Part shown: piece by piece, positions 1 through 34,551 of the stretch | How positions within the stretch are numbered: the stretch's first letter is position 1 | Layout of the letters: the number at the start of each line of letters is the position of its first letter | Virus record (IMG/VR): IMGVR_UViG_2778261031_000007 | Span: 1 to 34,551 of that record | Direction: 5' to 3' (one strand) | Source of the DNA: a virus | Taxonomy: Duplodnaviria > Heunggongvirae > Uroviricota > Caudoviricetes | DNA: 34,551 nt | The notes under the pieces: generated by a model | What the model saw: the letters and a program-made list of their open reading frames with translations, nothing else | What the model was told of the DNA's origin: nothing | Database searches by the model: none | Made by a program: the position numbers and the translations under genes

Positions 1-1023
1 TTATGTGGATGAAATGTGGATACCTCCTTTTAACGGATTAAGTGAAATTGCATCCTGGAGGAAATCAGGAGCGAGGTGCGCATAGGTCATAGTTTGCTGG
101 ATCGTGGCGTGCCCCATAATTCGCTGGAGCGTAAGTATATTTCCTCCATTAATCATAAAGTGAGCTGCAAAGGTATGGCGTAGAACATGTACAGCCTGCC
201 CTTTCGGTAGGTCAGGCTTAACACTGCGAAGCACCTTGCGATATTCCTCATAATTGACGTCAAACAAAAGGCCGGATTTCTTTGTTTTGATCTCACTAAC
301 AACTTCATCAGAGACAGGAATAATTCGAACTTTTCCGTTTTTAGTTTTGTTAAACGTCACGCGGTTATTGATGATGTGTTCCGCGCGCAGATTTTTCGCT
401 TCTCCCCATCTCGCACCAGTACTGAGACAAAGTAGCGTAATCCGCCGGGCATCACCGCTTACTGCATCCAGTAATTTGGCGATTTCTTCCGTGGTGAGAT
501 ACGTCATTTCGGGTGATTTTCGTTTCAAAGAGGGGAGGGCGCGGAGCGGATTTTCTCCGTGAAATTCCCCGGCATTTGCCAGGAGTGTAAACATTCCTCC
601 GAGATCCGACTCATCACGCCGAACAGTAGACTCTTTTACTCCCAAGGATAAACGGGAGCTTCGATAAGCGGCCATGAAACGAGCATTAATCTGGCTAACC
701 CTTGGATCATTCATTTCTTTGATGATTTTTTTCAACCTGGTTAGAACGCCGTTAGCATATGGCTTATTGCGTCCACCCAATTCCCACCATAACGGAAGCA
801 GATCTGAGAGATGACGTTGCTCTGTTGGCTTTTCAAGCCATTCCTTATCGTGCATGTGGCTGAGAACATAACGCTCAAAGGCCACTGCATCTGCCTTTTT
901 CTTAAAAATCCGCTGAATCCGACGTCCACTTCGGCCACGCGGTCTAACATCCACTTTATACCGTCCACCATCGAGCGCTTTAATTGCCATTGGCAAGCCC
1001 TCCGGTGAAACGAGGAAAGACAT
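1..1023 (-). CDS. int: Tyrosine integrase (P2 Int-like)
   Basis: 340-aa ORF; C-terminal catalytic motifs HVLRHTFA and TMTYAHLAPD (Tyr nucleophile); sits downstream of repressor as in P2. Confidence 0.9.
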   Translation of the reverse strand: MSFLVSPEGLPMAIKALDGGRYKVDVRPRGRSGRRIQRIFKKKADAVAFERYVLSHMHDKEWLEKPTEQRHLSDLLPLWWELGGRNKPYANGVLTRLKKIIKEMNDPRVSQINARFMAAYRSSRLSLGVKESTVRRDESDLGGMFTLLANAGEFHGENPLRALPSLKRKSPEMTYLTTEEIAKLLDAVSGDARRITLLCLSTGARWGEAKNLRAEHIINNRVTFNKTKNGKVRIIPVSDEVVSEIKTKKSGLLFDVNYEEYRKVLRSVKPDLPKGQAVHVLRHTFAAHFMINGGNILTLQRIMGHATIQQTMTYAHLAPDFLQDAISLNPLKGGIHISST

Positions 1024-1056
1024 TTCCAGTTTGTAAAACGTAAGAATAATAAAGGG

Positions 1057-1359
1057 TTAACCAATTTTCCTTTCGGATGGGGGTAAGTCCGTTGGCTCTT
1101 GCCCATAGTGTGCGAGAGCCGGAGCTATCTGCCCGGATTCAGGCGCAATTTTTCCAGTCATAAACCACAACGCATATTTCTCAAATCTGGGGTTGTTTAG
1201 TATTTGCTCAATTACTTCAGCATTAGGGATAGTTTTACCGCTTTCATATCTCCACAGAGCATCACGGTTTAAACCAAGCATTTTTGCTGTATCCGGGAGG
1301 CTAGTAAGTCTCTCGCTTTCACGCATGATTTTTATGCGCTCTCCAATAGTCATACGCAT
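1057..1359 (-). CDS. C: Immunity repressor C (HTH)
   Basis: About 100 aa from ATG at 1359 (GGAG 8 nt upstream); C-terminal WFMTGKIAPESGQIAPALAHYGQ closely matches recalled P2 C; track ORF starts at an upstream TTG (1374). Confidence 0.8.
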   Translation of the reverse strand: MRMTIGERIKIMRESERLTSLPDTAKMLGLNRDALWRYESGKTIPNAEVIEQILNNPRFEKYALWFMTGKIAPESGQIAPALAHYGQEPTDLPPSERKIG

Positions 1360-1454
1360 GTTGCAATTCTCCAACGTCTGTATTAATGTTTATACAAATG
1401 AGTTTGATTTGGGGCATCCGTCGCAAGAAATACCCCAAACAGGGAGATTATCAC
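1360..1454. promoter_or_regulatory. Divergent Pc/Pe lysis-lysogeny switch region (operators not resolved)
   Basis: 95-bp AT-rich gap between divergent repressor and cox-like genes; position as in P2. Confidence 0.4.
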
Positions 1455-1781
1455 ATGAATGAAGAACTATTGAGGGCATTGTTTAAGATCCCAGACCCCA
1501 TCACCGTCGATGAATTTGCCCGCCGCACGGGCAAGACCGAATCAGCCGTAAGAAAGTTGGTGGAACGTCGGCTCATCCCTCTGGCTACTGAGCGTGAAGT
1601 TTTAGGCGAGGAAGGAAGTTCACGCCGCCTCCTCATCTTATGGAACGAGTGGCTCGAAATGGTCTATGACGCAACGAAACAGCTTCCTCCTGAGCGTAAA
1701 GATTGGCGCAACCACTGGCTTAATAAAGCTAAGAAGCTGGCGGAAGATTTGGGATTAGGTTTTCTTAATTTTGCTGCATGA
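1455..1781 (+). CDS. Cox-like excisionase/early regulator
   Basis: First gene of the rightward early operon; AGGGAG RBS at 1441-1446; small basic protein; identity to P2 Cox is weak, call by position. Confidence 0.5.
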   Translation: MNEELLRALFKIPDPITVDEFARRTGKTESAVRKLVERRLIPLATEREVLGEEGSSRRLLILWNEWLEMVYDATKQLPPERKDWRNHWLNKAKKLAEDLGLGFLNFAA

Positions 1782-1799
1782 GATGCAGGGAGTTTTGAT

Positions 1800-2141
1800 A
1801 TGAAACAGCAACGTAATTCACGCTTTCGTAATGGTGCTGAACGCCACGCTAACCGTTTCGCTACCAGCGCATCACGCAGCAACATCCGCTACAGCCTGAG
1901 TGATACACACGCAACGCCGGATGGCTACCCAGTAAAACAAATCGGCGAGCATGCCTGGCTGATTGAGAAAGCTGGAATCGTGGTCCGCAAATGTCCACGC
2001 AATCCGTTTACCGGAAACCGCATTTTTGCATTGAGCTGCGGCGACAATCAGTTCGGGCAGGATTTCACATTATACGAAGCACTACGCACGGTTGATCGTC
2101 TGCTTCGCGGGCAAAGTTTTATTAAACAGGCTGATTTATAA
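1800..2141 (+). CDS. Hypothetical early protein (113 aa)
   Basis: ORF with RBS GCAGGGAG upstream, tightly packed in early operon. Confidence 0.55.
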   Translation: MKQQRNSRFRNGAERHANRFATSASRSNIRYSLSDTHATPDGYPVKQIGEHAWLIEKAGIVVRKCPRNPFTGNRIFALSCGDNQFGQDFTLYEALRTVDRLLRGQSFIKQADL

Positions 2142-2151
2142 CAGGTGCTTT

Positions 2152-2430
2152 ATGACCAAAGAGCATGCACAAGGTGTATTTATCCGTTTTATTGATTTTC
2201 GCGGTGAACTGTTATTACGCGCATCAGCCATTGACGGAGTTGTTCCATCCGAAAAAAACGCAGCTACTTACGTTTATCTGAACGGTACGCGCTTGACTGT
2301 GGAGCTTCCGTACCAGACCGTGCGAGAAATCATTAGCGAAGCTGAAAAGGCACGTCAGGTTAATGGCGATGAACCATATATCGAAATTATTTGTATGGAT
2401 TCAGAAGCTGAAATTCAGAAAGCAGATTAA
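2152..2430 (+). CDS. Hypothetical early protein (92 aa)
   Basis: ATG at 2152 ten nt after the previous stop; track ORF extends to 2092 but overlaps the upstream gene. Confidence 0.55.
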   Translation: MTKEHAQGVFIRFIDFRGELLLRASAIDGVVPSEKNAATYVYLNGTRLTVELPYQTVREIISEAEKARQVNGDEPYIEIICMDSEAEIQKAD

Positions 2431-2441
2431 AGGGCGTTGCG

Positions 2442-2684
2442 ATGGGCAAAGAATATAAAACTCTCATTAACAAAGCACTTGAGCGTTTTTATTTTCGCTT
2501 AAGTGCATCAGGCGCTCATGCTGAACGTGCAGCCCGTGACTCATTGACCAGGGCAATCCGGAGTCTGTATGACGTGGCTTTTTACGCTGATGATCTGGAT
2601 GCACTTAACGAACTTTCCGAGCTAATCTGTGCCGCAGAATGCGGGGAACATATTGAACCGTATAAGCTGGGGAATATCGCATGA
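2442..2684 (+). CDS. Hypothetical early protein (80 aa)
   Basis: ATG 2442; stop overlaps next start (ATGA). Confidence 0.55.
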   Translation: MGKEYKTLINKALERFYFRLSASGAHAERAARDSLTRAIRSLYDVAFYADDLDALNELSELICAAECGEHIEPYKLGNIA

Positions 2685-2794
2685 GTATATTTATTTCATG
2701 GCTTGCTCTGATTATTTCAGTGGCCTGCGCCATTGGGATTATGCGAATTATTCATTCAGTAAAAAAGATTGAACGTTTTTTCACTGGTGAATAA
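2681..2794 (+). CDS. Small hydrophobic peptide (37 aa, MSIFISWLALIISVACAIGIMRIIHSVKKIERFFTGE)
   Basis: ATGA overlap with upstream stop implies translational coupling; single predicted TM helix; below track length cut-off, translated by hand. Confidence 0.35.
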   Translation: MSIFISWLALIISVACAIGIMRIIHSVKKIERFFTGE

Positions 2795-2887
2795 CGATAC
2801 AAATAAAACATCAAATTAAATAAGAAAACGTGAAAACCATCCGTATTAACGGAGGTATTCGCACACGCAGATAACGGAGATACAAAA

Positions 2888-3298
2888 ATGCACGCAAAAG
2901 AAGAAGGTATCATCAGAGCACTGAAAGAAATTTCAAAGATGGAAAGCGAAGTAGCGAAAAAAGCCGTAGCAAATAATCATATAGACGTCGCGACCCACAC
3001 AATGATAGTCGCAAAAGTCACGGCAGAAGCCGCCAAAATCATCGAAGAACAGGGTGCGGAACTTACGCTTTTCAAAACTCAACCAGTCACCGAACTGGAT
3101 TTATCTAACACCGGACGCCTTATTTACACAATTGGCTCAGAGCTACAGCGATACACCATTATTGCCGGATTACAGGACAAATACCTGATCACTCCTCACC
3201 CCATAAGGGAATCAGCGCTTCTGACAAATCTCCGCCTGATAGAGCGCTCTCAAGTTGCATTCATTGATGACGCCCGACACACCGTATTTAACGCATAG
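2888..3298 (+). CDS. Hypothetical protein (136 aa)
   Basis: ORF after an AT-rich 90-bp gap; no family recognised. Confidence 0.55.
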   Translation: MHAKEEGIIRALKEISKMESEVAKKAVANNHIDVATHTMIVAKVTAEAAKIIEEQGAELTLFKTQPVTELDLSNTGRLIYTIGSELQRYTIIAGLQDKYLITPHPIRESALLTNLRLIERSQVAFIDDARHTVFNA

Positions 3299-3321
3299 GG
3301 TTACTGGACAAAGGGGGCGCA

Positions 3322-3525
3322 ATGGCAATTAAGCATTTTCCCGTCGTTCGCTTTACCTCCAGAGGGCGCGAATACGAGGTCGACGAACGACTGATTACCA
3401 CTATCGACAAACATCGTTCGGAAAAGGATGCACACCACATCTACCTCACTGACGGCACTTACTTCTGCGCCACCAACGTGGCGCGGGTGAATCTTATCCG
3501 ACAAGTACAGGAGCCACGCAGATGA
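3322..3525 (+). CDS. Hypothetical protein (67 aa)
   Basis: RBS AAGGGGG at 3311-3317; ATG 3322. Confidence 0.5.
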   Translation: MAIKHFPVVRFTSRGREYEVDERLITTIDKHRSEKDAHHIYLTDGTYFCATNVARVNLIRQVQEPRR

Positions 3526-3788
3526 CCATTCTGGAATACATCGCTACTCATCCGGGGTGTAGCGGCGGAGAGATCGCCGCAGCACTGAATACTCCAACCA
3601 CAGCCATTAATGCTGAGTTACGCCAACTTTGGCGCGGCGGCTTAGTCATCAGAACAAACCGCAGCACAGGTGGTCGCGCTCGCAAAACTGGAGGCCAGGC
3701 TTCTTACCACGTAAACCCGATGCCGTTCGGGTGTAGCAATCCGCTTACTCACATGTTTAACCAGCTACTGAAGGAAGCCAGAACATGA
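3522..3788 (+). CDS. Hypothetical protein, possible winged-helix DNA-binding (88 aa)
   Basis: ATGA overlap with upstream gene; helix-turn-helix-like segment GEIAAALNTPTTAINAELRQL. Confidence 0.5.
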   Translation: MTILEYIATHPGCSGGEIAAALNTPTTAINAELRQLWRGGLVIRTNRSTGGRARKTGGQASYHVNPMPFGCSNPLTHMFNQLLKEART

Positions 3789-4084
3789 GCACCACCAACC
3801 ACCAGAAGCTACGCGAACTGGCATTTGCCCTGCAACGAATGGCAACTCCTCAAAAATTACTGGCATTTCGCGCAATGCTCTCGCCGTCTGCTGTGCTGGC
3901 ACTGCTGGATCAGCTGGAGCACGCCAAAACCACGGCTCCTGCCATTCGCCTGACGCTCCATCATGAAATCGCTGATTTCTGCGCAACGCTGGGGGCACCT
4001 GGCGAACCGGAAACGCCGGAAGCGATGCAGCAAGAGCTGCTGCAACGCATTGACAAGGTTTTTGATTTTTTTCTGAACCAGTAA
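3785..4084 (+). CDS. Hypothetical protein (99 aa)
   Basis: ATGA overlap with upstream gene. Confidence 0.5.
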   Translation: MSTTNHQKLRELAFALQRMATPQKLLAFRAMLSPSAVLALLDQLEHAKTTAPAIRLTLHHEIADFCATLGAPGEPETPEAMQQELLQRIDKVFDFFLNQ

Positions 4085-4206
4085 GAAACCAGAACATGCA
4101 CACACAAAAAAACCGCTTGCCATGCCGCAATCGGTCAGGTTACATTTCCGCTGCACCTCATAAAACGGGTGCCGGGATTCTCAACCCGATACAGAGCAAA
4201 GCGCAT

Positions 4207-4227
4207 AACCGCGCCAGCGGTTTTTTT
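4207..4227 (+). terminator. Intrinsic terminator (AACCGC-GCCA-GCGGTT then T7)
   Basis: Perfect 6-bp GC-rich stem, 4-nt loop, run of 7 T. Confidence 0.5.
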
Positions 4228-4239
4228 GTGCGTACTGTA

Positions 4240-4268
4240 TTGCCACGTCTTTTTCGCGTCAGAATTAT
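4240..4268 (+). promoter_or_regulatory. Candidate sigma70 promoter for the replication module (TTGCCA-N17-AATTAT)
   Basis: -35/-10-like hexamers with 17-bp spacing, followed by a structured leader with a UUCG-loop hairpin (4285-4298) and an 8-bp inverted repeat GTTGAGAA/TTCTCAAC (4321-4361). Confidence 0.3.
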
Positions 4269-4406
4269 GGCGGGGCGTACGGGGCCGACTTCGGTCGGGC
4301 CGGATTCTTTGCTCTCCGGTGTTGAGAACCCTGTACGTCTCGCCACCCCGAGATTCTCAACTCTGGATGGTGAGCTATTTCTATCACCGAGCAAAGAGGC
4401 CACACC

Positions 4407-4637
4407 ATGGCAAACCGCAAACAACAGCGCGCATACGCTGCGCGTCGTCACATCCAGACTGAAATCAACCGTAGACTTTTCCGCGCATCACGCGTCGCGC
4501 AAATCATGCACATCAATATGCTGCATGAGCGCAGCCACGCGCTATCGAACATCTATTCCGCCTCTGTTTTCAGCTATCTGGCGGATGATCTGCGCGAGCT
4601 GCAACAACTCTTCCAGCAGCAAAACAAACTCCATTAA
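4407..4637 (+). CDS. Hypothetical basic protein (76 aa)
   Basis: RBS AAGAGG at 4394-4399, ATG 4407. Confidence 0.5.
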   Translation: MANRKQQRAYAARRHIQTEINRRLFRASRVAQIMHINMLHERSHALSNIYSASVFSYLADDLRELQQLFQQQNKLH

Positions 4638-4709
4638 TTCCTGTTCCGGGCCTTTCCTGCACCTTGCGGCGGGAGGCCTTCGCACATCTGTAGTAAAGAG
4701 AATTGCAGC

Positions 4710-5099
4710 ATGATTGACGCTCATGACTTCACAAGATGGGTGCGCACACAGGACACCCGTCTGGCTCCCGTTCTTCAGGGATTATTTGATCTCTACATCC
4801 GTGGTCGTGACAACAGAGCACGCACCACAAAACCGGAGAATGCAGACACCCTTTATTTCACAGTAGACGACTGCTACCGCGTGGACTTCACACCACACGG
4901 GCTGGCGTTGCACTGCCTGACACCACACGGAGAATCACTGCTGGCGTATTACGACTCCCCGGCCTCCGTATTTGCGGCAATGCTGGCGCATCGCACTGCT
5001 GGCGGGTGTGCCTCGCTGAGTGAATACACCGCTGAATTTAACCGCCTTTCTGCCCTCTTCTCGCAGGAGTGGCAGCGCGTGACGGGATACCAGCCATGA
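4710..5099 (+). CDS. Hypothetical protein (129 aa)
   Basis: ATG 4710; stop overlaps start of A (ATGA at 5096-5099). Confidence 0.5.
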   Translation: MIDAHDFTRWVRTQDTRLAPVLQGLFDLYIRGRDNRARTTKPENADTLYFTVDDCYRVDFTPHGLALHCLTPHGESLLAYYDSPASVFAAMLAHRTAGGCASLSEYTAEFNRLSALFSQEWQRVTGYQP

Positions 5100-7906
5100 A
5101 TGAGTTTGCATGGAGCTGGAATGAACCACGGCCAGCCATTGATCCGGCCAGATTTACGGAGCACAGGCAGGAAACTGAAACCGACCTGCAACGCGCCATC
5201 CGTTACTACCTTGAGGCAGACAAAAAGGCTCTGGAAGAACAGGAAGCGAAGGAGGAAGCCTTTTTCGCACAATCCACCGTGGGTAAAAAACTCATGGCAT
5301 CCCTTGAGGAAGCCGGACAGCGTGAAAAGCTGGCACAAAGCATCATCAGCAAGCGTCAGGCAACAGAACAAGACCCGGTGGCCCGTGCTTTTGCCACACT
5401 GAAGGTGCTTCCCGTTTATCTGCGTGAACCTCTGAGCCGCCACCTCTCTTTCCTGCGCAAAAAACAGGAAGCCGATCGCCAGAAAGGCAAAAAGAGCTGG
5501 CAGGCTGAACGCTACGCGCGCGGAACCCTGCGCAAAATATTCGAACGTCTGGACCGCACCGATCACCGCTGGCTGACACCGGGTTATCGCTCCCTTGCCG
5601 GACGCGAACGCCTGGACGATTTGCTTTACCTGCCGCAGCTCAACAAACACCAGATACAGACGCTGGCCACCATGACGGCGGCGATGTTCAGCAGCACCTT
5701 CGAAAAACTCTGCGATGGCTTTGGCGCGACTGATGGCGAACTGACCATGGATGTAACGCTGAAGGCGTATCAGATGCTGGCCCGCATGGCGTTACACCTG
5801 CACGCCATGCCTCCACATTATGACGCACTGACAACAGACAAAGACCGGAGGAACGAACCGGACACGGAGCTGCTGCCGGGCGCAATCCTTCGCCTGACCT
5901 GTGCAGAATGGTGGAAACGCAAACTGTGGCTGTTACGTTGCGAGTGGAGAGAAGAACAACTCCGCGCCGCCTGTCTGGTTTCCAGAAAAACATCGCCCTA
6001 TCTGAGCCAGGACGCGTTAAGCGAGTTTCGCGCACAGCGCGAGAAAACACGCGATTTCCTGAAAAGTTTCATGCTGGAAAATGAAGACGGGTTCACGATT
6101 GATCTCGAGACGGTGTATTACGCGGGAGTAAGTAACCCGGTTCACCGTAAGGCAGAAATGATGGCCACCATGAAGGGGCTGGAACTTCTGGCCGAAGCCC
6201 GTGGCGACAAAGCGGTGTTTCTGACTGTCACCTGCCCGTCAAAATACCACGCCACAACAGAGAACGGTCATCCGAATCCCAAATGGAACGGGGCCACCAT
6301 GCGCGACTCCAGCGATTATCTGGTTAACACGTTTTTTGCGGCGGTCCGCAAAAAACTGAACCGCGACGGCCTGCGCTGGTATGGCATCCGCACGGTGGAG
6401 CCTCACCATGACGGCACCGTGCACTGGCATATGATGGTCTTTGCTCATCCGGAAGAAATCGACAGCATCGTGGCCATCACCCGCGATATTGCCATTCAGG
6501 AAGACCGCCACGAGCTGGGCAATGATATTACTCCGCGCTTTAAGGTGGAGTATGTCGACGGCTCCAAAGGCACACCAACCAGCTATATCGCGACCTACAT
6601 CGGAAAAAACCTGGACAGCCGCGCCGTGGATGGCATCGACCCGAAAACGGGCAAGCCACGCGTTGACCACGAAACCGGAAAATCAATGGCCGAGAGTGTG
6701 GAACGCGCCATCGGCTGGGCGCGCCTTCACCGGGTCCGCCAGTTCCAGTTCTTTGGCATCCCCTCCCGTCAGGTATGGCGTGAACTCCGCCGCCTTGCCA
6801 GCCAGATGGCACGCAACCCGGAAGGCCCGCAACGGCTGAAGGATGATGCAATGGATGCGGTACTCGCTGCCGCTGATGCCGGGTGTTTTGCCACCTACAT
6901 TGAGAAACAGGGCGGCGTACTTGTTCCACGCAAAGACTACCTGATTCGCACCGCCTACGACCTCGCAGATGAGCTGAACGATTACGGCGAACAGAGCGTA
7001 CAGATTTACGGGATCTGGTCACCACTCATCGGGGAATCCTCCCGTGTGTGCACGCACCCGGATAACTGGAAGCTGGTAAGACGTAAACCGGAAGCGGAAG
7101 ACAGCACCCGCGAAAATGGTTTTGACCTTCAGGGCGGCCCTGCCGCCCCTTGGACTCGTGGCAATAACTGTCCCCGTGTACAGGAAACGGACAACAACGG
7201 GACAGAACAGCCGGAAGAACGGCCAGCACCGTGGCCGCAGCTCCCTGACGGCGTTGAAGTGAACGAATGGATGCGCTCACTGAAACGGCACGAACGCCGG
7301 GCGCTGATGCGTTCGCTTCGTGACAAACAGGCAAAAAACAGCAGTGATGAAATGCAGAGCTGGACACAGAGCCGCAAACAGCAGCGGCCTTTGCCTGATA
7401 ACCACGAATTACTCGCTAGAGAATGGCGGGAGTCTGCTGAATCTCTCGGCCTGCATATCGGTGAACAACAAATGCAGCACCTGTTACGGGGCGGCAGTCT
7501 GTACGTTGACGGCAGCATCATTGCACCGCAGGGATTTGAAATTGTACGCAAACCGGATACCCGCCCGGACAGCCGAATCACGCAGCTCTGGCAGCGCCTG
7601 AGCCGTAATCACGGTGTAAGCAGCACGGAGATCCGCCATAACCCGGTCGCCAGCTATCTGGCACAGCTGGGGGCATCAGACCCTGAAGCGGCCACACGCC
7701 TGGCATCCACACTTCAGCAGGACCAGAACACCATGAAAACACCCGTTACCGTGCTTTCTGACATGCTGCGCGCCATCCGCGACGCAGAGCACGCACAGAG
7801 AATCAGTGAAACCACTGAACGTGCCCGCCGCAAAGCAGACCTGCTGCGGGGTGGCCTGACCAGTGGAAACAAAAACAGACAGAAACGGGATTCACAAATC
7901 CCGTAA
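5096..7906 (+). CDS. A: Replication initiator A (rolling-circle HUH endonuclease, P2 gpA-like)
   Basis: VEPHHDGTVHWHMMVF HUH motif and N-terminal AWSWNEPR match recalled P2 gpA; start set at ATG 5096 (coupled to upstream gene), alternative GTG at 5069. Confidence 0.9.
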   Translation: MNEFAWSWNEPRPAIDPARFTEHRQETETDLQRAIRYYLEADKKALEEQEAKEEAFFAQSTVGKKLMASLEEAGQREKLAQSIISKRQATEQDPVARAFATLKVLPVYLREPLSRHLSFLRKKQEADRQKGKKSWQAERYARGTLRKIFERLDRTDHRWLTPGYRSLAGRERLDDLLYLPQLNKHQIQTLATMTAAMFSSTFEKLCDGFGATDGELTMDVTLKAYQMLARMALHLHAMPPHYDALTTDKDRRNEPDTELLPGAILRLTCAEWWKRKLWLLRCEWREEQLRAACLVSRKTSPYLSQDALSEFRAQREKTRDFLKSFMLENEDGFTIDLETVYYAGVSNPVHRKAEMMATMKGLELLAEARGDKAVFLTVTCPSKYHATTENGHPNPKWNGATMRDSSDYLVNTFFAAVRKKLNRDGLRWYGIRTVEPHHDGTVHWHMMVFAHPEEIDSIVAITRDIAIQEDRHELGNDITPRFKVEYVDGSKGTPTSYIATYIGKNLDSRAVDGIDPKTGKPRVDHETGKSMAESVERAIGWARLHRVRQFQFFGIPSRQVWRELRRLASQMARNPEGPQRLKDDAMDAVLAAADAGCFATYIEKQGGVLVPRKDYLIRTAYDLADELNDYGEQSVQIYGIWSPLIGESSRVCTHPDNWKLVRRKPEAEDSTRENGFDLQGGPAAPWTRGNNCPRVQETDNNGTEQPEERPAPWPQLPDGVEVNEWMRSLKRHERRALMRSLRDKQAKNSSDEMQSWTQSRKQQRPLPDNHELLAREWRESAESLGLHIGEQQMQHLLRGGSLYVDGSIIAPQGFEIVRKPDTRPDSRITQLWQRLSRNHGVSSTEIRHNPVASYLAQLGASDPEAATRLASTLQQDQNTMKTPVTVLSDMLRAIRDAEHAQRISETTERARRKADLLRGGLTSGNKNRQKRDSQIP

Positions 7907-7980
7907 ATGAGCAAAAAACGTGCCGCGATATATGAAGCGCGCACAAAACAGGCAAGAGCGGGATTTCAGAATCCTGTAAA
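7869..7980. repeat. Imperfect direct repeat of about 38 bp (7869-7906 and 7943-7980) duplicating the 3' end of A
   Basis: ACAAAAACAGACAGAAACGGGATTCACAAATCCCGTAA versus ACAAAACAGGCAAGAGCGGGATTTCAGAATCCTGTAA; each copy contains a CGGGATT..AATCC dyad. Confidence 0.5.
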
Positions 7981-8011
7981 CGATTAATTAATCAACATAA
8001 GGAAAAGCGAC

Positions 8012-8971
8012 ATGAAAATTTGTATCGACGACGGCTCCACCAACATCAAGCTGGCATGGACTGAGAACGGCGAACGCCGCAACGCCATCAGCCCGAACAG
8101 CTTCAAGTCGGAATGGTCTGCGCCGTTCGGTGGCACGCATCCCGCGAACTACATGCTTGATGGCGTGCGCTATGGCTTTGATCCGGTCAGCGATCGCTTT
8201 GTCCAGACGACTGACACGCAATACCAGTACAGCGATGTGAATGTAATCGCCATTCATCACGCGCTGGTCAAATCAGGCATCACACCACAGGAAGTGGATG
8301 TGGTTGTCACCCTGCCACTGAGCGAGTATTTCGACACAAACGCACAGCCGGACATGGCCAACATCAACCGCAAAAAAGCGAACGTCATGCGCCCAGTGGA
8401 GTACCAGAACGGCGAAGCATTCACTATCCGTAACGTACGGGTTATGCCTGAATCCATTCCGGCTGGCTTTAAAGCACTGGCTGACATGAGTCCGTTTGAA
8501 TCCCTGCTGATTGTGGATTTAGGCGGAACCACGCTGGATGTGGCAAAGGTTCAGGGACAACTGGCAGGTATCAGCCAGGTGTTTTGCGATCCACACGTAG
8601 GCGTTTCTCTGATGGCCGATGCCGTACTGTCGGTGATGGCCACTAACGGTATGCGCACCAGTCACCACATCGCCAATACCATTATCGAACATCGCCATGA
8701 TGAAGCCTGGCTGCGCCAGCACATCCACAATGACGCGCATTACGCCAGCCTGATGGCGGTTATTCGTGAAAAGGAAGAAACACTGAAACAACGCGTGATC
8801 CGCGCGCTGGCGGGTTTTTCGGGTTACGGGCGGGTGATGGTTGTCGGTGGAGGGGCGGAGATTGTGGCACCCGCTATCCGCGAAGCCTGCGGAGTTAATG
8901 CGACTTTCATCGCGGACGGGGTGCCACAGTTTGCTCTGGTTAATGGGCTGTACGCAATGGACAAGGAGTAA
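8012..8971 (+). CDS. parM: ParM/StbA-type actin-like segregation ATPase
   Basis: 319 aa; IDDGSTNIKL, ISPNSFK, QYSDVNV, VHHAL, VMPESIPAG, DLGGTTLD, GGGAE and LVNGLY motifs collinear with recalled R1 ParM. Confidence 0.85.
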   Translation: MKICIDDGSTNIKLAWTENGERRNAISPNSFKSEWSAPFGGTHPANYMLDGVRYGFDPVSDRFVQTTDTQYQYSDVNVIAIHHALVKSGITPQEVDVVVTLPLSEYFDTNAQPDMANINRKKANVMRPVEYQNGEAFTIRNVRVMPESIPAGFKALADMSPFESLLIVDLGGTTLDVAKVQGQLAGISQVFCDPHVGVSLMADAVLSVMATNGMRTSHHIANTIIEHRHDEAWLRQHIHNDAHYASLMAVIREKEETLKQRVIRALAGFSGYGRVMVVGGGAEIVAPAIREACGVNATFIADGVPQFALVNGLYAMDKE

Positions 8972-8975
8972 ACCA

Positions 8976-9287
8976 ATGACGACTCCAACCAGACGGATAA
9001 GTTTCTATCTGAAGCCCGCCGCCGTCAAGAACGAAGGCGAAGCATGCGCCTGGCTGGACAGCCTTACACCAGAAGCCCGCAAAAGCGGCCAACGCGTAGC
9101 TTTTCTGGCCGGGCTGGCACTTCTGAAAATGAATCCAGCAGAGGCTTACCGACTGGCTGCATGGGCTGACGATGAGGCGTTATCAGTGACACAAACCAGG
9201 ACAGAGCGCCCCTTGTCACAGCCAGTACCAACCGCACAGATAACCAGTCAGATGGCTGGGAATATCCGGGCGTTGTTTCCTGAATAA
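8976..9287 (+). CDS. ParR-like small DNA-binding adaptor (call by position and size)
   Basis: 103 aa starting 5 nt after parM stop with AAGGAG RBS; same size class and arrangement as ParR. Confidence 0.45.
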   Translation: MTTPTRRISFYLKPAAVKNEGEACAWLDSLTPEARKSGQRVAFLAGLALLKMNPAEAYRLAAWADDEALSVTQTRTERPLSQPVPTAQITSQMAGNIRALFPE

Positions 9288-9293
9288 CACAAC

Positions 9294-9315
9294 ATCAGGG
9301 CGAGTTCGCCCTGAT
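9294..9315. terminator. Hairpin between convergent genes (ATCAGGGCGA-GTTC-TCGCCCTGAT)
   Basis: Near-perfect palindrome between parR-like stop and the convergent 198-aa gene stop. Confidence 0.45.
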
Positions 9316-9332
9316 GCACAAAGCATGCTAAA

Positions 9333-9929
9333 TCAGAATTTAGTATGCAATTTATCTACCAATCGCTTAGCCTCATTAAGTAGTTTTTGGTATTCCCTGC
9401 TATCGTTTTCCTGATCTTCATACGCTCGCCGAACACGCCATCGAAGAGCAAGGCATTTTAAGTTCCGGTAAAACCTCGGATTACGCTTGCGGCACTCTTC
9501 CATATAAGGTTCAAAATGGACATCAAGAAAGATTAAGGTAGAACCATAAACACGATATAGATACCGCTCATCATACAAACCGTTATTCACGGCATTAGCA
9601 CAACGCTCCCACTCATTAAAAATGAGTTTTAATGCTTTTGCTCCATCCGTTTGAGAATATTCCTCTTTTCCCCAATCAGCGATCGGAAAGTTATGGCGAT
9701 CCTTATGAATACGTAGCACTTCTGACCACGCATCGACTATGTCCTTGTTACGTTTATATGCAGCCTCGAAATCCAACGAATTTTTTTCGCGCGACGTTTT
9801 TCTTTGATTTCGTATGCTAATCACTGCAATAAGCGCACCCGCAGCTCCTGGATAAAACGTAGGGCTGGATTCCCAAATACTGGAAAAAATTTTTCCTATA
9901 TAACTAAGGGCAGAAAGAACTAGATCCAT
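9333..9929 (-). CDS. Orphan membrane-anchored protein (198 aa), unknown function
   Basis: ORF with one N-terminal hydrophobic helix (PGAAGALIAVISI) and a charged soluble domain; visibly lower G+C than flanking phage genes. Confidence 0.7.
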   Translation of the reverse strand: MDLVLSALSYIGKIFSSIWESSPTFYPGAAGALIAVISIRNQRKTSREKNSLDFEAAYKRNKDIVDAWSEVLRIHKDRHNFPIADWGKEEYSQTDGAKALKLIFNEWERCANAVNNGLYDERYLYRVYGSTLIFLDVHFEPYMEECRKRNPRFYRNLKCLALRWRVRRAYEDQENDSREYQKLLNEAKRLVDKLHTKF

Positions 9930-9942
9930 TGTATTTAACCAT

Positions 9943-9965
9943 AAAAAATGGGAGCCAAAGCCCCC
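9943..9965 (-). terminator. Attenuator-like hairpin plus U-tract immediately upstream of the 198-aa gene
   Basis: Minus strand reads GGGGGCTTTGGCTCCC then ATTTTTTA, ending 14 nt before the ATG at 9929. Confidence 0.35.
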
Positions 9966-9997
9966 ATTCTACTGAAACTACTCTAAAAAAACAGGAG

Positions 9998-10042
9998 TTA
10001 AACGTCCCAGTTTTCTTCGCTATAGATGCGGCGTACGGTCAT
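9998..10042 (-). CDS. Candidate 14-codon leader peptide (MTVRRIYSEENWDV)
   Basis: AGAGGAG RBS 7 nt before ATG; lies directly upstream of the hairpin at 9943-9965. Confidence 0.25.
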   Translation of the reverse strand: MTVRRIYSEENWDV

Positions 10043-10379
10043 AGTTAGTCTCCTCTTTTCAATCATTTAAACATCACTAATTTACTTTTAACATGGAGAT
10101 GGTTTTACAGTTGTCAACCACCTCCCCCAAATCTGTTGGGGTAAGCTATCACGCCTACCATACACATACAATGATGAGGCTATATCGTGTAGTCACACCG
10201 ATAAGGATAAGTTCATCTTCTTCGCTGCCTTAATGTGACCAAATATAGCACATTTGAAGCGATATACATCCTGTAATGATACTGCACAATAGTGCACAAA
10301 TTTGCACAATTTTTTTGAACGACTTTTTGCCCTTCCGGCCCGCGTGGCGGCTGGATCCGTCAGGGATCCGTGCGTGCAC

Positions 10380-10403
10380 AAAAAAACGCGCTTTTTCTGC
10401 GCG
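10380..10403 (-). terminator. Candidate minus-strand intrinsic terminator (CGCGC stem, then U7 on minus strand)
   Basis: Plus strand AAAAAAA-CGCGC-TTTTTCT-GCGCG. Confidence 0.3.
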
Positions 10404-10405
10404 CA

Positions 10406-10424
10406 GGTGACGGGGGAACAGCCC
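10406..10424. other. Candidate cos-like element (GGTGACGGGGGAACAGCCC)
   Basis: About 12 of 18 positions match the recalled P2/186 cohesive end GGCGAGGCGGGGAAAGCA; lies on the expected side of the portal gene. Confidence 0.2.
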
Positions 10425-10808
10425 GCGTTTCAGGGGGTAAATAGCATTCCCTGAACGATGTCGCAGCGACACAACAGAATGGCTGTATCGCTCACGCTGA
10501 GCCTGAAAAAGACGTAAGGTGTTCTGATTTGATGGGATGAAAGGTAAGGCCGTCAAAATCGCACTGAGGCGGCGAGAACATGCAGTCAGCGCGGCGGGAT
10601 TGTGTAAGAGTCTGGCCGTCGATGATAGCGATAAGTCGGAAGACGTCGTGAAATTATCTGATTGATACAGGAGCTGGAGAGTCGGGGCATAAATTTTTTA
10701 TGCCCCGGCGAAGCAGCAGACAAGCGAAGCGCGTCAGTGATGCGGCACCTTGCCGACCACACTTCATAAGTGCAAAATACGAGCAAAGAAATCAATGGAG
10801 GCTGTTCT

Positions 10809-11333
10809 ATGGTCATTAATTACAAGCAGTTACGAGAAAAACGAGATCAGGTAAAGGAGAGTTTTCGCCGCAATGAAGACCTGACCCCGCTTGTACGCAT
10901 TGCCCAGGGAATTGTTGATGCTTATGAAATCTCTCTGGAGCTGCCATCACAGACATGGACGGATAGCGACGGTAATCGCCAGCATTACGTTTCATGCGGA
11001 CTGGAAACGGCTGAAGGGTTTCGCAGAATGCCTTTATCTCAGATTCCTGCCGCTACCCCCAAAGCAAGGGGCGGCAATGATGAGCGAAAACTGATTTTCA
11101 GCATTGAGACAGTGGTTGACGACACACCTGGCGAAGTCGCCTTCGTGCATACTCCTCTTTCGATCGCAATGTATAACGATGAAATACAGGTTCGCGTTAA
11201 TAATAATATCGTGCCACTTAAAGAAGGTAATTCACCATACACCACCGTTTGTGAAGCCATTCAATATTACGTTCTCTCTGAAATTGATAATCTCAAGCCT
11301 GACGGCACCCAGAAAATGGTTCAACTCTGGTAA
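10809..11333 (+). CDS. Orphan protein (174 aa), unknown function
   Basis: GGAGG RBS at 10797-10801 with ATG at 10809 (track ORF starts at upstream GTG 10770); followed by a strong terminator. Confidence 0.65.
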   Translation: MVINYKQLREKRDQVKESFRRNEDLTPLVRIAQGIVDAYEISLELPSQTWTDSDGNRQHYVSCGLETAEGFRRMPLSQIPAATPKARGGNDERKLIFSIETVVDDTPGEVAFVHTPLSIAMYNDEIQVRVNNNIVPLKEGNSPYTTVCEAIQYYVLSEIDNLKPDGTQKMVQLW

Positions 11334-11338
11334 AAAGG

Positions 11339-11364
11339 ACAGCCCCATCACGGGGCTGTTTTTT
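11339..11364. terminator. Bidirectional terminator shared by the 174-aa gene and portal gene
   Basis: CAGCCCC-ATCAC-GGGGCTG then T6; portal stop codon lies in the loop. Confidence 0.6.
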
Positions 11365-12394
11365 CATCAAGAAGAGCATAAGAATTAAAACGGATCACCT
11401 CTTCGCCAAGCCAGTCATTGATGTGCTTCATGGCCTCCATAACGGGCATCAGCTCGTTAATTGCGTAAACCCGCGCGGCCTTTTCCACATCACCAAACGC
11501 ACTTTTTTCACCCGGCATCGCCCCCATCAGTTGCGGCGGAACGCGGTGCGCAGCCAGCACATCATCACGGGATGCCGCCTTAACATTCATGAACTCATCC
11601 TTTGCGGTGATCTGCTGGAACGGCAAAATTTGCACACCTTCTTTGCCCCCGTTGGGCGCATGAATGAGCACGTTTTTAAACGCACCACCACCACGTGCAC
11701 CCTGTAGCGTTTCTTTCAGGGAGTCCATGCTTTCGCGGTTTACCTGCGCTGCACCGATGTAGATGATACACCCGGCGTGGGATCCGTTGTCGTAATACAG
11801 TTTTCTGAACATGTCCGCCGAATGAGACAGGCTGGCCGAGAGTAATGCGCCGAGATATTCCGGCATGCCGTAGATTTCCTGGTTAATGTCAGGATTCATC
11901 AGGTGGCACACTTTGCCAGGGCGAAACTGAAACGCGTCCTTACCATCCTGCACATACCACCATGATTCAAGATCGCTTCCGCGTCGCATGTATTTCGCCA
12001 GGGCGTGCCGTAATTTAAGCGGTTCGCCGAGCATATTGCTTCGAAGCTCAAGGAATGCGTTACCGAACACAAACCAGTCCAGCGCCAGCGCCGAGAAATC
12101 CTGCCGGGAAAGCAGCGGGTGCGGAATATAGCAACCGAGCAATACATTGCGCTTAAAGTAAAGCGCAGACTGATGCCAGGACGTTTGCCGGGCCGCTCTT
12201 GCCAGACCGTACCAGTCCACCGGGGTTTCATACCACCGCCCGTTATCAGCACAGTACATATTGTCCAGCAGGTCATGCCCGGTCAGGCGATAAGGACCAT
12301 CAAATGTGAATGCACTGAGCGATGATTCTTTCCTGAGCGCATCAGCGAGATCAATGCGTGAACTCATGCGCACTTTTTTATTTTTTCTGCTCAT
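11348..12394 (-). CDS. Q: Portal protein (gpQ)
   Basis: 348 aa; SAFTFDGPYRLTGHDLLDNMYCADNGRWYETPVDWYGLA matches recalled P2 gpQ. Confidence 0.95.
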   Translation of the reverse strand: MSRKNKKVRMSSRIDLADALRKESSLSAFTFDGPYRLTGHDLLDNMYCADNGRWYETPVDWYGLARAARQTSWHQSALYFKRNVLLGCYIPHPLLSRQDFSALALDWFVFGNAFLELRSNMLGEPLKLRHALAKYMRRGSDLESWWYVQDGKDAFQFRPGKVCHLMNPDINQEIYGMPEYLGALLSASLSHSADMFRKLYYDNGSHAGCIIYIGAAQVNRESMDSLKETLQGARGGGAFKNVLIHAPNGGKEGVQILPFQQITAKDEFMNVKAASRDDVLAAHRVPPQLMGAMPGEKSAFGDVEKAARVYAINELMPVMEAMKHINDWLGEEVIRFNSYALLDEKTAP

Positions 12395-14145
12395 CAGAAC
12401 TCCATAACCGTGAAACGCTCGTTTTCTCCTTCGCCGCCAATCGGTTCGTTAATGACAGCAAGCATGGTTGCCCACGCAAGGTCGCCGTGGCTGATCCCCC
12501 TCGCGCGGTCCGTTTCGTAAGTGATAAAGCCGCCCGGTGTTTTCACCTTACGCACGGCGTTAAAGGCTGCGACCAGCTCGCGTTCGGCGCGATCGTATTC
12601 CCACCGCCCGGCGCGCATTATTTGCAGCATTTTCAGTACCAGCGACCGTTTTGATGACAGCGTGAAGGTGTACGGAATAGCAGCAGGGAAAAACCGTTTC
12701 ACTATCTGATAAACAGCCTCCCCGTTCCCGCCCGTCACATCAATGCCGATGTGTTCCACGTTGTAGCGATACGTGAACTCTTCAATGACTCTGGCCTGTT
12801 CTTCAAACTCCAGCCCCTGAACGCGTCGCGTCTCCACCGTTCGAAAACGGCCACCAGGAACAGCCGGAGGAGCCACCACAGACACAGCGCCGCTGTCGCC
12901 GTTGCCACTGCTGCCGTTTGCGTCATACCCAATCCATACCGGACGATTTCCCATCGGGCGGGGAGCAAAAGGTTTCCAGTCTTTCCAGTCGTCGTATCCG
13001 TCAACGCCGCAGCCAATCAGGATGTTCAGGTTAAATGCCGATTCCCCTTCGCGGACAAACTCACACATGTAGAGATTGAGGAACTCGTCTTCGGTGTTTT
13101 CATCACGGATTTCGTCAATATCGGTGTGTTTCCAGCCGTGATTAACCACATCTTCCAGCGTGACAATCTGCCGCCACGTCCGGTCAGGGCAGATAAGCCC
13201 GTTATGCAGCGTTTTCCAGTCCACAGAAAAACGCTGGCGTTTATGCGTGGCCTTTTTCTCGTTCCAGCGGTCGCCGTTCCAGTAGGCGTATGCCTCGTGC
13301 GTTTCGGTGGATGGCGTGGAGAAGTAGGTGCGCCGCAGTCCGCTGAGGGTTGCCATAGCGCCAGCCACCTTGCGCAGTTCAGCAAAGCGACTGACCCAGA
13401 AAAATTCATCAAAATAAAAATTGCCCGTATAGGACTGTGCCGACGCAGCAGAAGTGCCGAGAAAATGCAGCTCTGCGCCGTTGGAGAGGATGATTTTATC
13501 ACCCCCTTTCAGCTCCACATCAACTTCAGCCGCGGCCTTCTGAATAATGCTTTTAAACTGGAACGCCTGACGACGCGACGCAGACAAAAAAATCTGGTTA
13601 CGCTGGTAAGGTTGCGCCACATCGTCACGCAGCGCCATCAGCAGTGCTTCCTGTGCAAAATACCAGGTCGCCCCAATCTGTCGGGATTTCAGGATCATCC
13701 TGTTACGTATCCCGGCTTCCCTGCAAAGGGTCAGGGAGTCAAACCAGCCTTGCTGATGCCACTCCAGCCTGCTGATGATTTTTTCCCGCAGTGCGGCAAT
13801 CTGTTCCGGCGTGAAATGATTTTTGAGTTTTTTCGCCCGGCCTTTCTTTCCTGCGGCCATCACATCCGGCTGGCCATCATGCAGCTTTTTAAGCTGCCGG
13901 GTCAGCAGGTCTATTTCCTTAAAGTCACCGCCTGTTTTATTCTGTTTTTCAGTAAGCTGGATGAGGCGCGCATCAATGGACTGCGTGACACGCTGCACGG
14001 GTGGCGTTTCATCCCACTGGTCGCGTTTTTTCCACGCATAAATCGTGTTCGGGTTTATTCCCATCAGACGTGATATTTCTGCGGGCGGATAACCCTGCCA
14101 GTAAAGTTGCCGCGCACGCTGGCGCACAAAAGCGTCCTGAATCAT
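12394..14145 (-). CDS. P: Terminase large (ATPase) subunit (gpP)
   Basis: 583 aa, immediately upstream of portal and overlapping its start, as in P2. Confidence 0.93.
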   Translation of the reverse strand: MIQDAFVRQRARQLYWQGYPPAEISRLMGINPNTIYAWKKRDQWDETPPVQRVTQSIDARLIQLTEKQNKTGGDFKEIDLLTRQLKKLHDGQPDVMAAGKKGRAKKLKNHFTPEQIAALREKIISRLEWHQQGWFDSLTLCREAGIRNRMILKSRQIGATWYFAQEALLMALRDDVAQPYQRNQIFLSASRRQAFQFKSIIQKAAAEVDVELKGGDKIILSNGAELHFLGTSAASAQSYTGNFYFDEFFWVSRFAELRKVAGAMATLSGLRRTYFSTPSTETHEAYAYWNGDRWNEKKATHKRQRFSVDWKTLHNGLICPDRTWRQIVTLEDVVNHGWKHTDIDEIRDENTEDEFLNLYMCEFVREGESAFNLNILIGCGVDGYDDWKDWKPFAPRPMGNRPVWIGYDANGSSGNGDSGAVSVVAPPAVPGGRFRTVETRRVQGLEFEEQARVIEEFTYRYNVEHIGIDVTGGNGEAVYQIVKRFFPAAIPYTFTLSSKRSLVLKMLQIMRAGRWEYDRAERELVAAFNAVRKVKTPGGFITYETDRARGISHGDLAWATMLAVINEPIGGEGENERFTVMEF

Positions 14146-14299
14146 TGCTCCCCCTGAGTAATTACAGGAAGATTACCCGCGCGCGAAACCGTTCTCCTTA
14201 ACCCCCTGTTCTGGCCGTTTTCTTACAACAAAAGCCCTTTGTATCAGCCTGTTACGCTTTGCCATCATGACTGAAGAACCAGTCAGAGGGGCAAAAACT

Positions 14300-15136
14300 A
14301 TGGCTAATGAAAAAAAGACATCCCGCAAAAAGTTTCGCGTGGCTGTCTCCGGATCAACTGTTGATGGCCGCGAAATCAGTCCGGTACATCTGCGTGAAGC
14401 CGCCGAGAACTTCAACCCGGATGTTTACGCTGCCCGCGTGAACGTTGAGCACTATCTCTCGCCATGCCCGTCAAGCGAATTTTCCGCAATGGGCGATGTC
14501 ACCGCGCTGAGTACGGAAGATATTACGGAAGGCCCGCTGGCCGGACGTACTGCGCTGTATGCAGAAATCGAACCGACCGAGCGCATGAAGCAGCTTGTCG
14601 CTGACGGCAAGAAAATCTATTCCAGTATCGAACTGCACCCGCAGTTCTCCGTTAACGGGCGCGCCTATCTGGTCGGGCTGGCGATGACCGACACCCCGGC
14701 AAGCCTGGGCACTGAGCGCCTGAAATTCACGGCACAGCAACGTCAGGCGGTGATGACGTTCAACAGTGTCCAGGGTGAAGCACCACTTATCTCCGAAGCC
14801 ATCGAGTCTGAAATCATCGAAATGGCAGAACAACGCCAGGAAGAAGGCACCCAGTGGTTTAACCGCGTAATGGGGATTATTGGTCGTGGCCGCAAAGCGG
14901 ATGACGCCAGTTTCTCCCGCATTCAGGAAGCGGTGGAAGGCGTCGCAACGTCACAGGCCGACATTATCGACCGTTTTAATGCACTGGAAACCCGCCATCA
15001 GCAGGACCGCCAGAAAATCACGTCACTGACCACAGAGCTGGCAGCACTGAAGGAAAAACTGCGCACGCAGGACGGCGATCCGCAGAACCGGTTCACCGCA
15101 ACGGGCGCAGCCTCCGACCAGCTGGCTGACTTCTGA
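14300..15136 (+). CDS. O: Capsid scaffolding protein (gpO)
   Basis: From ATG 14300: KKFRVAVSGSTVDGREIS and YLVGLAMTDTPASLGTERLKF match recalled P2 gpO. Confidence 0.9.
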   Translation: MANEKKTSRKKFRVAVSGSTVDGREISPVHLREAAENFNPDVYAARVNVEHYLSPCPSSEFSAMGDVTALSTEDITEGPLAGRTALYAEIEPTERMKQLVADGKKIYSSIELHPQFSVNGRAYLVGLAMTDTPASLGTERLKFTAQQRQAVMTFNSVQGEAPLISEAIESEIIEMAEQRQEEGTQWFNRVMGIIGRGRKADDASFSRIQEAVEGVATSQADIIDRFNALETRHQQDRQKITSLTTELAALKEKLRTQDGDPQNRFTATGAASDQLADF

Positions 15137-15159
15137 TAAGACAAAGGAGCAAATTTTTT

Positions 15160-16212
15160 ATGAATCTGGTGATGTCAGATATTACCCGCAACAAGCTGGG
15201 TTGCTATATGGCGCAGCAGGCGTCGCTTAACAATATCCCGGTTTCCGCACTGGTATCGCGATTTACCGTAGAACCCTCGGTGCAGCAGCGTTTTGAAAAC
15301 GCCTCAAAGGAAAGCACCGAATTTACGAAAAGAATTAACGTGATCGGCGTGACCGACCAGAAAGGCGAAAAAATCCTCCTGGATACCACAGGACCGATTG
15401 CGCGCACGAATACCAGTTATGACGGCACAAAACGCCGTAACCCGAATAACGTGGTTGATCTGAAAAACCGCAAATACCAGTGCGAACAGGTGAACTACGA
15501 CACGTTTATTTCGTATCCGCAGCTTGATGCCTGGTCGGCACACCCTGATTTTCAGTCCCGCATCAGCGCACAGATTGCCCGACAGGTGGCGCTTGACCGC
15601 ATCATGATCGGTTTCAACGGCACGTCTCACGCGGATGAGTCCAACTTCAGCACCAACAAGCTGCTTCAGGACGTTAACGTGGGCTGGCTGGAGCACATCA
15701 GAACCGACGCCAGCGAACGCGTTATGAATGACGTGACGCTGACCTCCCGCAACATGGACAACACCGTGGCGCACGCGGGTAAGTATGCGAACGCTGATGC
15801 ACTGGTACAGGACGCGCGTTCATCCCTGCTGGATGAATGGCACAAGGAAGCTGACGACCTCGTGGTGATTATGGGGCGCAACCTGTTTAACTCGCTGCGT
15901 CTGCCCGTGCTGAACAGCATCAGCGGCCAGAATCCCAATGCGGAATTACTCGCCGGGCAGCTCATTCTGTCATCGCGCACCATTGGCGGGCTGGGCGTGT
16001 TCCTTGCGCCGTTCTTCCCGGATTCAACGATGCTGATCACCTCGTTCAACAACCTGTCGATTTACTGGCAGAAAGGTTCAATGCGTCGTCTGATGAAAGA
16101 CGAGCCGGAATACAACCGCATCGCCACCTACCAGTCCATCAATGACGCTTATGTCGTTGAAGACTATGGCAAGTGCGCGATGGTCACTGGCCTGAAGTTC
16201 GCCGACAGCTAA
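15160..16212 (+). CDS. N: Major capsid protein (gpN)
   Basis: 350 aa; FTVEPSV, IMIGFNG, DYVVEDYG motifs shared with recalled P2 gpN. Confidence 0.95.
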   Translation: MNLVMSDITRNKLGCYMAQQASLNNIPVSALVSRFTVEPSVQQRFENASKESTEFTKRINVIGVTDQKGEKILLDTTGPIARTNTSYDGTKRRNPNNVVDLKNRKYQCEQVNYDTFISYPQLDAWSAHPDFQSRISAQIARQVALDRIMIGFNGTSHADESNFSTNKLLQDVNVGWLEHIRTDASERVMNDVTLTSRNMDNTVAHAGKYANADALVQDARSSLLDEWHKEADDLVVIMGRNLFNSLRLPVLNSISGQNPNAELLAGQLILSSRTIGGLGVFLAPFFPDSTMLITSFNNLSIYWQKGSMRRLMKDEPEYNRIATYQSINDAYVVEDYGKCAMVTGLKFADS

Positions 16213-16257
16213 TCACCTCACGGCGGGCATCATGCCCGCCTGTAACGGAGAGAAAAA

Positions 16258-17058
16258 ATGATTACTCCTGCACAGCAACACTGGCAGAACGTGATGGCAC
16301 AGCGCGCAGGCCGGGCGAATGAAGGCGTGGACCACGCCGCGCGTACCGCGCATGAAGAGGTGCTGTATCGTCTGCGTCTGGCACAGGCCCGGCTTAAGGG
16401 CGTACAGGCCAGAAGCGCGAAAGCCGCCATCAAAAAAGAGTTATTGCCGGACTTTTCCGGCTGGATTGAGGGAACGCTGGAGGCTGACGGCGGGCAGCAG
16501 GATGAAGTGATTGCCACGCTGATGGTGTGGGCGATTGACTGCGGCGATCTTCCGCTGGCGCTGCGTATTGGTGCATATGTGGTCCGTCACAACCTCATCA
16601 TGCCGGATAACTTTGGACGTACTGCTGCCACGGTACTGACCGAAGAAATCTGTAATCCGGTACTGACGCAGGCCGGGACGGATGCCGACGCGGATTTGTC
16701 CGCCTTTATCGAACCACTGGACACACTTTGGGAAATTGTCGCCAACCAGGATATGCCGGACGAAGTGCGCGCCAAATTATGCAAGGCGTGCGCCTTTGCC
16801 CGCCGTGGCCTGAGCGATGCGGACAGCATGGCCTCATCACTGAAGCTGCTGCGCGAAGCGATGCACCTGAATCCGAACGCAGGTGTGAAACGCGAGATTG
16901 CAACCCTTTCCCGCGCCCTGAAAAAAGCCGATTCCGCAGCCGCACCAGAAGATGCCAGCACACTGCAGGCGCAGGACGAAAGCAGCAAAAGTAAAAAGAC
17001 AACGCGGAAGCCTGCAACACGAAAAACCACCGCGACGCAGAAGGCGAAGCGCGGTTAA
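16258..17058 (+). CDS. M: Terminase small/endonuclease subunit (gpM)
   Basis: 266 aa, position and size as P2 gpM. Confidence 0.85.
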   Translation: MITPAQQHWQNVMAQRAGRANEGVDHAARTAHEEVLYRLRLAQARLKGVQARSAKAAIKKELLPDFSGWIEGTLEADGGQQDEVIATLMVWAIDCGDLPLALRIGAYVVRHNLIMPDNFGRTAATVLTEEICNPVLTQAGTDADADLSAFIEPLDTLWEIVANQDMPDEVRAKLCKACAFARRGLSDADSMASSLKLLREAMHLNPNAGVKREIATLSRALKKADSAAAPEDASTLQAQDESSKSKKTTRKPATRKTTATQKAKRG

Positions 17059-17074
17059 TGACTGACCCCGTCAG

Positions 17075-17145
17075 CGGGCGGCGTGCGCGGTGTTCCGGTT
17101 TGACTCCGTGACCGTTTACACCGCGCACCCACCGCCCGATTTTTT
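17075..17145 (+). terminator. Long imperfect hairpin followed by T6 between M and L (possible partial terminator)
   Basis: GCGGGCGGCGTGCGCGGTGT pairs with ACACCGCGCACCCACCGCCCG, followed by TTTTTT. Confidence 0.3.
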
Positions 17146-17159
17146 CAGGAGTGAACCCC

Positions 17160-17654
17160 ATGAGTATGGTTGCCAGAACCAACCCCGGACCCGCAGAGGA
17201 CGACATCACCGATACCGATGATGGTGATACCCGTATTTCAGCAGGTGCATTCTGGCCGGATATTGTGCTGCGTGAGCTGCGTCTGGCGGTACGACTGCCG
17301 GGCCGTGTGACCACCTCCCGCCTGCTGCATACCGCTACCGGGGCCGTGGCACACGTTACCCGCGAGCTGGAAGCGTGGCAGCAGGAACAGCAGGCGGCTG
17401 GCCATCAGACGCTGGCCGATGTTCCGGCACCCGTAATTAACGGAGAAAGCGTCAATCTCTGGCACTGGCGCAATGCGGTTTACACCGCCACACGCGCCCT
17501 GATTCTGGAGCGTTACCGCGATGCGGACACAACGGACAAGGGCGACCGCCGGGCGGACGCACTGGATATACAGACATCGGATTTGTGGCGCGATGTGAGC
17601 TGGGCCATCTCTGACATTCTGTGCCGCCCGCGAATCTTTGCGGAGTTGTGCTGA
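17160..17654 (+). CDS. L: Head completion protein (gpL)
   Basis: Size and position as P2 gpL; ATG 17160 with AGGAG 8 nt upstream. Confidence 0.85.
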   Translation: MSMVARTNPGPAEDDITDTDDGDTRISAGAFWPDIVLRELRLAVRLPGRVTTSRLLHTATGAVAHVTRELEAWQQEQQAAGHQTLADVPAPVINGESVNLWHWRNAVYTATRALILERYRDADTTDKGDRRADALDIQTSDLWRDVSWAISDILCRPRIFAELC

Positions 17655-17854
17655 TGAAAGTGAAGGCACTGGAAGGCGACACCGTGGATTCGCTCTGTTT
17701 TCGGTACTACGGCACGACGCAGGGCGTCACCGAAAAGGTGCTGGATACCAACCCCGGACTCTGTCAGCAGGTATTTCTGGACGCCGGGCAGGAAGTGGAG
17801 ATGCCGGAGCCGGAGAAGAAGAAACGAGAAATGATTCAGTTGTGGGGGGATTAG
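17654..17854 (+). CDS. X: Tail protein X
   Basis: 66 aa MKVKALEGDTVDSLCFRYYG... matches recalled P2 gpX; start overlaps L stop (TGATG). Confidence 0.85.
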   Translation: MKVKALEGDTVDSLCFRYYGTTQGVTEKVLDTNPGLCQQVFLDAGQEVEMPEPEKKKREMIQLWGD

Positions 17855-17856
17855 CA

Positions 17857-18180
17857 GTGAGCACCATTCAAACAGGGATCACAGAGCAGGTTATTGCGTG
17901 GCTCTTTGACCACCTGCCAACGGTGTATGCAGTAGGCGCGGCGGTCAGCATTTCCGCGCTGATGAGTCTTTATGACGGACGAACACTGGTTCAGACCGTA
18001 ACGGGATCGCTGGCGTGCGGCGTTCTTGCCATGGCCGTGGCCGGGTCGTTGCGCTTCTTCGGTTTTCCTGAAGATGCCGTGACGTTTATCGGCGCATCAA
18101 TCGGTTTTATGGGGGCAGAGAAAGCACGCGACAAGGTTATTGCGGCCTTTAATCGCAGGGTGAAGGAGAAAGACGAATGA
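17857..18180 (+). CDS. Holin (candidate)
   Basis: 107 aa from GTG with GGGGGGA RBS; hydrophobic helices and charged C-terminus; first gene of lysis cassette. Confidence 0.55.
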   Translation: MSTIQTGITEQVIAWLFDHLPTVYAVGAAVSISALMSLYDGRTLVQTVTGSLACGVLAMAVAGSLRFFGFPEDAVTFIGASIGFMGAEKARDKVIAAFNRRVKEKDE

Positions 18181-18569
18181 GCAACACATTTAAATTCAGC
18201 AGCCGGAGCGAAAAGAATTTGCAGGGCGTAAATCCTGATCTGGTGAAAGTGACCCGACGAGCACTGGAAATCTCGGAAGTGGATTTTGGTATCACCGAAG
18301 GGTTGCGCAGCCGTTACCGCCAGAAGCAACTTGTGGCCACAGGTAAGAGCCAGACCATGAACAGCCGCCACCTTACGGGGCATGCCGTGGATGTTGTGGC
18401 TTATGTCGGCAGCCAGGTGTCATGGGAATGGCCGCTGTACGAAAAAATCGCAGCAGCATTCAGACAGGCCAGCCGGGAACTGAATATTCCGGTGGAATGG
18501 GGCGGCGACTGGAAGACCCTGAAAGACGGACCGCATTTTCAGTTACCACACGGAGCCTATCCGGCATGA
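18177..18569 (+). CDS. Endolysin, peptidase M15-type (zinc peptidase fold)
   Basis: 130 aa; H-x6-D (HLTGHAVD) and C-terminal DGPHF motifs typical of M15 endolysins; AAGGAG RBS. Confidence 0.7.
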   Translation: MSNTFKFSSRSEKNLQGVNPDLVKVTRRALEISEVDFGITEGLRSRYRQKQLVATGKSQTMNSRHLTGHAVDVVAYVGSQVSWEWPLYEKIAAAFRQASRELNIPVEWGGDWKTLKDGPHFQLPHGAYPA

Positions 18570-18973
18570 AGCTCTGGCCCACGCTGGGCGTCGCTTTCCT
18601 TCTGATTGCCGCATGGGGAACATCCATGCGTCTGTCGTGGTCGCTGGGCCGGGAGAACGCCAGAAACGAAGCGCAGGCCAGCGCCCTGAAACGTACCGTC
18701 GACACCCTGAATATCATCAGCGCCGGGGTACAGGATATGCAGCAGGTGCTGGCGCAACTCCGCGTGGAAAATCAACAGCGAAATCAGGACGGAGAGGCCA
18801 GACGTGAACAGCTACGCAACGATATTGCAAAAGATGAATGCGCCCACGCTTTGCCTGACGCTCGTTTTACTGACAGGTTGCGCAGGCACGCAGAACGCGC
18901 CACGGCCAGCGCCGTCAGTCCGGCTTATACCGCAGACGCTGACCATACCGGTAACGCCTCCCCCCTTCCCTGA
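18566..18973 (+). CDS. i-spanin (Rz/LysB-like)
   Basis: N-terminal TM helix then coiled-coil-like Q/R-rich segment; ATGA-coupled to endolysin. Confidence 0.6.
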   Translation: MKLWPTLGVAFLLIAAWGTSMRLSWSLGRENARNEAQASALKRTVDTLNIISAGVQDMQQVLAQLRVENQQRNQDGEARREQLRNDIAKDECAHALPDARFTDRLRRHAERATASAVSPAYTADADHTGNASPLP

Positions 18974-19124
18974 CACTCCCACATGGGGAAATCTCGGTAT
19001 ATGGGGCGACCGCCTTCTGGATGCACTGGAAACCTGTAACGCGGATAAACGGGCCATTGAATTACTGGAACAGCGCAGGCTGCAACGACTGAACAACGAG
19101 GATAACAACCATGCTGAAAACTGA
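18804..19124 (+). CDS. o-spanin lipoprotein (Rz1/LysC-like), overlapping i-spanin in another frame
   Basis: Lipobox LLTGC, Pro-rich mature part; GGAGAGG RBS before GTG 18804 (alternative ATG 18834). Confidence 0.55.
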   Translation: MNSYATILQKMNAPTLCLTLVLLTGCAGTQNAPRPAPSVRLIPQTLTIPVTPPPFPDTPTWGNLGIWGDRLLDALETCNADKRAIELLEQRRLQRLNNEDNNHAEN

Positions 19125-19578
19125 TTCCCTGCGTGAAGCCATGACCCGTTCATGCCGATGGTGTCAGGCCAACCCGGAAAAATTCACCATTTTCGTGGAG
19201 AGCGGCAACATTGAAACGACAGGAGAAACCCCATCGTTTGTTTACCGCTATCAGATGGTGATGTTTGTCATGGATTACGCCGGGGGGCTGGATGACCTCA
19301 CGCTGCCGCTGCTGGCGTGGTTATCCGAAAATCAGCCACAGTTGTTGCTCAACCCTGAGCGTAATCAGGACATCAAATTCTCCGCCGTTATCAATGACGA
19401 TGACAGCGCCGACCTCCTGTTTACGCTCCCCCTGCGGGAACGCATTCGCATCACGCGCAACAGTCAGGGCACACCGCAGGCAGAACACCTGCCGGAGCCA
19501 AAACCCCGTCTGCCCTCTTCCGAAGGCGACTGGTCGCATGTATTCCAGGATGTGACGTGGGGTGAAAGCGATGGATAA
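19111..19578 (+). CDS. R: Tail completion protein R
   Basis: 155 aa, position and size as P2 gpR. Confidence 0.8.
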   Translation: MLKTDSLREAMTRSCRWCQANPEKFTIFVESGNIETTGETPSFVYRYQMVMFVMDYAGGLDDLTLPLLAWLSENQPQLLLNPERNQDIKFSAVINDDDSADLLFTLPLRERIRITRNSQGTPQAEHLPEPKPRLPSSEGDWSHVFQDVTWGESDG

Positions 19579-20206
19579 GGCATTCACCCGCGTGGATGAA
19601 ACCTTTGAGGCCATCCGCGACAGCCTGAATCAGCAGGCCATCAATAACATCGCCAGAAAGCTGGCACAGGATTTACGCCGCGCCCAGCAGGCGCGTATCC
19701 GGTCACAGAAAGCGCCGGACGGGACCGCGTGGACACCACGCAGACGCCGCGTAACCCGGATACAGGAACGCATTCGCTTTATCTGGAATAACGAAGCACG
19801 CACGCTGAAAAACTGGCATCACGACACGGGGAAATACGGGCGAACCATTACCGGGTGGGATGAGGATAAAAACAATATCCGCACGTTTTACCGGGATGAC
19901 ATCGACCGTTTTCTGGAAATACGCACCCGGCGCATCAACCAGGACAGCACAAAGCGCGTCCCCATGTTCGTAAAACTGCGCACCGCCCGCTACCTGAAAG
20001 CCCGTGCAGATGCTTCCGGTGTGACGGTGGGTTACAGCGGCGTGGCCGCACGTATTGCCCGCGTTCATCAGTTCGGTGAGCGCGATCAGGTTGCGCCGGG
20101 CATTTTCACCGATTACCCGGTACGTGAGCTGCTGGGTATCAGCCAGGCAGATGAGCGCCTGATTTATAACACGGTGCTGGGCCGGATTGCGGAGGCTGTA
20201 CGGTGA
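19571..20206 (+). CDS. S: Tail completion/virion morphogenesis protein S
   Basis: Position after R with overlapping start. Confidence 0.75.
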   Translation: MDKAFTRVDETFEAIRDSLNQQAINNIARKLAQDLRRAQQARIRSQKAPDGTAWTPRRRRVTRIQERIRFIWNNEARTLKNWHHDTGKYGRTITGWDEDKNNIRTFYRDDIDRFLEIRTRRINQDSTKRVPMFVKLRTARYLKARADASGVTVGYSGVAARIARVHQFGERDQVAPGIFTDYPVRELLGISQADERLIYNTVLGRIAEAVR

Positions 20207-20784
20207 GCGCAGAACTCATGCGACTGCTGAGCAATATCATCCGCACCGGGATCATCTCTGAAGTTGATGAGAAGTCCTGGCGCGTGCGCGTTCGCAGCGG
20301 CGAACTGGAAACAGGATGGTTGCGCTGGAACACCACGCGCGCGGGAGCTTTCAATGTGTGGCTGCCGCCATCACCCGGCGAACAGGTGGTAATTGCCTGC
20401 ATTGGCGGCAACCCGGAAACCGCCATGATAATTGGCAGCCTGTGGAGTGATGCCAATCCGGCACCCGGCAAAAGCCTGAAAGAAATCGTGGTCAGCGCGC
20501 CGGATGGCGCGGTGTTCAGCTACGACGCGGACGCAGGCGCACTGAGCGCCAGCGGCATGAAAACGGCCACTTTACAGGCATCCGTCAGCGTGACACTGGA
20601 CACGCCCGTCGTGGAATGCACAGACCTTCTGAGAACGGCGACGCTTGACGTCACAAAAGGGGGAAAGATGAGCGGCAATATCACGCACAGCGGCGGCAAT
20701 TTCACCTCAAACGGCATTACCGTGCATACGCATAAACACGGTGGCGTGAAAGGTGGCAGCGATTCGACAGGAGGCCCGCAGTGA
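20203..20784 (+). CDS. V: Baseplate spike/assembly protein V
   Basis: 193 aa; position, size and Gly-rich C-terminus as P2 gpV. Confidence 0.85.
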   Translation: MSAELMRLLSNIIRTGIISEVDEKSWRVRVRSGELETGWLRWNTTRAGAFNVWLPPSPGEQVVIACIGGNPETAMIIGSLWSDANPAPGKSLKEIVVSAPDGAVFSYDADAGALSASGMKTATLQASVSVTLDTPVVECTDLLRTATLDVTKGGKMSGNITHSGGNFTSNGITVHTHKHGGVKGGSDSTGGPQ

Positions 20785-21131
20785 CAACCCGCTACACAGG
20801 AATGAACCCGGACGGAACGGGAAACCTGAACGATATGGAGCACCTGAAACAGTCAGTCAGGGACATCCTGACCACCCCGCTGGCAAGCCGGGTTATGCGA
20901 CGGGAATATGGCAGCCTTGTGCCTGATTTGATTGACGAACCCATGAATAACACCACGCGTCTGCAATGCATGAGTGCTGCCGTGATTGCGCTGACACGAT
21001 GGGAACCCCGCATTGCCCTGGATGCCATCGACGTTGTCTGGAAAGCGGGAGGCCGCGCCGGGGTGACGCTGTCGGGCACTGTCATGCAGACCATGCAGAA
21101 TGTTGAATTAACCATCACGCTGAGGGAGTAA
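20781..21131 (+). CDS. W: Baseplate wedge protein W (gp25-like)
   Basis: 116 aa, GTG start overlapping V stop, CAGGAGG RBS. Confidence 0.85.
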   Translation: MTTRYTGMNPDGTGNLNDMEHLKQSVRDILTTPLASRVMRREYGSLVPDLIDEPMNNTTRLQCMSAAVIALTRWEPRIALDAIDVVWKAGGRAGVTLSGTVMQTMQNVELTITLRE

Positions 21132-21134
21132 ATC

Positions 21135-22031
21135 ATGCCCGCCGTTGACCTTTCACAGTTACCGGAACCCGCCATCATCGCGGAGCCTGACTTTGAGGCA
21201 ATTCTGGCTGACACAAAGGCCATGATGATTGCGTCCTATCCTGCCGAACAGCGTGAAGCCGTCTCCGCCGCGCTGGAGCTGGAATCAGAACCCCTGAACG
21301 TTATCGCTCAAACCATGTCGTTTCGTGAAATGCTGTTACGCCAGCGGGTTAACGAGGGCGCACGCGCCTGCATGTTAAGCCACGGTTCAGGGACAAACCT
21401 GGACAACCTCGCGGGCAATATGAACACAAAGCGCCTGGTTATCACTCCGGCAACGGATACCACCGACGCGGTGATGGAGAGCGACACCTCGCTGAGACTG
21501 CGGGCGCAGCGGGCGTACGACGGCCTGAGTGTTGCTGGCCCGTCAGGTGCATACGAGTATTTTGCCCGCAGCGCCAGCGGTCTGGTGCGTGATGCGCGGG
21601 CTATCAGTCCGTCTCCGGCAAATGTGACGGTTTCCATCCTGTCCACTGAAGGCGACGGCACGGCAACGGAGGCGTTGCTTAATACCGTTCGCGCCGTTCT
21701 GAATGCAGAGGATACCCGCCCGGTGGCCGACCGCCTGACCGTACAGAGCGCCAGCATCGTGACATGGCGGCTGAATGCAAAACTGTACTTTTACCCCGGT
21801 CCGGAATCCGAACCTATTCTGGCCGCGGCGGAATCGTCATTCAGGAAGTGGCTGGCTGAACAGGGGCTTATCGGTCAGGACGTGGCGTTGTCCGCCATTG
21901 CTGCCGCACTGCATGTGCACGGTGTGCAACGCGTGGAGATAATCGAACCCACACAGAATATGTCCATCAGCGACATACAGGCGGCGCGCTGTGAGTCATT
22001 CACCATCAGCGAAGGTGGGCGTAATGAGTAA
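21135..22031 (+). CDS. J: Baseplate protein J
   Basis: 298 aa, position and size as P2 gpJ. Confidence 0.85.
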   Translation: MPAVDLSQLPEPAIIAEPDFEAILADTKAMMIASYPAEQREAVSAALELESEPLNVIAQTMSFREMLLRQRVNEGARACMLSHGSGTNLDNLAGNMNTKRLVITPATDTTDAVMESDTSLRLRAQRAYDGLSVAGPSGAYEYFARSASGLVRDARAISPSPANVTVSILSTEGDGTATEALLNTVRAVLNAEDTRPVADRLTVQSASIVTWRLNAKLYFYPGPESEPILAAAESSFRKWLAEQGLIGQDVALSAIAAALHVHGVQRVEIIEPTQNMSISDIQAARCESFTISEGGRNE

Positions 22032-22554
22032 TTCACTGTTACCGCCATCAGCCAGCAATTTCATGCGTTGTGCCGAAGCTGTCGGAACGCGCATTACAGA
22101 CATCCCGGTAGACCTCAACACGCTGTGGTCGCCGGACACCTGCCCGGTGCACCTGCTGCCTTATCTCGCCTGGGCATTTTCCGTTGACCGCTGGGATCGC
22201 AACTGGCCGGAAGAGACAAAACGACAGGTGATTCGTGATGCATGGCTGATACACCGACACAAGGGAACCATCAGCGCACTGCGCCGGGCCATTGAGCCGC
22301 TGGGATACCTCATTCGTGTGTCTGAGTGGTGGGAGTTCGGCGGAGAACCGGGAACATTTACCGTTGAAGTGGGCACGCTGGACAGTGGCGTGACGGAGGA
22401 AATGTATCTGGAAATGGAGCGGTTGATTGCTGATGCCCGCCCGGTCAGCCGCCACATGACAGGGCTGAATATCATTCAGGAGATCCCTGGAGATATTTTC
22501 GCGGCGGCAGCAACTTACGACGGTGAAGTCATTACCATTTATCCGGACGATTAA
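22024..22554 (+). CDS. I: Baseplate protein I
   Basis: 176 aa from ATG 22024, overlapping J stop. Confidence 0.8.
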   Translation: MSNSLLPPSASNFMRCAEAVGTRITDIPVDLNTLWSPDTCPVHLLPYLAWAFSVDRWDRNWPEETKRQVIRDAWLIHRHKGTISALRRAIEPLGYLIRVSEWWEFGGEPGTFTVEVGTLDSGVTEEMYLEMERLIADARPVSRHMTGLNIIQEIPGDIFAAAATYDGEVITIYPDD

Positions 22555-22556
22555 GC

Positions 22557-24575
22557 ATGAGTACCACAACACGAAAATTTAAAACCGTTATCACCGATAC
22601 GGGTGCAAAAAAATTAGCGCAGGCAGCCGCGCCAGATGGTAAGCCTGTCCGCCTGACTCATATGGCCGTGGGCGACGGTGGCGGTACATTGCCCACACCT
22701 GACAGTAAGCAGACCCGTCTGGTGCATGAGGTGTGGCGACATACTGTTAATCGCGTCATCCTGGACGCAACACATCAGAACCGCATTATTGCAGAGCTGG
22801 TTATTCCTCCTGAAACGGGCGGATTCTGGATCCGGGAAATTGGTGTATTTGATGAGCACGGCGATTTAATCGCGGTGGGCAATACTGCCGAAAGTTACAA
22901 GCCAGCCGTTGCCGAAGGGTCCGGTCGTGCACAAACATTTCGCACCATTCTGACCGTATCCAGCACAGCCACCGTGGCGCTTACCGTGGATAACACCATG
23001 GTGATGGCCACAGTGGATTACGTGGATGACAAACTGAAAGAGCATGAACAGTCACGACGTCACCCGGACGCCTCGCTGACCGCAAAAGGCTTTGTTCAAC
23101 TCAGTAGCGCCACCAACAGCACGTCTGAAACGCAGGCTGCAACGCCGAAAGCAGTAAAGGCCGCGTATGACCTTGCTAACGCAAAATATACCGCTCAGGA
23201 CGCCACGACGGCACAAAAAGGGATAGTCCAGCTCAGTAGTGCCACCAACAGCACGTCTGAAACACTGGCCGCGACATCGAAAGCGGTTAAGGCGGTAATG
23301 GATGAAACGAACAAGAAAGCGCCCTTAAACAGTCCTGCGCTGACCGGAACGCCAACAACGCCAACTGCGCGACAGGGAACGAATAATACCCAAATCGCAA
23401 GCACGGCTTTCGTTATGGCTGCGATTGCCGCCCTTGTAGATTCGTCACCTGACGCACTGAATACGCTGAACGAGTTAGCGGCGGCGCTGGGAAACGACCC
23501 GAATTTTGCGACCACCATGACTAACGCGCTTGCGGGTAAGCAACCGAAAGATGCCACCCTGACGGCGCTGGCCGGGCTTGCTACTGCGGCAGACAGGTTT
23601 CCGTATTTTACGGGGAATGATGTCGCCAGCCTGGCAACCCTGACAAAAGTCGGGCGGGATATTCTTGCGAAATCGACCGTTGCTGCCGTTATCGAATACC
23701 TCGGTTTACAGGAAACGGTAAACAGGGCTGGTAACGCCGTGCAAAAAAATGGCGATACCTTGTCCGGTGGGCTTACTTTTGAAAATGACTCAATCCTTGC
23801 CTGGATTCGAAATACTGACTGGGCGAAGATTGGATTTAAAAATGATGCTGATGGTGACACTGATTCATACATGTGGTTTGAAACAGGCGACAACGGCAAT
23901 GAATATTTCAAATGGAGAAGCCGCCAGAGCACCACAACAAAAGACCTGATGACGCTGAAATGGGATGCACTAAATATTCTGGTAAATGCCGTCATTAATG
24001 GCAGTCTTGGAGTTGGTACGACGAATGCGTTAGGTGGTAGCTCTATTGTTCTTGGTGATAATGACACCGGATTCAAACAGAATGGTGATGGTATTCTGGA
24101 TGTTTACGCTAATAGTCAGCGAGTATTCCGCTTTCAGAATGGAGTTGCTATTGCTTTTAAAAACATTCAGGCAGGTGATAGTAAAAAGTTCTCGTTATCC
24201 AGCTCCAACACCTCCACAAAGAATGCAACGTTTAATTTATGGGGTGTTTCAACCCGTCCAGTAGTTGCAGAGTTAGGCGATGAGGCAGGATGGCATTTCT
24301 ATAGCCAGCGAAATACAGATAACTCGGTAATATTTTCTGTTAACGGTCAGATACAGCCCAGCAACTGGGGGAATTTTGATTCACGCTATGTAAAAGATGT
24401 TCGCCTGGGTACGCGTGTTGTTCAATTGATGGCGCGTGGTGGTCGTTATGAAAAAGCCGGACACGCAATTACCGGATTAAGAATCATTGGTGAAGTAGAT
24501 GGCGATGATGAAGCCATCTTCAGACCAATACAAAAATACATCAATGGCACATGGTATAACGTCGCACAGGTGTAA
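22557..24575 (+). CDS. H: Tail fibre protein H (constant N-terminus, invertible C-terminal domain, current orientation)
   Basis: 672 aa; SSATNSTSET..A-T-(P/S)KAVKA fibre repeats; crossover site at 23689-23714 lies in frame inside the gene. Confidence 0.9.
   Translation: MSTTTRKFKTVITDTGAKKLAQAAAPDGKPVRLTHMAVGDGGGTLPTPDSKQTRLVHEVWRHTVNRVILDATHQNRIIAELVIPPETGGFWIREIGVFDEHGDLIAVGNTAESYKPAVAEGSGRAQTFRTILTVSSTATVALTVDNTMVMATVDYVDDKLKEHEQSRRHPDASLTAKGFVQLSSATNSTSETQAATPKAVKAAYDLANAKYTAQDATTAQKGIVQLSSATNSTSETLAATSKAVKAVMDETNKKAPLNSPALTGTPTTPTARQGTNNTQIASTAFVMAAIAALVDSSPDALNTLNELAAALGNDPNFATTMTNALAGKQPKDATLTALAGLATAADRFPYFTGNDVASLATLTKVGRDILAKSTVAAVIEYLGLQETVNRAGNAVQKNGDTLSGGLTFENDSILAWIRNTDWAKIGFKNDADGDTDSYMWFETGDNGNEYFKWRSRQSTTTKDLMTLKWDALNILVNAVINGSLGVGTTNALGGSSIVLGDNDTGFKQNGDGILDVYANSQRVFRFQNGVAIAFKNIQAGDSKKFSLSSSNTSTKNATFNLWGVSTRPVVAELGDEAGWHFYSQRNTDNSVIFSVNGQIQPSNWGNFDSRYVKDVRLGTRVVQLMARGGRYEKAGHAITGLRIIGEVDGDDEAIFRPIQKYINGTWYNVAQV
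23689..23714. repeat. gix/hix-like 26-bp invertase crossover site (left)
   Basis: TTATCGAATACCTCGGTTTACAGGAA; imperfect dyad; inverted copy at 26367-26392. Confidence 0.8.
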
Positions 24576-24578
24576 ATT

Positions 24579-25106
24579 ATGCAGCATTTAAAAAATATTA
24601 AGTCCGGAAATCCAAAAACAAAAGAACAATATCAGCTAACAAAGAATTTTGATGTTATCTGGTTATGGTCCGAAGACGGTAAAAACTGGTATGAGGAAGT
24701 AAATAACTTTCAGGACGACACCATAAAGATTGTATACGACGAAAATAATATTATTGTTGCCATAACCAAAGATGCCTCAACGCTTAATCCCGAAGGCTTT
24801 AGTGTCGTTGAGATTCCAGATATAACAGCCAATCGTCGTGCCGATGATTCAGGGAAGTGGATGTTTAAGGACGGAACTGTGGTTAAGCGGATTTATACAG
24901 CAGACGAACAGCAACAACAGGCCGAATCACAAAAGGTCGCGTTGCTTTCTGAAGCTGAAAGCGTTATTCAGCCACTGGAACGCGCTGTCAGGCTGAATAT
25001 GGCGACGGATGAGGAACGCACACGACTGGAGTCATGGGAACGCTACAGCGTTCTGGTCAGCCGTGTGGATACAGCAAATCCCGAATGGCCACAAAAGCCT
25101 GAGTAA
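24579..25106 (+). CDS. G: Tail fibre assembly chaperone G
   Basis: 175 aa, immediately after H. Confidence 0.85.
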
Positions 25107-25111
25107 AAATT

Positions 25112-25131
25112 AAGGCCCAATATCGGGCCTT
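25112..25131. terminator. Hairpin between convergent G and G' (AGGCCC-AATATC-GGGCCT)
   Basis: 6-bp GC stem between the two stop codons. Confidence 0.45.
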
Positions 25132-25134
25132 CTC

Positions 25135-25668
25135 TCATTCTGGTTGTTCGGGAAACGTTACTGGCAGGCTGGAGGTGTCTGTAGATTCGACTTTCTGCGC
25201 ATAGAGCATCCACTCGGTTAATTTTTGTTTATTCTCGTCGGAAATGATGCCCAGCCGTAGCTGTGAGTCCCATAGCTGGGTTTTATCCCTGACAAGTTGC
25301 AACAGGCTTTGCTTTTCATTTTCCGCTTGTTGCCTCTGCTCTTCCTCGGTATAAGTTCGCTTTATCACTACGCCATCTTTGAACAACCATTTCCCCGAAA
25401 TATCAGCCCGGCGATTTGCTGTAATATCAGGTAATTCAACGACGCTTGCGCCTTCCGGATTAATTGCTGAAACATCCTTTTCAATACAAATAATAACGCC
25501 GTTATGGTCATAGACCATTTTCAAAGTGTCTGGCTGGAAATTCTTTTGTTCCTCATACCAGTTTTTTCCATCATCTGAATAAAGCCATTTGATGTTAAAT
25601 TGCTTTGTTAGCTGGTATTGCTCTTTTGTTTTAGGGTTGCCAGCAGTAATGTTTTTTAAGTGCATCAT
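25135..25668 (-). CDS. Alternative tail fibre assembly chaperone G'
   Basis: 177 aa, paralogous to G ([22 protein letters not shown] versus [22 protein letters not shown]), inverted. Confidence 0.85.
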   Translation of the reverse strand: MMHLKNITAGNPKTKEQYQLTKQFNIKWLYSDDGKNWYEEQKNFQPDTLKMVYDHNGVIICIEKDVSAINPEGASVVELPDITANRRADISGKWLFKDGVVIKRTYTEEEQRQQAENEKQSLLQLVRDKTQLWDSQLRLGIISDENKQKLTEWMLYAQKVESTDTSSLPVTFPEQPE

Positions 25669-25670
25669 CG

Positions 25671-26381
25671 TTAAATACTCCCCGCGTTATACCACGTCCC
25701 ATTAATGCAATACTGAATTGGCCTTGCCTGTGTTGTATCAATTAATTCATCACGGTTTCCGTTAACTGAACCCGTAACGACATAACCTGACCTGTCAGAC
25801 CAGCCGGGACCATTCCATGTCTGAACAGATGACAGACCGCCAAGGCGAATACCTGTAATAAACCTTGAGTTACATTCTGCCCGCGTATATGCACCAACAT
25901 CTCCCGCTGAAGGTTTTCGTGTCGTGGTATAGAAATCTGACCAACCTAATTCAAACCCATAACCATCACGAGCCGACCTGTAGGAAATGCCACCATTTTT
26001 ATAATTCACACGGAATTGTACGGCAGGACAGCTACCAGCATTTATATTAAAGTGAAGAATTAATGCAGATGCACCACCAATCAGGGCGTTATATGCACCA
26101 CTATCCCAATTCCATCCAACGGATGTATCACCATTAACAGTATTACCTGTTTGTCGGAGTGCAAATGCATTGACATTTTTGGCACTAATTGAAATATCGC
26201 TAGAACCATCAAAACCAACTCCAGCAATTTTTCGTGCTGTTTTCAGCTTTGTTGCAGTAGCGGCATTGCCGGACAGTTCCCCAGAAAGGCCACCGCTGAA
26301 TGTTTGTCGATTGGTCCAGGTATTCGCTGTACTGAGTAACGGTATTTTCTCCCCGCTTGTGCCGAGTTCTCGTAAACCGAG
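25671..26381 (-). CDS. Silent alternative tail-fibre C-terminal cassette H'v (no own start; in frame with the crossover site)
   Basis: Hand translation from the crossover codon at 26381 is open for 236 codons to stop at 25671-25673; the track shows only the internal GTG-initiated part 25671-26009. Confidence 0.75.
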   Translation of the reverse strand, partial: LGLRELGTSGEKIPLLSTANTWTNRQTFSGGLSGELSGNAATATKLKTARKIAGVGFDGSSDISISAKNVNAFALRQTGNTVNGDTSVGWNWDSGAYNALIGGASALILHFNINAGSCPAVQFRVNYKNGGISYRSARDGYGFELGWSDFYTTTRKPSAGDVGAYTRAECNSRFITGIRLGGLSSVQTWNGPGWSDRSGYVVTGSVNGNRDELIDTTQARPIQYCINGTWYNAGSI

Positions 26382-26392
26382 GTTTTAAATAA
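26367..26392. repeat. gix/hix-like 26-bp invertase crossover site (right, inverted)
   Basis: TTCTCGTAAACCGAGGTTTTAAATAA; reverse complement matches the left site at 21 of 26 positions including the core ACCTCGGTTTAC. Confidence 0.8.
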
Positions 26393-26446
26393 TGGCCGTT
26401 TCTGGCCTGCATGGCATGATTTGCGCTTTTGGACGGGAGATTCAGT

Positions 26447-27046
26447 GTGCTGATTGGCTATGTAAGGGTATCAACAAATGACCAGAATACAGACCTGCAA
26501 CGAAACGCTCTTGTTTGTGCAGGATGTGAACAAATATTTGAAGATAAATTAAGCGGGACAAAGACAGACCGACCGGGATTAAAACGCGCTTTAAAGCGCC
26601 TTCAAAAAGGTGACACGCTGGTTGTCTGGAAACTGGATCGCCTCGGGCGAAGCATGAAACATCTGATTTCTCTCGTCGGGGAACTACGGGAGCGAGGGAT
26701 TAATTTTCGCAGTCTGACCGACAGCATAGACACATCTTCTCCAATGGGGCGTTTTTTCTTCCACGTGATGGGTGCCCTGGCTGAAATGGAACGTGAATTA
26801 ATTGTTGAACGTACACTGGCCGGGCTGGCGGCAGCGCGCGCAAGGGGGCGCACAGGCGGACGTCGACCGAAGCTGACAAAAGAACAGCATGAGCAAATAG
26901 CAAGGCTAATCAAAAACGGGCACGACAGAAAACAACTGGCAATAATTTACGGCATTGGCACATCGACGATTTATCGTTATCACCCTGTAGGCGATATACA
27001 GACTGAAGAAACAACCGGGCAGACTCAGGAAAATGAAAACCGCTAA
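26447..27046 (+). CDS. Serine DNA invertase (Gin/Pin/Cin/Hin family)
   Basis: From GTG 26447 (GGGAGA RBS): LIGYVRVSTNDQNTDLQRNAL N-terminus and GRSMKHLISLVGELRERGINFRSLTDSIDTSSPMGRFFFHVMGALAEMEREL core near-identical to recalled Gin/Pin. Confidence 0.9.
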   Translation: MLIGYVRVSTNDQNTDLQRNALVCAGCEQIFEDKLSGTKTDRPGLKRALKRLQKGDTLVVWKLDRLGRSMKHLISLVGELRERGINFRSLTDSIDTSSPMGRFFFHVMGALAEMERELIVERTLAGLAAARARGRTGGRRPKLTKEQHEQIARLIKNGHDRKQLAIIYGIGTSTIYRYHPVGDIQTEETTGQTQENENR

Positions 27047-27066
27047 TCTGACCATTAGCGGTTTTT
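27036..27066. terminator. Bidirectional terminator shared by invertase and the U-T operon
   Basis: AAAACCGCTAAT-CTGACC-ATTAGCGGTTTT, 12-bp stem flanked by A and T runs. Confidence 0.65.
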
Positions 27067-27074
27067 GTGTAAAA

Positions 27075-27569
27075 TCAGAACAGCCCTTTAACTGAACTGG
27101 CCGCGCTGTTAAGAGATGATGTCACCTTATCTTTGAAGCCGGACAGCATATCACTGAACGATGAGGATTGCAGGCGCTCCCGCAAATCCTCATCACAGCG
27201 TTCAAGGGTCAGTGAAAATTCTATCTTTTTCGCCTTACCGTAGCGATCAAACTCGGAACGGGTCGTATTCGTTTCAGTCAGCACATACATGCCGTAAATC
27301 TGCCCGACGCCATCAATCAGAGGCCAGGGTCGTCCTGTATACGCCTGCGTGGTCAGCAGCGACAGCGATACTTCGCCACCTGTAATTTCAGGATAAAGCA
27401 CACCAGAAAGAACGATGCGATCATCTCCTGCACCGATATACTGCCAGCTTGCTGAACGGTTAACGCGTTCATTTTTCACATGCCGCCAGCTTTTGTTTTG
27501 CTGTAACTGCTGATGCGGCAGCGTGCGCAGCTCAAAAACAAACATGCCGTAGATCATCATCATGGCCAT
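27075..27569 (-). CDS. U: Tail protein U
   Basis: 164 aa; FVFELRTLPHQQLQ and VLSGVLYPEITGG match recalled P2 gpU. Confidence 0.9.
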   Translation of the reverse strand: MAMMMIYGMFVFELRTLPHQQLQQNKSWRHVKNERVNRSASWQYIGAGDDRIVLSGVLYPEITGGEVSLSLLTTQAYTGRPWPLIDGVGQIYGMYVLTETNTTRSEFDRYGKAKKIEFSLTLERCDEDLRERLQSSSFSDMLSGFKDKVTSSLNSAASSVKGLF

Positions 27570-27575
27570 GACTCC

Positions 27576-30392
27576 TCAATCTTTATCGTAAAAACTGCCA
27601 CGCCCGGCACGGGCGCGCCGTTCCATTTCTGCCCTGACCATTTCACCTACCAGTTTCGCAAGTTCGCGGGGATTCTGCGTAACAACGTTATGCAGATGAA
27701 CATGAATTTCACCGCCAAATCCGGAGGCAACCGGCTCCCGATTACGGGAAGCTGCAGGAACTGATGCCACTGGCGATCGTATGGCCTCCGCCACCGGGCG
27801 GGAGCTGGCCGCAACAACAGGGACCAGCGCCGGAGGCAGCGGAGCCGGGACCACGGGTGTGATATTAATTGCGGGGGCAGGCTTACTGACCTGCGCAATC
27901 TTCCGCTCCTGCCACTCCCCACGAACGGCAAGTGCGCGGGGCAGGTTCTTAAAGACAATATCGCCGGGGCCAATGCGTTTTTTCGTCTCATCAACCAGCT
28001 TACCTGTGTTATCAGCAATTTTGCTGAGTCTGCGCAGCGTACCGGTATTGCTGTCTGTGAGCGGTTTATTGTCTTTGGGGTTATCACCTCCGGTACCATT
28101 GCCATTTTCCACAGGCTTCGGCGGATTGATTTTCGCCAGGTCCCCCTGAAGCAAGGCAACCTTGTCCTGAAGAATGGCCGCACGCTGTGCGTCTTCGATT
28201 TTCTTGCGCGCCCTTTCCGCTTCATCCGGAAGGACGCCAAGTTTTTCAAGTATCCACGCCAGCGTATCCAGCAGCATTTTTGCAGGTGTCAGAACAAGCT
28301 GTAACGCACCGCCAAGAACGTTACCGAATATCTCGCCAGCACTGGTACATTTATCCAGCGTTTCCTTGCTGGACTCCATCGGTGACAGCAGCGATTTAAA
28401 CCAGTTAAACACCTGGCTGATCCCGCTCCCGATTGCGTCAAAAACAGGACCAAACCGTTCAAAAGTTTCGCGCAACGGGGTCAGCCTTTCCATAATCCCG
28501 CTGAACACCCCGGCAAAAAATGCCCTGATGGGATCCCAGTATTTCCAGATAAGAACGGCAGCTCCGGCAAGCGCAGCCACGATAAGACCAACCGGACTGA
28601 ACAACGCCCCGATAGCGCCTCCCAGCAAAGAAACGGACCCCGTCACCATTCCCCATAGTGCTGGCAGGACCCTGACAGCATTCATTGATCCGGTCAGGAG
28701 AGAAAAACCAAGACGCAGTTTTGCCAGCGGACCAGCAAGCACACCAATAGCCAGCGACAACGAGCCAACCGTTGCAGTCATTGCCAGCAACGCACCGCCT
28801 GCTATCAGTAGCTGGCGCGTCAGTGCCGGATGGGCCTGCGCCAGCGCCGTCACCCTTGATACCACCCGCGTGAGCCACTGCGTGACAGAACGCAGCGGAC
28901 CGTCAATCAGATCTGCAATGCGGATGCGCAACCCTTCCCATGCACTGCCGAGTGATTTCAGATCGCCGTCAAGGTTGTTGGCCATAACCTTTGCTGTGCG
29001 TTCAGCCTCACCGCGCGCGCCTTCAAGTTCTTTTCTCAGTTTGGGTAAGGAACCGTCACCCGCTGCATCAACGAGCGCCATAAACGATGTGAAAGCCTCT
29101 TCTCCGGCAATGTCCTTAAAGAACGATACCCGGTCAACTTCCCCGTATTTGCGGGTGGCTTTATAAAGGTCGGCCAGCACATCCTCCATCGGGCGCATTT
29201 TGCCCCCGGCATCCGAGACGGACACGCCCAGCTCTTTCAGAGCTTCTGCCGCCGCCTTTGGCGGTGATGCCAGACGAGCCAGGCTGGCACGCATTGCCGT
29301 CCCGGCATCACTCCCTCTGATGCCCATATTCGCCAGCACGCCAGCCATCGCTGCGGCCTGCTCCAGCGATATTCCCAGCTTCCCCGCCACCGGACCTGCA
29401 TATTTCATGGTTTCGCCCAGTGCGCGAAGGTCAGTGTTGGTACGGGTAAACGCTGCGGTGAGTGTGTCACCGACCCGGTCCATCTGGTCAGCAGAAAGGC
29501 CGAACTGCGTCAGGATATTTGAGCCAATATCTGCCGTCTCGCCGAGATCCATACCGCCAGCCGTTGCCATGCTCAGCACGCCGGGAAGCGCAGCCTGAAT
29601 GGCCTGCGGAGTGAAGCCAGCCATTGCAAGAAATGCCTGTCCACTGGCGGCATCGCCTGCGGTGAACTGCGTTTCAGAGCCAAGTTTTAACGCCTGCTCA
29701 CGCAGCGCCTTAAACTGCGGGCTGTTCTGGTCGATTCGCGTCAGTGCCTGAACGCGGGACATCTCTTTGCCGAACCCGATCGCAGGCTGCAAAAAACGCC
29801 CGGCAGCATAGCCGCCCGCCGCTGCCGCACCAATTGCCAGCGCACCACCTGTTTTCAGTTTTCCCGCTGTTTCCTGCGCGCGCGAATACCGCTCACGCGC
29901 CCGCGTTACACGCGCAAGCGCCTGCCGTTCGCGTTCAAGCTGGTTGTTGTACTGTTCGGTGCGTCTGATGGCCTGCTGGATGGTGTTATCGCTGCCTGTC
30001 AGGGAAATGCCGTGGCGTTTCAGCTCTCCGCCAAGTTCCCGCATTTTCTGAATTTCCCGTGTGCGCGATTCATTCAGGCGTTCAAGCCGGGTGCTTAACT
30101 GCTGCATCAGCTTTTGTTGTTTTTCGCTGAGCACTGTACCCGTGCGTTGTAACTGATTAAGGGCGTTAAGCTGGCGTCGTGCTTTCAATATGCCAGCATC
30201 CGCTTTACTGACAGCGTCACGGGCGCGCTCAAATGAACGCGCCTGACGCTCGAGATTTTTGATCGCCCCCTGCGTTCGCTGGATGGAGTCACCAAGCTGC
30301 CCCATCAGGCGGCGGGCGTTTTCGGCAGGCCGGGTCAACCTGTCAACGGCGCTGAAAGCGACCCGGATATCAAGAGTCTTCATTATCTGCAT
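27576..30392 (-). CDS. T: Tail tape measure protein T
   Basis: 938 aa, Ala/Gly-rich with coiled-coil N-terminus; sits between E/E' and U. Confidence 0.9.
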   Translation of the reverse strand: MQIMKTLDIRVAFSAVDRLTRPAENARRLMGQLGDSIQRTQGAIKNLERQARSFERARDAVSKADAGILKARRQLNALNQLQRTGTVLSEKQQKLMQQLSTRLERLNESRTREIQKMRELGGELKRHGISLTGSDNTIQQAIRRTEQYNNQLERERQALARVTRARERYSRAQETAGKLKTGGALAIGAAAAGGYAAGRFLQPAIGFGKEMSRVQALTRIDQNSPQFKALREQALKLGSETQFTAGDAASGQAFLAMAGFTPQAIQAALPGVLSMATAGGMDLGETADIGSNILTQFGLSADQMDRVGDTLTAAFTRTNTDLRALGETMKYAGPVAGKLGISLEQAAAMAGVLANMGIRGSDAGTAMRASLARLASPPKAAAEALKELGVSVSDAGGKMRPMEDVLADLYKATRKYGEVDRVSFFKDIAGEEAFTSFMALVDAAGDGSLPKLRKELEGARGEAERTAKVMANNLDGDLKSLGSAWEGLRIRIADLIDGPLRSVTQWLTRVVSRVTALAQAHPALTRQLLIAGGALLAMTATVGSLSLAIGVLAGPLAKLRLGFSLLTGSMNAVRVLPALWGMVTGSVSLLGGAIGALFSPVGLIVAALAGAAVLIWKYWDPIRAFFAGVFSGIMERLTPLRETFERFGPVFDAIGSGISQVFNWFKSLLSPMESSKETLDKCTSAGEIFGNVLGGALQLVLTPAKMLLDTLAWILEKLGVLPDEAERARKKIEDAQRAAILQDKVALLQGDLAKINPPKPVENGNGTGGDNPKDNKPLTDSNTGTLRRLSKIADNTGKLVDETKKRIGPGDIVFKNLPRALAVRGEWQERKIAQVSKPAPAINITPVVPAPLPPALVPVVAASSRPVAEAIRSPVASVPAASRNREPVASGFGGEIHVHLHNVVTQNPRELAKLVGEMVRAEMERRARAGRGSFYDKD

Positions 30393-30606
30393 TCCCGCTG
30401 CGAAGTGCCGCCCGCTCGCGCCAGCTAACCACTTCGCCGGGCGTCATCATGAAGATTTCGGCGGGCGACCAGTTAAAAATGGCGGCAATATCCGCCACCA
30501 GATCTTCGATGTGCTCAAAGCACACCAGGGTGATTACGCTGCCGTCTCCTGCACGCTCTTCGCGCCAGAGTCTGGCTCGCTCATAAAATTTACAGCCACA
30601 GCGCAC
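30370..30606 (-). CDS. E' frameshift extension (expressed as E+E' fusion by -1 frameshift)
   Basis: ORF in the -1 frame overlapping the 3' part of E; candidate slippery sites A_AAT_TTT (30585-30591) and an A7 tract (30632-30638). Confidence 0.55.
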   Translation of the reverse strand: MRCGCKFYERARLWREERAGDGSVITLVCFEHIEDLVADIAAIFNWSPAEIFMMTPGEVVSWRERAALRSGNADNEDS

Positions 30607-30899
30607 AACTGAATAAAATCGCGTGACGACATTTTTTTAATCATCACTTCATCCAGTCGCGGTGATGTCACGCGTGACAGCAGCGTAAACATGGATTCCG
30701 CTTTCAGATTCAGCACATCAGACAGCGACAGACCACGCAGGGATCCAGCCTGCTCAATAGCCCCGGTGATCTCCACATACGTGATTTTTTCGCCGCCTCG
30801 CTCAATTGGTTGGGTAAGTTTTACGCCACGCTCACTGGTTTCTTTCACAGTGTCAGTAACTACCGTGTTTTCGGTATCGATGTTTTTCGTCTCTTTCAT
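30534..30899 (-). CDS. E: Tail assembly chaperone E
   Basis: 121 aa between FII and T; AGGAG RBS 7 nt upstream. Confidence 0.8.
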   Translation of the reverse strand: MKETKNIDTENTVVTDTVKETSERGVKLTQPIERGGEKITYVEITGAIEQAGSLRGLSLSDVLNLKAESMFTLLSRVTSPRLDEVMIKKMSSRDFIQLCAVAVNFMSEPDSGAKSVQETAA

Positions 30900-30953
30900 C
30901 AGGAAACTCCTTTCAGTCAGAGGCGACGCACTGCGCCGCCTGCATATTACTTA

Positions 30954-31466
30954 TCAGCTAAGCCCGAGCGCGGAACGGATGCGATCGGGCACAATGTCCT
31001 TGCCGTCCTTCCGGTAAATGAAGTTCAGCAGGTCAATCTCCCACAACGGGCGATCGTTAACACTCAGCTTGTAGTAGGTGTTTTTAATGGCGTAAGTGTG
31101 TGATGTGGCTTCGCCCTGTTTGGCTTCCCCCATATCAATTTCCGTCACACGTCCGCGCATTTCGACTTCATACAGGTCGCTTTCTGCATCGGTGTAGTAT
31201 TCACCCGCAAAACGCAGCAGCGTGCCGTCAATCGTGCCGCCATACTTAAGGAACAGCTCACGAACTGCGCCCCCCATGACAAAGCTCGCATCAAGCGCGG
31301 AGTCATCCAGGCCGAGATCAATACTTACCGCTCCCATCATGCCACCACCCCGGTAGCTGTCGGTTTTGCGCGTCAGCTTAGGCAAAGTGACGGACGTCAC
31401 CTTACCCACTTCGTTTTCACCATCCACAAACAGCGTAAAAAAGCGAAGATGTTTTGGCACAGCCAT
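30954..31466 (-). CDS. FII: Tail tube protein FII
   Basis: 170 aa; LPKLTRK..YRGGGM..LGLDD motifs match recalled P2 gpFII. Confidence 0.9.
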   Translation of the reverse strand: MAVPKHLRFFTLFVDGENEVGKVTSVTLPKLTRKTDSYRGGGMMGAVSIDLGLDDSALDASFVMGGAVRELFLKYGGTIDGTLLRFAGEYYTDAESDLYEVEMRGRVTEIDMGEAKQGEATSHTYAIKNTYYKLSVNDRPLWEIDLLNFIYRKDGKDIVPDRIRSALGLS

Positions 31467-32650
31467 CAGGCACCTCCCAGCACCGCAAATGCGGGTTCAA
31501 AGTATTCATCAGTAAACGTCTGGTAAAGCTCCATGTCTTCCAGTGGCGGAACGGGCGTATATTTGTAGCGAATACGCACACGCCCCTGACGTAAATCCGT
31601 GGTGCTGTTATCCACCACGTCATACCAGCACTCCGCGCCAATCAGTTTCCCGGCAGTCACCAGTGAATCCAGTTTTGCCCTGATGGCACTGATAACATCC
31701 TTCACGTTCGCAGGCGTCAGTGGACTGTCGATGGTTTCAAACTGCGCTTCCGCAATTGAATCAGCCAGCACCTGTGCGGTTCGGGTATACACCTCAAAAA
31801 TGTAGGCGTTCGTTTCCGGTGTGCGGTTGCCCCAGAAGCGGAACCCGTTGCGACGAATAATGGTCGTGATTTCTTTGTTGTTGAGGCTGTTGGCATCGCT
31901 GTCTTCGGCCTGCAACGACCAGAACACATGCCTCGACATCCCCAGCACATTTTTAACCGGAACGTTGGACAGCGATTTGTGCCAGCCCTGCTCATGGTCA
32001 ATGTACGCACGAAGGCCGCACGCATAAGCAGGCGCGGGGAACGTTTCGTTTTCGCCACTTTTCGGGTTGTAGGCGATGAAGTCCGGCCATAAGAGCATCA
32101 CTTCACGTTCGTTGAATTTCTGGCGGTAGGTAATCGCTTCAGCCATCGTGTTACAGCCGTGACATGAGGCATACACAAATGCGCGCAGTTTACCCGCAAT
32201 CACGCACAGGGATTTTGTCACCGCCTCCGTGTCCAGCTCCGGCGCGGCCAGAATACGCGGACGGTATCCGATGCTTTCATCCTGCTCTGCAACAAGCAGC
32301 GCATACATCCCCGTATAGCTGCCGTCATCCTCAGAACCACCGATAACCAGTTGATCCTGCGTCTTTTCGTCTTCTTCTTTGTGTTCAGCCACGCGAACGA
32401 CGATCACCTTTGTGCTCACCTGGTCTGCGATGGCCTTAAGCGCACGATAAAGCGTCCCCGTTGTTCCGCATTTTCCCAGCACGTCATTGACGCGGGTCAG
32501 CAGTGTGGGCTTGTTCAGCGGGAACAGCTTCGCGTCCGCATCATCCGCCGTTGCCACGATACCGATAACGCTGGAATCAACATCGTTAATCGCTGTTACC
32601 AGGTCGGTATTTTCCGTAACACGGGCACCATGAAAACGAGTTTCACTCAT
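31466..32650 (-). CDS. FI: Tail sheath protein FI
   Basis: 394 aa; FPLNKP, KLRAFVYAS, EQGWHK, IRRNGFRFWGNRT, YTPVPPLE motifs match recalled P2 gpFI. Confidence 0.95.
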   Translation of the reverse strand: MSETRFHGARVTENTDLVTAINDVDSSVIGIVATADDADAKLFPLNKPTLLTRVNDVLGKCGTTGTLYRALKAIADQVSTKVIVVRVAEHKEEDEKTQDQLVIGGSEDDGSYTGMYALLVAEQDESIGYRPRILAAPELDTEAVTKSLCVIAGKLRAFVYASCHGCNTMAEAITYRQKFNEREVMLLWPDFIAYNPKSGENETFPAPAYACGLRAYIDHEQGWHKSLSNVPVKNVLGMSRHVFWSLQAEDSDANSLNNKEITTIIRRNGFRFWGNRTPETNAYIFEVYTRTAQVLADSIAEAQFETIDSPLTPANVKDVISAIRAKLDSLVTAGKLIGAECWYDVVDNSTTDLRQGRVRIRYKYTPVPPLEDMELYQTFTDEYFEPAFAVLGGA

Positions 32651-32807
32651 AGCTTCAGCCCCTTGTATCCGTTAAATGATTCGGCAACAATCATCACCCA
32701 CCACGCGCGTAATCTCACCCCTGCGCCGTTCTCCCGCCACGGCGACAACAAAAAGCAGTAACCCCCTCCGCACGCACATGCGACCATGCCACACAGGGAG
32801 GGAGCAG

Positions 32808-33917
32808 ATGACCGACACCACCATGCAATTGCTCAGTCAGGGCACAGACCCCGTGAAAATGCCGGATTTTGATATTCTCGCCGAGGGTAAAACGCTGTCC
32901 GGCGTGGCAGAACGCCTGATGAGCCTGTCACTGACCGACAACCGGGGATTTGAGGCGGACCAGCTCACCATCACGCTGGATGATGCCGATGGCCAGTTGC
33001 AGCTACCGCCACGGGGCGCGCGTCTGACGGTTCTCATTGGCTGGAAAGGGGAACCGCTGACAGAAAAAGGCACTTACATTGTTGATGAAATCGCTCACGA
33101 AGGACCGCCGGACAGGCTGACTGTTTCAGCCAGAAGCGCAGATTTTCGGGATGAATTTAACGTTAAACGTGAGGTGTCCTGGCATGATGTGACCGTTGAG
33201 CGTGTGGTATCCGCCATCGCTCATCGGTATGGTCTGAAACCGCAAATCAGCGAAATGCTGATGGATATCGAAATCGACCACGCCGACCAGACCGAAGAAA
33301 GCGACATGTCCTTCCTTACGCGCATGGCGGAAATGCTGGGCGCAATCACCACGGTAAAAAGCGGTAATCTGTTATTCATCATGCCCGGTGGTGGCGTGAA
33401 CGCACAGGGCCAGCCGTTGCCCTCGTTCGCCATCACACGCAACAGCGGCGATCGCCATCAGTTCCGCATTGCTGACCGCGAAGCGTATACGGGGGTACGC
33501 GCTTACTGGCTTGATCTTAATTACGGGAAAAAGAAAAAAGTCAGCGTGAAACGCCGCAAACCGTCAAAACCAAAAAAGGAGAAAAGCAGCAGCCGGGAAG
33601 GCGACTATATGGAAGGTGCGGAAGGCAACGTGTTTGTGTTACGCAAGACTTATCAGAACGAGCAGGCAGCAAGACGCGCAGCGGCGGCAAAGTGGCAGCA
33701 GCTACAACGCGGAGCTGCATCATTCTCCATCACGCTGGCGCGTGGACGCGCAGAACTCTATCCCGAAATGCATGGCACGGTAACAGGATTTAAAAGCGAG
33801 ATTGATAATCAGGACTGGATTATTGCAAAAGCCGAGCACACCATTGATAACAGCGGCTTTACCACGCAGCTTGAGCTTGAGGCAAAAATCCCGGAATGGA
33901 TAGCGGAAACAGAGTGA
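32808..33917 (+). CDS. D: Tail protein D (late control D)
   Basis: 369 aa from ATG 32808 (AGGGAGGGAG RBS); position before ogr; track ORF begins at an upstream alternative start. Confidence 0.85.
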   Translation: MTDTTMQLLSQGTDPVKMPDFDILAEGKTLSGVAERLMSLSLTDNRGFEADQLTITLDDADGQLQLPPRGARLTVLIGWKGEPLTEKGTYIVDEIAHEGPPDRLTVSARSADFRDEFNVKREVSWHDVTVERVVSAIAHRYGLKPQISEMLMDIEIDHADQTEESDMSFLTRMAEMLGAITTVKSGNLLFIMPGGGVNAQGQPLPSFAITRNSGDRHQFRIADREAYTGVRAYWLDLNYGKKKKVSVKRRKPSKPKKEKSSSREGDYMEGAEGNVFVLRKTYQNEQAARRAAAAKWQQLQRGAASFSITLARGRAELYPEMHGTVTGFKSEIDNQDWIIAKAEHTIDNSGFTTQLELEAKIPEWIAETE

Positions 33918-33959
33918 AGAACTTAGAATAGCGGCAGCACCACGTTAAGGGAGGTCGCT

Positions 33960-34220
33960 ATGTTCCGTTGTCCGCTTTGTGGCGCATCTGCCCGTATCCG
34001 CACCAGTCGTCCGGAAAATGATTCAAACACCGTGCGGCAAAAGTATTACCAGTGTAACAACCTGGAATGCGGCGTATGCTTCTCAACACTGGAAGCCTTC
34101 CATAAATTCACATCGAAACACGCCTCCGGCGTTCACTCATCAGAAGGTATCCCGTGGCATGAGCTGCCAGCTTCACACAGGGGAAACAATCAGATGAGTT
34201 TGCCTTTACCTCAGAATTAA
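33960..34220 (+). CDS. ogr: Ogr-type zinc-finger late-gene activator
   Basis: MFRCPLCG...CNNLEC four-Cys pattern like recalled P2 Ogr; AAGGGAGG RBS. Confidence 0.85.
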   Translation: MFRCPLCGASARIRTSRPENDSNTVRQKYYQCNNLECGVCFSTLEAFHKFTSKHASGVHSSEGIPWHELPASHRGNNQMSLPLPQN

Positions 34221-34410
34221 CAGGCAGAATTGCCGGAGTAACAAAAAAGCGATAGATTACGCGCGGGTGCCTTTCGGCTGATGGTCGGAGGGAATACCCG
34301 AAGGCCAGATGTGGAAAGGCCCCGGAAAACACTTTTGTTTAACCGAGGCCCTAACCGTCTACCCTAAGCAAGTGAAAGGTTAGCGCCTCTCCGGAAAAGG
34401 AGCAAGTGCT

Positions 34411-34551
34411 ATGTCGCAAAAATCGCTTACAGCCATCACGTTCTGCGTGACGGTAATCCTCATCATCTGGATATTGCATGGTTCGCTGTGCGAAATACGG
34501 ATGAGCTTCTGGGGCGCGGAGTTTGCGGCGTTCTTACAGTGTAAGCAGTAA
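34411..34551 (+). CDS. hok: Hok/Gef-family type I toxin (46 aa)
   Basis: MSQKSLTAITFCVTVILIIWILHGSLCEIRMSFWGAEFAAFLQCKQ: N-terminal TM helix then SLCEIR and E-x-AAF as in Hok/HokA; AAGGAG RBS; window ends at its stop codon. Confidence 0.75.
   Translation: MSQKSLTAITFCVTVILIIWILHGSLCEIRMSFWGAEFAAFLQCKQ

Follow-up and report, generated by a model that had tools for sequence, protein, structure and literature searches.

The P88-like (Xuanwuvirus) prophage of E. coli analysed here, a stretch of 34,551 nucleotides referred to below as 'the window', carries a complete type II (ParM/ParR) partition module directly behind its replication gene A. The most probable reading, to which we assign a probability of about one half, is that this module acts on transient circular phage genomes and not on a stable plasmid prophage. 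The module itself is not a new finding: it is a common feature of P88-like phages, is already annotated in RefSeq ('ParM', 'partition protein'), and has been discussed previously, in that Pfeifer 2021 and Rousset 2022 proposed that it allows an episomal state (PMC7969092, PMC9122126).

Composition of the module

The window contains an intact integrase gene (positions 1-1023, - strand) and the P2-type genes for gpA, portal and terminase, and the module lies immediately downstream of gpA (Table 1). The initial annotation of this DNA, which described a P2-like prophage with an integrase, a ParM/ParR pair and repeats that might serve as a centromere, was correct in that respect.

Table 1. Features of the parMR locus and its flanks (positions in the window)
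Feature	Position	Strand	Description
gpA, rolling-circle replication endonuclease	5069..7906	+	945 aa; PF05840 Phage_GPA, E = 6e-131; immediate upstream neighbour of parMR
Repeat copy 1	7872..7910	+	Perfect dyad ACGGGATT-CACA-AATCCCGT at 7885-7904; candidate ParR site (parC-like)
Repeat copy 2	7945..7983	+	Dyad GCGGGATT-TCAG-AATCCTGT at 7958-7977; candidate ParR operator overlapping a possible -35
-10-like element ATTAATTAATCAA, then AAGGAA ribosome-binding site of parM	7983..8004	+	ATTAATCAA kept across genera
parM, actin-like segregation ATPase	8012..8971	+	319 aa; StbA_N and ParM C-terminal domain
parR (StbB family), adaptor	8976..9287	+	103 aa; PF10784; N-terminal DNA-binding part, variable linker, conserved C-terminal NIRALFPE tail
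Strong GC-rich hairpin	9292..9317	.	Between the convergent parR and DUF4760 genes; -19.2 kcal/mol, z = -5.9

The product of parM is a ParM/StbA actin-fold ATPase of the type II class. It matches the Pfam models StbA_N (E = 3e-82) and ParM C-terminal domain (E = 1e-68) from end to end, as well as the structure of R1 ParM (1mwk, E = 1.6e-92), and its score against the ALP_N model is 25.7 bits, under the 26.3-bit cut-off. The motifs for nucleotide binding and hydrolysis (phosphate 1, E148, phosphate 2 with D170, and the adenosine GGG) are intact, as IDDGST at residue 5, MPESIPAG at 145, DLGGTT at 169 and GGGA at 279. Across 94 other ParMs, 88 columns reach 95% conservation or more, and the phage protein has the consensus residue in 78 of these. 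Thus the earlier identification of a ParM/StbA protein with a full set of motifs stands, and the ATPase residues, whose absence from an alignment had been named as grounds for giving that identification up, are in place. At several positions otherwise conserved at 95% or more, a subclade of E. coli, Plesiomonas and Hafnia ParMs departs from the consensus (E53V, T215M/I and D223N, plus changes at H275 and R300); such substitutions could alter the behaviour of the protein.

The small gene behind parM encodes a ribbon-helix-helix adaptor of the expected kind. Its product matches PF10784 (Plasmid_stab_B, E = 1.6e-24), and a profile of its relatives matches the structure of the pB171 ParR/StbB protein (2JD3) over almost its whole length (E = 3e-14); a search for a structural match with the single sequence found nothing. 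The AlphaFold model of the monomer is of low confidence (pLDDT 55) and was used for secondary structure only. The initial annotation had recognized a ParR-sized gene at this place, at a distance of 5 nt; the measured gap between the parM stop and the parR start is 4 nt, the same in all 84 related loci, and the AAGGAG ribosome-binding site of parR sits within the 3' end of parM. The N-terminal sequence MTTPTRRISFYLKP is nearly invariant and the linker hypervariable, while the tail, with its N-x4-F motif (also written N-I/A-x3-F-P/G), is common to plasmid ParRs.

The substitution patterns of the two genes show that purifying selection has kept the pair intact. In all 84 related loci parM has its full 319 aa, and its dN/dS is 0.05 across 65 alleles; for parR the ratio is 0.115 in the N-terminal part, 0.47 in the linker and 0.05 in the tail, the pattern that would be expected of a DNA-binding head, a flexible linker and a tail that binds ParM.

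Repeats and candidate expression signals upstream of parM

The region ahead of parM contains an imperfect direct repeat with internal dyads, as had been noted at the outset, although its length is 39 nt and not 38 bp. The two copies are 74% identical and lie 73 bp apart, and each holds a 20-bp dyad of the form ACGGGATT-N4-AATCCCGT, which occurs at these two places only within the 34.5-kb window (0.08 matches expected by chance). There is no iteron array upstream of parM. The first copy overlaps the gpA stop codon (7904-7906) and is predicted to form an RNA hairpin (-11 kcal/mol, z = -4.8), which was not scored as a + strand terminator because no T-run follows it on that strand. No + strand terminator was found anywhere between gpA and parM, so that transcripts of the early replication operon can extend into parMR. 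In many of the 83 related sequences compared (approximately 41, by the listed patterns), the second copy has a perfectly palindromic dyad. About 10 nt 3' of this dyad, ATTAATCAA is kept in loci of E. coli, Plesiomonas and Hafnia, whose ParM proteins are just 62-63% identical to one another, and ATTAATCAA also accompanies the related dyads of Serratia; a consensus promoter scan called no sigma-70 promoter at this element.

Whether these repeats act as a centromere is the point at which the preferred reading meets its strongest competitor, in which they stem from a duplicated 3' end of gpA, or serve as RNA hairpins in the processing or stabilization of the gpA-parMR transcript, with any genuine sites for ParR located elsewhere or reduced to a simple operator. 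The second copy can be read from the sequence in the same register as the gpA C-terminus, TAA included; both copies fold as hairpins, the loops of which vary more than the stems. There are two sites only; among E. coli loci the arms of the dyads show no conservation beyond that of the spacer (pi 0.03-0.08 versus 0.05), and a synonymous change in gpA breaks the first dyad in many loci. Against this, Plesiomonas displays the same two-copy layout upstream of parM, at a spacing of 72 bp, despite its diverged sequence, Hafnia and Serratia keep related dyads beside parM, and the dyad is found nowhere else in the phage. A palindromic operator that overlaps the promoter is, moreover, usual for ribbon-helix-helix ParR proteins, as in the parC regions of R1 and pB171. 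On balance the comparison across genera favours functional repeats, and the competing explanation, at perhaps one chance in five, is improbable.

Distribution, origin and state of the element

A full-length parM is present in 1279 of the 5426 complete E. coli genomes (23.6%), and the 3' region of gpA in 1355. Among phage records, the C-terminal 400 nt of gpA are confined to 14, all of which carry parMR as well; the replication gene and the module are therefore inherited together. P88, P884B11, phiSM and other Xuanwuvirus phages carry the same module (DNA 94-97.5% identical; ParM protein 95.6-99.7%, and at least 98% in all but one) and do not differ from the window in substance, except that the window has its own cargo 3' of parR. 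Outside E. coli the closest ParM relatives (54-63% identical) belong to P2-like prophages of Plesiomonas, Hafnia, Serratia and Enterobacter, where the order gpA-parM-parR-portal is common to all four genera at the same locus. Among plasmid ParMs, identity reaches about 52% at most, with nothing between 60% and 95%, and the GC content of parM (0.55) resembles that of the phage backbone and not that of E. coli plasmid parM genes (0.44-0.47). The phage ParMs form a single clade with bootstrap support of only 48/100. As judged from these comparisons, parMR is a conserved backbone pair of P88-like and related P2-like phages and not a recent capture from a plasmid. The label 'plasmid-type', under which the module was initially annotated, is thus misleading, and the description of it as 'unexpected' in an integrating phage was overstated, given its frequency and the hypotheses already in print.

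The constancy of the pair ends abruptly. Similarity between loci stops 0-20 nt past the parR stop, and downstream of that point 22 different arrangements are seen among 68 loci. The hairpin that follows parR, which is terminator-like on the - strand, marks the border at which the conserved module ends and the variable cargo begins. By these alignments, the variable hotspot between gpA and portal is bounded on its left by the constant parMR pair, which directly follows gene A.

The possibility that P88-like phages can forgo integration and be maintained as plasmids of low copy number has been suggested in print (PMC7969092, PMC9122126) and was also raised, as an option for episomal maintenance, in the initial annotation. 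In its favour, the partition module is complete, and one circular 'plasmid' record of 34,461 bp corresponds to a whole P88-like genome. That record is not diagnostic, however, because other P2-like phages, with an integrase but no ParMR, are also recorded as circular 'plasmids'. Complete E. coli genomes have the module at 1441 places in chromosomes and 2 in plasmids; the other 'plasmid' matches come from records sized 228 kb to 1.4 Mb, or from a linear contig that carries IS1 copies. The integrase is intact, and gpA is the sole initiator found in the window, which contains no plasmid replicon or theta-type replication initiator; the integrated location and the lack of a plasmid initiator in the window argue against residence of the module on a low-copy replicon that replicates autonomously. 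A true P2-like phage-plasmid, that of Arsenophonus, relies instead upon RepA and a ParA-like AAA ATPase, with no annotated integrase and without parMR. The window, with an integrase and without a Rep protein, falls outside the phage-plasmid class in general (P1, N15, SSU5-type and the Arsenophonus P2-like type). Stable plasmid lysogeny accordingly appears quite unlikely.

Slightly less probable still is an action in trans or in the integrated state, for example as partition incompatibility or exclusion directed at incoming phages or plasmids of a related kind, or as an anti-phage or anti-plasmid defence. The gpA-portal hotspot is rich in defence systems (PMC9122126), and many ParR alleles accompany a nearly invariant ParM. 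Yet the variation in ParR is concentrated in the linker, beside the recombining hotspot, and the DNA-reading N-terminus and the dyads do not differ between the two ParR types, which argues against a diversification of specificity. PADLOC returned no match for ParM, ParR, the DUF4760 protein or the 187-aa protein, and parMR is a constant flank, conserved in position across genera, and not one of the swapped cargoes; it does not belong to the defence cargo of the hotspot. The least probable alternative, an exapted cytoskeleton in which ParM filaments act on the host cell (on its division or shape during lytic growth) with ParR mainly as their regulator, could draw on the minimal centromere and on the subclade substitutions at otherwise nearly invariant ParM positions, but sits less well with the strong constraint on both the putative ParM-coupling tail and the predicted DNA-binding head of ParR, which fits a triad of DNA, adaptor and filament.

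A proposed role on transient circular genomes

Movement or partitioning of the transient circular phage DNA that arises from gpA replication is, we infer, the most likely role of the module. ParR dimers would bind the two dyads upstream of parM through their conserved N-terminal strand, with the promoter-proximal dyad probably also serving to repress the operon, and the conserved C-terminal tail would link the ParR-DNA complex to ParM filaments. The filaments would then position or push apart circular phage genomes that are present only transiently, arising after infection or induction under gpA-driven rolling-circle replication. The gain to the phage might be better replication and packaging of its DNA, or the inheritance of copies that have not yet integrated; a stable plasmid prophage would not be sustained. 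A more specific version of this proposal can be offered only tentatively: that ParMR is a phage cytoskeleton with a minimal two-dyad centromere, which separates or positions the monomeric circles produced by gpA. The phage would then depend on it for lytic replication and packaging to be efficient, or for both daughter cells to receive pre-integration copies, while plasmid inheritance would play no part. Since P2 and 186 thrive with no module of this kind, any benefit it confers is not essential.

The architecture of the module resembles that of R1 ParMRC and R100 StbAB, with the same order of (candidate) sites, parM and parR, both Pfam ParM domains and their motifs, and a ParR that shares its Pfam family and keeps both the N-terminal strand and the C-terminal tail. 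The differences are nonetheless considerable. Phage and R1 ParM are only about 47% identical (in an alignment made here); the phage ParR has 103 aa, compared with 120-140 aa in the plasmid ParRs examined, with a linker much shorter than that of pB171 ParR; and the carrier is an integrated prophage, whereas R1 and R100 are low-copy plasmids. The upstream region spans 105 bp with two 20-bp dyads; in plasmids, AT-rich iterons that recur about every 10-11 bp extend over several hundred bp.

R1 parC contains about ten iterons. With two dyads only, it is doubtful whether a filament-capping ParR ring can form, which counts against the proposed role.

By analogy, two systems may serve as precedents for actin-type modules that act on transient circles of integrating elements. 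The closest functional analogy is SrpMRC of the SXT/R391 ICEs, also an actin-type system on an integrating element, the circular form of which is replicated by a rolling-circle type enzyme (its relaxase); SrpMRC stabilizes that element by reducing loss of the excised form (PMC4489591). Its carrier is an ICE and not a phage, the likeness drawn here is one of function and not of sequence, and its authors describe it as only distantly related to R1 ParMR (PMC4489591). The second, AlpAC with alpS in C. glutamicum, pairs an actin-like protein with a DNA-binding adaptor on the integrated prophage CGP3; once the prophage is induced, efficient replication of the viral DNA depends on this system (PMC4446434, PMC5539076). 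Here too the likeness is functional only, as AlpC is a highly divergent actin-like protein of a Gram-positive host and the phage protein is a canonical ParM.

For the biology of these phages, the practical consequences are that parMR alone should not serve as evidence of a phage-plasmid lifestyle, and that the pair, which marks where the P2 defence hotspot has its fixed border on the left, should not be counted among the cargo. The module, which is under strong purifying selection, is present in about one in four complete E. coli genomes. If it does act on transient replicating circles, one of the commonest groups of E. coli prophages would have adapted a type II system to a transient replicon; this would be the third case of such action, after SrpMRC and AlpAC, and the first in a model enterobacterial phage, and would show that a two-site centromere suffices.

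The partition gene pair

An integrase-bearing P2-like prophage carrying a ParM/ParR gene pair with repeats upstream was described in the initial annotation, and that description was confirmed by Pfam searches, by comparison with R1 ParM and the structure 2JD3, and by a repeat search. The window is a P2-like prophage, and its features are collected in the table.

Features of the window (positions in nucleotides; an empty strand cell means that none is given)
Feature	Position	Strand	Remark
Integrase	1-1023	-
Helix-turn-helix repressor	1057-1374	-
Cox	1386-1781	+
Ash-like ORF	4096-4713
isrK match	4153-4227	+	Rfam, 62.8 bits, above gathering score
C4 antisense RNA match	4263-4350	+	Rfam, 78.5 bits, above gathering score
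gpA	5069-7906	+	945 aa
Direct repeat, copy 1	7872-7910
Direct repeat, copy 2	7945-7983
parM	8012-8971	+	319 aa
parR	8976-9287	+	103 aa
Strong hairpin	9292-9317		closes the module
DUF4760 gene	9333-9929	-	hotspot cargo
Stretch without long ORF	within 9333-11333		hotspot cargo, about 840 bp
PHROG 5091 gene	10770-11333		hotspot cargo, 187 aa
Portal	11348-12394	-
Terminase	12394-14145	-

The parM reading frame gives two full-length Pfam matches (StbA_N, E = 3e-82, and the ParM C-terminal domain, E = 1e-68) and a match to PHROG 691 (‘partition protein’), and its product matches the sequence of the R1 ParM crystal structure (E = 1.6e-92; about 47% identity on alignment). The ATPase motifs are intact on alignment, as had been claimed: IDDGST, MPESIPAG, DLGGTT and GGGA are all present, and of the 88 columns conserved at 95% or more in 94 other ParMs, the protein has the consensus residue in 78. 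Among 84 related loci, drawn from IMG/VR and from species-representative genomes, the 319-residue frame is intact in every one, and parM dN/dS is 0.05 (65 alleles). The GC content of the gene (0.55) is like that of the phage backbone; parM genes of E. coli plasmids lie at 0.44-0.47. A subclade of ParMs from E. coli, Plesiomonas and Hafnia carries E53V, T215M/I and D223N, together with changes at H275 and R300 (R1 numbering; window residues 52, 214, 222, 274 and 298), all at positions with 95% or higher conservation in other ParMs.

The second gene, parR (PF10784, Plasmid_stab_B, E = 1.6e-24), is preceded by an AAGGAG ribosome-binding site and follows parM as closely as annotated, but at a distance of 4 nt rather than 5, a gap kept in 84 of 84 related loci. 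ParR found no match in the PDB as a single-sequence query; only a profile of ParR and its relatives matched 2JD3, the solved ParR (StbB) of pB171 (E = 3e-14), and an AlphaFold model of the monomer (pLDDT 55) was too poor for fold comparison. Across the related loci the N-terminus (MTTPTRRISFYLKP) is nearly invariant, a linker at roughly residues 66-90 is hypervariable, and the C-terminal tail NI[R/Q]A[L/F]FPE is conserved, with an N-x4-F motif common to phage and plasmid ParRs. This pattern, and the dN/dS values of the common 103-aa type (0.115 in the N-terminal part, 0.47 in the linker and 0.05 in the tail), are as expected if the head binds DNA, the linker is flexible and the terminal peptide couples ParR to ParM.

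At least two ParR allele families (103 and 104 aa) occur among the window and loci L002-L084, and in the databases ParR forms an allelic series of 40% to 96% identity, whereas ParM never falls below 98% identity. Some BLAST matches end near position 9030, inside parR, which suggests that the recombination that swaps cargo in the adjacent hotspot (the variable stretch between gpA and the portal genes) ends within this gene; the long series of ParR alleles beside a near-invariant ParM probably exists because such recombination breaks there.

Repeats upstream of parM

The annotated direct repeat, the candidate centromere, is present, although it measures 39 nt rather than 38; its two copies are 74% identical and lie 73 bp apart. 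Each contains a dyad, ACGGGATT-N4-AATCCCGT, which is absent elsewhere in the 34.5-kb window (chance expectation 0.08 matches). Copy 2 is a perfect palindrome of this form in about 41 of 83 related sequences (counted by listed patterns) and has two mismatches to it in the window. The same dyads accompany both ParR types. A Plesiomonas phage shows the same layout with a related element (GCGGGAC...CCCG), which occurs twice at a spacing of 72 bp, the first time likewise at the 3' end of gpA. In Hafnia a single related dyad overlaps the stop codon of the ORF that precedes parM, and in Serratia and Enterobacter there are inverted copies of 20 nt, with GGCAAAAACGGGA in them. The plasmid loci examined differ, with several hundred bp of AT-rich iterons where the phage module has two sites only.

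By nucleotide diversity within E. coli, conservation is no higher in the dyad arms than in the spacer; the loci differ too little for this comparison to be informative. A synonymous change in gpA disrupts dyad 1 in many loci. Copy 2 shares its register with the C-terminus of gpA and has a TAA, and the repeat may thus have originated as a duplication. Both copies fold as RNA hairpins. An ATTAATCAA element lies about 10 nt after the dyad, before the ribosome-binding site, in E. coli, Plesiomonas and Hafnia loci. Read as a putative -10, with the dyad over the -35, it would give the typical layout of a ParR-autoregulated promoter; this proposal is drawn solely from the conservation of ATTAATCAA across genera, and a sigma-70 consensus scan upstream of parM called no promoter.

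Distribution, origin and the gpA-portal hotspot

At the DNA level the parMR region shares 94-97.5% identity with Escherichia phages P88, P884B11 (a member of the genus Xuanwuvirus), 520873, PhiR44_2 and Chuche and with Citrobacter phage phiSM; the records of these phages already annotate the genes as ParM and partition protein. P88 was picked up in the phage-plasmid screen of Pfeifer et al. 2021 (PMC7969092), and the module is already discussed by Rousset et al. (PMC9122126), so that both the observation and its initial interpretation were in the literature. The module is real and very common; no experimental study of the P88-like parMR pair was found in the literature. Of 5426 complete E. coli genomes, 1279 (23.6%) have full-length parM, which is located at 1441 places on chromosomes and 2 on plasmids. 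The scan of species-representative genomes returned three near-identical loci only. One of them is labelled Vagococcus sp. (NZ_JBQPOM010000071.1, a 226-kb contig whose parM matches the E. coli phage gene at 98% identity) and most likely reflects assembly contamination or mislabelling.

The initial annotation suggested that the pair might offer an episomal option; this reading, plasmid lysogeny, is weakly supported, and the evidence is mostly against it. One circular E. coli record (NZ_CP148288.1, strain Z1323PEC0009, 34,461 bp), which lies outside the collection of complete genomes, is a whole P88-like genome with integrase, but circular ‘plasmid’ records also exist for integrase-bearing P2-like phages that lack ParMR (Enterobacter soli pENTAS02 and Pantoea pESL4.2), and such records are therefore no evidence of ParMR-dependent maintenance. 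Nearly all copies of the module are chromosomal, the other ‘plasmid’ records that carry it range from 228 kb to 1.4 Mb, apart from a 26.7-kb Shigella match that was rejected as a linear contig with IS1 copies, and the window has no plasmid-type initiator. What looks like a true P2-like phage-plasmid, the 33.8-kb circular element paPv10 of Arsenophonus nasoniae (NZ_CP123514.1), differs in having a RepA initiator and an AAA ATPase with no annotated integrase, and nothing resembling parMR at the gpA-portal locus, where the window has the pair. Several similar records of 33-36 kb occur in Arsenophonus.

The description of the pair as ‘plasmid-type’ is likewise weakly supported. A search of 72,556 plasmid records found ParMs above 60% identity in six only, all at least 95% identical, of which at least five are known from other results to carry the phage's own gpA-parMR region; all other plasmid matches fell below 60%, typically at 46-52%. 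The closest ParMs outside E. coli, in a search of 5.8 billion proteins, come from Plesiomonas (63%), Hafnia (62%), Serratia (58%) and Enterobacter (54%), and in all four genera parM lies between gpA and portal in P2-like prophages and is followed by a PF10784 ParR. The next matches are from Mangrovibacter (50%, in an integrated plasmid-like region) and Dickeya (49%, in an ICE). Recent capture from a plasmid was rejected on these plasmid identities, on the same position across genera and on the backbone-like GC content. All phage-context ParMs fall in one clade of a neighbour-joining tree, which at a bootstrap of 48/100 only suggests a single ancient acquisition; the Serratia/Enterobacter branch is almost as near to plasmid ParMs as to the E. 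coli branch.

The Pfam GPA domain spans only residues 194-518 of gpA, the rolling-circle replication endonuclease. In the phage collection its long C-terminal part is specific to parMR-bearing phages. The 3' region of gpA and parMR are inherited together: no record of the collection has this region except the 14 with parMR, and among E. coli genomes 1355 have it and 1279 have full-length parM. The gpA neighbours of parM in other genera are 785-907 aa long. Upstream of gpA, the isrK and C4 matches overlap the start of the Ash-like ORF and are predicted to form a P1/P7-style antisense-RNA control element within the P2-like early region.

Similarity between loci ends 0-20 nt past the parR stop codon, and 22 arrangements follow among 68 loci, which makes parMR the fixed left flank of the hotspot rather than part of its cargo. 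The variable hotspot proper is 9333-11333; its cargo in the window is AT-rich (GC 0.445; about 0.38-0.45 across the stretch between parR and portal), and the cargo proteins (DUF4760, PHROG 5091) have no PADLOC match. A defence function for the module was rejected, as it has no PADLOC match and stays constant while these arrangements change. With an intact parM, low dN/dS and a fixed position, the module is a functional-looking feature of the phage backbone.

A possible role on circular phage DNA

Gene identity, selection, position and repeats are observed. We give roughly even odds (about 0.5) to the proposal that ParMR acts on transient circular phage DNA. No + strand terminator was found between gpA and parM, so the module can be expressed with the early replication operon. 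After infection or induction, with gpA driving rolling-circle replication, dyad-bound ParR would couple circular phage genomes to ParM filaments for as long as circles exist; the benefit might be better replication and packaging, or that copies yet to integrate reach both daughter cells. The binding of DNA, the assembly of filaments, the timing and the benefit are here inferred, and the role is drawn by analogy from two systems: SrpMRC, which stabilises the excised SXT/R391 ICE, replicated by its own relaxase (PMC4489591), and AlpAC of prophage CGP3, on which efficient replication of the viral DNA depends (PMC4446434, PMC5539076).

Follow-up and report, generated by a model that had tools for sequence, protein, structure and literature searches.

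Small membrane-anchored proteins of phages, such as SieB of P22 and lambda or Imm of T4, act in exclusion or abortive infection. The centromere of the R1 partition system consists of ten 11-bp iterons, and the pyrBI leader ORF runs through its own terminator. In P2-like phages, the gpA-gpQ (tin/old) hotspot was described by Rousset et al. (2022; PMC9122126). Their Table S5 includes arrangements of DUF4760 with StbA and Plasmid_stab_B, with or without hypothetical genes, and by their account roughly one P2-like phage in four has a partition system; DUF4760 is absent from their table of tested systems (PMC9122126). Concerning short leader ORFs, early acidic residues pause or destabilise ribosomes and regulate mgtA via the leader MgtL (PMC11282234). 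Stop-to-terminator distances of 8-30 nt, in turn, shift the efficiency of termination between about 0 and 0.9 via ribosome-polymerase coupling (Li et al., 2016; PMC4824070).

The window, that is the whole stretch of 34,551 nucleotides analysed here, contains at positions 7907-11347 the gpA-to-portal interval of a P88-like (Xuanwuvirus) prophage of the P2 type in E. coli. As the initial annotation had it, this is the equivalent of the tin/old position of P2; comparison with P2 gave no homologue of either gene in the window, and a parM/parR pair, a 198-aa gene, about 0.88 kb of gene-free DNA and a 174-aa gene are all found at or near the places assigned to them (Table 1). The site had also been taken for a variable location of accessory and anti-phage genes, in agreement with its standing as a recognised hotspot in P2-like phages (PMC9122126; PMC13586616). 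The locus is less novel than "undescribed" would imply: the same Pfam content is already listed in Table S5 of Rousset et al., as are the accessions of both orphan proteins, that of the 174-aa protein in other rows than that of the 198-aa protein (PMC9122126).

Table 1. Features of the gpA-to-portal interval and its flanks, with the evidence for each.
Feature	Position	Strand	Evidence
gpA	5069-7906	+	Pfam Phage_GPA, E 6e-131
parC-like centromere/operator candidate, two 39-nt direct repeats	7872-7983	+	repeat search
parM, actin-like segregation ATPase, 319 aa	8012-8971	+	StbA_N, E 3e-82; ParM_N, E 1e-68
parR/stbB-type partition adaptor, 103 aa	8976-9287	+	Plasmid_stab_B, E 2e-24; phrog_2515, E 2e-58
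Hairpin between convergent parR and DUF4760 genes, 11-bp stem	9292-9317	.	terminator scan
DUF4760 gene, 198 aa	9333-9929	-	Pfam PF15956, E 1e-24; alignment; AlphaFold2 model; GC
Intrinsic terminator, 11-bp stem AGAATGGGGGC/GCTCCCATTTT, then T-run	9943-9970	-	terminator scan; 29-locus comparison
Leader ORF, 14 codons, MTVRRIYSEENWDV, stop TAA	9998-10042	-	Shine-Dalgarno-led; homologous loci compared
Shine-Dalgarno GAGGAG of leader ORF, 7 nt before its ATG	10050-10055	-	sequence
Promoter-like TTGACA-17-ATGTTA, upstream of leader ORF	10089-10117	-	read from sequence
cos packaging site	10283-10424	+	TGCAC boxes, GC hairpin, G-rich 19-mer; P2 comparison
Post-cos backbone spacer, conserved among P88-like phages	10425-10745	.	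relatives compared
174-aa orphan gene (phrog_5091), predicted alpha/beta protein, 46% GC	10809-11333	+	GGAGG Shine-Dalgarno
Hairpin common to convergent 174-aa and portal genes	11339-11359	.	terminator scan
Portal gene	11348-12394	-	Pfam Phage_portal

The interval had been read as a single cargo island. What stands of this is the variable hotspot, in which the genes between parR and cos differ among related P88-like phages and the DUF4760 gene cassette is the sole low-GC insert; parMR, the cos core and the post-cos spacer are backbone. Since the non-coding core is cos backbone, there are two variable slots split by cos and not one island, and we are confident that the interval is made up of five units, the cos packaging site among them. 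The first is the ParM/ParR partition cassette together with its two palindrome-bearing parC-like repeats, part of the P88-like backbone. The second is a low-GC, self-contained single-gene "moron" on the minus strand, gained horizontally, with the order promoter-like site, acidic leader peptide, intrinsic terminator, DUF4760 and second terminator. The cos site and the conserved post-cos spacer form the third and fourth, and the 174-aa accessory gene, beside the portal gene in most relatives, the fifth.

The partition pair is borne out by its Pfam matches and by the similarity of parM to phrog_691, annotated as "partition protein" (E 3e-90). It does not behave as cargo but is genus backbone: nearly all of the P88-like relatives examined keep it at 96-100% identity, the ParR of PV468777 being the exception (52% identity), and parM is 99-100% identical in P88, PhiR44_2 and Shae_phiSM. 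Upstream of parM, the two 39-nt repeats (7872-7910 and 7945-7983; 74% identical, 73-nt spacing) each contain a palindrome of the type ACGGGATT-N4-AATCCCGT, which by analogy with R1 parC makes them a candidate centromere or operator. The hairpin downstream of parR is the predicted terminator of the DUF4760 cassette and probably terminates parMR as well.

The long non-coding stretch with several hairpins was correctly noted: 879 bp (9930-10808) are gene-free. Terminator-like hairpins are enriched, the terminator scan giving 13 against 4.2 +/- 2.2 in shuffles. As "0.9 kb of structured non-coding DNA" belonging to the cargo, the gene-free stretch did not hold up, because here the segment 10283-10745 is backbone in about 1150 E. 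coli genomes irrespective of cargo. The cos core was found in 1148 of the 5426 E. coli genomes, with conservation beginning exactly at the first of four TGCAC boxes (10283, 10293, 10303 and 10375), which are followed by a GC hairpin (10387-10403) and the G-rich 19-mer GGTGACGGGGGAACAGCCC (10406-10424), the predicted cohesive-end sequence. The boxes lie at -123/-113/-103/-31 from the 19-mer, and the TGCAY boxes of P2 at -123/-111/-101/-29 from its annotated cosL. Both 19-mer and offsets are identical in Novemvirus phiT5282H and two P2-like prophages with diverged flanks, and a 54-nt core is found at the same place in one further P2-like prophage. Taken alone, the 13/19 match to the P2 19-mer is not significant (equalled in 51/500 shuffles), and the only linear P88-like record ends at 10327/10328, not at the predicted site. 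In the post-cos spacer, a hairpin at 10683-10707 adjoins the portal stop codon in P88 itself (the tQ position of P2); a 42-codon ORF at 10537-10665 was rejected as a gene for its lack of a coding signature. The gene-free remainder outside the backbone is the predicted promoter and leader of the DUF4760 gene.

Beyond the spacer, the 174-aa gene, which an alternative GTG start at 10770 would extend to 187 aa, ends 5 nt before the hairpin that it shares with the portal gene (9-bp stem, T-runs on both strands), in line with the bidirectional terminator initially proposed. Most of the relatives examined, with identities as low as 55%, have it beside the portal gene, and 397 of 5426 E. coli genomes contain it; this distribution is that of an accessory gene conserved within a lineage, not of cargo that is shuffled.

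The 198-aa gene is, as annotated, an AT-rich membrane-protein gene (41% GC, hydrophobic N-terminus) that is convergent with parR and has its own leader; its cassette has a GC content of 0.39-0.41 against 0.53-0.57 for the backbone. It is not an unrecognised gene, for its product matches Pfam DUF4760, the only match above threshold (PaREP1 was marginal and sub-threshold, E 0.045). In profile searches, neither this protein nor the 174-aa protein matched a housekeeping or structural family. The DUF4760 protein combines an N-terminal membrane anchor with an all-helical domain of about 150 aa (AlphaFold2 model, pLDDT 88.8), and the family alignment shows the invariant motifs EKNSLDFE and FNEWERCANA and an invariant charged/polar patch (K49, N50, D53, N105, E108, R109, Y119, D120). 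The cassette is present in 15 of 5426 E. coli genomes, each time as the block 9318-10282, and the same slot in P88-like phages is taken by three DUF4760 alleles with identities down to 21%. Elsewhere, homologues stand by themselves: Klebsiella lambdoid prophages have one between the Q and holin genes, and an HP1/P2-like prophage has one at its end. At most DUF4760 loci in IMG/VR, gpA and portal neighbours are missing.

The new finding of this analysis is that a conserved acidic leader peptide and a terminator always precede the DUF4760 membrane-protein gene, as seen at 29 loci. All 29 loci scored, from varied phages and bacteria and including Colwellia, Pseudoalteromonas, a low-GC Rep_1 contig and a high-GC contig, have an upstream Shine-Dalgarno-led acidic ORF of 8-20 codons, which was found in 0/29 antisense regions, 0/28 and 0/26 control windows and 3/2900 shuffles. 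Variation in the leader is coding-like (GAA/GAG, GAT/GAC; Arg CGT/CGC/AGA; Leu TTA/TTG/CTG), and the ORF is conserved as protein in every DUF4760 locus examined. A strong terminator with an equivalent hairpin lies just before the DUF4760 start codon at 29/29 loci; the hairpins comprise 23 different sequences, and each stem position shows 3-5 pair types, a pattern of compensatory stem changes. The distance from leader stop to stem is 16-35 nt (median 24 nt) across the 29 loci, and the spacers are often, though not universally, T-rich; in the window, the stop precedes the stem by 27 nt and the terminator precedes the DUF4760 ATG by 13 nt. Translation of the leader ORF and a functional link between it and DUF4760 appear highly probable. 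The promoter-like site further upstream has a weak -10 element and was not reported by a consensus promoter scan.

On balance, we favour the leader ORF as a ribosome-dependent attenuator that gates the membrane effector DUF4760. Transcription into DUF4760 would be set by ribosome passage over the acidic EE(N/D)W core. The search for a conserved antiterminator found none: pairing of the spacer with the 5' arm of the terminator equals that of shuffled spacers (mean z 0.05) and leader-spacer pairing is barely better than shuffles (mean z -0.5); the likeliest route is therefore the position of the lead ribosome relative to RNA polymerase, which would directly affect folding of the terminator hairpin. 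If the ribosome kept pace with the polymerase up to the stop codon, termination would be weakened; if it paused or fell off at the acidic motif, the terminator could act freely. Besides the missing antiterminator, other points run counter to attenuation: some 10-15 nt would still separate a ribosome parked at the stop codon from the hairpin; the DUF4760 leader has no proline, which the best-studied acidic destabilising motifs contain (PMC11282234); and MgtL acts through a Rho-dependent, not an intrinsic, terminator.

A small gene followed by a leaky terminator that sets the peptide-to-protein ratio fits equally well. Along this line, though with considerable doubt, the leader peptide could be a functional partner of DUF4760 (inhibitor or antitoxin, ligand, substrate) and not a sensor, the terminator merely ensuring a large excess of peptide over membrane protein, in the manner of microcin C, where the precursor-peptide gene mccA is followed by a leaky terminator and mccB. 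Host translation shut-off would then deplete a labile peptide and release DUF4760 activity. Such a partnership would suit the conservation of the peptide sequence beyond its codons across distant bacteria, the failure to find an antiterminator RNA, and the invariant patch, which could bind an acidic peptide; peptide variants also track DUF4760 clades, but plain co-inheritance predicts the same. Moreover, peptides of 8-16 residues without secondary-structure potential are unusual as stable partners, and simple stoichiometry needs no tight stop-terminator spacing of the kind seen here.

DUF4760, as a membrane-anchored, helical protein that stands alone in several phage families, may be a lysogenic-conversion effector whose production is kept low or made conditional. 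Our leading guess for its role is phage exclusion or abortive infection, and an anti-phage output of the cassette is a tentative proposition. PADLOC gave no match at E <= 0.1 for the four window proteins and only marginal, non-specific matches for proteins of relatives, and we found no literature on DUF4760 function. It is conceivable, though we would not count on it, that DUF4760 acts outside defence, in lysogenic conversion or phage physiology, as a membrane/stress modulator or late lysis-timing factor, with the attenuator merely holding membrane-protein expression low in lysogens. The lambdoid Q-holin position, where late terminator-readthrough transcripts would express DUF4760 in lysis, speaks for such a role, as do the missing similarity to defence families and the lack of enzymatic domain fusions in 591 family clusters; the gene also occupies non-lysis positions, however (the cos-proximal P2-like hotspot, a tail-gene module end, a small Rep_1 replicon), and very divergent alleles swap at a known defence hotspot.

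The reading of the whole 7.9-11.35 kb as one cargo island, with its structured DNA forming part of a defence system not yet described, perhaps as a non-coding RNA acting with both orphan genes, would draw on the documented defence hotspot, the hairpin enrichment and two orphan proteins without known function. It is very improbable and already largely refuted by the independent distribution of the orphan genes (15 against 397 genomes, with DUF4760 but no 174-aa gene in L019). The two genes also have cos between them, the non-coding core has P2-like architecture and is found whatever the cargo, and Rfam gave no match at E <= 1. Altogether, a composite interval that carries an attenuated DUF4760 membrane effector cassette seems the likely best explanation of the whole.

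Compared with described systems, the interval shares with the gpA-gpQ hotspot its flanking genes, cos proximity and high gene turnover between relatives (PMC9122126; PMC13586616), but matches no validated or candidate defence family, and cos splits the hotspot here into two slots. Like P2 cos (NC_001895, annotated cosL/cosR), the packaging site lies between hotspot and portal gene and has a G-rich 19-mer after a GC hairpin and four TGCAY boxes at nearly identical offsets; the 19-mer differs at 6/19 positions, the boxes are TGCAC, not TGCAT, and the cohesive ends are predicted. An actin-like ParM, a small StbB/ParR-type adaptor and repeats upstream of parM are common to R1-type (type II) ParMRC, whereas this pair is encoded by an integrating P2-like phage and its candidate centromere comprises two palindrome-bearing 39-nt repeats, not iterons. 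With SieB/Imm-type proteins, DUF4760 has in common a single small gene, an N-terminal membrane anchor and its status as a temperate-phage accessory, but no sequence similarity detected by Pfam. The leader resembles MgtL/mgtA and EttA-handled early-acidic sequences in being a very short ORF with acidic residues within the first 30 codons and, as for MgtL, lies upstream of a transcription termination point that controls a membrane protein gene (PMC11282234). MgtL has an EPDP motif with prolines, a Rho-dependent terminator and alternative RNA stem-loops (PMC11282234), in contrast to the proline-free DUF4760 leader with its intrinsic terminator and no detected alternative structure. Finally, the 16-35 nt distances fall in the range where ribosome closeness sets termination, as in pyrBI-type control (PMC4824070), but unlike in pyrBI the DUF4760 leader ORF always stops before the terminator.

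The stretch carries a near-complete P88-like prophage (genus Xuanwuvirus, family Peduoviridae), whose interval 7907-11347 matches phage records only piecewise (16 records, 92-98% identity). Annotated relatives share the gene order gpA, parM, parR, variable genes and portal. The elements that the initial annotation listed for this interval are all present, with domain matches and coordinates in agreement (see table), and comparison with P2 confirms that the site is equivalent to the one at which P2 has tin and old; both genes are absent from the interval. Its view of the locus as variable among relatives is likewise borne out, as different genes lie between parR and cos in P88-like phages. The reading of the whole interval as cargo holds for the site and its variability; it fails for the partition genes and for most of the non-coding DNA, and such an island is ordinary for P2-like phages. 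At the left border, gpA encodes 945 aa compared with 761 aa in P2; its Phage_GPA domain spans only residues 194-518, so that the protein has long N- and C-terminal extensions.

Features of the interval between gpA and the portal gene and at its borders
Feature	Position	Strand	Remarks
gpA	5069-7906	+	
parM	8012-8971		Strong Pfam and PHROG matches
parR/StbB-type gene	8976-9287		Strong Pfam and PHROG matches
198-aa DUF4760 gene	9333-9929	-	Convergent with parR; GC 41% against 53-57% in the backbone
Terminator	9943-9970		11-bp hairpin and T-run; 27-nt spacer after the leader; DUF4760 ATG 13 nt later
Leader ORF	9998-10042	-	14 codons, encoding MTVRRIYSEENWDV
Shine-Dalgarno site of the leader	10050-10055		GAGGAG; upstream of the DUF4760 gene
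174-aa gene	10809-11333	+	Ends at hairpin 11339-11359, common to the portal gene
Portal gene	11348-12394	-	

The partition cassette has both protein components of a type II ParMRC system. ParM matches the Pfam families StbA_N (E 3e-82) and ParM_N (E 1e-68), as befits the actin-like ATPase, and ParR, the small DNA-binding adaptor encoded downstream with a start 4 nt past the parM stop, matches Plasmid_stab_B (E 2e-24). Upstream of parM lie two 39-nt direct repeats (7872-7910 and 7945-7983), each containing a palindrome of the type ACGGGATT-N4-AATCCCGT; these repeats are candidates for the centromere (parC) and operator. Across the P88-like relatives compared, ParM is 99-100% and ParR 96-100% identical, with the single exception of the ParR of Escherichia phage PV468777 (52%). 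Judged by this identity, ParMR is phage backbone and not the cargo that it had been taken for.

Most of the 879 bp without a convincing gene (9930-10808), which had been counted as structured cargo DNA, likewise appears to consist of the cos packaging site and a conserved backbone spacer. The block 10283-10745 is 91-94% conserved in all P88-like phages and directly adjoins the portal gene in P88 itself, and its first 145 bp are also kept in the Novemvirus phiT5282H, in an unannotated gap beside the portal gene. P2 has an annotated 19-nt cohesive end between old and Q, and the window site also lies between the hotspot and the portal gene Q. Here GGTGACGGGGGAACAGCCC (10406-10424) shares 13 of its 19 positions with the P2 19-mer, a level of agreement that by itself is not significant (51 of 500 shuffles). 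It is preceded by four TGCAC boxes at -123, -113, -103 and -31, the TGCAY boxes of P2 standing at -123, -111, -101 and -29 relative to its cos 19-mer, and the boxes and a GC hairpin keep fixed offsets. The 19-mer is 100% conserved in four diverged lineages; phiT5282H and two P2-like prophages with diverged flanks have both the identical 19-mer and identical offsets, a 54-nt core is found at the same place in one further P2-like prophage, and the core occurs in 1148 of 5426 E. coli genomes. Conservation among E. coli genomes starts exactly at the first box (10282-10283). From the P2-like box offsets, the kept 19-mer, its position and this conservation edge, we conclude that 10283-10424 is the putative cos site. 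When the P2 cos junction is aligned directly to the window, only a weak and gapped match results; it is the motif offsets that make the correspondence convincing. The ends of P884B11, the only linear P88-like record, were considered as cos ends; they fall at 10327/10328, within the cos region and 79 nt off the conserved 19-mer, and this break may be an assembly choice and is uninformative on the cos ends. A search for a satellite with this cos type gave a single partial match (H165), which proved to be another P2-like prophage. As genome ends are currently unannotated in P88-like phage records, the predicted 19-mer should be useful for annotating those of P88-like and related phages.

The remainder of the block (10425-10745) is backbone spacer, in which a hairpin (10683-10707) occupies the P2 tQ terminator position in phages that lack the 174-aa gene. 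The spacer also contains a 42-codon ORF (10537-10665, plus strand) annotated in P88 as hypothetical gp22, whose start is GTG in most of five relatives. Codon differences among these relatives are 43 non-synonymous and 4 synonymous, which argues that the frame is non-coding and that gp22 is probably a spurious annotation. Rfam returned no matches to structured RNA families in 7000-12500 at E <= 1.

The interval therefore comprises two variable slots flanking cos rather than one island, and its two orphan genes are distributed independently of each other: of 5426 E. coli genomes, 15 have the DUF4760 cassette (9318-10282) and 397 the 174-aa gene. Gene content from parR to 10282 differs among relatives. 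In P88 and PhiR44_2 this left slot holds a ClpX-zinc-finger gene together with small genes; P884B11 has an Ead/Ea22-like gene there, Shae_phiSM a 172-aa DUF4760 gene, and PV468777 genes for a 165-aa DUF4760 protein and a 280-aa protein. The right slot, beyond cos, either has or lacks the 174-aa gene. In PV468777 (2968-3810, minus strand) the DUF4760 gene comes first and the gene for the 280-aa protein second, and the pair may be a two-gene variant of the cassette; the 280-aa protein has a weak PADLOC match (E 1e-5) to Csx27, which is a membrane protein of the type VI-B CRISPR context. Left of cos in the Enterobacter phage phiT5282H (165-3448), an FtsH-annotated AAA protein gene and a gene for a 734-aa hypothetical protein look like uncharacterised two-gene cargo, and in the P2-like prophage of E. 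coli AMSCJX04 (4222-6701) the space from gpA to the cos core contains three minus-strand genes for hypothetical proteins (253, 114 and 469 aa), oriented like old/tin. In several E. coli genomes (H24 and H26-H28, at the equivalent of ~9200-10900), IS5 or IS1 interrupts or adjoins the DUF4760 region, so that the left slot is an insertion-sequence target too.

The region has already been catalogued in outline, in an analysis of 18,150 E. coli loci between gpA and gpQ, which described it as a hotspot adjoining cos and noted that about one quarter of P2-like phages have a putative partition system at this site (Rousset et al., 2022; PMC9122126). Table S5 of that study lists the 198-aa protein under accession WP_000366644 and, within different arrangements, the 174-aa protein (WP_001407222); DUF4760 is absent from its table of tested systems (Rousset et al., 2022; PMC9122126).

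Both orphan genes had been described as unrecognised, which is true only of the second. The 174-aa protein falls in phrog_5091, a family of unknown function, and gave no matches in Pfam, NCBIfam or PADLOC. Its relatives are limited to Enterobacteriaceae and make up 24 clusters even by profile search; a further profile search contributed nothing beyond hypothetical proteins of enterobacteria. Homologues of 55-62% identity in Salmonella and other P2-like prophages lie between cos and the convergently transcribed portal gene; a Trabulsiella homologue (46% identity) lies just past gpA. Given this kept position, with the Trabulsiella exception, the gene is a hotspot-region resident that is usually fixed beside the portal gene. 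Members of the family also occur in P2-like hotspots alongside a toxin-antitoxin-type YafO gene (locus L048, 3471-4475) or HicB and Phd/Fic genes (locus L050, 4738-6053). An early-expressed accessory or counter-defence role is only a guess. Against PDB sequences, its profile matched only de novo designed helical repeats (E down to 1e-10, residues 122-168); the structure model has strands followed by one helix there, so that these matches are probably compositional artefacts.

The 198-aa protein matches Pfam DUF4760 (PF15956; 87.5 bits against a cut-off of 25, E 1e-24, profile positions 5-141 of 141). A hydrophobic anchor at its N-terminus precedes a basic stretch, the invariant motifs EKNSLDFE and FNEWERCANA are present, and its structure model is all-helical and confident (pLDDT 88.8). 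The family amounts to about 590 clusters at 50% identity: a library-wide profile search gave 591, almost all single-domain and 120-350 aa long, with essentially no domain fusions. One 425-aa member (P0079) consists of two tandem DUF4760 units with a hydrophobic anchor in each, which hints that the family may act as dimers or oligomers. Stand-alone homologues separate antiterminator gene Q from the holin gene in Klebsiella lambdoid prophages and lie beside smpB where an HP1/P2-like prophage ends; further homologues are found on a small Rep_1 replicon and in additional mobile contexts. A scan of genome contigs gave only 3 loci. Alleles in the same P88-like slot are only 21% identical.

Several families of temperate phages carry the gene as a self-contained low-GC cassette, and very divergent alleles replace one another at a proven defence hotspot. 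Together with the membrane anchor and the tight upstream termination signal, these features point to an accessory function under conflict-type selection, with exclusion of phages or abortive infection as the foremost candidate. PADLOC-DB v2 gave zero matches at E <= 0.1 for ParM, ParR, DUF4760 and the 174-aa protein, and marginal, non-specific ones only for the relatives; in the literature searched, nothing relevant on DUF4760 was found, one paper containing a single passing mention. The protein may instead act in phage lysis or host physiology. As an uncharacterised family that moves between unrelated temperate phages and sits in a proven defence hotspot, DUF4760 offers a small, specific candidate gene for phage-defence research.

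The upstream region of the gene supplies what we believe to be a new finding: every DUF4760 locus for which upstream DNA could be inspected has the same layout of leader ORF and terminator. Leader peptides include MKKIYREEDWGVFISK, MTKFVKIFNEENWGF, MKTFREEDWGLS and MKKVFDEFDGF and, in distant loci, MKQFKKILNEELWD (Colwellia), MLISKHNPEEEKWT (Pseudoalteromonas), MFREEDWGVS, MYLEEDWEF (a low-GC contig), MKLYRDCEEEIIR and MRDGDDGN (a high-GC contig). Their conserved motif is [FY]-x-E-E-[ND]-W-[GD], and acidic residues occupy positions within 3-12 in all loci, as EE(N/D), DEFD, CEEE or DGDD. With a search pattern that was in part defined once the data had been seen, all 29 sense upstream regions contained a short ORF bearing the motif, compared with 0 of 29 antisense regions, none in two sets of control windows (28 and 26) and 3 of 2900 shuffles. 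The EE[ND]W core alone is encoded by 20 distinct nucleotide versions, and the leader is conserved as protein, since substitutions fall at synonymous positions (GAA/GAG, GAT/GAC, Arg CGT/CGC/AGA, Leu TTA/TTG/CTG). The terminators comprise 23 distinct hairpins with stems of 9-13 bp and a T-run, with compensatory changes giving 3-5 pair types per stem position, and begin 16-35 nt (median 24) after the leader stop codon. Promoter-like sites occur upstream of the leader in every locus, but their distances vary and the DNA is AT-rich, so that they are no evidence of a promoter. In all DUF4760 leaders the terminator 5' arm (e.g., 9960-9970, minus strand) is purine-rich, often Shine-Dalgarno-like (GGAGG, GAGG, AGGAG), and similar in several clades to the leader motif GAAGAGRAYTGGGG, itself purine-rich. 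The visual impression that this motif pairs with the terminator 3' arm fails in the distant loci L042 and L043. Neither Rfam nor the literature searched yielded an earlier description of a DUF4760 gene with an acidic leader and terminator, or anything relevant on the peptide motif. This ~110-nt leader, with its strongly conserved peptide motif and no obvious antiterminator, is a compact object for research on translation and RNA regulation.

Two published phenomena fit the leader anatomy. Acidic residues in the first 30 codons pause or destabilize ribosomes, as in the control of mgtA by MgtL, and the ABC-F factor EttA modulates this effect (PMC11282234). Moving an upstream stop codon from 8 to 30 nt away from an intrinsic terminator raises termination efficiency from ~0 to ~0.9, since folding of the hairpin can be impeded by the lead ribosome (PMC4824070), and the spacing in DUF4760 leaders falls within that sensitive range. 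Our best inference is that ribosome transit controls read-through: passage through the acidic motif would set how closely the ribosome trails the polymerase, and this distance would in turn set the amount of transcription reading into DUF4760. As the main rival, the leader peptide itself could be the partner of DUF4760, in which case the terminator would set the peptide:protein ratio. A classical attenuator requires a mutually exclusive antiterminator, and duplex energies compared with shuffled spacers give no general signal of one. Shuffled spacers pair with the terminator 5' arm as well as the real ones do (mean z 0.05, energies of -0.1 to -9 kcal/mol against -11 to -22 for the terminators), and for leader-spacer pairing the gain is marginal (mean z -0.5).

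We speculate that control by ribosome transit and a role in exclusion might belong to one hitherto unrecognised, widely mobile single-gene module, made up of DUF4760 and its acidic leader. The nascent peptide [FY]xEE[ND]W[GD] would act as a sensor reporting the state of the translation machinery, be it the stability of ribosomes, the level of Mg2+ or energy as relayed by ABC-F factors, or a phage-induced perturbation; that state would be converted into read-through of the intrinsic terminator without an antiterminator RNA, and read-through would yield a membrane-anchored effector that excludes or aborts infecting phages. That all these steps hold together is rather unlikely; if true, they would describe both a new family of regulatory leader peptides and a new phage-borne defence gene.

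The leader can be compared with two known systems. As in trp/his-type attenuators, a short leader ORF with its own Shine-Dalgarno site and the features of translation precedes an intrinsic terminator before the gene, but those attenuators have a run of regulatory amino-acid codons, whereas the DUF4760 leader has none and carries a mixed peptide motif instead. Like MgtL, it is a short ORF with two or more acidic residues among its first 30 codons; MgtL, however, depends on a proline context and a Rho-dependent terminator, whereas the DUF4760 leader has no proline in its motif and ends at an intrinsic terminator.

Follow-up and report, generated by a model that had tools for sequence, protein, structure and literature searches.

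A conserved micro-ORF and intrinsic terminator upstream of DUF4760 genes in prophages and other elements: a possible peptide-controlled defence module

We analysed a cargo gene in a 34,551-nt stretch of Caudoviricetes DNA (IMG/VR record IMGVR_UViG_2778261031_000007; the whole stretch is called the window below) and found it to be the payload of an accessory module, or moron, that is complete in itself. The module reads, in order on the minus strand, putative conserved promoter, 5' UTR, micro-ORF, intrinsic terminator, a DUF4760 gene lacking a Shine-Dalgarno (SD) site, and a second terminator. A micro-ORF of 9-21 codons, provided with an SD site and encoding the motif EE[N/D]W[G/D]Φ (Φ, hydrophobic residue), precedes DUF4760 in 31 of 33 distinct loci. 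ORFs of 8-12 codons (MNEENWGV/DV) also stand alone in lytic T7-, T4- and T5-like phages that have no DUF4760. Because lytic phages carry the peptide gene alone, the DUF4760 module may be an undescribed, peptide-controlled pair of defence and counter-defence. In its fullest form the proposal is a two-component immune or addiction system, in which an excess of an 8-21-residue micropeptide (core NEENW[G/D]V) would neutralise a membrane-anchored DUF4760 protein and the minimal 8-codon gene would have been captured by T7-, T4- and T5-like phages as counter-defence; DUF4760 could also be the first relative of the plant EDS1-family EP domain in prokaryotes or viruses. Taken together these claims are rather doubtful, and their parts are graded separately below.

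Identity and genomic position of the cargo gene

The ORF is real and convergent with parR, as a sequence-only reading of this DNA had it: it begins with ATG, encodes 198 aa and faces a parR stop at 9287 (Table 1). The 45-nt gap between the two genes contains the hairpin at 9292-9317, which is probably a bidirectional terminator. The same reading had called the gene an orphan of unrecognised family and a single-gene cargo. Both descriptions had to be given up, because the protein is a member of Pfam DUF4760 (PF15956; 87.5 bits against a cut-off of 25, E=1.2e-24) and its gene is accompanied by a conserved micropeptide gene, with micro-ORF and terminator lying directly upstream. Residues 29-164 of the protein, whose RefSeq counterpart is WP_000366644.1, aligned with profile positions 5-141 of 141, and aligned relatives matched PF15956 without exception (34/34). 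The family comprises at least 566 clusters at 50% identity; the listed members are always small stand-alone proteins of 78-425 aa, with no domain fusions among them.

Table 1. Features of the DUF4760 module and its surroundings (positions in the window)
Feature	Positions	Strand	Details
AT-rich variable cargo	9290..10282		inside gpA/parMR-cos-gpQ hotspot; conserved flanks, GC profile
G+C-rich hairpin	9292..9317		11 pairs, 7 G-C; between convergent parR and DUF4760
DUF4760-family CDS	9333..9929	minus	ATG start, 198 aa; hydrophobic anchor ~25-39 and predicted cytoplasmic all-helical domain
Intrinsic terminator	9939..9970	minus	11-bp stem GAAUGGGGGCU/GGCUCCCAUU and U-run; terminator scan
Micro-ORF	9998..10042	minus	14 codons and stop; MTVRRIYSEENWDV; motif EE[N/D]W[G/D]Φ
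Shine-Dalgarno GAGGAG	10050..10055	minus	7 nt upstream of micro-ORF ATG
5' UTR, ~94 nt	10043..10136	minus	5' stem-loop GGAGGUGGUU...AACCAUCUCC (fold); opens with conserved block CCAACAGATTT
Putative sigma-70 promoter	10143..10171	minus	-35 TTGTAT (10171-10166), -10 TAGCTT (10148-10143), 17-nt spacer, extended -10 TG (10151-10150)

The AF2 model of the protein (pLDDT 89) has nine helices. An N-terminal transmembrane helix had been claimed, and this proved to hold clearly for the family and weakly for this allele: the Kyte-Doolittle 19-residue maximum was at least 1.6 in 54 of 67 diverse members and only 1.22, under the usual 1.6, for the protein studied here, whose hydrophobic segment FYPGAAGALIAVISI spans residues 25-39. 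Mean net charge across members was +2.6 in the 12 residues after the segment against -0.3 in those before it, and the positive-inside rule predicts an N-out, C-in topology with the bulk of the protein in the cytoplasm. The soluble domain is indeed highly charged (37% charged residues in 41-198).

Homology and structure searches had been suggested as a check; they yielded the DUF4760 assignment and the helical model but no match in PADLOC or the PDB. An HMM search of PADLOC-DB 2.0 with the DUF4760 protein and its neighbours returned no family at E values up to 1, NCBIfam gave no match for the protein, and PHROG matched only phrog_2284, annotated 'unknown function'; assignment to a known family was rejected on these results. 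The PDB gave no match by sequence or by Foldseek, and no recognisable enzyme or transporter fold was found in the structure search. A search of BFVD matched one viral protein, which is probably a distant member of the same family. The literature describes no function of, and no experiment on, DUF4760.

The cargo stands out in base composition, as had been noted from the sequence: G+C is 41.0% for the ORF (35% at third codon positions) and 40.8% for the cargo as a whole, against 52.9% for the window (sd 5.2), and the 597-nt stretch of lowest G+C in the whole window (39.0%) lies here, at about 9500. Gene order around it is repA, parM, parR, cargo, a conserved non-coding block, an ORF of phrog_5091, portal and terminase. 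Comparison with P88, Shae_phiSM, Chuche, 520873 and further phages showed the same flanks, namely parR and, at the other end, the block from ~10283, but a different cargo. By gene order and variable content the locus is the cos-proximal gpA-gpQ hotspot of a P88/P2-like prophage. The cargo was found in 15 of 5426 complete E. coli genomes; the leader was restricted to the same 15 genomes, all bearing this DUF4760 allele, and reuse of the leader with other E. coli cargo was rejected. Elsewhere, DUF4760 modules occupy moron positions of unrelated prophages (the Q-holin gap, past the tail fibres, downstream of cI), a plasmid-like contig, and a chromosomal site where the module forms a single-gene islet between housekeeping genes. 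Swapped cargo between flanks common to P88-like phages, and the presence of the module in unrelated elements, support the earlier suggestion that the cargo was acquired separately by horizontal transfer.

The gpA-gpQ hotspot of P2 has been shown to house defence systems, including old, tin and PARIS-type systems (Rousset et al. 2022, PMC9122126). WP_000366644 appears in the part of Table S5 of that study available to us, where DUF4760 has at least 197 mentions and is a frequent occupant of the hotspot; the table of tested systems does not include it. Since the hotspot is known for defence systems, a defence role for DUF4760 is plausible by analogy. Like other cargo of this site, DUF4760 lies between a replication gene (plus parMR here) and the portal gene, with content that varies among relatives; it differs in being homologous neither to old or tin nor to any family in PADLOC. 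In Colwellia a PDC-M04A candidate adjoins a DUF4760 gene, the only case of guilt by association outside prophages, and a weak one.

The leader and its conserved micro-ORF

The putative promoter of the leader scores under the threshold of a consensus scanner; its TG-n-TA-nnn-T positions and TTGT were invariant in an alignment of 12 leaders (A4). The putative transcription start would lie at ~10136. The block CCAACAGATTT at the start of the 5' UTR was conserved across leader classes. Compared with the RM8082 allele, the 5' UTR showed 1 difference in 94 positions and the third codon positions of the CDS 48 in 199 (Fisher p=2e-8; 48 of the 65 CDS differences fall at third positions). Conservation of the UTR above that of synonymous sites hints at an RNA-level function, which the peptide-antidote model put forward below does not require. 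Between the micro-ORF stop and the terminator lie 27 nt, and between the end of the terminator and the DUF4760 ATG 15 nt. No tandem repeats were present in the leader, and an Rfam search of it found no family, the best match reaching 20 bits against a gathering score of 58.7.

The 33 loci span 21-100% protein identity and come from enterobacteria, Vibrio, Pseudomonas, Alteromonadales and a low-GC plasmid. Among the first 37 loci collected, micro-ORF and terminator were present in every one with enough upstream sequence. The micro-ORF persists down to 21-24% protein identity. Its occurrences include Vibrio phage E8498, Pseudomonas phage D14E (where the module lies directly downstream of cI), Colwellia, Pseudoalteromonas, a Rep_1 plasmid contig of 33% GC (MYLEEDWEF) and contigs of 59-60% GC. 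An SD-like GAGG or GGAG stands before its ATG in nearly all loci. Codons vary while residues stay, with the second Glu encoded by GAA (12) or GAG (18), Asp by GAT (8) or GAC (6) and Gly by GGT (13) or GGC (8). The motif is conserved at the amino-acid level across the family, indicating selection at the level of the peptide. We infer from the SD site, the ATG and the codon pattern that it is translated. The C-termini differ between loci (..WDV, ..WGVFISK, ..WGLS, ..WD). Mimicry of the SSB C-terminal tail or of EEVD-like ends, suggested by some peptides ending in DGF, WGF or WEF, was dropped because of this variation.

A strong intrinsic terminator follows the micro-ORF in 30 of 31 leaders. Its hairpin lies 14-35 nt past the micro-ORF stop, and the DUF4760 start, mostly without an SD site, lies 4-44 nt past the hairpin. 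RNAalifold gave the terminator as the sole consensus structure, with compensatory changes in 5 of 12 pairs, and it is because of these changes that we take it to be real. It was present in every MFE fold, including constrained, ribosome-masked folds. At one locus (L040) the micro-ORF has no terminator and its stop TAG abuts the DUF4760 ATG; the peptide is therefore the more conserved element of the two. The micro-ORF is missing from two distant DUF4760 genes (L042 and L044), both of which lie in clusters of phage tail genes.

Free-standing copies in lytic phages and a proposed antidote

We scanned for the codon pattern of NEENW[G/D] and obtained 62 matches, of which 24 lay in complete micro-ORFs, 19 of these with an SD site. 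A control scan with permuted codons placed none of its 45 matches in a complete micro-ORF. Seventeen of the complete micro-ORFs had no DUF4760 within 1.1 kb. Named phages with such free-standing copies are PhiM1/PP90/Khlen/Slant, PM2 and PSTCR5; the ORFs are unannotated in PhiM1, PM2 and PSTCR5. In several the start overlaps the stop of the preceding gene (ATGA), an arrangement also seen in genuine small phage genes, and several lie 20-143 nt upstream of another gene. In one phage type (L098/L100/L121) a terminator of its own stands 4 nt past the stop of the micro-ORF and a new promoter comes next; this micro-ORF is therefore no leader for the following gene. The PhiM1 micro-ORF could not be equated with the ToxIN-escape gene M1-23, because its genomic position differs (PMC5377504).

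The model that we tentatively prefer, while giving it somewhat less than an even chance, is that the micropeptide acts in trans to restrain the DUF4760 effector. The peptide would be in large excess because the terminator passes only a small fraction of transcripts into DUF4760. On those read-through transcripts the hairpin would abut the SD-less start, keeping the effector scarce. The effector would be a membrane-anchored and probably toxic protein with its helical domain toward the cytoplasm. A peptide of 9-21 residues is expected to be short-lived, so that the effector would be released once an infecting phage shuts off host gene expression. Its release would abort the infection; in uninfected cells it would serve to stabilise the element. 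On this model T7-, T4- and T5-like phages would carry their free-standing NEENW[G/D]V genes as antidote mimics, i.e. counter-defence. We know of no precedent for a specific antidote peptide as short as 8 residues, and ORFs of 8 codons are just as typical of leader peptides that stall ribosomes.

If the peptide does act in trans, the module would be a toxin-antidote or abortive-infection system with an antidote among the smallest gene products known, and the recurrence of one 8-codon gene in three unrelated families of lytic phages would be the signature of an arms race. Should the micro-ORF act in cis, EE[N/D]W would mark a new and widely distributed ribosome-sensing leader. The analysis also flags conserved, so far unannotated micro-ORFs in well-studied phages and proposes a testable role for DUF4760, which often occupies the defence hotspot of P2.

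Alternative explanations and known systems

The cis alternative is a leader peptide that senses ribosomes, through arrest of the nascent chain at EE[N/D]W or by being sensitive to particular tRNAs, and whose translation status sets termination or use of the downstream start. DUF4760 would then be induced only upon perturbed translation, for example during phage takeover, and the phage copies would be the same sensor placed before other genes, as the proximity of several of them to a following gene would allow. We regard this as a realistic though fairly unlikely explanation. The succession of SD site, short ORF, 14-35 nt spacer, terminator and gene is the classical layout of an attenuator, and the distance from stop to hairpin varies little although the spacers have diverged widely, also at loci whose stop comes 6 codons past the motif. 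Stalling leaders of 8 codons, toiL and the erm leaders among them, are known. The codon that follows EE is NAY (Asn, Asp or Tyr, read by queuosine tRNAs) in 28 of 31 leaders. The EE-N codons pair with the spacer in some lineages, with one change that looks compensatory (GAAGAAAAC/GUUUUUUU versus GAAGAGAAC/GUUCUCUU), but this helix is missing in many loci. Complementarity between the micro-ORF end and the 3' arm of the terminator exceeded that of shuffles, a weak signal (mean z -1.4), whereas the spacer and the 5' arm paired no better than shuffles (mean z ~0). No conserved antiterminator was detected in MFE folds, shuffles or RNAalifold, which finds only the terminator, and a classical trp-type attenuator was provisionally set aside. 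Further against a cis role, the terminator is kept in all ribosome-masked folds and the hairpin, 17-35 nt away, lies beyond the reach of a ribosome at the stop codon. The locus with a micro-ORF and no terminator, the phage type with its own terminator and fresh promoter, and the phage copies that overlap an upstream stop like ordinary small genes also speak against it.

Further explanations were weighed. DUF4760 could be a harmless inner-membrane protein that, at a low constitutive level in the lysogen, blocks DNA entry or another early step of superinfection, with the leader only setting the level. A small N-terminally anchored protein at accessory positions of prophages, including directly downstream of cI like rex and sie genes, would suit superinfection exclusion, as would the hotspot shared with old and tin. 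We nevertheless consider it improbable: the positive-inside rule places the bulk of the protein in the cytoplasm, no homology was found to described Sie families (SieA/B, Sie2009, Imm, HK97 gp15), a low expression level could be set without a peptide motif that is shared by elements as different as Pseudomonas phages and a low-GC plasmid, and the free-standing copies in lytic phages are left unexplained. Only slightly less improbable is a role outside defence, either as a selfish toxin-antidote addiction module that stabilises prophage, plasmid or islet or as a factor in lysogenic conversion or phage physiology unrelated to other phages. In favour are the compact, self-contained build of the module and its occurrence on plasmids, in prophages and as an islet between housekeeping genes. 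The module also adjoins the parMR partition genes, both here and in many E. coli P2-like prophages in the accessible part of Table S5 (PMC9122126). A functional tie to parMR was rejected, however, because most DUF4760 genes occur without parMR, and parMR phages hold other cargo at the site. Lytic phages would moreover have no reason to keep the peptide gene if the module never touched them. Kinship of the cytoplasmic domain with the EP domain of plant EDS1/PAD4/SAG101 (PF18117), as a prokaryotic relative binding a small nucleotide-derived immune signal, would be compatible with any of the other explanations and is very unlikely. DUF4760 proteins had no Pfam match to PF18117 and no sequence or profile similarity to it, hhalign giving a probability of 0.6-0.7% against an EP alignment of 42 sequences (seed AtEDS1 345-623, confirmed against PDB 7xdd_B). 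EP domains also lie C-terminal to a lipase-like domain and form heterodimers, whereas DUF4760 is a small, membrane-anchored stand-alone protein.

With regard to the antidote model, the module resembles the type III toxin-antitoxin and Abi systems ToxIN and, in a C. difficile prophage, AbiF with its RNA RCd22, in which an upstream element, an intrinsic terminator and a protein gene share one transcription unit; the order antitoxin RNA, terminator, toxin has been described for the prophage AbiF system (bioRxiv 10.1101/2025.04.15.648962), and abiD1 is tightly repressed (PMC2661086). In ToxIN and AbiF-RCd22 the terminator sets a large excess of antidote, and the elements are mobile (on prophage or plasmid) as is the DUF4760 module. 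The upstream element of DUF4760 differs from theirs in its predicted translation, with a conserved amino-acid sequence and no repeated RNA, and DUF4760 is a predicted membrane-anchored helical protein and not an endoribonuclease. Microcin C offers a further likeness, in that an intrinsic terminator stands behind a tiny translated ORF: according to Zukher et al. 2014, mccA (7 codons) reportedly precedes a terminator and then mccB, with the peptide message in large excess. The downstream genes of microcin C modify and export the peptide, whereas DUF4760 has no recognisable enzyme or transporter fold. The leaders trpL, tnaC, erm, mgtL and toiL share with the micro-ORF a very short ORF with a strong SD site before a terminator and a regulated gene, and conservation of the last residues at the amino-acid level. 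They differ from it in that the DUF4760 leader has no detected antiterminator pairing and its motif is also a free-standing terminal gene in lytic phages. To our knowledge, EE[N/D]W is unlike any known arrest sequence.

Lytic phages are known to carry small products that replace or mimic a host antidote, e.g. T4 Dmd against RnlA/LsoA, and TifA (PMC10853763), and phages escape ToxIN through antidote mimics, pseudo-ToxI (PMC5377504). The NEENW[G/D]V micro-ORFs may be likened to Dmd, TifA and the pseudo-ToxI of phage TE as small antitoxin substitutes, with the difference that their role is read from the shared motif. In one E. coli lineage IS1 interrupts the DUF4760 gene and the leader is intact; loss of DUF4760 in this way is harmless under the peptide-antidote and cis-leader models alike.

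The DUF4760 gene and its product

The window represents a P2-like prophage (P88/Xuanwuvirus type). The sequence-only reading had described a 198-aa, AT-rich ORF running convergent to parR, and this was borne out: its G+C content is 41.0% (GC3 35%) against 52.9% for the window, and the window's lowest-G+C stretch of 597 nt lies inside it. The 45-nt gap between parR and the ORF contains a hairpin. When the ORF was compared with its allele in E. coli RM8082 (cargo 92% identical), 48 of 65 differences fell on third codon positions, which marks it as a coding gene under purifying selection. The same reading had called the ORF an orphan, which does not hold, as its product matches Pfam DUF4760 with 87.5 bits (cut-off 25). 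RefSeq lists it as WP_000366644.1, 'DUF4760 domain-containing protein'; no match was obtained in PADLOC, NCBIfam or the annotated PHROG families.

Features of the DUF4760 locus and its prophage context, in window coordinates
Feature	Position	Strand	Details
Integrase, repressor, early genes			start of window gene order
Replication endonuclease	5069-7906
ParM	8012-8971
ParR	stop at 9287
DUF4760 ORF	9333-9929	minus	198 aa, ATG start, convergent with parR
Terminator	9970-9939	minus	11-bp G+C-rich hairpin and U-run
Spacer		minus	27 nt, micro-ORF stop to hairpin
Micro-ORF	10042-9998	minus	14 codons, MTVRRIYSEENWDV
Shine-Dalgarno sequence	before micro-ORF	minus	GAGGAG
5' UTR		minus	~94 nt, presumed start
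Putative promoter, -10	10148-10143	minus	TG-n-TAGCTT
Putative promoter, -35	10171-10166	minus	TTGTAT, then 17-nt spacer
Non-coding stretch	between DUF4760 ORF and 10770-11333 ORF		~840 nt
ORF of unknown function	10770-11333	plus	187 aa; phrog_5091, E=8e-66; between presumed cos region and portal gene
Portal gene, then terminase gene	after 10770-11333 ORF

An exhaustive profile search gave at least 566 DUF4760 clusters at 50% identity; the members listed span 78-425 aa, all of them without a further domain. E108 was the one invariant residue in a 67-sequence alignment, and K49, N105, W164 and A35 were conserved at 90% or more. Text matches for 'DUF4760' in the literature came from a single paper, as a table entry. 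The proposed N-terminal transmembrane helix is weak in the window allele (Kyte-Doolittle 19-residue maximum 1.22) and clear across the family, where 54 of 67 members reach at least 1.6. A basic stretch follows the hydrophobic segment, so the protein is predicted to be N-out, C-in, with a cytoplasmic helical domain. AlphaFold2, run with a 34-sequence alignment, gave a confident all-helical model (pLDDT 89, pTM 0.73, nine helices) in which the anchor helix runs on into the cytoplasmic bundle. Foldseek with this model found no match in the PDB and one unnamed viral protein in BFVD. Some likeness to the EP domain of EDS1 was seen. The profile-profile probability against a 42-sequence EP-domain alignment was below 1% and no DUF4760 member checked matched Pfam EDS1_EP, so we treat this as a fold resemblance of uncertain meaning. 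The best hhalign path between the two families' alignments (A1 and A5), at an insignificant score, aligns their conserved motifs in the same order, pairing DFEAAYKR and EPYM..NPRFY of DUF4760 with DFKANVKR and GPYM..RPTRY of EDS1; the latter includes the functionally critical R493.

A mobile module with a conserved leader

We read the 380 nt upstream of the DUF4760 start codon on the minus strand and found a leader that the earlier reading had missed, with a conserved micro-ORF and a terminator directly upstream of the gene. The DUF4760 ATG lies 15 nt past the terminator, without a recognisable Shine-Dalgarno sequence (SD). Diagnostic promoter positions were invariant in an alignment of 12 leaders. 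An in-frame ATG at 10066 would extend the micro-ORF (9998-10066, minus) to 22 codons (MIEKRRLTMTV..), and was rejected as the start because it has no good SD and homologues favour the ATG at 10042. Between the window and RM8082 (L046), promoter and 5' UTR (10043-10175) differ at 1 of 133 positions, against 48 of 199 third positions of the coding sequence (24% divergence; CDS 89% identical), so either the leader RNA is strongly constrained or it has a separate history, the allele being a recombinant. Taken alone, the 5' UTR is also less divergent than the third positions (Fisher p=2e-8). Two non-synonymous changes distinguish the RM8082 micro-ORF (MTVRCTYSEENWDV); both lie in the variable N-terminal part, and the motif is unchanged.

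Leaders were extracted from the retrievable DUF4760 loci, and remote members were added later. Among the first 37 loci, each one whose upstream sequence was long enough showed the same arrangement. With remote members included, a micro-ORF of 9-21 codons bearing the motif EE[N/D]W[G/D]Φ (Φ, hydrophobic) was found in 31 of 33 distinct loci, and the terminator in 30 of these 31; since the loci share ancestry, such counts are not independent events. Peptides came from Klebsiella (MKNRFNEENWDV, MTKFVKIFNEENWGF), E. coli (MKKIYREEDWGVFISK), Siccibacter (MKTFREEDWGLS), Colwellia (MKQFKKILNEELWD), Pseudoalteromonas (MLISKHNPEEEKWT), Vibrio phage E8498 (MMKKTYQEEDWGFDIKS), a 33%-GC plasmid contig (MYLEEDWEF), contigs of 60% GC (MNVRMFSASEEDLGV) and 59% GC (MREHDFGLD), a Pseudomonas phage (..REEYEGI) and Shae_phiSM (MKKVFDEFDGF). 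Codons vary where residues are kept (second Glu, GAA 12 and GAG 18; Asp, GAT 8 and GAC 6; Gly, GGT 13 and GGC 8), so the micropeptide is under selection at the amino-acid level: RNA sequence alone does not account for the pattern, and what is selected is either the translated product or which codons are read. A single consensus RNA structure emerged, the terminator, with compensatory changes in 5 of 12 pairs, and an Rfam search with the leader matched no family.

The cargo (9290-10282) is replaced in other P88-like phages, which have only the flanks in common with the window; it was present in 15 of 5426 complete E. coli genomes, each time in the same context. The gpA-gpQ region of P2-like phages is a hotspot of anti-phage systems, and Table S5 of the study describing it has an entry 'Plasmid_stab_B + DUF4760 + StbA', WP_000366644 included, and at least 197 occurrences of DUF4760, which does not appear in its table of tested systems (Rousset et al. 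2022, PMC9122126). Citrobacter phage Shae_phiSM carries a DUF4760 of just 24% identity at the identical position. Other relatives occupy classical moron positions: between the Q antiterminator and holin genes of a Klebsiella lambdoid prophage, at the ends of Klebsiella and E. coli prophages past the tail-fibre genes, immediately downstream of cI in a Pseudomonas phage, and in the regulatory region of Vibrio phage E8498. Relatives were also found on a Rep_1 plasmid-like contig, in Pseudoalteromonas as a single-gene islet flanked by housekeeping genes, and in Colwellia beside a transposase and the PADLOC candidate PDC-M04A. In three related pig isolates (E. coli EC556, L045; EC571; EC581) IS1B sits in the 5' part of the CDS and truncates the product to 163 aa, so loss of DUF4760 is tolerated; their leader is still 100% identical.

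In order to see whether the leader is specific to DUF4760, we searched 2.9 million viral contigs with the codon pattern N-E-E-N-W-[G/D]. Among 62 matches, 24 lay in complete micro-ORFs (19 with an SD-like sequence), and 17 of the 24 had no DUF4760 within 1.1 kb downstream. The permuted control N-E-N-E-W-[G/D] gave 45 matches and no micro-ORF. Free-standing copies have 8-12 codons (MNEENWGV, MNEENWDV, MFNEENWDV, MLNEENWGV, MVNEENWGVY, MTIRGNEENWGF), and several overlap the preceding stop as ATGA. The same micropeptide gene thus occurs in lytic phages that lack DUF4760: in the Autographiviridae Pectobacterium phages PhiM1, PP90, Khlen and Slant its ATG overlaps the PhiM1_29 stop, upstream of the RNA polymerase gene; in T5-like Providencia phage PSTCR5 it overlaps the phoH end, upstream of nrdA; T4-like Pectobacterium phage PM2 has another. 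It is annotated in none of these carriers. The PhiM1 copy was ruled out as the ToxIN-escape gene M1-23, which lies at another genomic position. In one contig (L119:2999-3110) MNEENWDV and MNEENWGV are separated by 92 nt, and both have an SD of their own. In three viral contigs of 118-141 kb (L098, L100, L121), which match no deposited phage, MFNEENWDV has its own terminator 4 nt past the stop, followed by a TTGACA/TATAAT promoter, and is therefore excluded as a leader of the gene that comes after it. In L098 it is preceded by a 416-aa ORF with a C-terminus (..AEWDFEDVPF) similar to an acidic tail of the SSB type. Leaders of the Providencia/Serratia DUF4760 clade end in ..EENWGV, as does the Providencia phage peptide; L021 and P0025/P0032 suggest a link between the two.

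Candidate mechanism and alternatives

The leader layout fits a classical or kinetic attenuator or an arrest peptide, and this layout is all that speaks for a kinetic attenuator or an arrest peptide. Each leader was folded in three ways, unconstrained, with the motif covered by a ribosome footprint and with a ribosome placed on the stop codon, and the terminator was retained in all folds. Pairing of the spacer with the terminator 5' arm was no better than in shuffles (mean z ~0), an EE-codon/spacer helix formed in some lineages only, and complementarity of the micro-ORF end to the 3' arm was modest (mean z -1.4). The stop codon lies 14-35 nt from the hairpin, too far for direct interference by a terminating ribosome, and one locus (L040) has a micro-ORF without a terminator, its TAG abutting the DUF4760 ATG. 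A cis-acting ribosome-sensing leader, the main rival, appears unlikely to us. In nearly every case the two Glu codons are followed by an NAY codon (Asn 12, Asp 14, Tyr 2 of 31 micro-ORFs). NAY codons are read by queuosine-modified tRNAs, and the preference could reflect ordinary N/D exchange or hint at tRNA-level sensing.

Our tentative reading, somewhat short of an even chance, is that the peptide acts in trans, as an abundant and labile antidote or regulator that would restrain a scarce, membrane-anchored and probably toxic DUF4760 effector. Host shut-off by an infecting phage would free the effector, and phage-borne micro-ORFs would serve as antidote mimics, comparable to pseudo-ToxI, Dmd and TifA (PMC10853763, PMC5377504). 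ToxIN and prophage AbiF/RCd22 share the antidote-terminator-toxin layout. We rate the module as a putative moron of the Abi or toxin-antidote kind in which a micropeptide is used; that it forms a new peptide-based pair of defence and counter-defence is rather doubtful. We give less weight to a constitutive superinfection-exclusion protein, to pure addiction or a non-defence function, and to an EP-like ligand receptor, the last being compatible with the other readings. The DUF4760 gene family and its occurrence in the hotspot had been documented before; the conserved micro-ORF, the terminator and the free-standing lytic-phage copies were absent from Rfam, annotations and the literature searched.

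Sequences around the cargo

A 10-nt unit with the sequence TGCACAA in it occurs in three direct copies (10279-10310) exactly at the junction of the cargo and the P88-conserved flank, and Shae_phiSM has the same triplet (L002, ~2650-2690); proteins may bind there, near cos, or it may be the recombination boundary of the hotspot. The adjoining non-coding block of ~480 nt (10290-10770), conserved among other P88-like phages, probably contains cos, since some linear phage records begin inside it; it holds a terminator-like hairpin (10386-10404, minus). The 187-aa ORF beyond it is conserved among P88-like phages, and its product matched nothing in Pfam or PADLOC. Two other stretches of the window are low in G+C (~40%): 2350-2400, amid small early genes of unknown function (phrog_3800, phrog_2549), and 24100-24300, which lies towards the C-terminal end of the tail-fibre gene (22557-24575), a pattern typical of host-range mosaicism.

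Follow-up and report, generated by a model that had tools for sequence, protein, structure and literature searches.

The window, by which we mean the whole 34,551-nucleotide stretch of DNA that was analyzed, is a P2/P88-like (Xuanwuvirus-type) prophage, and the features discussed here are collected in Table 1. On its minus strand a micro-ORF led by a Shine-Dalgarno (SD) sequence and an intrinsic terminator lie upstream of a 198-aa gene of the DUF4760 family. The RefSeq start of the DUF4760 gene is the same ATG as that used here, and the micro-ORF is unannotated in RefSeq. An earlier, sequence-only reading of this DNA had described a strong ribosome binding site (AGAGGAG) with a 7-nt spacer and a 14-codon ORF, followed by a GC hairpin and a U-tract; both pairs of elements are present as first described, the second as a typical intrinsic terminator. 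The core of this hairpin, GGGGGC (9965-9960) and GCTCCC (9955-9950) around a TTTG loop, is lengthened by A-U and G-U pairs to the full stem (dG -14.8 kcal/mol). The 13 nt between the T-tract and the DUF4760 ATG (ATGGTTAAATACA) contain no SD sequence, in agreement with the earlier remark that the gene starts without one; the close spacing also held, at 13 nt rather than the 14 nt first counted. Within the micro-ORF, the motif EENW is encoded at 10018-10007.

Table 1. Coordinates of the features at the locus; positions refer to the window except in the last two lines, which refer to the named loci.
Feature	Position	Strand	Details
Replication endonuclease gpA	5069-7906	plus	
ParM	8012-8971	plus	
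StbB-like gene	8841-9287	plus	
Hairpin 3' of DUF4760	9292-9317	minus	between convergent genes
DUF4760 gene, 198 aa	9333-9929	minus	ATG 9929-9927; Pfam PF15956, E = 1.2e-24
Intrinsic terminator	9943-9970	minus	11-pair hairpin (9970-9945) and T6 tract (9948-9943)
Possible hairpin 1	9985-10017	minus	EE-N-W codons (AAGAAAAC-U-GGGA) with UCCU-GUUUUUUU; minimum-free-energy fold
Micro-ORF	10042-9998	minus	14 sense codons and TAA; ATG 10042-10040, TAA 10000-9998; peptide MTVRRIYSEENWDV
Shine-Dalgarno AGAGGAG of micro-ORF	10056-10050	minus	followed by 7-nt spacer (10049-10043)
Candidate lineage-specific promoter (the TTGACA first noted)	10117-10090	minus	below the threshold of the tool
Candidate family-conserved sigma-70 promoter	10171-10143	minus	
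Terminator-like hairpin upstream of cassette	10404-10386	minus	GCGCGCAGAAAAAGCGCGT and T7; conserved backbone
187-aa ORF	10770-11333	plus	PHROG 5091, function unknown; hypothetical in RefSeq
Portal	12394-11348	minus	
Terminase	14145-12394	minus	
Tandem motif duplication, L057 (Halomonas)	~1199-1264		MSHYVYFDEDWGVYDEDWGVY
Tandem motif duplication, L082	~474-536		MKTNEQEFGYSVGNEQDFGY

With respect to genomic context, megablast searches divided the region in two. The segment from 10800 to ~10281 is backbone that P88-like phages share with over 1,100 E. coli genomes. The segment from ~10280 to ~9300 is cargo, and just 15 complete E. coli genomes have all of it. The slot is variable; on one side of it is the cos/portal region and on the other are the replication/partition genes of the P2/P88-like prophage. 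Citrobacter phage Shae_phiSM carries, at an identical junction, a DUF4760 cassette of 24% identity that has a micro-ORF of its own; the Vibrio relatives lie in P2-like phages, between the terminase/portal genes and gpA, and the Halomonas relative adjoins a portal gene. DUF4760 genes were located on phage or mobile DNA wherever context was available, often in this P2 slot, which is known to carry defence genes. The cassette at ~10280-9290 may be read as compact phage cargo, a view that shares the probability given below for the two-part cassette as a whole. Its 3' end is likely the hairpin between the convergent genes, and at its other side the hairpin in the backbone would, as judged from its sequence, block transcription from the portal side before it reached the cargo. 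The hairpin ahead of DUF4760 was also considered as the terminator of the phage late operon and rejected, because the backbone has its own at 10404-10386 and the hairpin in question travels with the cassette.

Repeats of TTGTGCA with a 10-bp period (10279-10312, 3.2 tandem copies, with one more ~70 nt away at 10375-10385) are situated exactly at the junction of the P88-like backbone and the variable cargo, and the same repeats occur at the Shae_phiSM junction; possible roles are an array of binding sites for a packaging or partition protein, or a landmark at which recombination exchanges cargo. The 187-aa ORF, situated between the portal gene and the cos-side backbone, is encoded on the other strand from the late genes. 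A plasmid partition pair (ParM and the StbB-like gene, 8012-9287) adjoins the replication gene in this P2-like prophage, which suggests that the prophage could be maintained as a phage-plasmid.

Upstream of the micro-ORF, the only conserved blocks in an alignment of 13 lineages were the columns TTGT and TGnTAnnTT, 17 nt apart. In the window these correspond to a candidate sigma-70 promoter made up of a -35 element TTGTAT (10171-10166), a 17-nt spacer that ends in an extended -10 TG (10151-10150) and a -10 element TAGCTT (10148-10143), from which transcription is predicted to start near 10136. A homologous element (TTGTGG, 17 nt, TATAAA) was observed in the REEDW group of lineages. This family-wide promoter differs from the TTGACA hexamer singled out by the sequence-only reading. 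The hexamer is present, at 10117-10112 and thus one position off the earlier coordinates, and it is plausibly a lineage-specific -35 element. No matching -10 had been reported for it; a weak one, CATGTT (10095-10090), follows after a 16-nt spacer. At the same place, the two closest lineages (L008 and L009) have TTGAAA or TTGATT, 17 nt and TATGTT, and the element is missing from the other lineages. A third promoter-like element, the extended -10 TGcTATATT, was noted on the minus strand at 10250-10242, ~70 nt upstream of the conserved promoter, and TGnTATAnT boxes were seen in at least seven other lineages (L010, L013-L016, L034 and L036). A separate promoter for DUF4760 giving a leaderless mRNA, based on the TATGGT after the T-tract, was considered and discarded, this hexamer having no -35 or extended -10 and not being conserved.

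DUF4760 loci were gathered from genomes, viral contigs, metagenomes and phage records, and the DNA upstream of each was read. The resulting 44 distinct lineages, a first set of 34 and ten remote ones, spanned 100% to ~21% protein identity and included Enterobacterales, Vibrio, Aeromonas, Halomonas, Colwellia, Pseudoalteromonas, Pseudomonas phages and metagenomes, the loci being mostly in P2-like phages. A micro-ORF of 9-21 codons led by an SD sequence lay directly upstream of DUF4760 in every lineage (44/44), and throughout the first set (34/34) there was an in-frame ATG with an SD 5-15 nt before it. The short ORF is almost certainly translated, since SD, ATG and reading frame are kept in 44/44 lineages and, in both Glu codons, positions 1 and 2 are fixed and position 3 varies. 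The encoded peptides share an acidic-aromatic motif, which is EE[ND]W[GD] in close relatives (MTVRRIYSEENWDV, MLKRHIFNEENWDV, MNKFVIVFNEENWGF, MRKIYREEDWGVFISK and MKTFREEDWGLS). Peptides from Vibrio, Aeromonas and marine lineages included MKTVYREEDWF (V. cholerae), MYREENEGWF (Aeromonas) and MKQFKKILNEELWD (Colwellia). In the remote group, defined by 21-24% protein identity or by profile matches only, the motif takes forms such as DDYEGF, DEFDGF or NDFGF, as in MKKVFDEFDGF (Citrobacter phage Shae_phiSM), MYRDDYEGF and MIQQNDFGF; other peptides of this group were ...VVVREEYEGI (Pseudomonas phage), MIFIRNEDYEGF and MKCEEYWPIGQ.

Codon usage within the motif was compared over 30 distinct cores aligned in the EE-x-W register. 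In both Glu codons the first two positions were invariant; the third position of the second codon was A in 13 cores and G in 17, and the TGG codon was invariant. In remote lineages W is replaced by F or Y with the acidic, Gly and hydrophobic context kept, which argues for selection on the peptide and not on the RNA. Near-identical E. coli copies change non-synonymously in the N-terminal half (I to T, R to C) and EENWDV is fixed among them; over the family, conservation is confined to the C-terminal 6-7 residues, variation is tolerated at the N-terminus, and the distance from W to the stop codon ranges from 1 to 6 codons. These substitution patterns indicate that selection on the micro-ORF is exerted at the amino-acid level. 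The motif has also been tandemly duplicated twice, independently, in the Halomonas lineage L057 (DEDWGVY twice) and in L082 (NEQEFGY...NEQDFGY). When viral contigs were scanned with the pattern YREEDWG, every match either lay in front of a DUF4760 gene or was a chance hit within a long ORF. The ORF, the hairpin and the gene that follows them move as a single unit.

A hairpin followed by a T-run was present in 34/34 lineages of the first set, with dG from -9.7 to -20.2 kcal/mol (median -17.1), and only 1.2% of shuffled sequences reached -9.7. Six of the ten remote lineages had clear terminators, one (L080) a moderate and one (L076) a weak terminator, and two (L078 and L081) had none, giving a clear hairpin and T-tract in 40/44 lineages. 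The stems comprise at least 8 unrelated sequences, and in a 13-sequence alignment the terminator helix was 98.6% paired with 6 of its 11 pairs changing on both sides. The gap from the micro-ORF stop codon to the hairpin was 16-35 nt across lineages (28 nt in the window), and that from the hairpin to the DUF4760 start 7-35 nt. Both lineages that lack the terminator keep the micro-ORF (MRSETDRVGF in L078, ~525-600; MIFIRNEDYEGF in L081, 560-603, where 2 nt separate its stop codon from the GTG called as the DUF4760 start), which makes the peptide the more conserved element. The peptide is indeed the most conserved element of the cassette, in 44/44 lineages as compared with 40/44 for a clear terminator.

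The sequence-only reading had taken the arrangement for a transcription-attenuation or translation-coupled leader. Translational coupling is excluded in the window by the 68 nt and the stable hairpin that separate the micro-ORF stop codon from the DUF4760 ATG, and by the different reading frames. Ribosomal bypass in the style of T4 gene 60, or a read-through fusion, was likewise rejected because the take-off and landing codons are unconserved, the frames differ and DUF4760 also has a conserved ATG of its own. Direct occlusion of the hairpin by the ribosome, or coupling of the pyrE/pyrBI type, was dismissed since a stop codon 16-35 nt upstream does not allow the ribosome to cover the hairpin. 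As for attenuation, the translated ORF and the intrinsic terminator before the gene stand, and the ribosome-controlled switch does not. The folding analyses bear on this last point. In hairpin 1 the pyrimidine-rich segment after the stop codon pairs with the EE-N-W codons and the stop codon lies in the loop; the duplex has z = -2.1 in the window and a mean of -1.14 over 30 lineages, with 63.5% of cells paired and no pair changing on both sides, and these values lend weak to moderate support to the formation of such a hairpin.

Classical attenuation of the trp/his type, in which the position of the ribosome selects an antiterminator or the terminator, can be drawn in the window. The post-stop sequence CUCCUGUUUU pairs with the EE-N-W codons at -9.8 kcal/mol and alternatively with the 5' arm of the terminator, AGAAUGGGGG, at -9.9 kcal/mol (z = -2.3), and a 1:2, 2:3, 3:4 scheme (-9.8, -9.9 and -14.8 kcal/mol) is available there, but it is unconserved in the family. 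No conserved antiterminator was found: the 2:3 pairing had a mean z of -0.38 relative to shuffles, was no stronger within a locus (-6.15 kcal/mol) than between foreign loci (-6.3 kcal/mol; Wilcoxon p = 0.6-0.9), and was -3 kcal/mol or weaker in about ten lineages. Nor did the micro-ORF contain a cluster of regulatory codons; there is a single Trp codon, and E, E and W are the residues that never vary. A nascent-RNA test was also applied, in which the ribosome footprint was masked, the transcript was folded as far as the terminator loop and the probability that the 5' arm is paired was read out. The positive control, the E. coli trp leader, gave 0.07, 0.77 and 0.07 for naked RNA, a ribosome stalled at Trp and a ribosome at the stop codon, and the window gave 0.60, 0.60 and 0.60, with no ribosome-dependent change; the family had no consistent pattern. 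The terminator itself formed with an equilibrium probability of 0.96-1.00 under every mask and in every lineage; real attenuators are kinetic, and the equilibrium test is for that reason not decisive alone. An Rfam scan of 8800-11500 returned two hits only, at E ~0.9 and far below gathering scores. A trp-like switch is absent, and we consider classical attenuation very improbable as an account of this locus.

The uniformly high probability of the terminator would also agree with a different proposal, namely that the short terminated transcript is itself the real product (a dual-function small RNA or tiny gene) or that the hairpin only insulates the cargo. A hairpin with a U-tract at the 3' end is a standard module of small RNAs and of Hfq binding. 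Such a transcript or insulator would not call for the exclusive and very deep linkage to DUF4760, and insulation is already at hand in the backbone terminator (10404-10386) upstream of the cassette. The DUF4760 start, 7-35 nt past the hairpin, moreover leaves no room for a promoter, and a convincing -35 element was not found. On balance this proposal seems to us improbable.

The DUF4760 protein consists of a membrane helix at the N-terminus and, after it, an all-helical domain; an AlphaFold2 model built from a 30-sequence alignment was all-helical with a mean pLDDT of 88.5. A Foldseek search of this model against the PDB gave no match at E below 3, the PADLOC 2.0 defence HMMs gave none at E <= 0.01, and NCBIfam gave none for the 198-aa protein, whose only PHROG (2284) is of unknown function. 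A resemblance of DUF4760 to EP is taken as a lead only. The family comprises 2,435 clusters at 50% identity (E <= 0.001). Among the 15 E. coli copies, two independent IS insertions disrupt the gene. In one (L072, E. coli EC556/571/581, three pig isolates presumed to be clonal) IS1B lies in DUF4760 codons 5-8, and in the other (L071, E. coli GPEC548, a chicken isolate) IS5 lies in the last few codons; the micro-ORF and the terminator are intact in both loci. The two insertions hint that DUF4760 carries a fitness cost.

The reading we favour, at a probability of roughly 0.45, is that of a two-part phage cargo cassette in which a surplus of peptide is produced and transcription of DUF4760 is held down by a terminator that is largely constitutive. 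[quoted passage not shown] A constitutive promoter would yield a short transcript, from which the strongly translated micro-ORF would give a 14-residue peptide whose working part is presumably the C-terminal acidic-aromatic motif (hydrophobic-x-E-E-N/D-W-D/G-hydrophobic). Most transcripts would stop at the intrinsic terminator, 28 nt past the stop codon, and the DUF4760 gene, which has no SD sequence, would be carried on read-through transcripts only, so that much peptide and very little membrane protein would be made. The peptide would then be the product proper, a labile partner, inhibitor or sentinel of DUF4760 and not a sensor of ribosome position, and the terminator a valve of fixed setting that determines the ratio, in the manner of antitoxin-terminator-toxin loci. 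We infer a trans-acting peptide and, in DUF4760, a toxic, defence or otherwise costly effector; the support for both is only indirect and comes from the variable cargo slot beside the portal gene, with another DUF4760 cassette at the Shae_phiSM junction and the Vibrio relatives in P2-like phages, and from the two IS insertions. The hairpin over the 3' end of the ORF, which has some support (mean z = -1.14), is not needed by a trans-acting peptide.

A more specific form of the two-part cassette, which we put forward tentatively and hold to be rather unlikely, makes the peptide a labile antidote or sentinel of the membrane-anchored DUF4760 protein, in other words a terminator-metered peptide-antitoxin module of abortive infection. 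Phage takeover would halt the continuous synthesis of the peptide and DUF4760 would be released. Counting against the two-part cassette in either form, the peptide is, at 9-21 residues, at the lower limit for known trans-acting bacterial peptides, and no peptide antitoxin of so small a size is known to us.

Conservation of the peptide is equally to be expected of a cis-acting arrest peptide. In such a leader the nascent acidic-aromatic motif is predicted to stall the ribosome and thereby raise DUF4760 expression, with a trigger that could be intrinsic, a small molecule or a change in the state of translation during infection, and with a link to expression that is not visible in the sequence, for example RNA polymerase kinetics, mRNA stabilisation or Rho. 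Conserved leader peptide sequence is a hallmark of arrest leaders, and TnaC, SecM and MifM depend on Trp and/or acidic clusters. The C-terminal 6-7 conserved residues behind a variable N-terminus, the 9-21 codons with a strong SD that are typical of leader peptides, the terminator between ORF and gene in 40/44 lineages and the possible pause-type hairpin over the 3' end of the ORF all agree with an arrest leader, and the motif is conserved more deeply than DUF4760, which fits a universal partner such as the ribosome. Against this, there is no element coupling a stall to the terminator, the stop codon being 16-35 nt before the hairpin with no antiterminator, and the DUF4760 start lies outside the hairpin. 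The distance from W to the stop codon is also variable (1 to 6 codons), and retention of the peptide in the two terminator-less lineages (L078 and L081) is left unexplained. We judge an arrest-peptide leader to be unlikely, if the main rival of the two-part cassette.

When compared with the attenuation leaders trpL, hisL, pheL and leuL, the locus shares a leader of 10-20 codons, a strong SD and a terminator before the gene, and in some lineages also a hairpin across the 3' end of the ORF; it differs from them in having no conserved antiterminator and no run of regulatory codons and in that the peptide sequence itself is conserved. A conserved short upstream peptide in which Trp and acidic residues are critical is common to TnaC, SpeFL, SecM, MifM and the Erm/Cat leaders, and is shared here. 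Known arrest leaders act via a masked Rho site or via a hairpin that sequesters the SD until the stalled ribosome opens it, and this locus has neither geometry. Were the peptide shown to arrest translation, its motif would be a new kind of ribosome sensor of unusually small size and wide distribution.

The micro-ORF with its usual terminator gives the large and uncharacterised DUF4760 family a testable regulatory or partner logic. For annotators of DUF4760 genes the unannotated ORF of 9-21 codons offers a signature, and as the cassette is only ~1 kb, simple genetics can separate the antidote from the arrest-peptide reading. A trans-acting antidote, if true, would represent an antitoxin of a new chemical class within a type III layout, and the module would then occur widely in cargo hotspots of P2-like phages, given the ~2,400 clusters of the DUF4760 family at 50% identity.

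The layout that defines type III toxin-antitoxin loci is a promoter, a small upstream element, a terminator and a toxin gene with gaps of 1-50 bp, the terminator setting the antitoxin-to-toxin ratio (PMC3401426). These toxin-antitoxin and abortive-infection loci (toxIN, cptIN, tenpIN) have the same order of elements as the cassette described here, and like it have gaps of tens of bases and are carried on mobile elements. In contrast, their upstream element is an array of tandem RNA repeats, where the cassette has a translated micro-ORF; Tandem Repeats Finder (TRF) found no tandem repeat array in 9940-10180, the only repeat being the 10-bp one at 10279-10310, outside the leader. Their toxin is an endoribonuclease of the ToxN/AbiQ type, and here the gene product is a membrane-anchored, all-helical DUF4760 protein in which Pfam recognized DUF4760 only, neither Pfam nor the model identifying it as a ToxN/CptN/TenpN endoribonuclease. 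In the searchable literature there was no functional mention of DUF4760 and none of six peptide strings, and no micro-ORF/terminator/DUF4760 module was found in Rfam or PADLOC. The layout is thus of a known kind, either leader-terminator-gene or antitoxin-terminator-toxin, and what appears to be undescribed is the deeply conserved acidic-aromatic micro-peptide that is tied to DUF4760.

Follow-up and report, generated by a model that had tools for sequence, protein, structure and literature searches.

A block of about 165 bp, at positions 10283 to about 10448 of the 34,551-nucleotide stretch of DNA analyzed here (the window), is very probably the cos site of a P88-like temperate phage of the P2 family, laid out on the same plan as the cos sites of P2, 186 and P4 but with different recognition letters. 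The cos sites of P2-like phages are textbook elements. The block is an ordinary, expected phage element, and the P88 type adds to the known sites a further example with its own sequence. Four things were observed directly: the layout of the site, the match of its positions to those in P2, 186 and P4, its conservation, and the fact that satellite-like islands share it. A sequence-only reading of this DNA had placed a possible cos site beyond the portal gene, within about 470 bp at 10300-10770, and that proposal is supported by the spacing shared with P2, 186 and P4, the family-wide layout, a profile match and the block shared with satellites. The broader suggestion that the entire interval might be functional phage DNA held only in part, as the remainder beyond 10448 is not cos.

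Setting and architecture of the site

The DNA of the window is that of a P88-type prophage (genus Xuanwuvirus, P2 family) integrated in E. coli. By using tblastn with P2 proteins, we found homologues of Q (47% identity), P (44%), O (35%), N (42%), M (38%) and L (38%), and the portal, terminase, scaffold, capsid and gpM homologues are all full length. The portal and both terminase subunits are the proteins expected to act on cos. The site has the replication/cargo arm on one side and the 3′ end of the portal gene on the other, and the portal and large terminase genes are transcribed towards it (Table 1). Because the cohesive ends of P2 and 186 sit 170-180 bp past the portal stop codon, a cos site was to be expected in the interval reported. 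The block at 10283-10745 is 91-93% identical to P88 and related coliphages, and in P88 the portal gene comes directly after it. In the window, the intervening cargo cassette holds a 174-aa ORF and a bidirectional terminator (11339-11359, from a pattern scan and folding). This ORF matches PHROG 5091 (function unknown), and searches of Pfam and PADLOC returned no match for it. In P2-like phages, insertions are known to gather in the interval between cos and portal (PMC5694545), and defence cargo in the cos-proximal arm (PMC9122126).

Table 1. Coordinates of the predicted cos elements and of neighbouring features in the window
Feature	Position	Strand	Remarks
Replication endonuclease gene	5069-7906	+	
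ParM and partition-family gene	8012-9287	+	About 1 kb left of the TGCACAA repeats
DUF4760 gene	9333-9929	-	
Boxes R1-R3, TGCACAA	10283, 10293, 10303	+	Phased at 10 bp, then T7 (10310-10316); part spans 10283-10316
R3-R4 spacer	10317-10374		72 bp between R3 and R4 starts
GGATCC-N5-GGATCC, GGATCCGTCAGGGATCC	10353-10369		Within the R3-R4 spacer
Box R4, TGCAC then A7	10375-10386	+	Counterpart of TGCATTAAAA, start of the P2/P4 55-bp cos core
R4-cosN linker	10386-10405		Weak hairpin CGCGC 10387-10391 / GCGCG 10399-10403
Hairpin CGCGC/GCGCG with T7 tail	10386-10404	-	Pattern scan; 5-6 bp stem, U7
cosN, predicted cohesive-end sequence GGTGACGGGGGAACAGCCC	10406-10424	+	GC-rich; from comparison with P2-family ends
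cosN right flank GCGTTTCAGGGGGTAAATAGCATT	10425-10448	+	End of the block common to the satellite-like island; 99.5% conserved within the E. coli group
42-codon ORF	10537-10665 (including stop)	+	42 aa
Perfect 11-bp inverted repeat	10683-10693 / 10697-10707		3-nt loop, no U-tract
Cargo cassette (moron) between cos and portal	10746-11372	+	627 bp here versus 14 bp in P88
174-aa ORF	10809-11333	+	Inside the cargo insertion
Portal gene	11348-12394	-	P2 Q homologue, 47% identity (tblastn)
Terminase large subunit gene	12394-14145	-	P2 P homologue, 44% identity (tblastn)
Scaffold, capsid, gpM-like small terminase	from 14267 onwards		
Small terminase homologue	16258-17058	+	P2 M, 38% identity (tblastn)

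The ends of P2, 186 and P4 were joined in silico, and distances were measured from the first base of each annotated cohesive end. On this scale, TGCAT occurs in these genomes at -123/-124, -111, -101 and -29. In the window and in Enterobacter phage phiT5282H, TGCAC occurs at -123, -113, -103 and -31 from the sequence GGTGACG, which begins at 10406 in the window. The 72-bp spacing between the starts of the third and fourth boxes (R3 and R4) is identical in the window, P2, 186, P4 and phiT5282H, and in P2 and the window alike the CGGGG core of cosN comes 36 nt after the start of R4. An alignment to the P2 and 186 cos regions had been named as a check on the cos proposal, and it came out in favour, with TGCAY boxes and cosN at matching spacing.

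From P2, 186 and P4 we derived here, rather than took from the literature, a pattern of three upstream TGCAY boxes phased 10-13 bp apart with 72 bp from the third box to the fourth, and the window carries this pattern. It also carries the core of about 55 bp, consisting of TGCAYNAAAA, a linker of about 19 nt and a 19-nt GGYGA..CGGGG element. The 55-bp cos core of P2, 186 and P4 is that of Ziermann and Calendar (1990), in the form in which it is cited in PMC9122126, PMC9594776 and PMC5694545. P4 and P2 have almost nothing in common except cos (PMC9122126, PMC9594776), and because P4 nevertheless has the same box positions, the boxes belong to the packaging signal. Both phages and satellites keep the three phased boxes at an unchanging place about 100 bp upstream, which suggests a functional signal in the P2 family that extends past the cited 55-bp core. 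Longer cos fragments are packaged more than 1000-fold better (PMC9594776), which the upstream boxes could explain.

We propose that R1-R3 constitute a recognition array for the terminase small subunit, i.e. a cosB-like element. The sequence-only reading had missed this array, which begins 17 bp upstream of the 10300-10770 interval, and R4 as well; together the four boxes are the most diagnostic feature. TGCACAA is not enriched in the window as a whole (8 matches versus 8.7 expected), so the non-random aspect of the boxes is their clustering and phasing. Conservation peaks at R3 with its T7 tract, where the major-allele frequency is 99.5% among 66 distinct E. coli-type sequences, and again at cosN with its right flank.

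The spacer between R3 and R4 contains an imperfect inverted repeat, TCCGGCC (10334-10340) / GGCTGGA (10349-10355). A palindrome centred on spacer position 34-36 recurs across the family, with CGCCAG..CTGGCG in many loci, and a stem of 6 bp or more is found in 36% of the 135 distinct spacers, as against 8% of shuffles. The GGATCC double palindrome noted earlier is present in this spacer, 1 nt from where it had been placed, and is lineage-specific spacer sequence: the pair is confined to the E. coli P88 group, and other lineages and the satellites, among them phiT5282H and one satellite-like island (L252), have other sequence there. Across the family, the linker that joins R4 to cosN is conserved in its right half and variable in its left. 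The linker ends in GCGCGCA (10399-10405), which matches GCGGGCA, the left nick context of the P2 type.

The likeness to the cos sites of P2, 186 and P4 goes beyond the three upstream boxes and the 72-bp gap. Both kinds of site lie past the portal gene and have an A-tract at the fourth box, from which a linker of about 19-21 nt, closing with GCG(G/C)GCA, leads to a GC-rich cosN of the form GGYGA...CGGGG; the terminase genes belong to the same families, and the signal is common to phage and satellites. The site in the window differs from the others in its boxes, which are TGCAC rather than TGCAT, in lacking the right flank TG-CGCGC, and in its cosN (GGTGACGGGGGAACAGCCC), which is shifted by 2 nt relative to R4 and has an internal 2-nt gap. 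Furthermore, the terminase proteins are only 38-47% identical to those of P2, and the ends in the window are predicted, whereas those of P2, 186 and P4 have been mapped.

The Ralstonia phage phiRSA1 has mapped ends printed as GGTGAGGCGGGGTCCAAC (PMC5694545), and the cosN of the window likewise starts with GGTGA. A related Ralstonia locus (L173) has all four boxes in this arrangement, with cosN at the offset seen in P2. Unlike the window, phiRSA1 has TGCAT-type boxes, a CGCGC right flank and a betaproteobacterial host.

The cos site of phage lambda comprises cosN, a cosB with R sites, and an IHF site. The resemblance to lambda is a functional analogy only, in that a nicking site is flanked on one side by phased repeats for the small terminase, with a bend or spacer between. 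There is no sequence relationship, and lambda has 12-nt ends and a small terminase subunit of a different family.

On the proposed mechanism, the terminase, made of the gpM-like small and gpP-like large subunits, would recognize a composite signal during late growth. This signal would consist of R1-R3 one helical turn apart, the 72-bp spacer (about seven turns) with its central palindrome, and R4 with its A-tract. The nicking site, cosN, would lie about 30 bp beyond R4, and staggered nicks there would yield 5′ cohesive ends of about 19 nt. The DNA would then be translocated through the portal encoded next door. The protein that binds the boxes, like the exact nicks and the overhang length, is one that we infer.

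Distribution across phages and satellite-like islands

An exact-pattern scan of IMG/VR recovered 120 loci, each with the motif at a fixed distance past a portal gene. The block and the portal stop are separated by 270-350 nt in relatives and by 951 nt when the cargo cassette is there (about 120 related loci); the larger value in the window is due to the 627-bp cargo insertion. These loci reach down to 68% identity in the portal and 30% in the replication protein, and all relatives keep the boxes, even where the portal has only 68% identity.

Of 5426 complete E. coli genomes, 1148 contain the 165-bp core, under which no annotated feature lies in 59 of 60 cases among the matches listed. P88-like prophages occur in about a fifth of complete E. 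coli genomes, and the signal of about 165 bp allows their genome ends and annotation to be set correctly. It might also be used for P88-type cosmids, transducing particles or cos knock-outs, as has been done for P2 and P4 (PMC9594776, PMC12239096). We found no paper in the searchable literature that contains either the P88-type cos or the box sequence.

A scan with a pattern based on spacing only, TGCAYN{5,8}TGCAYNNNNNTGCAYN{64,70}TGCAYNAAAA, was run on one genome per species and gave at least 120 loci. Among the matches listed (at least 120), about 100 Enterobacterales loci, together with loci from Ralstonia, Moraxellaceae and Acinetobacter, have R4 followed by 19 nt and GGCG(A/T)GGCGGGG...TG-CGCGC. 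The matches listed include at least 62 P4-like satellites and at least 28 phages, as assigned by tblastn. At the expected offset, the Ralstonia locus reads GGTGAGGCGGGGTCCCAAC, which has one C more than the 18-letter sequence printed for the mapped phiRSA1 end (PMC5694545). Intermediates also exist: phage loci of Photorhabdus and Arsenophonus, as well as a Samsonia island (L185), join a TGCAC-type fourth box to a P2-like cosN.

An nhmmer profile was built solely from 79 TGCAT-type sites. With filters off (--max), its best match in the window is 10288-10416, a weak hit (E 0.006, 10.6 bits) with a runner-up at E 0.35, and the alignment is colinear from R2 to cosN. With the default filters of HMMER, the same profile returned nothing in the window.

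Truncated versions of the site exist in two loci (L061 and L119), which lack the 72 bp between R2 and R4 and whose adjoining head module is only 30-37% identical. Such losses lend some colour to the idea that the site in the window is a cos by descent that is no longer used, residing in a defective prophage that cannot be packaged. We consider this unlikely, as the cos in the window is intact and identical to that of P88 over 10370-10440, and the head and terminase genes are full length. P88 itself can be induced (PMC5285337).

In several loci with TGCAC boxes no portal gene is adjacent, and a similar island lies next to hpt in E. coli. In these satellite-like islands we found an integrase, an Icd-like gene, a primase-like Toprim protein of 889 aa, a further integrase and the cos block, along with an Ogr/Delta zinc-finger gene and a protein of 236-240 aa that has a weak Psu-like PHROG match (E 0.004). 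Their capsid gene is of the P2 family, 36% identical to that of the window, and has an N-terminal extension of about 120 aa; no portal or terminase gene was found in them. When four islands (L252, L165, L186 and L234) were compared with the whole window, the only strong DNA match was 10281/10283-10427/10448, at 77-81% identity. The homology ends at 10448 in L252 and at 10427-10435 in the other three. Because the islands share only 10281-10448 strongly, we assign about 165 bp to cos and place the rest of the reported interval outside it.

P4-like satellites with a TGCAC-type cos were found neither in the IMG/VR matches nor among the matches listed for the one-genome-per-species sample. We tentatively raise the possibility, which we hold to be somewhat doubtful, that the P88-type cos (TGCAC boxes plus GGTGACGGGGGAACAGC) represents a packaging-specificity class of its own within the P2 family. 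Classical P4-like satellites would not be served by its terminase, which would be exploited by the islands of about 12 kb instead, with TGCAC versus TGCAT in the box as the determinant read by the small terminase. The type of cos may help to predict which satellites a given helper can mobilize. We found no description of the ~12-kb islands in the searchable literature. The islands and the apparent TGCAT/TGCAC class split are the parts worth following up, with the islands being the most interesting lead.

The predicted cohesive end

The sequence-only reading had also singled out a GC-rich element resembling the P2/186 cohesive end. Its proposed coordinates, 10406-10424, are supported by the spacing of boxes and cosN, together with the profile alignment. 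We compared this element with the cohesive ends of P2 (GGCGAGGCGGGGAAAGCAC), 186 (GGCGTGGCGGGGAAAGCAT), SEN4/5 (GGCGAGGCGGGGGAACGAG; PMC5261728) and phiRSA1 (PMC5694545). Counted from 10406, 13 of the 19 positions are identical to the P2 end, versus 10 of 19 in an ungapped comparison at the fixed offset from R4. The element is near-invariant in TGCAC-type loci that were gathered without using cosN.

The top-strand nick is predicted, from sequence comparison, to fall at 10405/10406, after GCGCGCA, with nick positions uncertain by about 2 nt. This placement is supported because the nhmmer alignment sets GcaGGcGtGgcGGGG on GCAGGTGA--CGGGGG and because the left context, GCGCGCA|GG in the window versus GCGGGCA|GG in P2, matches the P2 type. 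If strict spacing from R4 rules, the alternative nick would be at 10403/10404. The P2-type right flank TG-CGCGC, which is near-invariant in TGCAT-type sites, is absent from the window, which has CC-GCGTTTC; P88-type relatives vary there. Placing the nicks by two-fold symmetry fails on this right context, which sites of the P88 type do not conserve; the overhang of 19 nt is therefore assumed by analogy, and 17 nt is possible.

Two phage-isolate records carry deletions at the site. The record of phage Chuche, whose source is listed as environmental, is missing 7 nt at about 10414-10420, and that of P88_4B11, in which A is replaced by G at 10417, is missing 5 nt at about 10422-10426. These deletions are private, as none of the 65 other distinct aligned E. 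coli-type sequences shows them, and other phage records have an intact site in this region. The two deletions are of the sort that mis-joining at cohesive ends would leave behind, and are compatible with trouble in assembling physical DNA ends, though as evidence they are circumstantial.

No record in the phage collections was found to start at the predicted end. The P88_4B11 record opens at the equivalent of window position 10328, 77 nt upstream of 10406 and not at it; this opening point looks arbitrary, because its two ends join without duplication. One IMG/VR locus (L121) that apparently starts at the motif was set aside, as its start is a storage-chunk boundary and not a contig end. The contig ends in IMG/VR do not pile up at cosN. 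Metagenome contigs matched by a pattern just right of cosN (83 matches) show no pile-up of ends there either, and 0 start at 10406. One metagenome contig of 31.7 kb ends 22 nt past 10424.

Other features of the interval and alternative readings

The remaining features bear on whether the interval might be ordinary intergenic DNA, in which terminators and a small gene have no packaging role and the likeness to P2 cos is coincidental. The minus-strand terminator-like pattern in the linker, the strong hairpin at 10683-10707, and the annotation of the 42-codon ORF as a hypothetical protein in the P88 and P88_4B11 records all speak for such a reading. We judge it very unlikely. The linker pattern is no more stable than its shuffles, the ORF is without coding constraint, and the occurrence of four boxes and cosN at P2 spacing, across genera and shared with satellites, cannot be coincidence.

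The minus-strand terminator hairpin that had been reported is present as a sequence pattern with its T7 tail. However, its folding is at the level of shuffled sequences (z -0.37), and it occupies the place of the linker in the P2/P4 core. A back-up terminator role in this lineage is possible. We also considered a conserved hairpin between R4 and cosN and rejected it, as linker stems across the family are 3-5 bp and inconsistent, hairpin potential shows no more than a modest enrichment, and changes in the left half are not compensated. A covariance-model scan, which had been suggested for the interval, drew a blank: Rfam models searched against 9000-12000 at E <= 1 gave nothing within it.

The 42-codon ORF reported earlier is indeed there, but it bears no coding signature and is probably not a gene. 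Its variable sites are distributed 19/17/14 by codon position, and 34 distinct DNA sequences encode 25 distinct proteins. The start is GTG or TTG in most relatives and ATG in a minority, one relative has an internal stop, and searches of Pfam and PHROG gave no match. It is the most variable part of the block, and on these grounds we rejected it as a gene.

ParMRC centromeres are arrays of short direct repeats phased about one helical turn apart, and with a ParM and partition-family gene about 1 kb to the left, the TGCACAA repeats could be taken for parC-like iterons of that ParM/ParR system. This is vanishingly improbable, because the same boxes occur at the same spacing in P2, 186 and P4, which are not known to encode ParM, and in a phiT5282H-like group in which tblastn finds none, as well as in the satellite-like islands, and because the repeats keep a fixed distance to cosN and not to parM, with a varying cargo gene intervening.

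Beyond the cos site comes the inverted repeat at 10683-10707. It had been described as a 10-bp palindrome at 10684-10706; it is present, with arms that are in fact 11 nt long, and it lies outside cos. Its folding energies of -22.2 and -28.9 kcal/mol correspond to z values of -5.1 and -6.6 relative to shuffles. The repeat is 99.8% conserved, is located about 40 nt past the portal stop in P88, and is absent from the satellites, being outside the block common to them. It is a probable end-of-operon hairpin and not part of cos. The stretch from 10450 to 10770 is not cos, and consists of fast-evolving non-coding DNA together with this conserved hairpin, which follows the portal operon in relatives without cargo.

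Fourth-box type and satellite-like islands

Among the four-box loci in the matches listed from the box-spacing scan (L132-L251, one genome per species), a TGCAT fourth box was found in 62 P4-like satellites and 16 phages, whereas a TGCAC fourth box was found in 12 phages and in none of the P4-like satellites. This division suggests two packaging-specificity classes.

A TGCAC-box cos block is also carried by five satellite-like islands of ~12 kb (L252, L165, L186, L234, and L185), together with an integrase, an Icd-like gene, a Toprim primase-like protein, a second integrase, an Ogr/Delta activator, and a Psu-like protein. Portal and terminase genes are absent from all five. In the L185 island, the TGCAC-box block is combined with a P2-like cosN. 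The L252 and L234 islands have their own P2-family capsid gene, whose product exhibits 36% identity to the helper capsid and bears an N-terminal extension of ~120 aa, and a MazEF pair is present in L252. Of the 5426 complete E. coli genomes, 57 contain the segment of L252 from Ogr to capsid. Our search found no description of these islands in the searchable literature, and by tblastn none of the five is P4-like.

Coordinates of features in and around the cos block and at related loci
Feature	Position	Strand	Remarks
ParM actin-like ATPase and partition-family gene	window 8012-9287		inside P2-like prophage
DUF4760 protein	window 9333-9929	-	Pfam E 1e-24
Spacer palindrome, boxes 3-4	window 10334-10355		family-wide
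Perfect 11-bp palindrome and next 15 nt	window 10683-10722		
Cargo cassette	window 10746-11372		inserted between cos and portal gene
Bidirectional terminator	window 11339-11359		within cargo cassette
Truncated cos	L119, 5550-5640		
Satellite-like island	L252, NZ_CM132658.1 4411344-4423858		~12 kb

Palindromes and deletions in the cos region

The palindrome between boxes 3 and 4 is centered at 34-36 nt of the 67-nt spacer and recurs in phages and satellites with the consensus CGCCAG-N2-CTGGCG followed by CGGCCTGAG; it is missing from the corresponding spacer of P2. Outside cos, conservation within the block is highest over the perfect 11-bp palindrome and its adjoining 15 nt (99.6-99.8% among distinct E. 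coli-type sequences), and no U-tract accompanies this palindrome on either strand.

Two loci (L119 and L061) have a truncated cos from which the 72 bp between boxes 2 and 4 are deleted. The truncated cos is joined to a head module with only 30-37% identity to the portals of P88 and P2; its identity to the large terminase of the window is 35%. Reading through the cos-to-portal stretch at these loci revealed no second cos-like motif. Private deletions of 7 nt in phage Chuche (L254) and 5 nt in P88_4B11 (L001), both phage-isolate records, fall in the predicted cohesive end (equivalent to window 10414-10426) and look like assembly artefacts at physical DNA ends.

Cargo on both sides of cos

The ParM and partition-family genes, which hint at plasmid-like maintenance of a P2-like prophage, are kept in the E. 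coli P88 group and absent from the phiT5282H-like group. The DUF4760 gene sits in the cos-proximal cargo hotspot, which in P2 is occupied by old/tin. Since its product has no match in PADLOC, we consider it a candidate, putative defence gene.

The cassette on the portal side encodes a 174-aa protein that matches PHROG 5091 and has no Pfam or PADLOC match. Judged by eye, the cassette includes a plausible promoter of its own. The cassette stands where P88 has 14 bp, and the last few portal codons are altered.

Follow-up and report, generated by a model that had tools for sequence, protein, structure and literature searches.

A probable Mu G-segment-type inversion switch at the tail-fibre locus of a P88-type prophage of Escherichia coli

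Relation to known tail-fibre switches

The closest described system is the G segment of phage Mu, with its invertase Gin, its gixL and gixR sites, its S-U and S'-U' genes, its sis enhancer and Fis. The same class of Fis-dependent serine-invertase tail-fibre switches includes the C segment of P1 and P7 (Cin), the P segment of e14 (Pin) and P2-like prophage loci of EPEC E2348/69. Hin of Salmonella, with its hix sites, belongs to the same recombinase subclass and also uses 26-bp sites, but it flips a promoter and not coding cassettes. Experiments have shown that both orientations of the EPEC loci coexist in clonal cultures (PMC4272514).

The window, i.e. the whole stretch of 34,551 nucleotides that we analysed (IMG/VR record IMGVR_UViG_2778261031_000007), was assigned by sequence comparison to a P88-type (P2-like, Xuanwuvirus) E. 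coli prophage. We consider, with a probability of about 0.93, that this prophage carries a site-specific inversion switch of the Mu G-segment type. Its parts correspond by homology to P2 H/G, Mu S'/U' and Gin, and in essence the locus is a Mu G segment joined to an H gene of P2 type. The switch is real, and for this reason already known: it is a textbook system and has been annotated in near-identical phage genomes. The records of P88_4B11, of the Citrobacter phage phiSM and of P88 (Xuanwuvirus, Peduoviridae), whose whole loci are 98.6%, 98.1% and 94% identical to this one, all list a DNA invertase together with a pair of tail-fibre genes and a pair of assembly genes. P88 differs in the variable parts of H (55% identity) and H' (longer), and P88_4B11 by one further 132-nt fibre repeat. 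The paper on P88 nowhere mentions inversion or an invertase (PMC5285337), the one on phiSM mentions only 'a predicted DNA invertase' and does not discuss inversion (PMC6456863), and our literature search found no paper tying strains NU14 and UTI89, which are compared below, to inversion.

Architecture and gene order are those of Mu, and the likeness extends to the invertase (85% identical), the homologues of U and U' (97%) and the S' tip (88%, as also for the Sv' tip of P1 and P7). Yet the phage is P2-like, and the constant part and expressed tip of its fibre are of P2-H type, not of Mu type. Its segment is the shorter one (2,680 bp; that of Mu measures about 3.06 kb), and, unlike the two sites of Mu, which are identical, its left and right sites disagree at 5 of 26 positions. 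The proximal part of H' is 83 aa shorter than in Mu, and the invertase has a DNA-binding domain only about 59% identical to that of Gin and an extra 18-aa C-terminal tail. P2 itself keeps the 26-mer of H at the same codon with one mismatch, but this is the only gix-like 26-mer in its H-G region, where a terminator and fun(Z) come after G and no second cassette, second site or invertase adjoins it. From its sequence, P2 H-G behaves as a fixed (+) orientation. The EPEC and e14 systems differ by pix-type repeats (AAACCTTGGTTTGGGAGAA), segments of 1.8-2.0 kb and other cassettes; these repeats and segment lengths exclude identity of our locus with the flipping EPEC loci.

Sites, cassettes and invertase

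The earlier note on this DNA described two 26-bp sites in inverted orientation around a segment of 2.7 kb, and our analysis confirmed their coordinates to the base:

23689-23714, + strand: left crossover site (gixL-like), TTATCGAATACCTCGGTTTACAGGAA, in frame inside H, central TC at 23701-23702
26367-26392, - strand: right crossover site (gixR-like), reverse complement TTATTTAAAACCTCGGTTTACGAGAA, central GA at 26379-26380
23701-26380: invertible segment between the crossover points, 2,680 bp; flipping the homologous segment turns the NU14 locus into the UTI89 locus

The two sites match at 21 of 26 positions, for which the chance expectation is 0.00026 per window, and the next-best match on the - strand reaches 18/26. 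Both are imperfect dyads, as had been claimed, with 14 (left) and 16 (right) of 26 positions self-complementary, and their central dinucleotides, TC and GA, are complementary. Alignment with Mu gix gave two mismatches for the left site and three for the right one, at the positions of gixL and gixR, and the left site coincides with the annotated boundary of the Mu G segment. It lies in frame within H (22557-24575, 672 aa), while the right site stops 54 nt short of the GTG at 26447, in agreement with the proposed placement 55 nt upstream of the invertase start. No third crossover site was found in the window at up to 7 mismatches, and a shufflon reading was rejected on this ground.

The segment contains the C-terminal part of H and the gene G on the + strand, and G' and a startless H' C-terminal part on the - strand, the contents that the earlier note had listed:

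22557-23700, + strand: constant N-terminal part of H, 381 codons to the crossover codon, expressed in both orientations
23700-24575, + strand: variable C-terminal part of H, expressed, 291 aa, receptor-binding end of P2-H type
24579-25106, + strand: G, tail-fibre assembly chaperone for the expressed tip, Pfam Caudo_TAP, 97% identical to Mu U
25135-25668, - strand: G', silent alternative tail-fibre assembly chaperone, Pfam Caudo_TAP, 97% identical to Mu U'
25671-26381, - strand: H', silent startless alternative C-terminal cassette, 236 codons and a stop

Each alternative C-terminal part is thus followed by its own Caudo_TAP chaperone, the two cassettes are convergent, and the N-terminal part stands outside the segment. 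G and G' are 56% identical, and the only PDB match of G' is the Mu U chain of 5YVQ. H has the Pfam domains Phage_tail_fib and Phage_fiber_2 and is 89% identical to P2 gpH over its full length, with a nearly identical C-terminal half; its variable part is also 47% identical to that of Mu S and matches the Mu S chain of the same PDB entry. H' is open from the crossover codon for 236 codons, as had been noted, and inversion in silico produces a fusion of 617 aa. In the present orientation a TAA at 26387-26385 closes its frame; this codon lies beyond the crossover, within the outer half of the right site. The only start-type codon of H' is a GTG at 26009, so that its description as silent and startless holds. 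The last 165 aa of H' are 88-89% identical to the S' proteins of Mu, D108, P1 and P7 and to PDB 8JU3, whereas its first 71 aa are unlike Mu S'.

One claim did not survive. The C-terminal parts of H and H' had been called unrelated in sequence, but over their last ~110 aa the two can be aligned with 32% identity (E 1e-9). They share the end motif RPIQ..INGTWYN, and their ends were also detected as an inverted repeat (I1). Inversion exchanges tip and chaperone, replacing a P2-H-type tip and G by a Mu-S'-type tip and G', which by analogy to Mu and P1 would change the host range. phiSM, whose locus is in the same orientation as ours, needs the waaR-dependent glucose of the LPS outer core (PMC6456863).

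The invertase and the candidate regulatory elements of the region are:

26447-27046, + strand: serine DNA invertase, 199 aa, GTG start, GGGAG ribosome-binding site upstream
26480-26542: candidate Fis-dependent recombinational enhancer, two Fis-like 15-mers in the 5' part of the invertase gene
25112-25131: palindromic GC-rich hairpin between the convergent G and G', likely terminator from a consensus scan
27036-27065: hairpin with T-runs on both sides, 3' of the invertase stop and facing a convergent tail gene, likely bidirectional terminator

ORF calling extends the invertase frame to a TTG at 26429, but we took the GTG at 26447 as its start because the alignment with Gin fixes it. The protein has the Pfam domains Resolvase (PF00239, E 1e-50) and HTH_7 (PF02796, E 4e-13), matches the Gin entries 4M6F and 3UJ3 of the PDB at E 1e-100, and is matched by the DNA-binding domain of Hin at E 5e-12. 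Its ORF is intact, and Ser9, His106 and Met114 are all present. In Gin, S9 is the catalytic serine, H106 and M114 are positions whose mutation gives Fis independence, and M114V is one such mutation (PMC3575834). The motif Q-x-x-R-L, which in helix 1 of the Hin DNA-binding domain (Q151, R154, L155) contacts Fis (PMC3798978), is kept, with QIARL here aligned to QAGRL in Gin.

A scan of the 5' region of the invertase gene with the Fis consensus gave ten weak matches and three pairs at 47-49 bp, and does not discriminate alone. We have therefore relied on near-identity to Mu gin, from which the first 250 positions of the gene differ at only 3 bases, in the place where gin has its Fis enhancer. The candidate 15-mers, found with a degenerate motif, are spaced by 48 bp from centre to centre, and the pair lies ~107 bp from the right crossover. 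Such spacing and distance fit the Hin enhancer, which lies about 100 bp from one site (PMC3798978). In the Gin/Cin/Pin/Hin class generally, the enhancer has two Fis sites some 47-48 bp apart, in cis and close to one crossover site, and inversion depends on host Fis and on negative supercoiling. The analogy to Mu and Hin suggests that the switch depends on Fis and that its enhancer is placed here. In a scan for sigma-70 promoters the region had fewer sites than shuffled sequences, and so we make no claim on promoters. The earlier reading of a Gin/Pin-type switch is supported: sites, Ser9 invertase and gin-like DNA at the place of the enhancer are each homologous to the Mu paradigm.

Inversion in natural genomes

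Among complete E. coli genomes with at least 80% coverage of the junction query, 321 have the orientation of the window and 104 the inverted one. The inverted right-junction query (1,820 bp) is covered at 100% in complete genomes, with up to 99.7% identity. The earlier note had named a single orientation and a dead invertase as observations that would speak against a switch; both orientations are common and the catalytic serine is in place. The clearest case is that of UTI89 and NU14, which are near-clonal and have the prophage at the same chromosomal place. Their loci differ solely by the flip of the 2,680-bp segment: once it is reversed, 10,820 bp align without a mismatch. The half-sites have changed places just as predicted, so that the crossover must lie within the central 11 bp of the site. 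Two phage records (503458 and 520873) were also deposited in the inverted orientation, with H' 100% identical. Inversion at this locus thus occurs in nature, with crossover at the centre of the site, and the switch is intact and evidently active.

The switch might flip and yet have a dead, or OFF, state in the H' orientation, if the fusion of H and H' failed to assemble into a working fibre. This might be thought to follow from the first 71 aa of H', which have no counterpart in Mu S' or in the H' of P88, both of which are 83 aa longer there. However, the H' frame is intact over all its codons, an identical H' is retained in several phage records, the fusion is annotated as a full-length tail fibre in UTI89, and 104 genomes have the H' orientation. 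The receptor-binding part of H' (165 aa) shares 88% identity with Mu S', whose structure has been solved, and G' shares 97% with U'. We regard an OFF state as very unlikely.

We give still less credit to the idea of a frozen locus, in which the orientations found in databases would reflect old events that were inherited vertically or moved by phage recombination. Relic sites do exist, since P2 keeps its gix-like 26-mer without an invertase. Yet the intact invertase ORF here has all its key residues, and only a very recent event can explain why UTI89 and NU14, over 10.8 kb in one and the same chromosomal position, show no difference but the flip. Finally, that orientations differ through RecA-dependent recombination at the inverted repeats or through assembly errors is hardly credible, because, although any inverted repeat can in principle recombine and nothing more specific favours this origin, the shared sequence (26 bp at 21/26) falls well short of what RecA recombines efficiently and would not be long enough to mislead assemblers. 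In addition, the exchange lies in the 11 bp at the centre of the site, and this flip turns up repeatedly, in about one in four of 425 genomes.

Proposed mechanism and relevance

Our preferred reading remains an active Mu-type switch, whose steps can be proposed from the sequence, from natural variants and from the better studied invertases. By homology and natural variants, the Gin-like serine invertase acts on the two gix-like 26-bp sites, and crossover takes place in their central 11 bp, which include the TC/GA dinucleotide. As described for Gin and Hin, two bound dimers would synapse on a Fis-bound enhancer in the 5' end of the invertase gene, the central TC/GA would be cut on all four strands through phosphoserine links to Ser9, and rotation of one dimer by 180 degrees followed by religation would leave the 2,680-bp segment flipped. 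Transcription of H comes from outside the segment, and no more of the gene than its first 381 codons is constant. In the present orientation H ends in the P2-H-type tip, and the chaperone G follows; in the other one, the same N-terminus is fused in frame to a Mu-S'-type tip of 236 codons, with the chaperone G' behind it. The cassette that lies on the non-transcribed strand is silent for lack of a start codon. Since orientation would select tip and chaperone, a population of lysogens may release two types of virions with different LPS-receptor specificities, as inferred from Mu and P1.

The locus illustrates cleanly, and in nature, how unrelated phages exchange modules, here the fibre shaft and tip of P2, the alternative tip and chaperones of Mu/P1, and a Gin-type invertase. 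It places an active switch in clinically important lineages of E. coli, including ST95 (UTI89/NU14), ST131 and O145. It is relevant for annotation, as many annotations call the silent cassette 'hypothetical' or 'incomplete', for the comparison of genomes, where a flip may be misread as a structural difference among strains, and for predictions of the host range of P88-like temperate phages. It opens no new biological question.

Some departure from the behaviour of Mu is conceivable. The divergence of the DNA-binding domain and the four non-identical half-sites mean that rates and bias may differ from those of Mu; together with the 18-aa tail, they might also indicate an invertase with shifted site preference or a built-in orientation bias. 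Separately, the shortened H' might recognise a receptor unlike that of Mu G(-). We think it unlikely that one or the other holds, and each would amount to no more than a modest variation on a known system. As a side observation, the split of orientations among genomes is ~3:1, a ratio that would fit an orientation bias.

Architecture of the invertible locus

The tail-fibre gene H and its chaperone gene G converge on a silent alternative cassette, H' and G', encoded on the opposite strand. A serine-recombinase gene follows, and two inverted 26-bp sites bracket a 2,680-bp segment.

Features of the tail-fibre locus (evidence in brackets)
22557-24575, plus strand: H, tail fibre, 672 aa (ORF and Pfam)
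24579-25106, plus strand: G, Caudo_TAP chaperone, 175 aa (ORF and Pfam)
25135-25668, minus strand: G', second chaperone gene (ORF and Pfam)
25671-26381, minus strand: H', startless open frame (ORF)
start GTG 26447, plus strand: serine-recombinase gene, next after the H' region (ORF and Pfam)
23689-23714, plus strand: left site, TTATCGAATACCTCGGTTTACAGGAA (base-level reading)
26367-26392, minus strand: right site, TTATTTAAAACCTCGGTTTACGAGAA, given on the other strand (base-level reading)

A repeat finder placed the inverted repeat at 23685-23714 / 26367-26396, and reading at base level bore out the imperfect sites described in the earlier note, whose numbers were all correct. The sites have 21 of 26 bases in common, with complementary central dinucleotides (TC and GA). 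The chance expectation for a pair of such quality is 0.00026 per window; the runner-up on the minus strand in a window scan matched at 18/26, and the window holds no third crossover site at up to 7 mismatches. The left site is in frame within H (...AVIEYLGLQE...), and the invertase start lies 55 nt beyond the right one, as claimed: GTG 26447 is preceded by GGGAG and matches Met1 of Gin in alignment. As the window stands, a TAA within the right site's outer half closes off the H' frame, whose sole start-type codon comes 124 codons in. In-silico inversion of 23701-26380 joins codon 381 of H to the 236 further codons previously counted, giving a 617-aa protein. A palindromic hairpin (25112-25131) between the convergent G and G', and a second, T-run-flanked hairpin 3' of the invertase (27036-27065), are likely bidirectional terminators.

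Inversion in sequenced genomes

We searched 5,426 complete E. coli genomes with a 1,820-bp query representing the right junction in both configurations (made up of 600 bp of the segment plus the site, the gene for the invertase and the P88-specific tail gene next to it), counting genomes at 80% query coverage or more. The junction was found as in the window in 321 genomes and inverted in 104, the best matches running unbroken over 100% of the query with 99.5-99.9% identity. Two phage records (503458 and 520873) were also deposited in the inverted state. Genomes and phage records thus hold both orientations, not the single orientation with a dead invertase that the earlier note had named as grounds against a switch. 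In the near-clonal E. coli strains UTI89 and NU14 the prophage occupies the same chromosomal location and encodes identical proteins, but its two chaperone genes have changed places. When 2,680 bp of the NU14 locus are flipped at the central dinucleotides, the result matches that of UTI89 across 10,820 bp with 0 mismatches. Half-sites are exchanged between the strains as predicted, and the crossover is therefore confined to the central 11 bp.

The H' orientation might be an OFF state rather than an alternative host range. The shortening of H' leaves this idea a small residual probability, but the H' frame is intact, conserved and part of an expressed fibre in 104 genomes. A fossil switch is contradicted by the exact flip between UTI89 and NU14, as are RecA recombination and assembly artefacts by a repeat of only 26 bp and a crossover that maps to the site centre.

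Annotation of the silent cassette, RefSeq included, is inconsistent: UTI89 has it as a "hypothetical protein", whereas NU14 lists a pseudogene, "phage tail protein, incomplete, missing N-terminus". Inconsistency of this kind is an artefact that arises systematically when invertible cassettes are annotated.

Origins of the cassettes and the invertase

H as expressed here shares 89% identity with P2 gpH, and the C-terminal halves of the two are nearly identical. Over its final 165 aa, H' shows 88-89% identity to the S' proteins of Mu, D108, P1 and P7, and also to the solved Mu S' structure (8JU3); G and G' are each 97% identical to their Mu counterparts, U and U'. The proximal 71 aa of H' (26170-26381, minus strand) bear no relation to Mu S' or P88 H', both 83 aa longer there; phages 503458 and 520873 have this short form at 100% identity. 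The two tips, previously considered unrelated, are in fact 32% identical over their last ~110 aa (E 1e-9) and end in a common motif, RPIQ..INGTWYN. A 132-nt (44-aa) Phage_fiber_2 repeat occurs twice in the constant part of H (23066-23161 and 23198-23293). The H genes of phage P88_4B11, NU14 and UTI89 have one extra copy (716 aa vs 672 aa), and the number of fibre-shaft repeats is therefore variable.

Overall, the invertase shares 85% identity with Mu Gin, but it is mosaic, with 98% identity at residues 1-120 and ~59% in the HTH domain (121-181). It ends in an 18-aa polar tail, VGDIQTEETTGQTQENENR, that Gin lacks; domain and tail together take up window positions 26807-27046. Ser9, His106 and Met114 are all kept, as is the Q-x-x-R-L helix through which Hin contacts Fis. 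Over its first ~250 bp the gene differs from gin by three bases, and Kahmann et al. in 1985 reportedly located the gin enhancer in this same 5' stretch. A candidate enhancer is placed there on the strength of this near-identity. Two Fis-like motifs spaced 48 bp apart also sit there, 107 bp from the crossover, but so degenerate a motif proves nothing by itself. In Hin systems too, the Fis-dependent enhancer occupies the 5' part of the gene at a distance of ~100 bp from one recombination site, and its two Fis sites are separated by 47-48 bp (PMC3798978). Together, the homologies to P2 H, Mu/P1 S'/U' and Gin show a composite element, in which a P2 H/G unit is combined with a Mu/P1 S'/U' cassette and a Gin-type invertase.

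Known relatives, mechanism and host range

Against gix, the left site has 2 mismatches and the right site 3, and both fall at annotated G-segment boundaries in Mu. The observation is confirmed and its interpretation as a Gin-type switch supported; as a tail-fibre inversion system it falls into the textbook class of Mu, P1 and e14. Experiments have demonstrated tail-fibre inversions in P2-like E. coli prophages with different, pix-type cassettes (PMC4272514), and a systematic survey of inversions (PMC9881135) recognises tail-fibre genes beside homologues of P2 gene I as an enriched class. P2 itself keeps a gix-like 26-mer in gene H, with one mismatch, at the homologous codon (record positions 2405-2430). 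This looks like a relic or latent crossover site, because no invertase or second cassette adjoins H-G in the fetched P2 region.

What the sequences show is the anatomy of the switch, its homologies and its products in nature. By analogy with Gin/Hin biochemistry (PMC3575834, PMC3798978), invertase dimers bound at the two sites would synapse on the Fis-bound enhancer, Ser9 would cut at the central TC/GA, and one dimer would turn 180 degrees before strand religation. As in Mu and P1, the two orientations may then yield virions differing in LPS specificity. Phage phiSM, which carries this locus in the orientation seen here, requires waaR-dependent outer-core glucose (PMC6456863), which fits a P2/Mu G(+)-like receptor.

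The window as a whole is a P2-like prophage of the P88 type (genus Xuanwuvirus, Peduoviridae). Its locus is 98.6% identical to that of P88_4B11, 98.1% to that of Citrobacter phage phiSM and 94% to that of P88, and the rest of the window is collinear with all three. The records of these phages already annotate a DNA invertase along with two tail-fibre genes and two assembly genes. Our literature search found no paper dissecting the P88-type switch specifically, a descriptive gap rather than a knowledge gap. The early region of the window carries, in tandem on the plus strand, Rfam matches to isrK (4153-4227, 62.8 bits) and C4 antisense RNA (4263-4350, 78.5 bits); the pair (4153-4350) is a P1/P7-type c4 immunity RNA module within a P2-like prophage.

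Follow-up and report, generated by a model that had tools for sequence, protein, structure and literature searches.

Late gene order in P2 and in a P88-like prophage

In the annotated P2 reference genome (NC_001895), the late genes V-W-J-I-H-G, the tail genes FI-FII-E-T-U-D and ogr all lie on the same strand, an orientation that the original prediction had stated correctly. The late activator site has the consensus TGT-N12-ACA (PMC3931495). The P2 promoters PP and PO form a mapped pair around one annotated activator site, with hexamers at +/-44 and transcription starts at +/-55.5; at pF, where the site lies 82.5 nt from the FI ATG, a hexamer is present on the FI side alone. Closer to the locus studied here are P88, obtained by induction of its lysogenic host E. 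coli K88 (PMC5285337), and PhiSM, which forms plaques and lysogenizes K-12 (PMC6456863).

The stretch of DNA analysed here (34,551 nt at full length, hereafter the window) is a P88-like (Xuanwuvirus) prophage of the P2 family. By ICTV convention, membership of a genus calls for a nucleotide similarity (identity x coverage) of at least about 70% over the genome to a member. On that measure the overall similarity of the window to Xuanwuvirus is ~0.8, with positions 1-24000 covered to 81% by P88 at 96.2% identity, and the window shares the Xuanwuvirus trait of an inverted FI-U block with a divergent FI/D spacer.

Both the layout of open reading frames and the Pfam identities uphold the earlier reading that FI to U are on the minus strand with D and ogr on the plus strand. 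H (22557-24575) and G (24579-25106), placed by ORF layout, and a serine DNA invertase of the Gin/Cin/Pin type (26447-27046; PF00239 (resolvase), PF02796) are plus-strand genes, the last of them convergent with U. The minus-strand block (27075-32650) then runs from its last gene, encoding the tail protein gpU (27075-27569; PF06995), through the tape measure gpT (27576-30392; PF10145), the tail assembly chaperone gpE in the 0 frame (30534-30899), and the tail tube gpFII (30954-31466; PF04985) to its first gene, encoding the tail sheath gpFI (31466-32650; PF04984, PF17482). Divergent from FI and in the ancestral orientation are the baseplate hub gene D (32808-33917, plus strand; PF05954 (GPD)) and, 3' of it, a zinc-finger late activator gene of the Ogr/Delta family (33960-34220, plus strand; PF04606 (Ogr_Delta)). 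The sheath, tube, tape measure, gpU and gpD of P2 families all score above the Pfam curated cut-offs. As the Pfam search of the block proteins returned no match for gpE, its identity rests on its position, on annotations in P88 and NU14, and on an E' reading frame (30370-30606, minus strand) that is -1 relative to E, overlaps the start of T and is annotated as GpE-family in both relatives; a candidate A7 slippery run for E/E' lies at ~30631-30638. The window proteins are 46% (FI) and 42% (Ogr, with four Cys conserved) identical to those of P2.

The inverted unit is thus the FI-FII-E/E'-T-U part of the P2 F operon, turned as a single ~5.6-kb block; the one-operon synteny of P2, with FI-FII-E-T-U-D co-oriented with V-W-J-I-H-G, is broken, FI-U having changed strand and D being cut off from it. 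What differs is the order of the genes; family membership is unaffected. The D start at 32808 matches the annotated starts in P88, Chuche and SEN4 (a longer ORF from 32676 was rejected, its 5' extension showing no conservation), and given that start the FI-D spacer is 157 bp (32651-32807), as first proposed.

A fixed gene order marking a branch of Peduoviridae

The inverted order is a fixed, functional gene order common to a whole P2-like branch. It is present in the induced or plaque-forming phages P88, PhiSM, Chuche and SEN4. The part of the window spanning 24000-34551 is 97.3% identical over 100% of its length to Xuanwuvirus P884B11, 97% identical over 100% to Citrobacter phage Shae_phiSM, and 95.9% identical to P88 with 94% covered. 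In 339 complete E. coli genomes the same 10.5 kb is present as a single collinear piece. Among 5426 complete E. coli genomes scanned, the FI/D junction is intact in 1358 of the 1380 that have it, which by this junction count gives ~25% of complete E. coli genomes (1358/5426) with the inverted order; the gin/U junction is intact in 621. All 80 relatives examined in IMG/VR read ogr- D-, FI+ FII+ T+ U+, I- J-. The synteny comparison with related prophages that the original prediction had called for therefore finds the same inverted order throughout this clade, and its suggestion of an old fixed rearrangement is strongly supported by viable phages, relatives and complete genomes alike.

Across species, the orientation follows sheath identity. 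In ~85 loci from different species, those with a sheath at least 54% identical to that of the window are all inverted and those at 52% or below are all canonical. A one-genome-per-species survey, which sampled the best 80 genome loci, gave 41 loci with FI at least 54% identical and with both FI and D found, every one of them inverted; one extra survey locus in the same FI range (L099), the D start of which could not be assigned, is also inverted. SEN4 and Kp4848-1 carry the inverted order, and phiE202 and P2 the canonical one; Burkholderia phages of the phiE202 type, considered as carriers of an inverted tail cluster, are thereby removed as candidates, their annotation showing canonical order. 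In each of the 44 GenBank phage records whose FI is at least 55% identical, D adjoins FI but lies on the other strand.

Neighbour-joining (NJ) trees of FI and of D, both unrooted, each split cleanly into inverted and canonical sequences in 30 of 30 bootstraps, with the inverted branch monophyletic within Peduoviridae. This branch comprises Xuanwuvirus, Novemvirus, Reipivirus, Reginaelenavirus and Senquatrovirus together with prophages of at least 20 genera in the Enterobacterales. The trees being unrooted, we take the canonical order as ancestral because the phages that have it span a much broader range of hosts and have diverged more deeply; identity of D goes down to 30% within the canonical set vs at least 56% within the inverted set. 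These patterns point to one old inversion marking a branch of Peduoviridae, as drawn from the best 80 genome loci, with separate inversions possible elsewhere.

The FI/D spacer and the ends of the late units

Across the clade the FI-D spacer is mostly 150-167 bp long. That of the window contains an Ogr/Delta-type activator dyad, TCT-N12-ACA, then ACAAAAAG (32730-32747; centre 32738.5), the centre of which is separated from the ATG codons of FI and D by 88.5 and 69.5 nt, respectively. It has one mismatch to TGT-N12-ACA, the left half-site being TCT in the window and in many relatives. Two -10-like hexamers mirror one another around it, each starting 43.5 nt from the dyad centre: GATGAT (32690-32695, minus strand), belonging to the predicted FI-ward promoter PF, and GACCAT (32782-32787, plus strand), belonging to the predicted D-ward promoter PD. 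The two marks of a bidirectional promoter, a single dyad between divergent late genes (here TCT-N12-ACA) and symmetric -10-like elements ~44 nt from its centre, are thus both found in the window.

A T(G/C)T-N12-A(C/G)A dyad lies 80-88 nt from the FI ATG in 41 of 44 inverted sequences (43 loci and the window). Exactly 44 nt from the dyad centre, an A2/T6 -10-like hexamer is present on the FI side in all 41 loci and on the D side in 38 of the 41, the frequency of such hexamers being no higher than 0.22 at all other offsets; the 41 aligned spacers are homologous and thus do not amount to 41 independent observations. The predicted D leader would be only ~13 nt long, beginning at the Shine-Dalgarno sequence, and a generic promoter scan of the FI/D spacer found nothing. 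Judged by sequence, the conserved mirror-symmetric architecture around one Ogr-type site lends support to the deduction made at the outset that D must have its own promoter: D probably has a mirror promoter, PD, that shares the activator site of PF.

The same type of site, TCT-N12-ACAACAAAAG, is found in the window's divergent P/O spacer (14210-14229), only 48.5 nt from the first O ATG (14267), which is too close for PP/PO geometry. An in-frame O ATG at 14300 resolves the conflict: its Shine-Dalgarno sequence is good, and it lines up with the O start of P2. We propose a start-site correction whereby O probably begins at 14300 rather than at 14267.

At the other end of the block, a hairpin with U-tracts on both strands (27033-27068), identified by folding and z-scores, reaches -17.1 kcal/mol on the plus strand (z = -6.2) and -15.7 kcal/mol on the minus strand (z = -5.2), and the invertase stop codon falls inside it. 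It is probably a bidirectional terminator at which the inverted F operon and the invertase transcript both end. A simple terminator scan of the SEN4 G/U junction found none, so that the sharing of a bidirectional terminator may not be a general feature of the clade.

Origin of the inversion

Mis-orientation of the FI-U block in this one assembly was the other explanation first offered, and it is excluded: nothing was found in its support, its sole prompt having been an order unlike that of P2, while the same order and the same junction sequences recur in hundreds of independently sequenced complete genomes and isolated phages, with the inverted order extending to relatives as far as 55% in FI identity. 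We give it next to no probability, and just as little to a programmed, reversible inversion in which the Gin-type invertase or another recombinase flips FI-U and the window has captured one of two states. An active-type serine invertase gene does adjoin the block (in E. coli NU14 it is annotated as a 600-nt CDS), and P88-like prophages have been reported to flip the tail-fibre segment reversibly (bioRxiv 10.1101/2022.05.07.487787). Yet the gix core has only two matches in the whole window (0.01 expected by chance), at 23695-23714 (plus strand) and 26367-26386 (minus strand), and these are the left and right gix-like crossover sites that bracket the tail-fibre segment. No inverted repeats bracketing the FI-U block were found at its ends, ~27.05 and 32.7 kb, a weak complementary pair (26759-26784 and 32833-32858, 77%) being no better than many chance pairs; the gix-core and repeat searches agree with the initial observation that gix-like sites and inverted repeats are absent from the block boundaries. 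The opposite orientation, which a segment of the Gin/Hin type should show among close relatives, was found in none of 80 IMG/VR loci, 43 cross-species loci or phage records and 1358 E. coli genomes carrying this clade's sheath gene. FI-U is also inverted in many relatives without gin, e.g. SEN4, Chuche and many IMG/VR loci. Since gix-like sites flank the tail-fibre segment only and many relatives lack the gene, the adjacent invertase is not the source of the FI-U inversion and has the tail-fibre segment as its sole target. No trace of recombination remains at the block ends, and the breakpoints therefore cannot be mapped to the nucleotide.

Two further alternatives accept the inverted order as real. 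A foreign contractile-tail module, from sheath to U, might have been inserted backwards between G and D, and the low identity of FI to canonical P2-like FI (only ~46-50%) and the status of the P2 G/FI junction as a known hot spot for cargo (the fun(Z) gene) would fit such a replacement. We consider it quite improbable, however, because D, which lies outside the block, shows the same clean clade split and a divergence similar to that of FI, so that block and flank have co-diverged; moreover, the block matches P2 FI-FII-E/E'-T-U exactly in its genes, their order and their Pfam families, and the Ogr-type site lies at a P2-like distance from FI. Alternatively, the inversion may have left D outside Ogr activation, transcribed from a sigma-70 promoter or by some other route, with the symmetric hexamer merely inherited. 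In keeping with this, GACCAT is weak as a -10 element, no -35 is recognizable, the predicted leader is very short and the generic scan came up empty across the spacer. However, a weak -10 and a missing -35 are normal in activator-dependent P2 late promoters, the 44-nt spacing of dyad and hexamer is invariant in 38 of 41 spacers that otherwise vary in sequence and length, the geometry equals that of the mapped Ogr-dependent PP/PO pair of P2, and D is a structural late protein needed together with the tail. Such a route to D expression seems to us unlikely.

The reading that we favour, and consider likely as a whole, is a clade-wide FI-U inversion in P88-like phages that took PF along and was accompanied by a new mirror promoter, PD. 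The right breakpoint would have lain upstream of the Ogr-dependent PF and the left at the U/D boundary, and the block would therefore have carried PF along in the inversion; the Ogr-type dyad still has a P2-like distance of 80-88 nt to the FI start. D, severed from the F operon, would now be expressed from a new PD mirroring PF, which would use the single Ogr-binding dyad of PF in the opposite direction in the manner of P2 PP/PO; the predicted transcription starts are ~32683 for FI (minus strand) and ~32794 for D-ogr (plus strand). The inverted F operon would end at the 27033-27068 hairpin, shared with whatever cargo occupies the G/U junction (the invertase here). With somewhat less assurance, we lean towards the broader proposal that a unidirectional PF became a bidirectional PF/PD on one dyad, creating a fifth late unit, D-ogr, that would uncouple baseplate hub and activator from sheath and tube synthesis, and that this rewiring is the synapomorphy of a P2-like prophage lineage that ranks among the most successful in Enterobacterales.

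Significance and comparison with known systems

The inverted order defines a large group of P2-like phages that have already been sequenced. Public phage records have shown it for some ten years without comment, and we found no explicit description of the inversion in papers on P88, SEN4/5, PhiSM and Serratia PP4 or in searches on P2-like gene order (subscription-only reviews lay outside the scope). Opposite orientations of FI-U and D in a P2-like prophage should be read as a lineage marker, not as mis-assembly, and distinguish the P88/SEN4 branch at sight from canonical phages of the P2/186 type. The value of the observation is evolutionary and regulatory, and no new kind of system is involved: it amounts to a natural operon-rewiring experiment, in which inversion split a late operon and left both halves apparently under one activator site, and the fifth, mirror late promoter is an easily testable prediction.

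Compared with the P2 F operon, the window has the same genes, internal order and Pfam families, an E' that overlaps the start of T, and ogr after D. It differs in that FI-U runs counter to V-G, D and ogr, that D is detached and divergent across a 157-bp spacer, that U is the last gene of the operon and is followed by a hairpin which a convergent gene shares, and that the proteins are only ~42-50% identical. In the predicted promoter, as in P2 PF, an Ogr/Delta-type dyad precedes the FI start by ~82-88 nt, and 44-45 nt separate the dyad centre from a -10-like hexamer. The resemblance to P2 PP/PO lies in one dyad midway between divergent late genes with -10-like hexamers 44 nt to each side, a type of site that the window's own P/O spacer shares, whereas the pair predicted here would drive FI and D, a pairing absent from P2, and has TCT as its left half-site.

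The tail-fibre cassette of the window, made up of the 3' part of H, G, G', H'c and the invertase, matches those of Mu, D108, P1 and P7 at 90-94% nucleotide identity and, like the G segment/Gin of Mu and the C segment/Cin of P1, has gix-like sites. Unlike such invertible segments, FI-U is not bracketed by the cassette sites, and its inversion occurs without the cassette. The identical inverted arrangement, with a short FI/D spacer, is found in P88 and other Xuanwuvirus, Novemvirus phiT5282H, Reipivirus, Reginaelenavirus 3LV2017, Senquatrovirus SEN4 and SEN5, and Serratia phage KSP20. P88, P884B11 and PhiSM are 96-97% identical to the window over ~81-100% of its length. Within the P88 group, members differ in their tail-fibre tips, and the first ~1.8 kb of the window (integrase, 1-1023) has no match in phages of the group. 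The cargo of the G/U junction also varies, from an invertase in the window to a glycosyltransferase in Chuche and nothing in SEN4.

Gene order in the late region

From integrase to ogr, the window spans a complete P2-family prophage in which the tail genes FI, FII, E/E', T and U lie on the minus strand, opposite to H, G, D and ogr. The integrase (1–1023) is on the minus strand and a P2 A-type replication gene (5069–7906) on the plus strand; within the early/head region Q and P are on the minus and O to S on the plus strand. The baseplate and fibre genes end with H (22557–24575) and G (24579–25106), both plus, beyond which stand an inverted pair of tail-fibre tip genes, G'/H' (25135–26009, minus), and a serine invertase (26447–27046, plus; Pfam resolvase). 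The minus-strand block consists of U (27075–27569; Pfam GpU), T (27576–30392; Pfam tape measure), E' (30370–30606), E (30534–30899), FII (30954–31466; Pfam tube) and FI (31466–32650; Pfam sheath), and is followed on the plus strand by D (32808–33917; Pfam GPD) and ogr (33960–34220; Pfam Ogr_Delta), whose product is 42% identical to P2 Ogr. In the annotated P2 reference V-W-J-I-H-G, FI-FII-E-T-U-D and ogr all share one strand, with the Ogr-dependent promoter PF upstream of FI. Given this co-orientation in P2 and the Pfam identities in the window, both the inverted order described in the original prediction and its premise about P2 are confirmed.

Several other features accompany this layout. 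An A7 run (AAAAAAAT, coding strand; 30631–30638) lies inside E, ~30 codons before its stop, and is followed by the open −1 frame E' (30370–30606), which runs into the start of T; the run is a candidate E/E' frameshift site, differing from P2, where frameshifting occurs at a T6G site near the end of E. By megablast, the first 1.8 kb (1–1820, with the integrase) matched none of the Xuanwuvirus records, P88 and PhiSM included. The rest of the backbone is ~96% identical, and the integration module has apparently been exchanged. At the other end, the annotations of P88, Chuche and Escherichia coli NU14 place a hok/gef-family (MokW-like) toxin gene 3' of ogr (window ~34410–34551; 13279–13419 and 13423–13563 in loci L001 and L002), and the P88 and NU14 matches to the window end where this gene ends. 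The NU14 prophage adjoins serS.

The inverted order in independent genomes

The original prediction left two readings of the inverted order, an old fixed rearrangement or an assembly artefact. Xuanwuvirus P884B11 and Citrobacter phage Shae_phiSM each align without a break along the full length of 24000–34551, at 97.3% identity, and P88 matches this region at 95.9%; 339 complete E. coli genomes match this region in one place, and the P88 and NU14 annotations have the strand pattern of the window. Of the complete E. coli genomes, 1380 contain the FI/D junction (query 32300–33150), and 1358 of these (about a quarter of all 5426) have it intact; the invertase/U junction (query 26700–27450) is intact in 621. 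This search of both junctions is an in silico counterpart of the PCR validation originally proposed. All 80 IMG/VR contigs with an FI at least 98% identical have the order ogr and D on one strand, FI, FII, T and U on the other, and I and J again on the first. With the junctions intact in independent genomes, an assembly artefact is excluded. Phages with the inverted order are also viable, since P88 has been induced from E. coli K88 (PMC5285337) and PhiSM is released spontaneously, forms plaques and lysogenizes E. coli K-12 (PMC6456863).

Two points concern individual records. A siphovirus morphology, with a long and non-contractile tail, has been described for PhiSM (PMC6456863); this looks inconsistent with the Shae_phiSM genome (GenBank OR565851), which is 96–97% identical to the window and encodes sheath, tube and baseplate proteins of the P2 type. 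The tail-region match is broken in NC_049344 (520873) and NC_049341 (503458), with an IS100 (IS21-family) transposase and IstB annotated beneath, and the sheath matches are truncated in both; these prophage copies are probably defective.

Age and distribution of the inversion

Loci were fetched by FI alignment from a one-genome-per-species collection, and FI, FII, T, U, D, ogr, I and J were placed by tblastn. All 41 loci with FI and D placed and an FI at least 54% identical to that of the window are inverted, as is one further locus in this range (L099) whose D start could not be assigned. Their hosts are Salmonella, Citrobacter, Enterobacter, Kosakonia, Symbiopectobacterium, Mixta, Erwinia tracheiphila, Trabulsiella, Klebsiella, Raoultella, Brenneria, Pantoea coffeiphila, Pectobacterium, Yokenella, Providencia, Photorhabdus, Xenorhabdus, Morganella, Yersinia aleksiciae, Dryocola and Serratia. 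Loci with an FI at most 52% identical are all canonical, from hosts including Erwinia, Pantoea, Rahnella, Pseudomonas, Acinetobacter and Burkholderiales; the P88-type sheath itself is ~46% identical to P2 FI. GenBank phage records agree: FI adjoins D on opposite strands in 44 of 44 with an FI at least 55% identical, and the inverted records span five ICTV genera (Xuanwuvirus, Novemvirus, Reipivirus, Reginaelenavirus and Senquatrovirus). Serratia phage KSP20 is inverted; phiE202 and P2 are canonical. Thus the inverted order is clade-wide, and the comparison with relatives supports the old fixed rearrangement.

Neighbour-joining trees of FI and of D each contain a branch splitting exactly the inverted from the canonical loci (30 of 30 bootstraps). 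Within the canonical set D identity falls to 30%; within the inverted set it stays at 56% or more. The canonical set also spans more host classes, and it is therefore most simply the canonical order that is ancestral, the inversion being a single old event. A foreign tail module inserted backwards would produce the same arrangement, and at such an age it is not fully separable from an inversion. This is less likely, however, than a simple inversion, because D, which lies outside the block, has co-diverged with FI, which lies inside it.

Invertase, tail-fibre cassette and the left junction

The region 23685–27046, comprising the tail-fibre tip, assembly genes and invertase, is a Mu G/P1 C-type invertible cassette, 90–94% identical in nucleotide sequence to the invertible segments of Mu, D108, P1, P7 and D6, and evidently exchanged horizontally among unrelated phage families. 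Reversible switching between gpH and an alternative tip has been reported in P88-like prophages (bioRxiv 10.1101/2022.05.07.487787). Only two gix-like sites occur in the window (23695–23714 and 26367–26386; 0.01 expected by chance), both bordering the tail-fibre segment, and a search of the window found no inverted repeat bracketing the FI–U block; the block ends indeed lack such sequences, as first noted. The invertase is absent from many inverted relatives (Chuche, a mud isolate, has no invertase yet carries the inverted block), and among the relatives examined the block was never seen in the opposite orientation. The invertase is a bystander to the FI–U inversion.

Between the convergent invertase and U lies a hairpin (27033–27068) that includes the invertase stop codon and ends 7 nt from that of U. 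It has a folding energy of −17.1 kcal/mol on the plus and −15.7 on the minus strand, is flanked by U-runs on both sides, and was equalled in stability by none of 200 shuffles on either strand. From these energies, shuffles and U-runs, the bidirectional terminator proposed at 27036–27066 is a reasonable reading. Most E. coli genomes that match 26700–27450 without an intact junction do so over the U-side half only, from ~27064–27072, and fewer over the invertase part only; genomes matching the U side only carry other cargo at this junction. Cargo varies at the convergent G/U junction (27027–27075 in the window): there is the invertase in the window, a glycosyltransferase in Chuche and nothing in SEN4; Chuche homology begins at 27027, thus taking in the hairpin and the last invertase codons.

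A putative divergent promoter between FI and D

Going by the P88, Chuche and SEN4 annotations, the D start should be 32808, and the 157-bp FI/D intergenic region originally described therefore holds; this spacer is short across the inverted clade, mostly 150–167 bp. The longest D ORF opens within it, at 32676, and the small hypothetical ORFs annotated there in relatives clash (plus strand in P88, minus in SEN4 and Chuche). Since spacer indels are not multiples of three, 32676–32807 is very likely non-coding.

The late promoters of P2 depend on Ogr and contain a TGT-N12-ACA dyad (PMC3931495). In an alignment of 43 distinct spacers, three conserved elements stand out from otherwise variable sequence. 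Of 44 inverted sequences (the window and 43 loci), 41 have a T(G/C)T-N12-A(C/G)A dyad 80–88 nt from the start of FI, the counts here and below being of related rather than of independent sequences; for pF of P2 this distance is 82.5 nt, and in canonical relatives where the pattern could be found near FI it is 78–84 nt. Starting exactly 44 nt from the centre of the dyad, a −10-like hexamer (A at position 2, T at 6) occurs on the FI side in 41 of 41 and on the D side in 38 of 41 spacers; its frequency at any other offset between 20 and 61 is at most 0.22. In the window these elements are TCT-N12-ACA (32730–32747; one half-site imperfect), GATGAT (32690–32695, reverse complement) and GACCAT (32782–32787, plus strand).

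The same geometry occurs in P2, where one activator site (3057–3087) serves the divergent promoters PP and PO; their mapped starts lie 55.5 nt from its centre in each direction, and TAGCCT and GAAACT stand at ±44. At P2 pF, in contrast, only the FI side has a hexamer, GAAAAT at +45. Taken together, the dyad, hexamers and P2-like geometry suggest that the inverted block carried PF along and that D would be served by a mirror promoter, PD, using the same Ogr site, with predicted starts near 32683 (minus) and 32794 (plus) and a very short D leader. We have moderate confidence that D is expressed from such a promoter; it is the conserved dyad and hexamers that argue for D having a promoter of its own, as predicted.

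The window has a second copy of this site type in the P/O spacer, TCT-N12-ACAACAAAAG (14210–14229). The head scaffold gene O probably starts not at its first ATG (14267) but at an in-frame ATG (14300) that has a Shine-Dalgarno sequence (AGAGGGG) and aligns to the P2 O start; with that start, the spacer has P2-like geometry around its dyad (14210–14227). A perfect palindromic TGT-N12-ACA (TGTTTCCTGAATAACACA, 9274–9291) also stands at the end of an ORF (8841–9287), directly followed by a GC-rich hairpin (CATCAGGGCGAGTTCGCCCTGATG; region 9272–9317), and could be an Ogr-type site in the early/accessory region or a chance match.

Relationship to known P2-like phages

The window belongs to Xuanwuvirus, the P88-like genus (identity × coverage with P88 ~0.8 over the whole window). 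The inverted order has been visible in deposited annotations since ~2014–2017; papers on P88, SEN4/5, PhiSM and Serratia PP4 make no mention of inversion, orientation or rearrangement of these genes, and broader literature searches found no description of the FI–U inversion. What we add is that the inverted order is a single-origin marker of a clade spanning five genera, and that the inversion is accompanied by a conserved, apparently bidirectional Ogr-type promoter. The arrangement therefore represents a variant organization within the well-known late region of P2.

Follow-up and report, generated by a model that had tools for sequence, protein, structure and literature searches.

A probable hok/sok-type toxin-antitoxin module carried as accessory cargo beside ogr in P88-like prophages of the P2 family

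At the right end of a 34,551-nucleotide stretch of viral DNA (the whole of which is referred to here as the window), a short open reading frame (ORF) with the features of the Hok/Gef toxins lies directly beyond the phage gene ogr. Its position raises the questions of whether the ORF encodes a genuine toxin, whether the RNA elements of a type I toxin-antitoxin (TA) system surround it, and whether it belongs to the phage at all, as the original prediction left undecided between phage cargo and a flanking host locus. The analysis presented here suggests that this is very probably a type I TA module of the hok/sok kind, and that it is accessory cargo of a P2-family prophage resembling P88 (Xuanwuvirus, Peduoviridae), at whose right end it lies between ogr and the attachment (att) site. 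The features assigned within the window are collected in Table 1.

Table 1. Features of the ogr-hok region, in window coordinates
Feature	Position	Strand	Description
ogr late-gene activator	33960..34220	+	PF04606 Ogr_Delta, 52.4 bits; last conserved phage gene before the module
Candidate hok promoter	34230..34258	+	-35 TTGCCG 34230-34235; 17-nt spacer; -10 TAGATT 34253-34258
Putative hok mRNA 5' end and 'tac'-like element GGGUGCCUUUCGGCUG	34265..34280	+	Deduced; Rfam sok match begins at 34265
5' stem-loop of leader (UGGUC..GGG-AAUA-CCC..GGCCA)	34282..34307	+	Conserved
24-codon leader ORF MWKGPGKHFCLTEALTVYPKQVKG	34309..34383	+	In frame with hok; TAG 34381-34383, 27 nt before hok ATG
Putative Sok-like antisense RNA, ~57 nt	34314..34370	-	Deduced from promoter and hairpin; variable single-stranded 5' tail, terminator hairpin, UUU
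Sok terminator-like hairpin GGCCUCGG...CCGGGGCC	34318..34351	-	The two paired segments of the original prediction
Candidate Sok promoter	34377..34405	-	-35 TTGCTC 34405 to 34400; 17-nt spacer; -10 TAACCT 34382 to 34377
Predicted hairpin masking hok ribosome-binding site	34382..34410	+	AGCGC 34382-34386/GUGCU 34406-34410; CUCC/GGAG, SD 34399-34402; MFE
hok CDS	34411..34551	+	ATG start, 46 aa; TAA is the final three bases of the window

The peptide encoded by the ORF, MSQKSLTAITFCVTVILIIWILHGSLCEIRMSFWGAEFAAFLQCKQ, joins an N-terminal transmembrane helix (hydrophobic stretch LTAITFCVTVILIIWIL, residues 6-22) to a C-terminal tail, SLCEIR...AEFAAFLQCKQ, that holds two cysteines and both of the motifs by which it had been recognized as Hok/Gef, SLCEIR at residues 25-30 and AAF at residues 39-41. 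It scores 29.1 bits against PF01848 (HOK_GEF; E = 7.7e-07; curated gathering score, 22 bits), with positions 5-42 of the 42 in the profile aligned, and 81 bits against PHROG 251 ('MokW-like host killing'). The NCBIfam HokA and Hok models both place it far under their cut-offs, and because its best NCBIfam match, HokA (NF007290), scores 32.3 bits against an equivalog cut-off of 89, we do not regard it as a HokA orthologue. Among the defence-system protein models of PADLOC-DB 2.0, no family matched the peptide at E <= 0.01. The good ribosome-binding site anticipated for the gene is a GGAG Shine-Dalgarno (SD) sequence 8 nt ahead of the ATG, and every one of the 30 aligned sequences has the ORF intact, at 46-47 codons. 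The peptide is under strong purifying selection, with a pN/pS of 0.066 among 19 closely related coding sequences and 0.27 overall. The leucine, cysteine, and glutamate of the Hok motif belong to the positions that over 80% of 1264 Hok peptides conserve. Toxicity may be presumed from homology: in an assay of 45 Hok homologues, described in a 2026 preprint by Escalera-Maurer et al., only three were nontoxic, and these belong to clusters other than 72 (10.1101/2025.08.07.668861). The 45 homologues assayed included 72_1621 and the Stx-phage type 72_1589 (10.1101/2025.08.07.668861), to which our peptide is 96% (44/46 residues) and 74% identical, respectively. By its profile matches, the ORF is a real member of the Hok family and is predicted to encode a membrane toxin.

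For an ORF of this family, the surrounding RNA elements matter as much as the coding sequence, and several of the elements proposed here rest on conservation. A consensus scan for sigma-70 promoters and terminators returned no promoter and only one minus-strand hairpin; it missed the candidate hok promoter because only 8 of 12 consensus positions match, and the candidate Sok promoter matches at 6 of 12. Both promoters were placed instead through conservation across genomic contexts and through comparison with phage 933W. In the window, the hok -10 box is followed by 6 nt and then GGGTGCC, and the same layout (TTGNNN, about 17 nt, TAGATT/TAGAAT/TACAGT/TAGAGT, 6 nt, GGGTGCC) is kept in the unrelated upstream contexts of Stx phages, E. 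albertii, and C. braakii. Homology with loci that lack ogr begins at about 34229-34244 of the window and ends just past a 3' GGCACCC, limits from which we conclude that promoter and 3' fbi element mark the two ends of the mobile unit. The leader was further matched by the full-length Rfam sok model, RF01794, at 34265-34424, with E = 1.3e-10 and a score of 51.9 bits, below the gathering score of 59; as this match is to the strand that codes for hok and stops at the SD and AUG of that gene, it describes the leader, whose complement would encode Sok. As originally described, 190 nt separate the ogr stop (34220) from the hok ATG, while the description of this leader as GC-rich did not hold, its G+C content being 53.2% versus 52.9% for the whole window.

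The hok mRNA is predicted to be closed by pairing between its two ends (mRNA positions convert to window positions by adding 34264). In the minimum free energy structure of the 401-nt RNA (-172.1 kcal/mol, z = -6.1), the first 15 nt pair with GGUCGAAGUGGCACCC, part of a 3' fbi-like element that lies about 65-82 nt after the hok stop, outside the window; this 3' part of the module, with fbi and terminator, was read from relatives that match the window at every position as far as its edge. The tac-fbi duplex is kept in 17 of 17 distinct 5'/3' variants, at -21.6 to -31.2 kcal/mol compared to -11 to -16 for shuffled sequences, with pairs 1-7/370-376 being 99.5% paired and the inner pairs co-varying (CGGCUGA/UCAGCCG, CGACC/GGUCG, CGAU/AUCG). 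Over 30 sequences, a hand-specified structure of 46 pairs is paired in 96.9% of cells, versus 32-51% for slid controls. Covariation support is modest, with double changes in 4 of the 46 pairs, as expected when the sequences are closely related and the structure was derived from the same set. The 5' stem-loop of the leader (pairs 18-22/39-43 and 26-28/33-35) is 99% paired over the 30 sequences with one-sided changes only. When the 3' 68 nt are removed, the 5' end is predicted to refold onto nt 46-58 (GGAAAGGCCCC), and the truncated RNA remains strongly folded (z = -5.5). The hok SD is predicted to be sequestered in secondary structure, and the inner CC/GG pairs of the masking hairpin are kept in the consensus structure of the 30 sequences. 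The folded hok mRNA leader proposed originally is thus borne out by the conserved 5'-3' closure of the mRNA.

Evidence for an antisense gene comes from the opposite strand of the same leader. The two segments first noted as paired, GGCCCCGG (34318-34325) and CCGAGGCCC (34343-34351), are both single-copy in the window and form the two arms of one hairpin. Folded as minus-strand RNA, this hairpin reaches -21.3 kcal/mol (z = -4.4), markedly better than the -14.1 kcal/mol (z = -2.5) of its plus-strand version; a U.G pair of the former becomes a C.A mismatch in the latter, and in these models the strand bias fits an antisense terminator stem and not a leader fold alone. Upstream of the hairpin, the candidate Sok promoter overlaps the hok SD region and the stop of a short leader ORF; AGGTTAG, which includes the complement of its -10 box, is invariant in 30 of 30 sequences, and its 17-nt spacer is constant. 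Reading down the minus strand from the -10 box, a conserved ACTTG is followed by a variable tail of about 22 nt, the hairpin, and UUU. The outer stem is kept in 14 variants and shows one compensatory change from G-C to A-U; RNAalifold applied to the Sok region alone found almost no covariation, the stem being invariant. The same TAACCT hexamer occupies the equivalent place in sokW of 933W and Sp5, where removal of the promoter abolished antitoxin activity (PMC8621323), and from a comparison of primer YO-421 with probe YO-597 we infer that the sequence mutated there was TAACCT. Together, the promoter, the hairpin, and the parallel with sokW place a Sok-like RNA at about 34370 to 34314, whose plus-strand complement is the Sok target, and by analogy we infer that a Sok-like antisense gene is transcribed at this locus. 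The antisense region suggested at the outset is probable, given the conserved minus-strand promoter and hairpin and the sub-threshold Rfam match.

What sets the module apart is its lack of a mok gene overlapping hok. No plus-strand ORF of at least 20 codons overlaps the start of hok, and the ATG that starts mokW in 933W is lacking both here and in 30 of 30 aligned cluster sequences; an overlapping mok is therefore missing, though the locus still looks hok/sok-like. The leader does hold a 24-codon ORF, whose ATG, preceded by GAAGG, is found in 28 of the 30 sequences, the exceptions being the two most distant relatives. In those 28 the leader ORF measures 1, 10, 15, 17, 19, 24, 61, or 79 codons, and the frames of 61-79 codons, which overlap hok, are found in three relatives (L080, L084, and L009 of E. 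albertii). It is possible that the 24-codon ORF is a truncated equivalent of mok, and, in the modeled fold, a ribosome ending at its TAG could reach the strand that masks the SD, giving coupling to hok. As a conserved peptide, the leader ORF was rejected, its length and frame being variable and its translation matching no family. We also found no evidence for stop-codon read-through joining the leader ORF to hok; the invariant Sok -10 box accounts for the TAG.

These observations bear on a reading in which the locus is the remnant of a hok system in decay, its mok truncated, its Hok untranslatable, and the whole retained as neutral baggage. The lack of any ORF overlapping hok would agree with such decay, and eight leader-ORF lengths, together with a long mok-like frame in three relatives, would suggest that frameshifting has occurred here. 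There is also a precedent, as several chromosomal hok loci of K-12 are reportedly inactivated, which Pedersen and Gerdes are said to have described in 1999. We nevertheless consider this reading quite unlikely. The low pN/pS of hok in the close clade and the intact ORF in every aligned sequence indicate strong purifying selection, and the locus is therefore not simply decaying; moreover, the start codon, SD, both promoters, fbi pairing, and Sok hairpin are all conserved, and about 29% of complete E. coli genomes carry the locus. Throughout the cluster, Stx-phage copies included, the canonical mok ATG is lacking, which makes its absence a trait of the family and not a recent loss.

Does this module belong to the phage? 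The gene content of the window is that of a P2-like myovirus, and over the ogr-hok region it is 95-98% identical to its nearest named phages, P88 (Xuanwuvirus, Peduoviridae), Chuche, PhiR44_2, and Citrobacter phage phiSM. In all four cases, the ogr-hok junction lies inside the deposited genome of an isolated phage, and P88 was obtained through mitomycin C induction (PMC5285337). Downstream of hok, Chuche carries com and the genes for a DNA methyltransferase and the integrase, in that order, and P88 and phiSM carry other small genes. In a set of 92 related loci, drawn almost entirely from IMG/VR contigs, ogr lies directly 5' of hok in 86, and the spacing between the two is constant at 193-195 nt (in tblastn terms) in 84.

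The boundaries of the integrated element were examined in two E. coli chromosomes, one identical to the window over the hok region (100%) and the other over its first 2.5 kb (100%). Both carry a prophage between pheL and raiA, and in both hok is followed by a TM2-domain gene, com, a methyltransferase gene, and raiA. In these relatives (L004 and L005), the prophage is flanked by a direct repeat, ACAAAAAACGCGCCCGAAGG[T/C]GCGTTG, which is the raiA terminator; the repeats lie about 90-115 nt to the left of the integrase stop, which corresponds to window position 1, and about 1.5 kb to the right of hok. When the empty site was rebuilt from the two outer flanks and one copy of the core, this attB, which is without hok, proved to be present over its whole length in 5273 of the 5426 complete E. 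coli genomes. Finally, an identical Hok adjoins ogr with the same spacing at three chromosomal sites (raiA, ytfP/tamB, and dsbB/nhaB), and in other relatives host genes (for example, serS/rarA or pheT) start shortly after hok.

A host chromosomal hok beside the prophage, with attR between ogr and hok, would be compatible with the lack of a visible att site in the window and with the several resident hok loci that E. coli chromosomes are generally known to hold (10.1101/2025.08.07.668861). It is a very improbable account of the data above, however, and for the relatives it is already refuted: their ogr-hok spacing is fixed, the junction lies within isolated phage genomes, the att repeats of relatives sharing the integrase end enclose hok, the hok-free empty site is intact in most genomes, and the same Hok stands beside ogr at three sites. 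An att core between ogr and hok, which the original prediction had named, together with synteny to a chromosomal hok locus, as the mark of a host gene, was not found in the relatives examined. Because of the isolated-phage junctions, the flanking att repeats, the hok-free empty site, and the three integration sites, we count hok as phage cargo, as read from the relatives of the window's element, and the choice that had been left open between cargo and host locus is settled in favor of cargo. Least probable of all, and with next to no chance of being correct, is the idea that the ORF and hairpins are chance features 3' of ogr, since, common as small ORFs (here of only 46 codons) and hairpins are, chance would not account for the Pfam, PHROG, and Rfam matches, for fifty protein relatives with E values down to 4e-22, for the z-scores of both full-length and truncated RNA, or for substitutions in hok that are mostly synonymous.

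The edges of the window also deserve comment. That the ORF ends exactly at the window edge, as first remarked, is true of the letters but is a trimming artefact and not biology: position 1 is the stop codon of the minus-strand integrase gene, position 34551 is the hok stop, and contigs ending at the same hok stop account for 19 of the 92 related loci, again nearly all from IMG/VR, from which we conclude that the coincidence is a by-product of trimming. Prophage callers that trim at gene ends split the hok module; its 3' fbi element and terminator, and about 1.5 kb of cargo beyond them, are lost, a loss seen repeatedly in public collections of viral contigs. None of the complete E. coli genomes matched the whole prophage (the best was 97.8% over 25 kb), and the integrase end and the hok end of the window have their 100% matches in different E. 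coli genomes.

By analogy with plasmid R1 and the prophage module hokW-sokW, the locus can be given a provisional mechanism. A weak constitutive promoter (34230-34258) would drive transcription, from near 34265, of a stable hok mRNA about 400 nt long, which at full length would be translationally inert, with its 5' end paired to fbi and the hok SD buried in a predicted, conserved hairpin. Slow 3' trimming would remove fbi and allow the 5' end to refold onto GGAAAGGCCCC (~34313-34323), a predicted rearrangement that would open the Sok target. As long as the short, unstable Sok-like RNA of about 57 nt is made from the minus-strand promoter TTGCTC-17-TAACCT, it would pair with the leader, block translation through it, and mark the duplex for RNase III. 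Hok would be made once Sok synthesis stops, which could follow when the prophage is lost, excised, or induced, or when an invading phage shuts off transcription; the 46-aa inner-membrane protein would then collapse the membrane potential and kill or lyse the cell. Without an overlapping mok, any coupling would depend on the 24-codon leader ORF, where the terminating ribosome would come up to the hairpin that masks the SD.

Three roles, each suggested by analogy and comparably likely, can be envisaged for such a circuit. Protection of the prophage against curing is the one that we tentatively rank first; a contribution to lysis and release after induction, as shown for hokW, comes close behind, and abortive infection, to which we give slightly less credence, would recall the exclusion of T4 by hok/sok that Pecota and Wood reportedly observed in 1996. 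A further proposal, which we think unlikely, is that Hok is controlled here in a mok-free manner, as a simplified R1 circuit in which a leader ORF starting just outside the 3' end of the Sok target, or Sok-triggered cleavage alone, gates Hok, and that the module polices a plasmid-like unintegrated stage of the phage, as hinted at by ParM/ParR.

Relatives of the locus occur in 1591 of 5426 complete E. coli genomes (~29%), with the ogr junction in 1164 of these, and the exact Hok protein is indexed in 1893 blocks of a public collection. Stx2a phages also have this Hok cluster, as a moron within their tail region. The element is common, ordinary, and already annotated, and the missing overlapping mok is its only unusual trait. 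RefSeq lists WP_000078918.1, 'Hok/Gef family protein', at the 100%-identical locus of strain KOr024, and 'Hok/Gef family protein' beside ogr across the matches sampled; the P88 product YP_009113095.1 is annotated as 'hok/gef family protein' or 'MokW-like host killing'. For annotation, our results mean that the gene after ogr is to be read as phage cargo with a probably complete regulatory module and not as a stray ORF or a host gene, and past this correction their importance is slight. They may hold modest interest for the type I TA field, as they describe a widespread Hok cluster without mok and the exact limits of a mobile unit running from promoter to fbi, which together could be used as a natural experiment on the extent to which mok is required.

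Several known systems are close to this module. Its Hok is a member of Hok cluster 72, with no essential difference, and the preprint describing that cluster covered the coding sequence only, leaving Mok, Sok, and mRNA structure unannotated (10.1101/2025.08.07.668861). In P88, Chuche, PhiR44_2, and phiSM, hok is likewise placed after ogr. Identity to Hok of R1, HokA-E, and HokW ranges from 24 to 41%, the nearest classical Hok being HokA of E. coli K-12 (41%), with which it has a common ...SLCE...AAFL(A/Q)CK tail.

The hokW-sokW module of 933W and Sp5 is the subject of the single experimental study of a prophage-borne hok/sok (PMC8621323). In Sp5 it is a working type I TA system: after induction, Sok is lost and Hok is made, lysis occurs earlier, and two-fold more phage is released (PMC8621323). 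Its order of elements is shared with the module described here, namely a TAGAAT promoter, a GCGGGTGC 5' end, GCCCC...GAGGC...AGGTTAGCC...GGAG-ATG, a 3' GGGGGAG hairpin, and GGCA(U/C)CC, and in 933W a sokW misc_RNA is annotated at the place equivalent to our putative Sok-like RNA, with TAACCT as the -10 hexamer there and as the candidate -10 box here. The two differ in that 933W mokW is an in-frame N-terminal extension of 19 codons starting inside the GAGGC hairpin, at an ATG that is absent here. HokW is 51 aa long and about 30% identical to this 46-aa Hok, and its host phage is lambdoid (Stx2 prophage Sp5 or 933W), whereas the phage considered here is P2-like.

In plasmid R1, as worked out by the Gerdes laboratory, a stable hok mRNA is closed by tac-fbi pairing and activated by a tac-ucb switch, Sok acts through mok, and the documented role of hok/sok is post-segregational killing. 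The Hok of R1 (52 aa) is 30% identical to ours, and R1 depends on a 70-codon mok that overlaps hok and starts in the Sok target, a frame that is absent here; the R1 module is borne by a plasmid and this one by a phage. P88-like phages also carry a ParM/ParR partition system and, with both it and the hok/sok module, hold both plasmid-R1-type stability functions. The two modules are nonetheless alike in having, here by prediction, a folded toxin mRNA closed by tac-fbi, a masked SD, and a membrane toxin with the L-C-E residues; the antisense RNA from the R1 leader has a putative equivalent here, and the predicted 5' refolding of the truncated hok RNA resembles the tac-ucb switch of R1 (hok/mok/sok, parB).

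A cargo island of variable content separates hok from the attachment site; among 67 loci, at least 12 different contexts follow hok. In some relatives it holds genes for a TM2-domain protein, Com and an N6/N4 DNA methyltransferase, in others genes for a zinc-ribbon membrane protein and a 297-aa repeat protein (TagO by the annotation of Citrobacter phage phiSM) or other small genes, and in others there is no cargo at all, host serS/rarA or pheT following directly after hok. The window has stop codons at both ends, those of the integrase (position 1) and of hok (34551), and this hok stop is also the end of 19 of the 92 related loci. Trimming at prophage boundaries systematically cuts off the hok 3' UTR, with its terminator and fbi, the 3' element predicted to pair with the mRNA 5' end, and also loses up to ~1.5 kb of cargo preceding attR.

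Record titles in genome_contigs (L006, L007 and L010) place near-identical copies of the E. coli-type ogr-hok locus in a Planococcaceae MAG and in Vagococcus sp., and Xanthomonas pisi is the title organism of a record with a hok copy. Rather than pointing to true hosts, these records most likely stem from contamination with, or misbinning of, enterobacterial contigs.

In three relatives (L080, L084 and the E. albertii locus L009, 2854-3215), the Sok hairpin, the terminator-like stem of the inferred antisense RNA gene, carries single-nucleotide indels in its loop that bring the leader ATG into a frame of 61-79 codons overlapping hok; the leader ORF of the window is frameshifted to 24 codons. 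The long frame lies in the same frame relative to hok as mok of plasmid R1.

Features of the window and cargo islands of related loci
Feature	Location	Strand	Family match
ParM	8012-8971	+	PF06406 (274 bits), PF21523 (230 bits)
ParR/StbB-like 'Plasmid_stab_B' protein	8976-9287	+	PF10784 (86 bits)
DUF4760 protein	9333-9929	-	PF15956 (87 bits)
187-aa ORF	10770-11333		none
30-nt inverted repeat, gix/cix crossover site-like	23685-23714 / 26367-26396		
Serine invertase gene	26429-27046		PF00239 (171 bits)
Cargo island, L004	39567-41238		
Cargo island, L001	4653-6133		
Cargo island, L003	3653-5147		

Between the partition and portal genes sit the DUF4760 gene and the 187-aa ORF (9333-11333), in the region that holds old/tin-type defence cargo in P2; neither product has a PADLOC match. 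The ParM and ParR/StbB-like genes are annotated in relatives too and, together with hok/sok, hint that phage DNA is actively segregated or has an episomal stage.

The arms of the 30-nt repeat enclose assembly genes and alternative 3' segments of the tail fibre, carried on opposite strands, and the region 23685-27046 looks like an invertible host-range segment, resembling the Mu G and P1 C segments. Because a ParM/ParR-like pair accompanies hok/sok, this P2-like prophage combines both types of plasmid-R1 stability function, partition and hok/sok.
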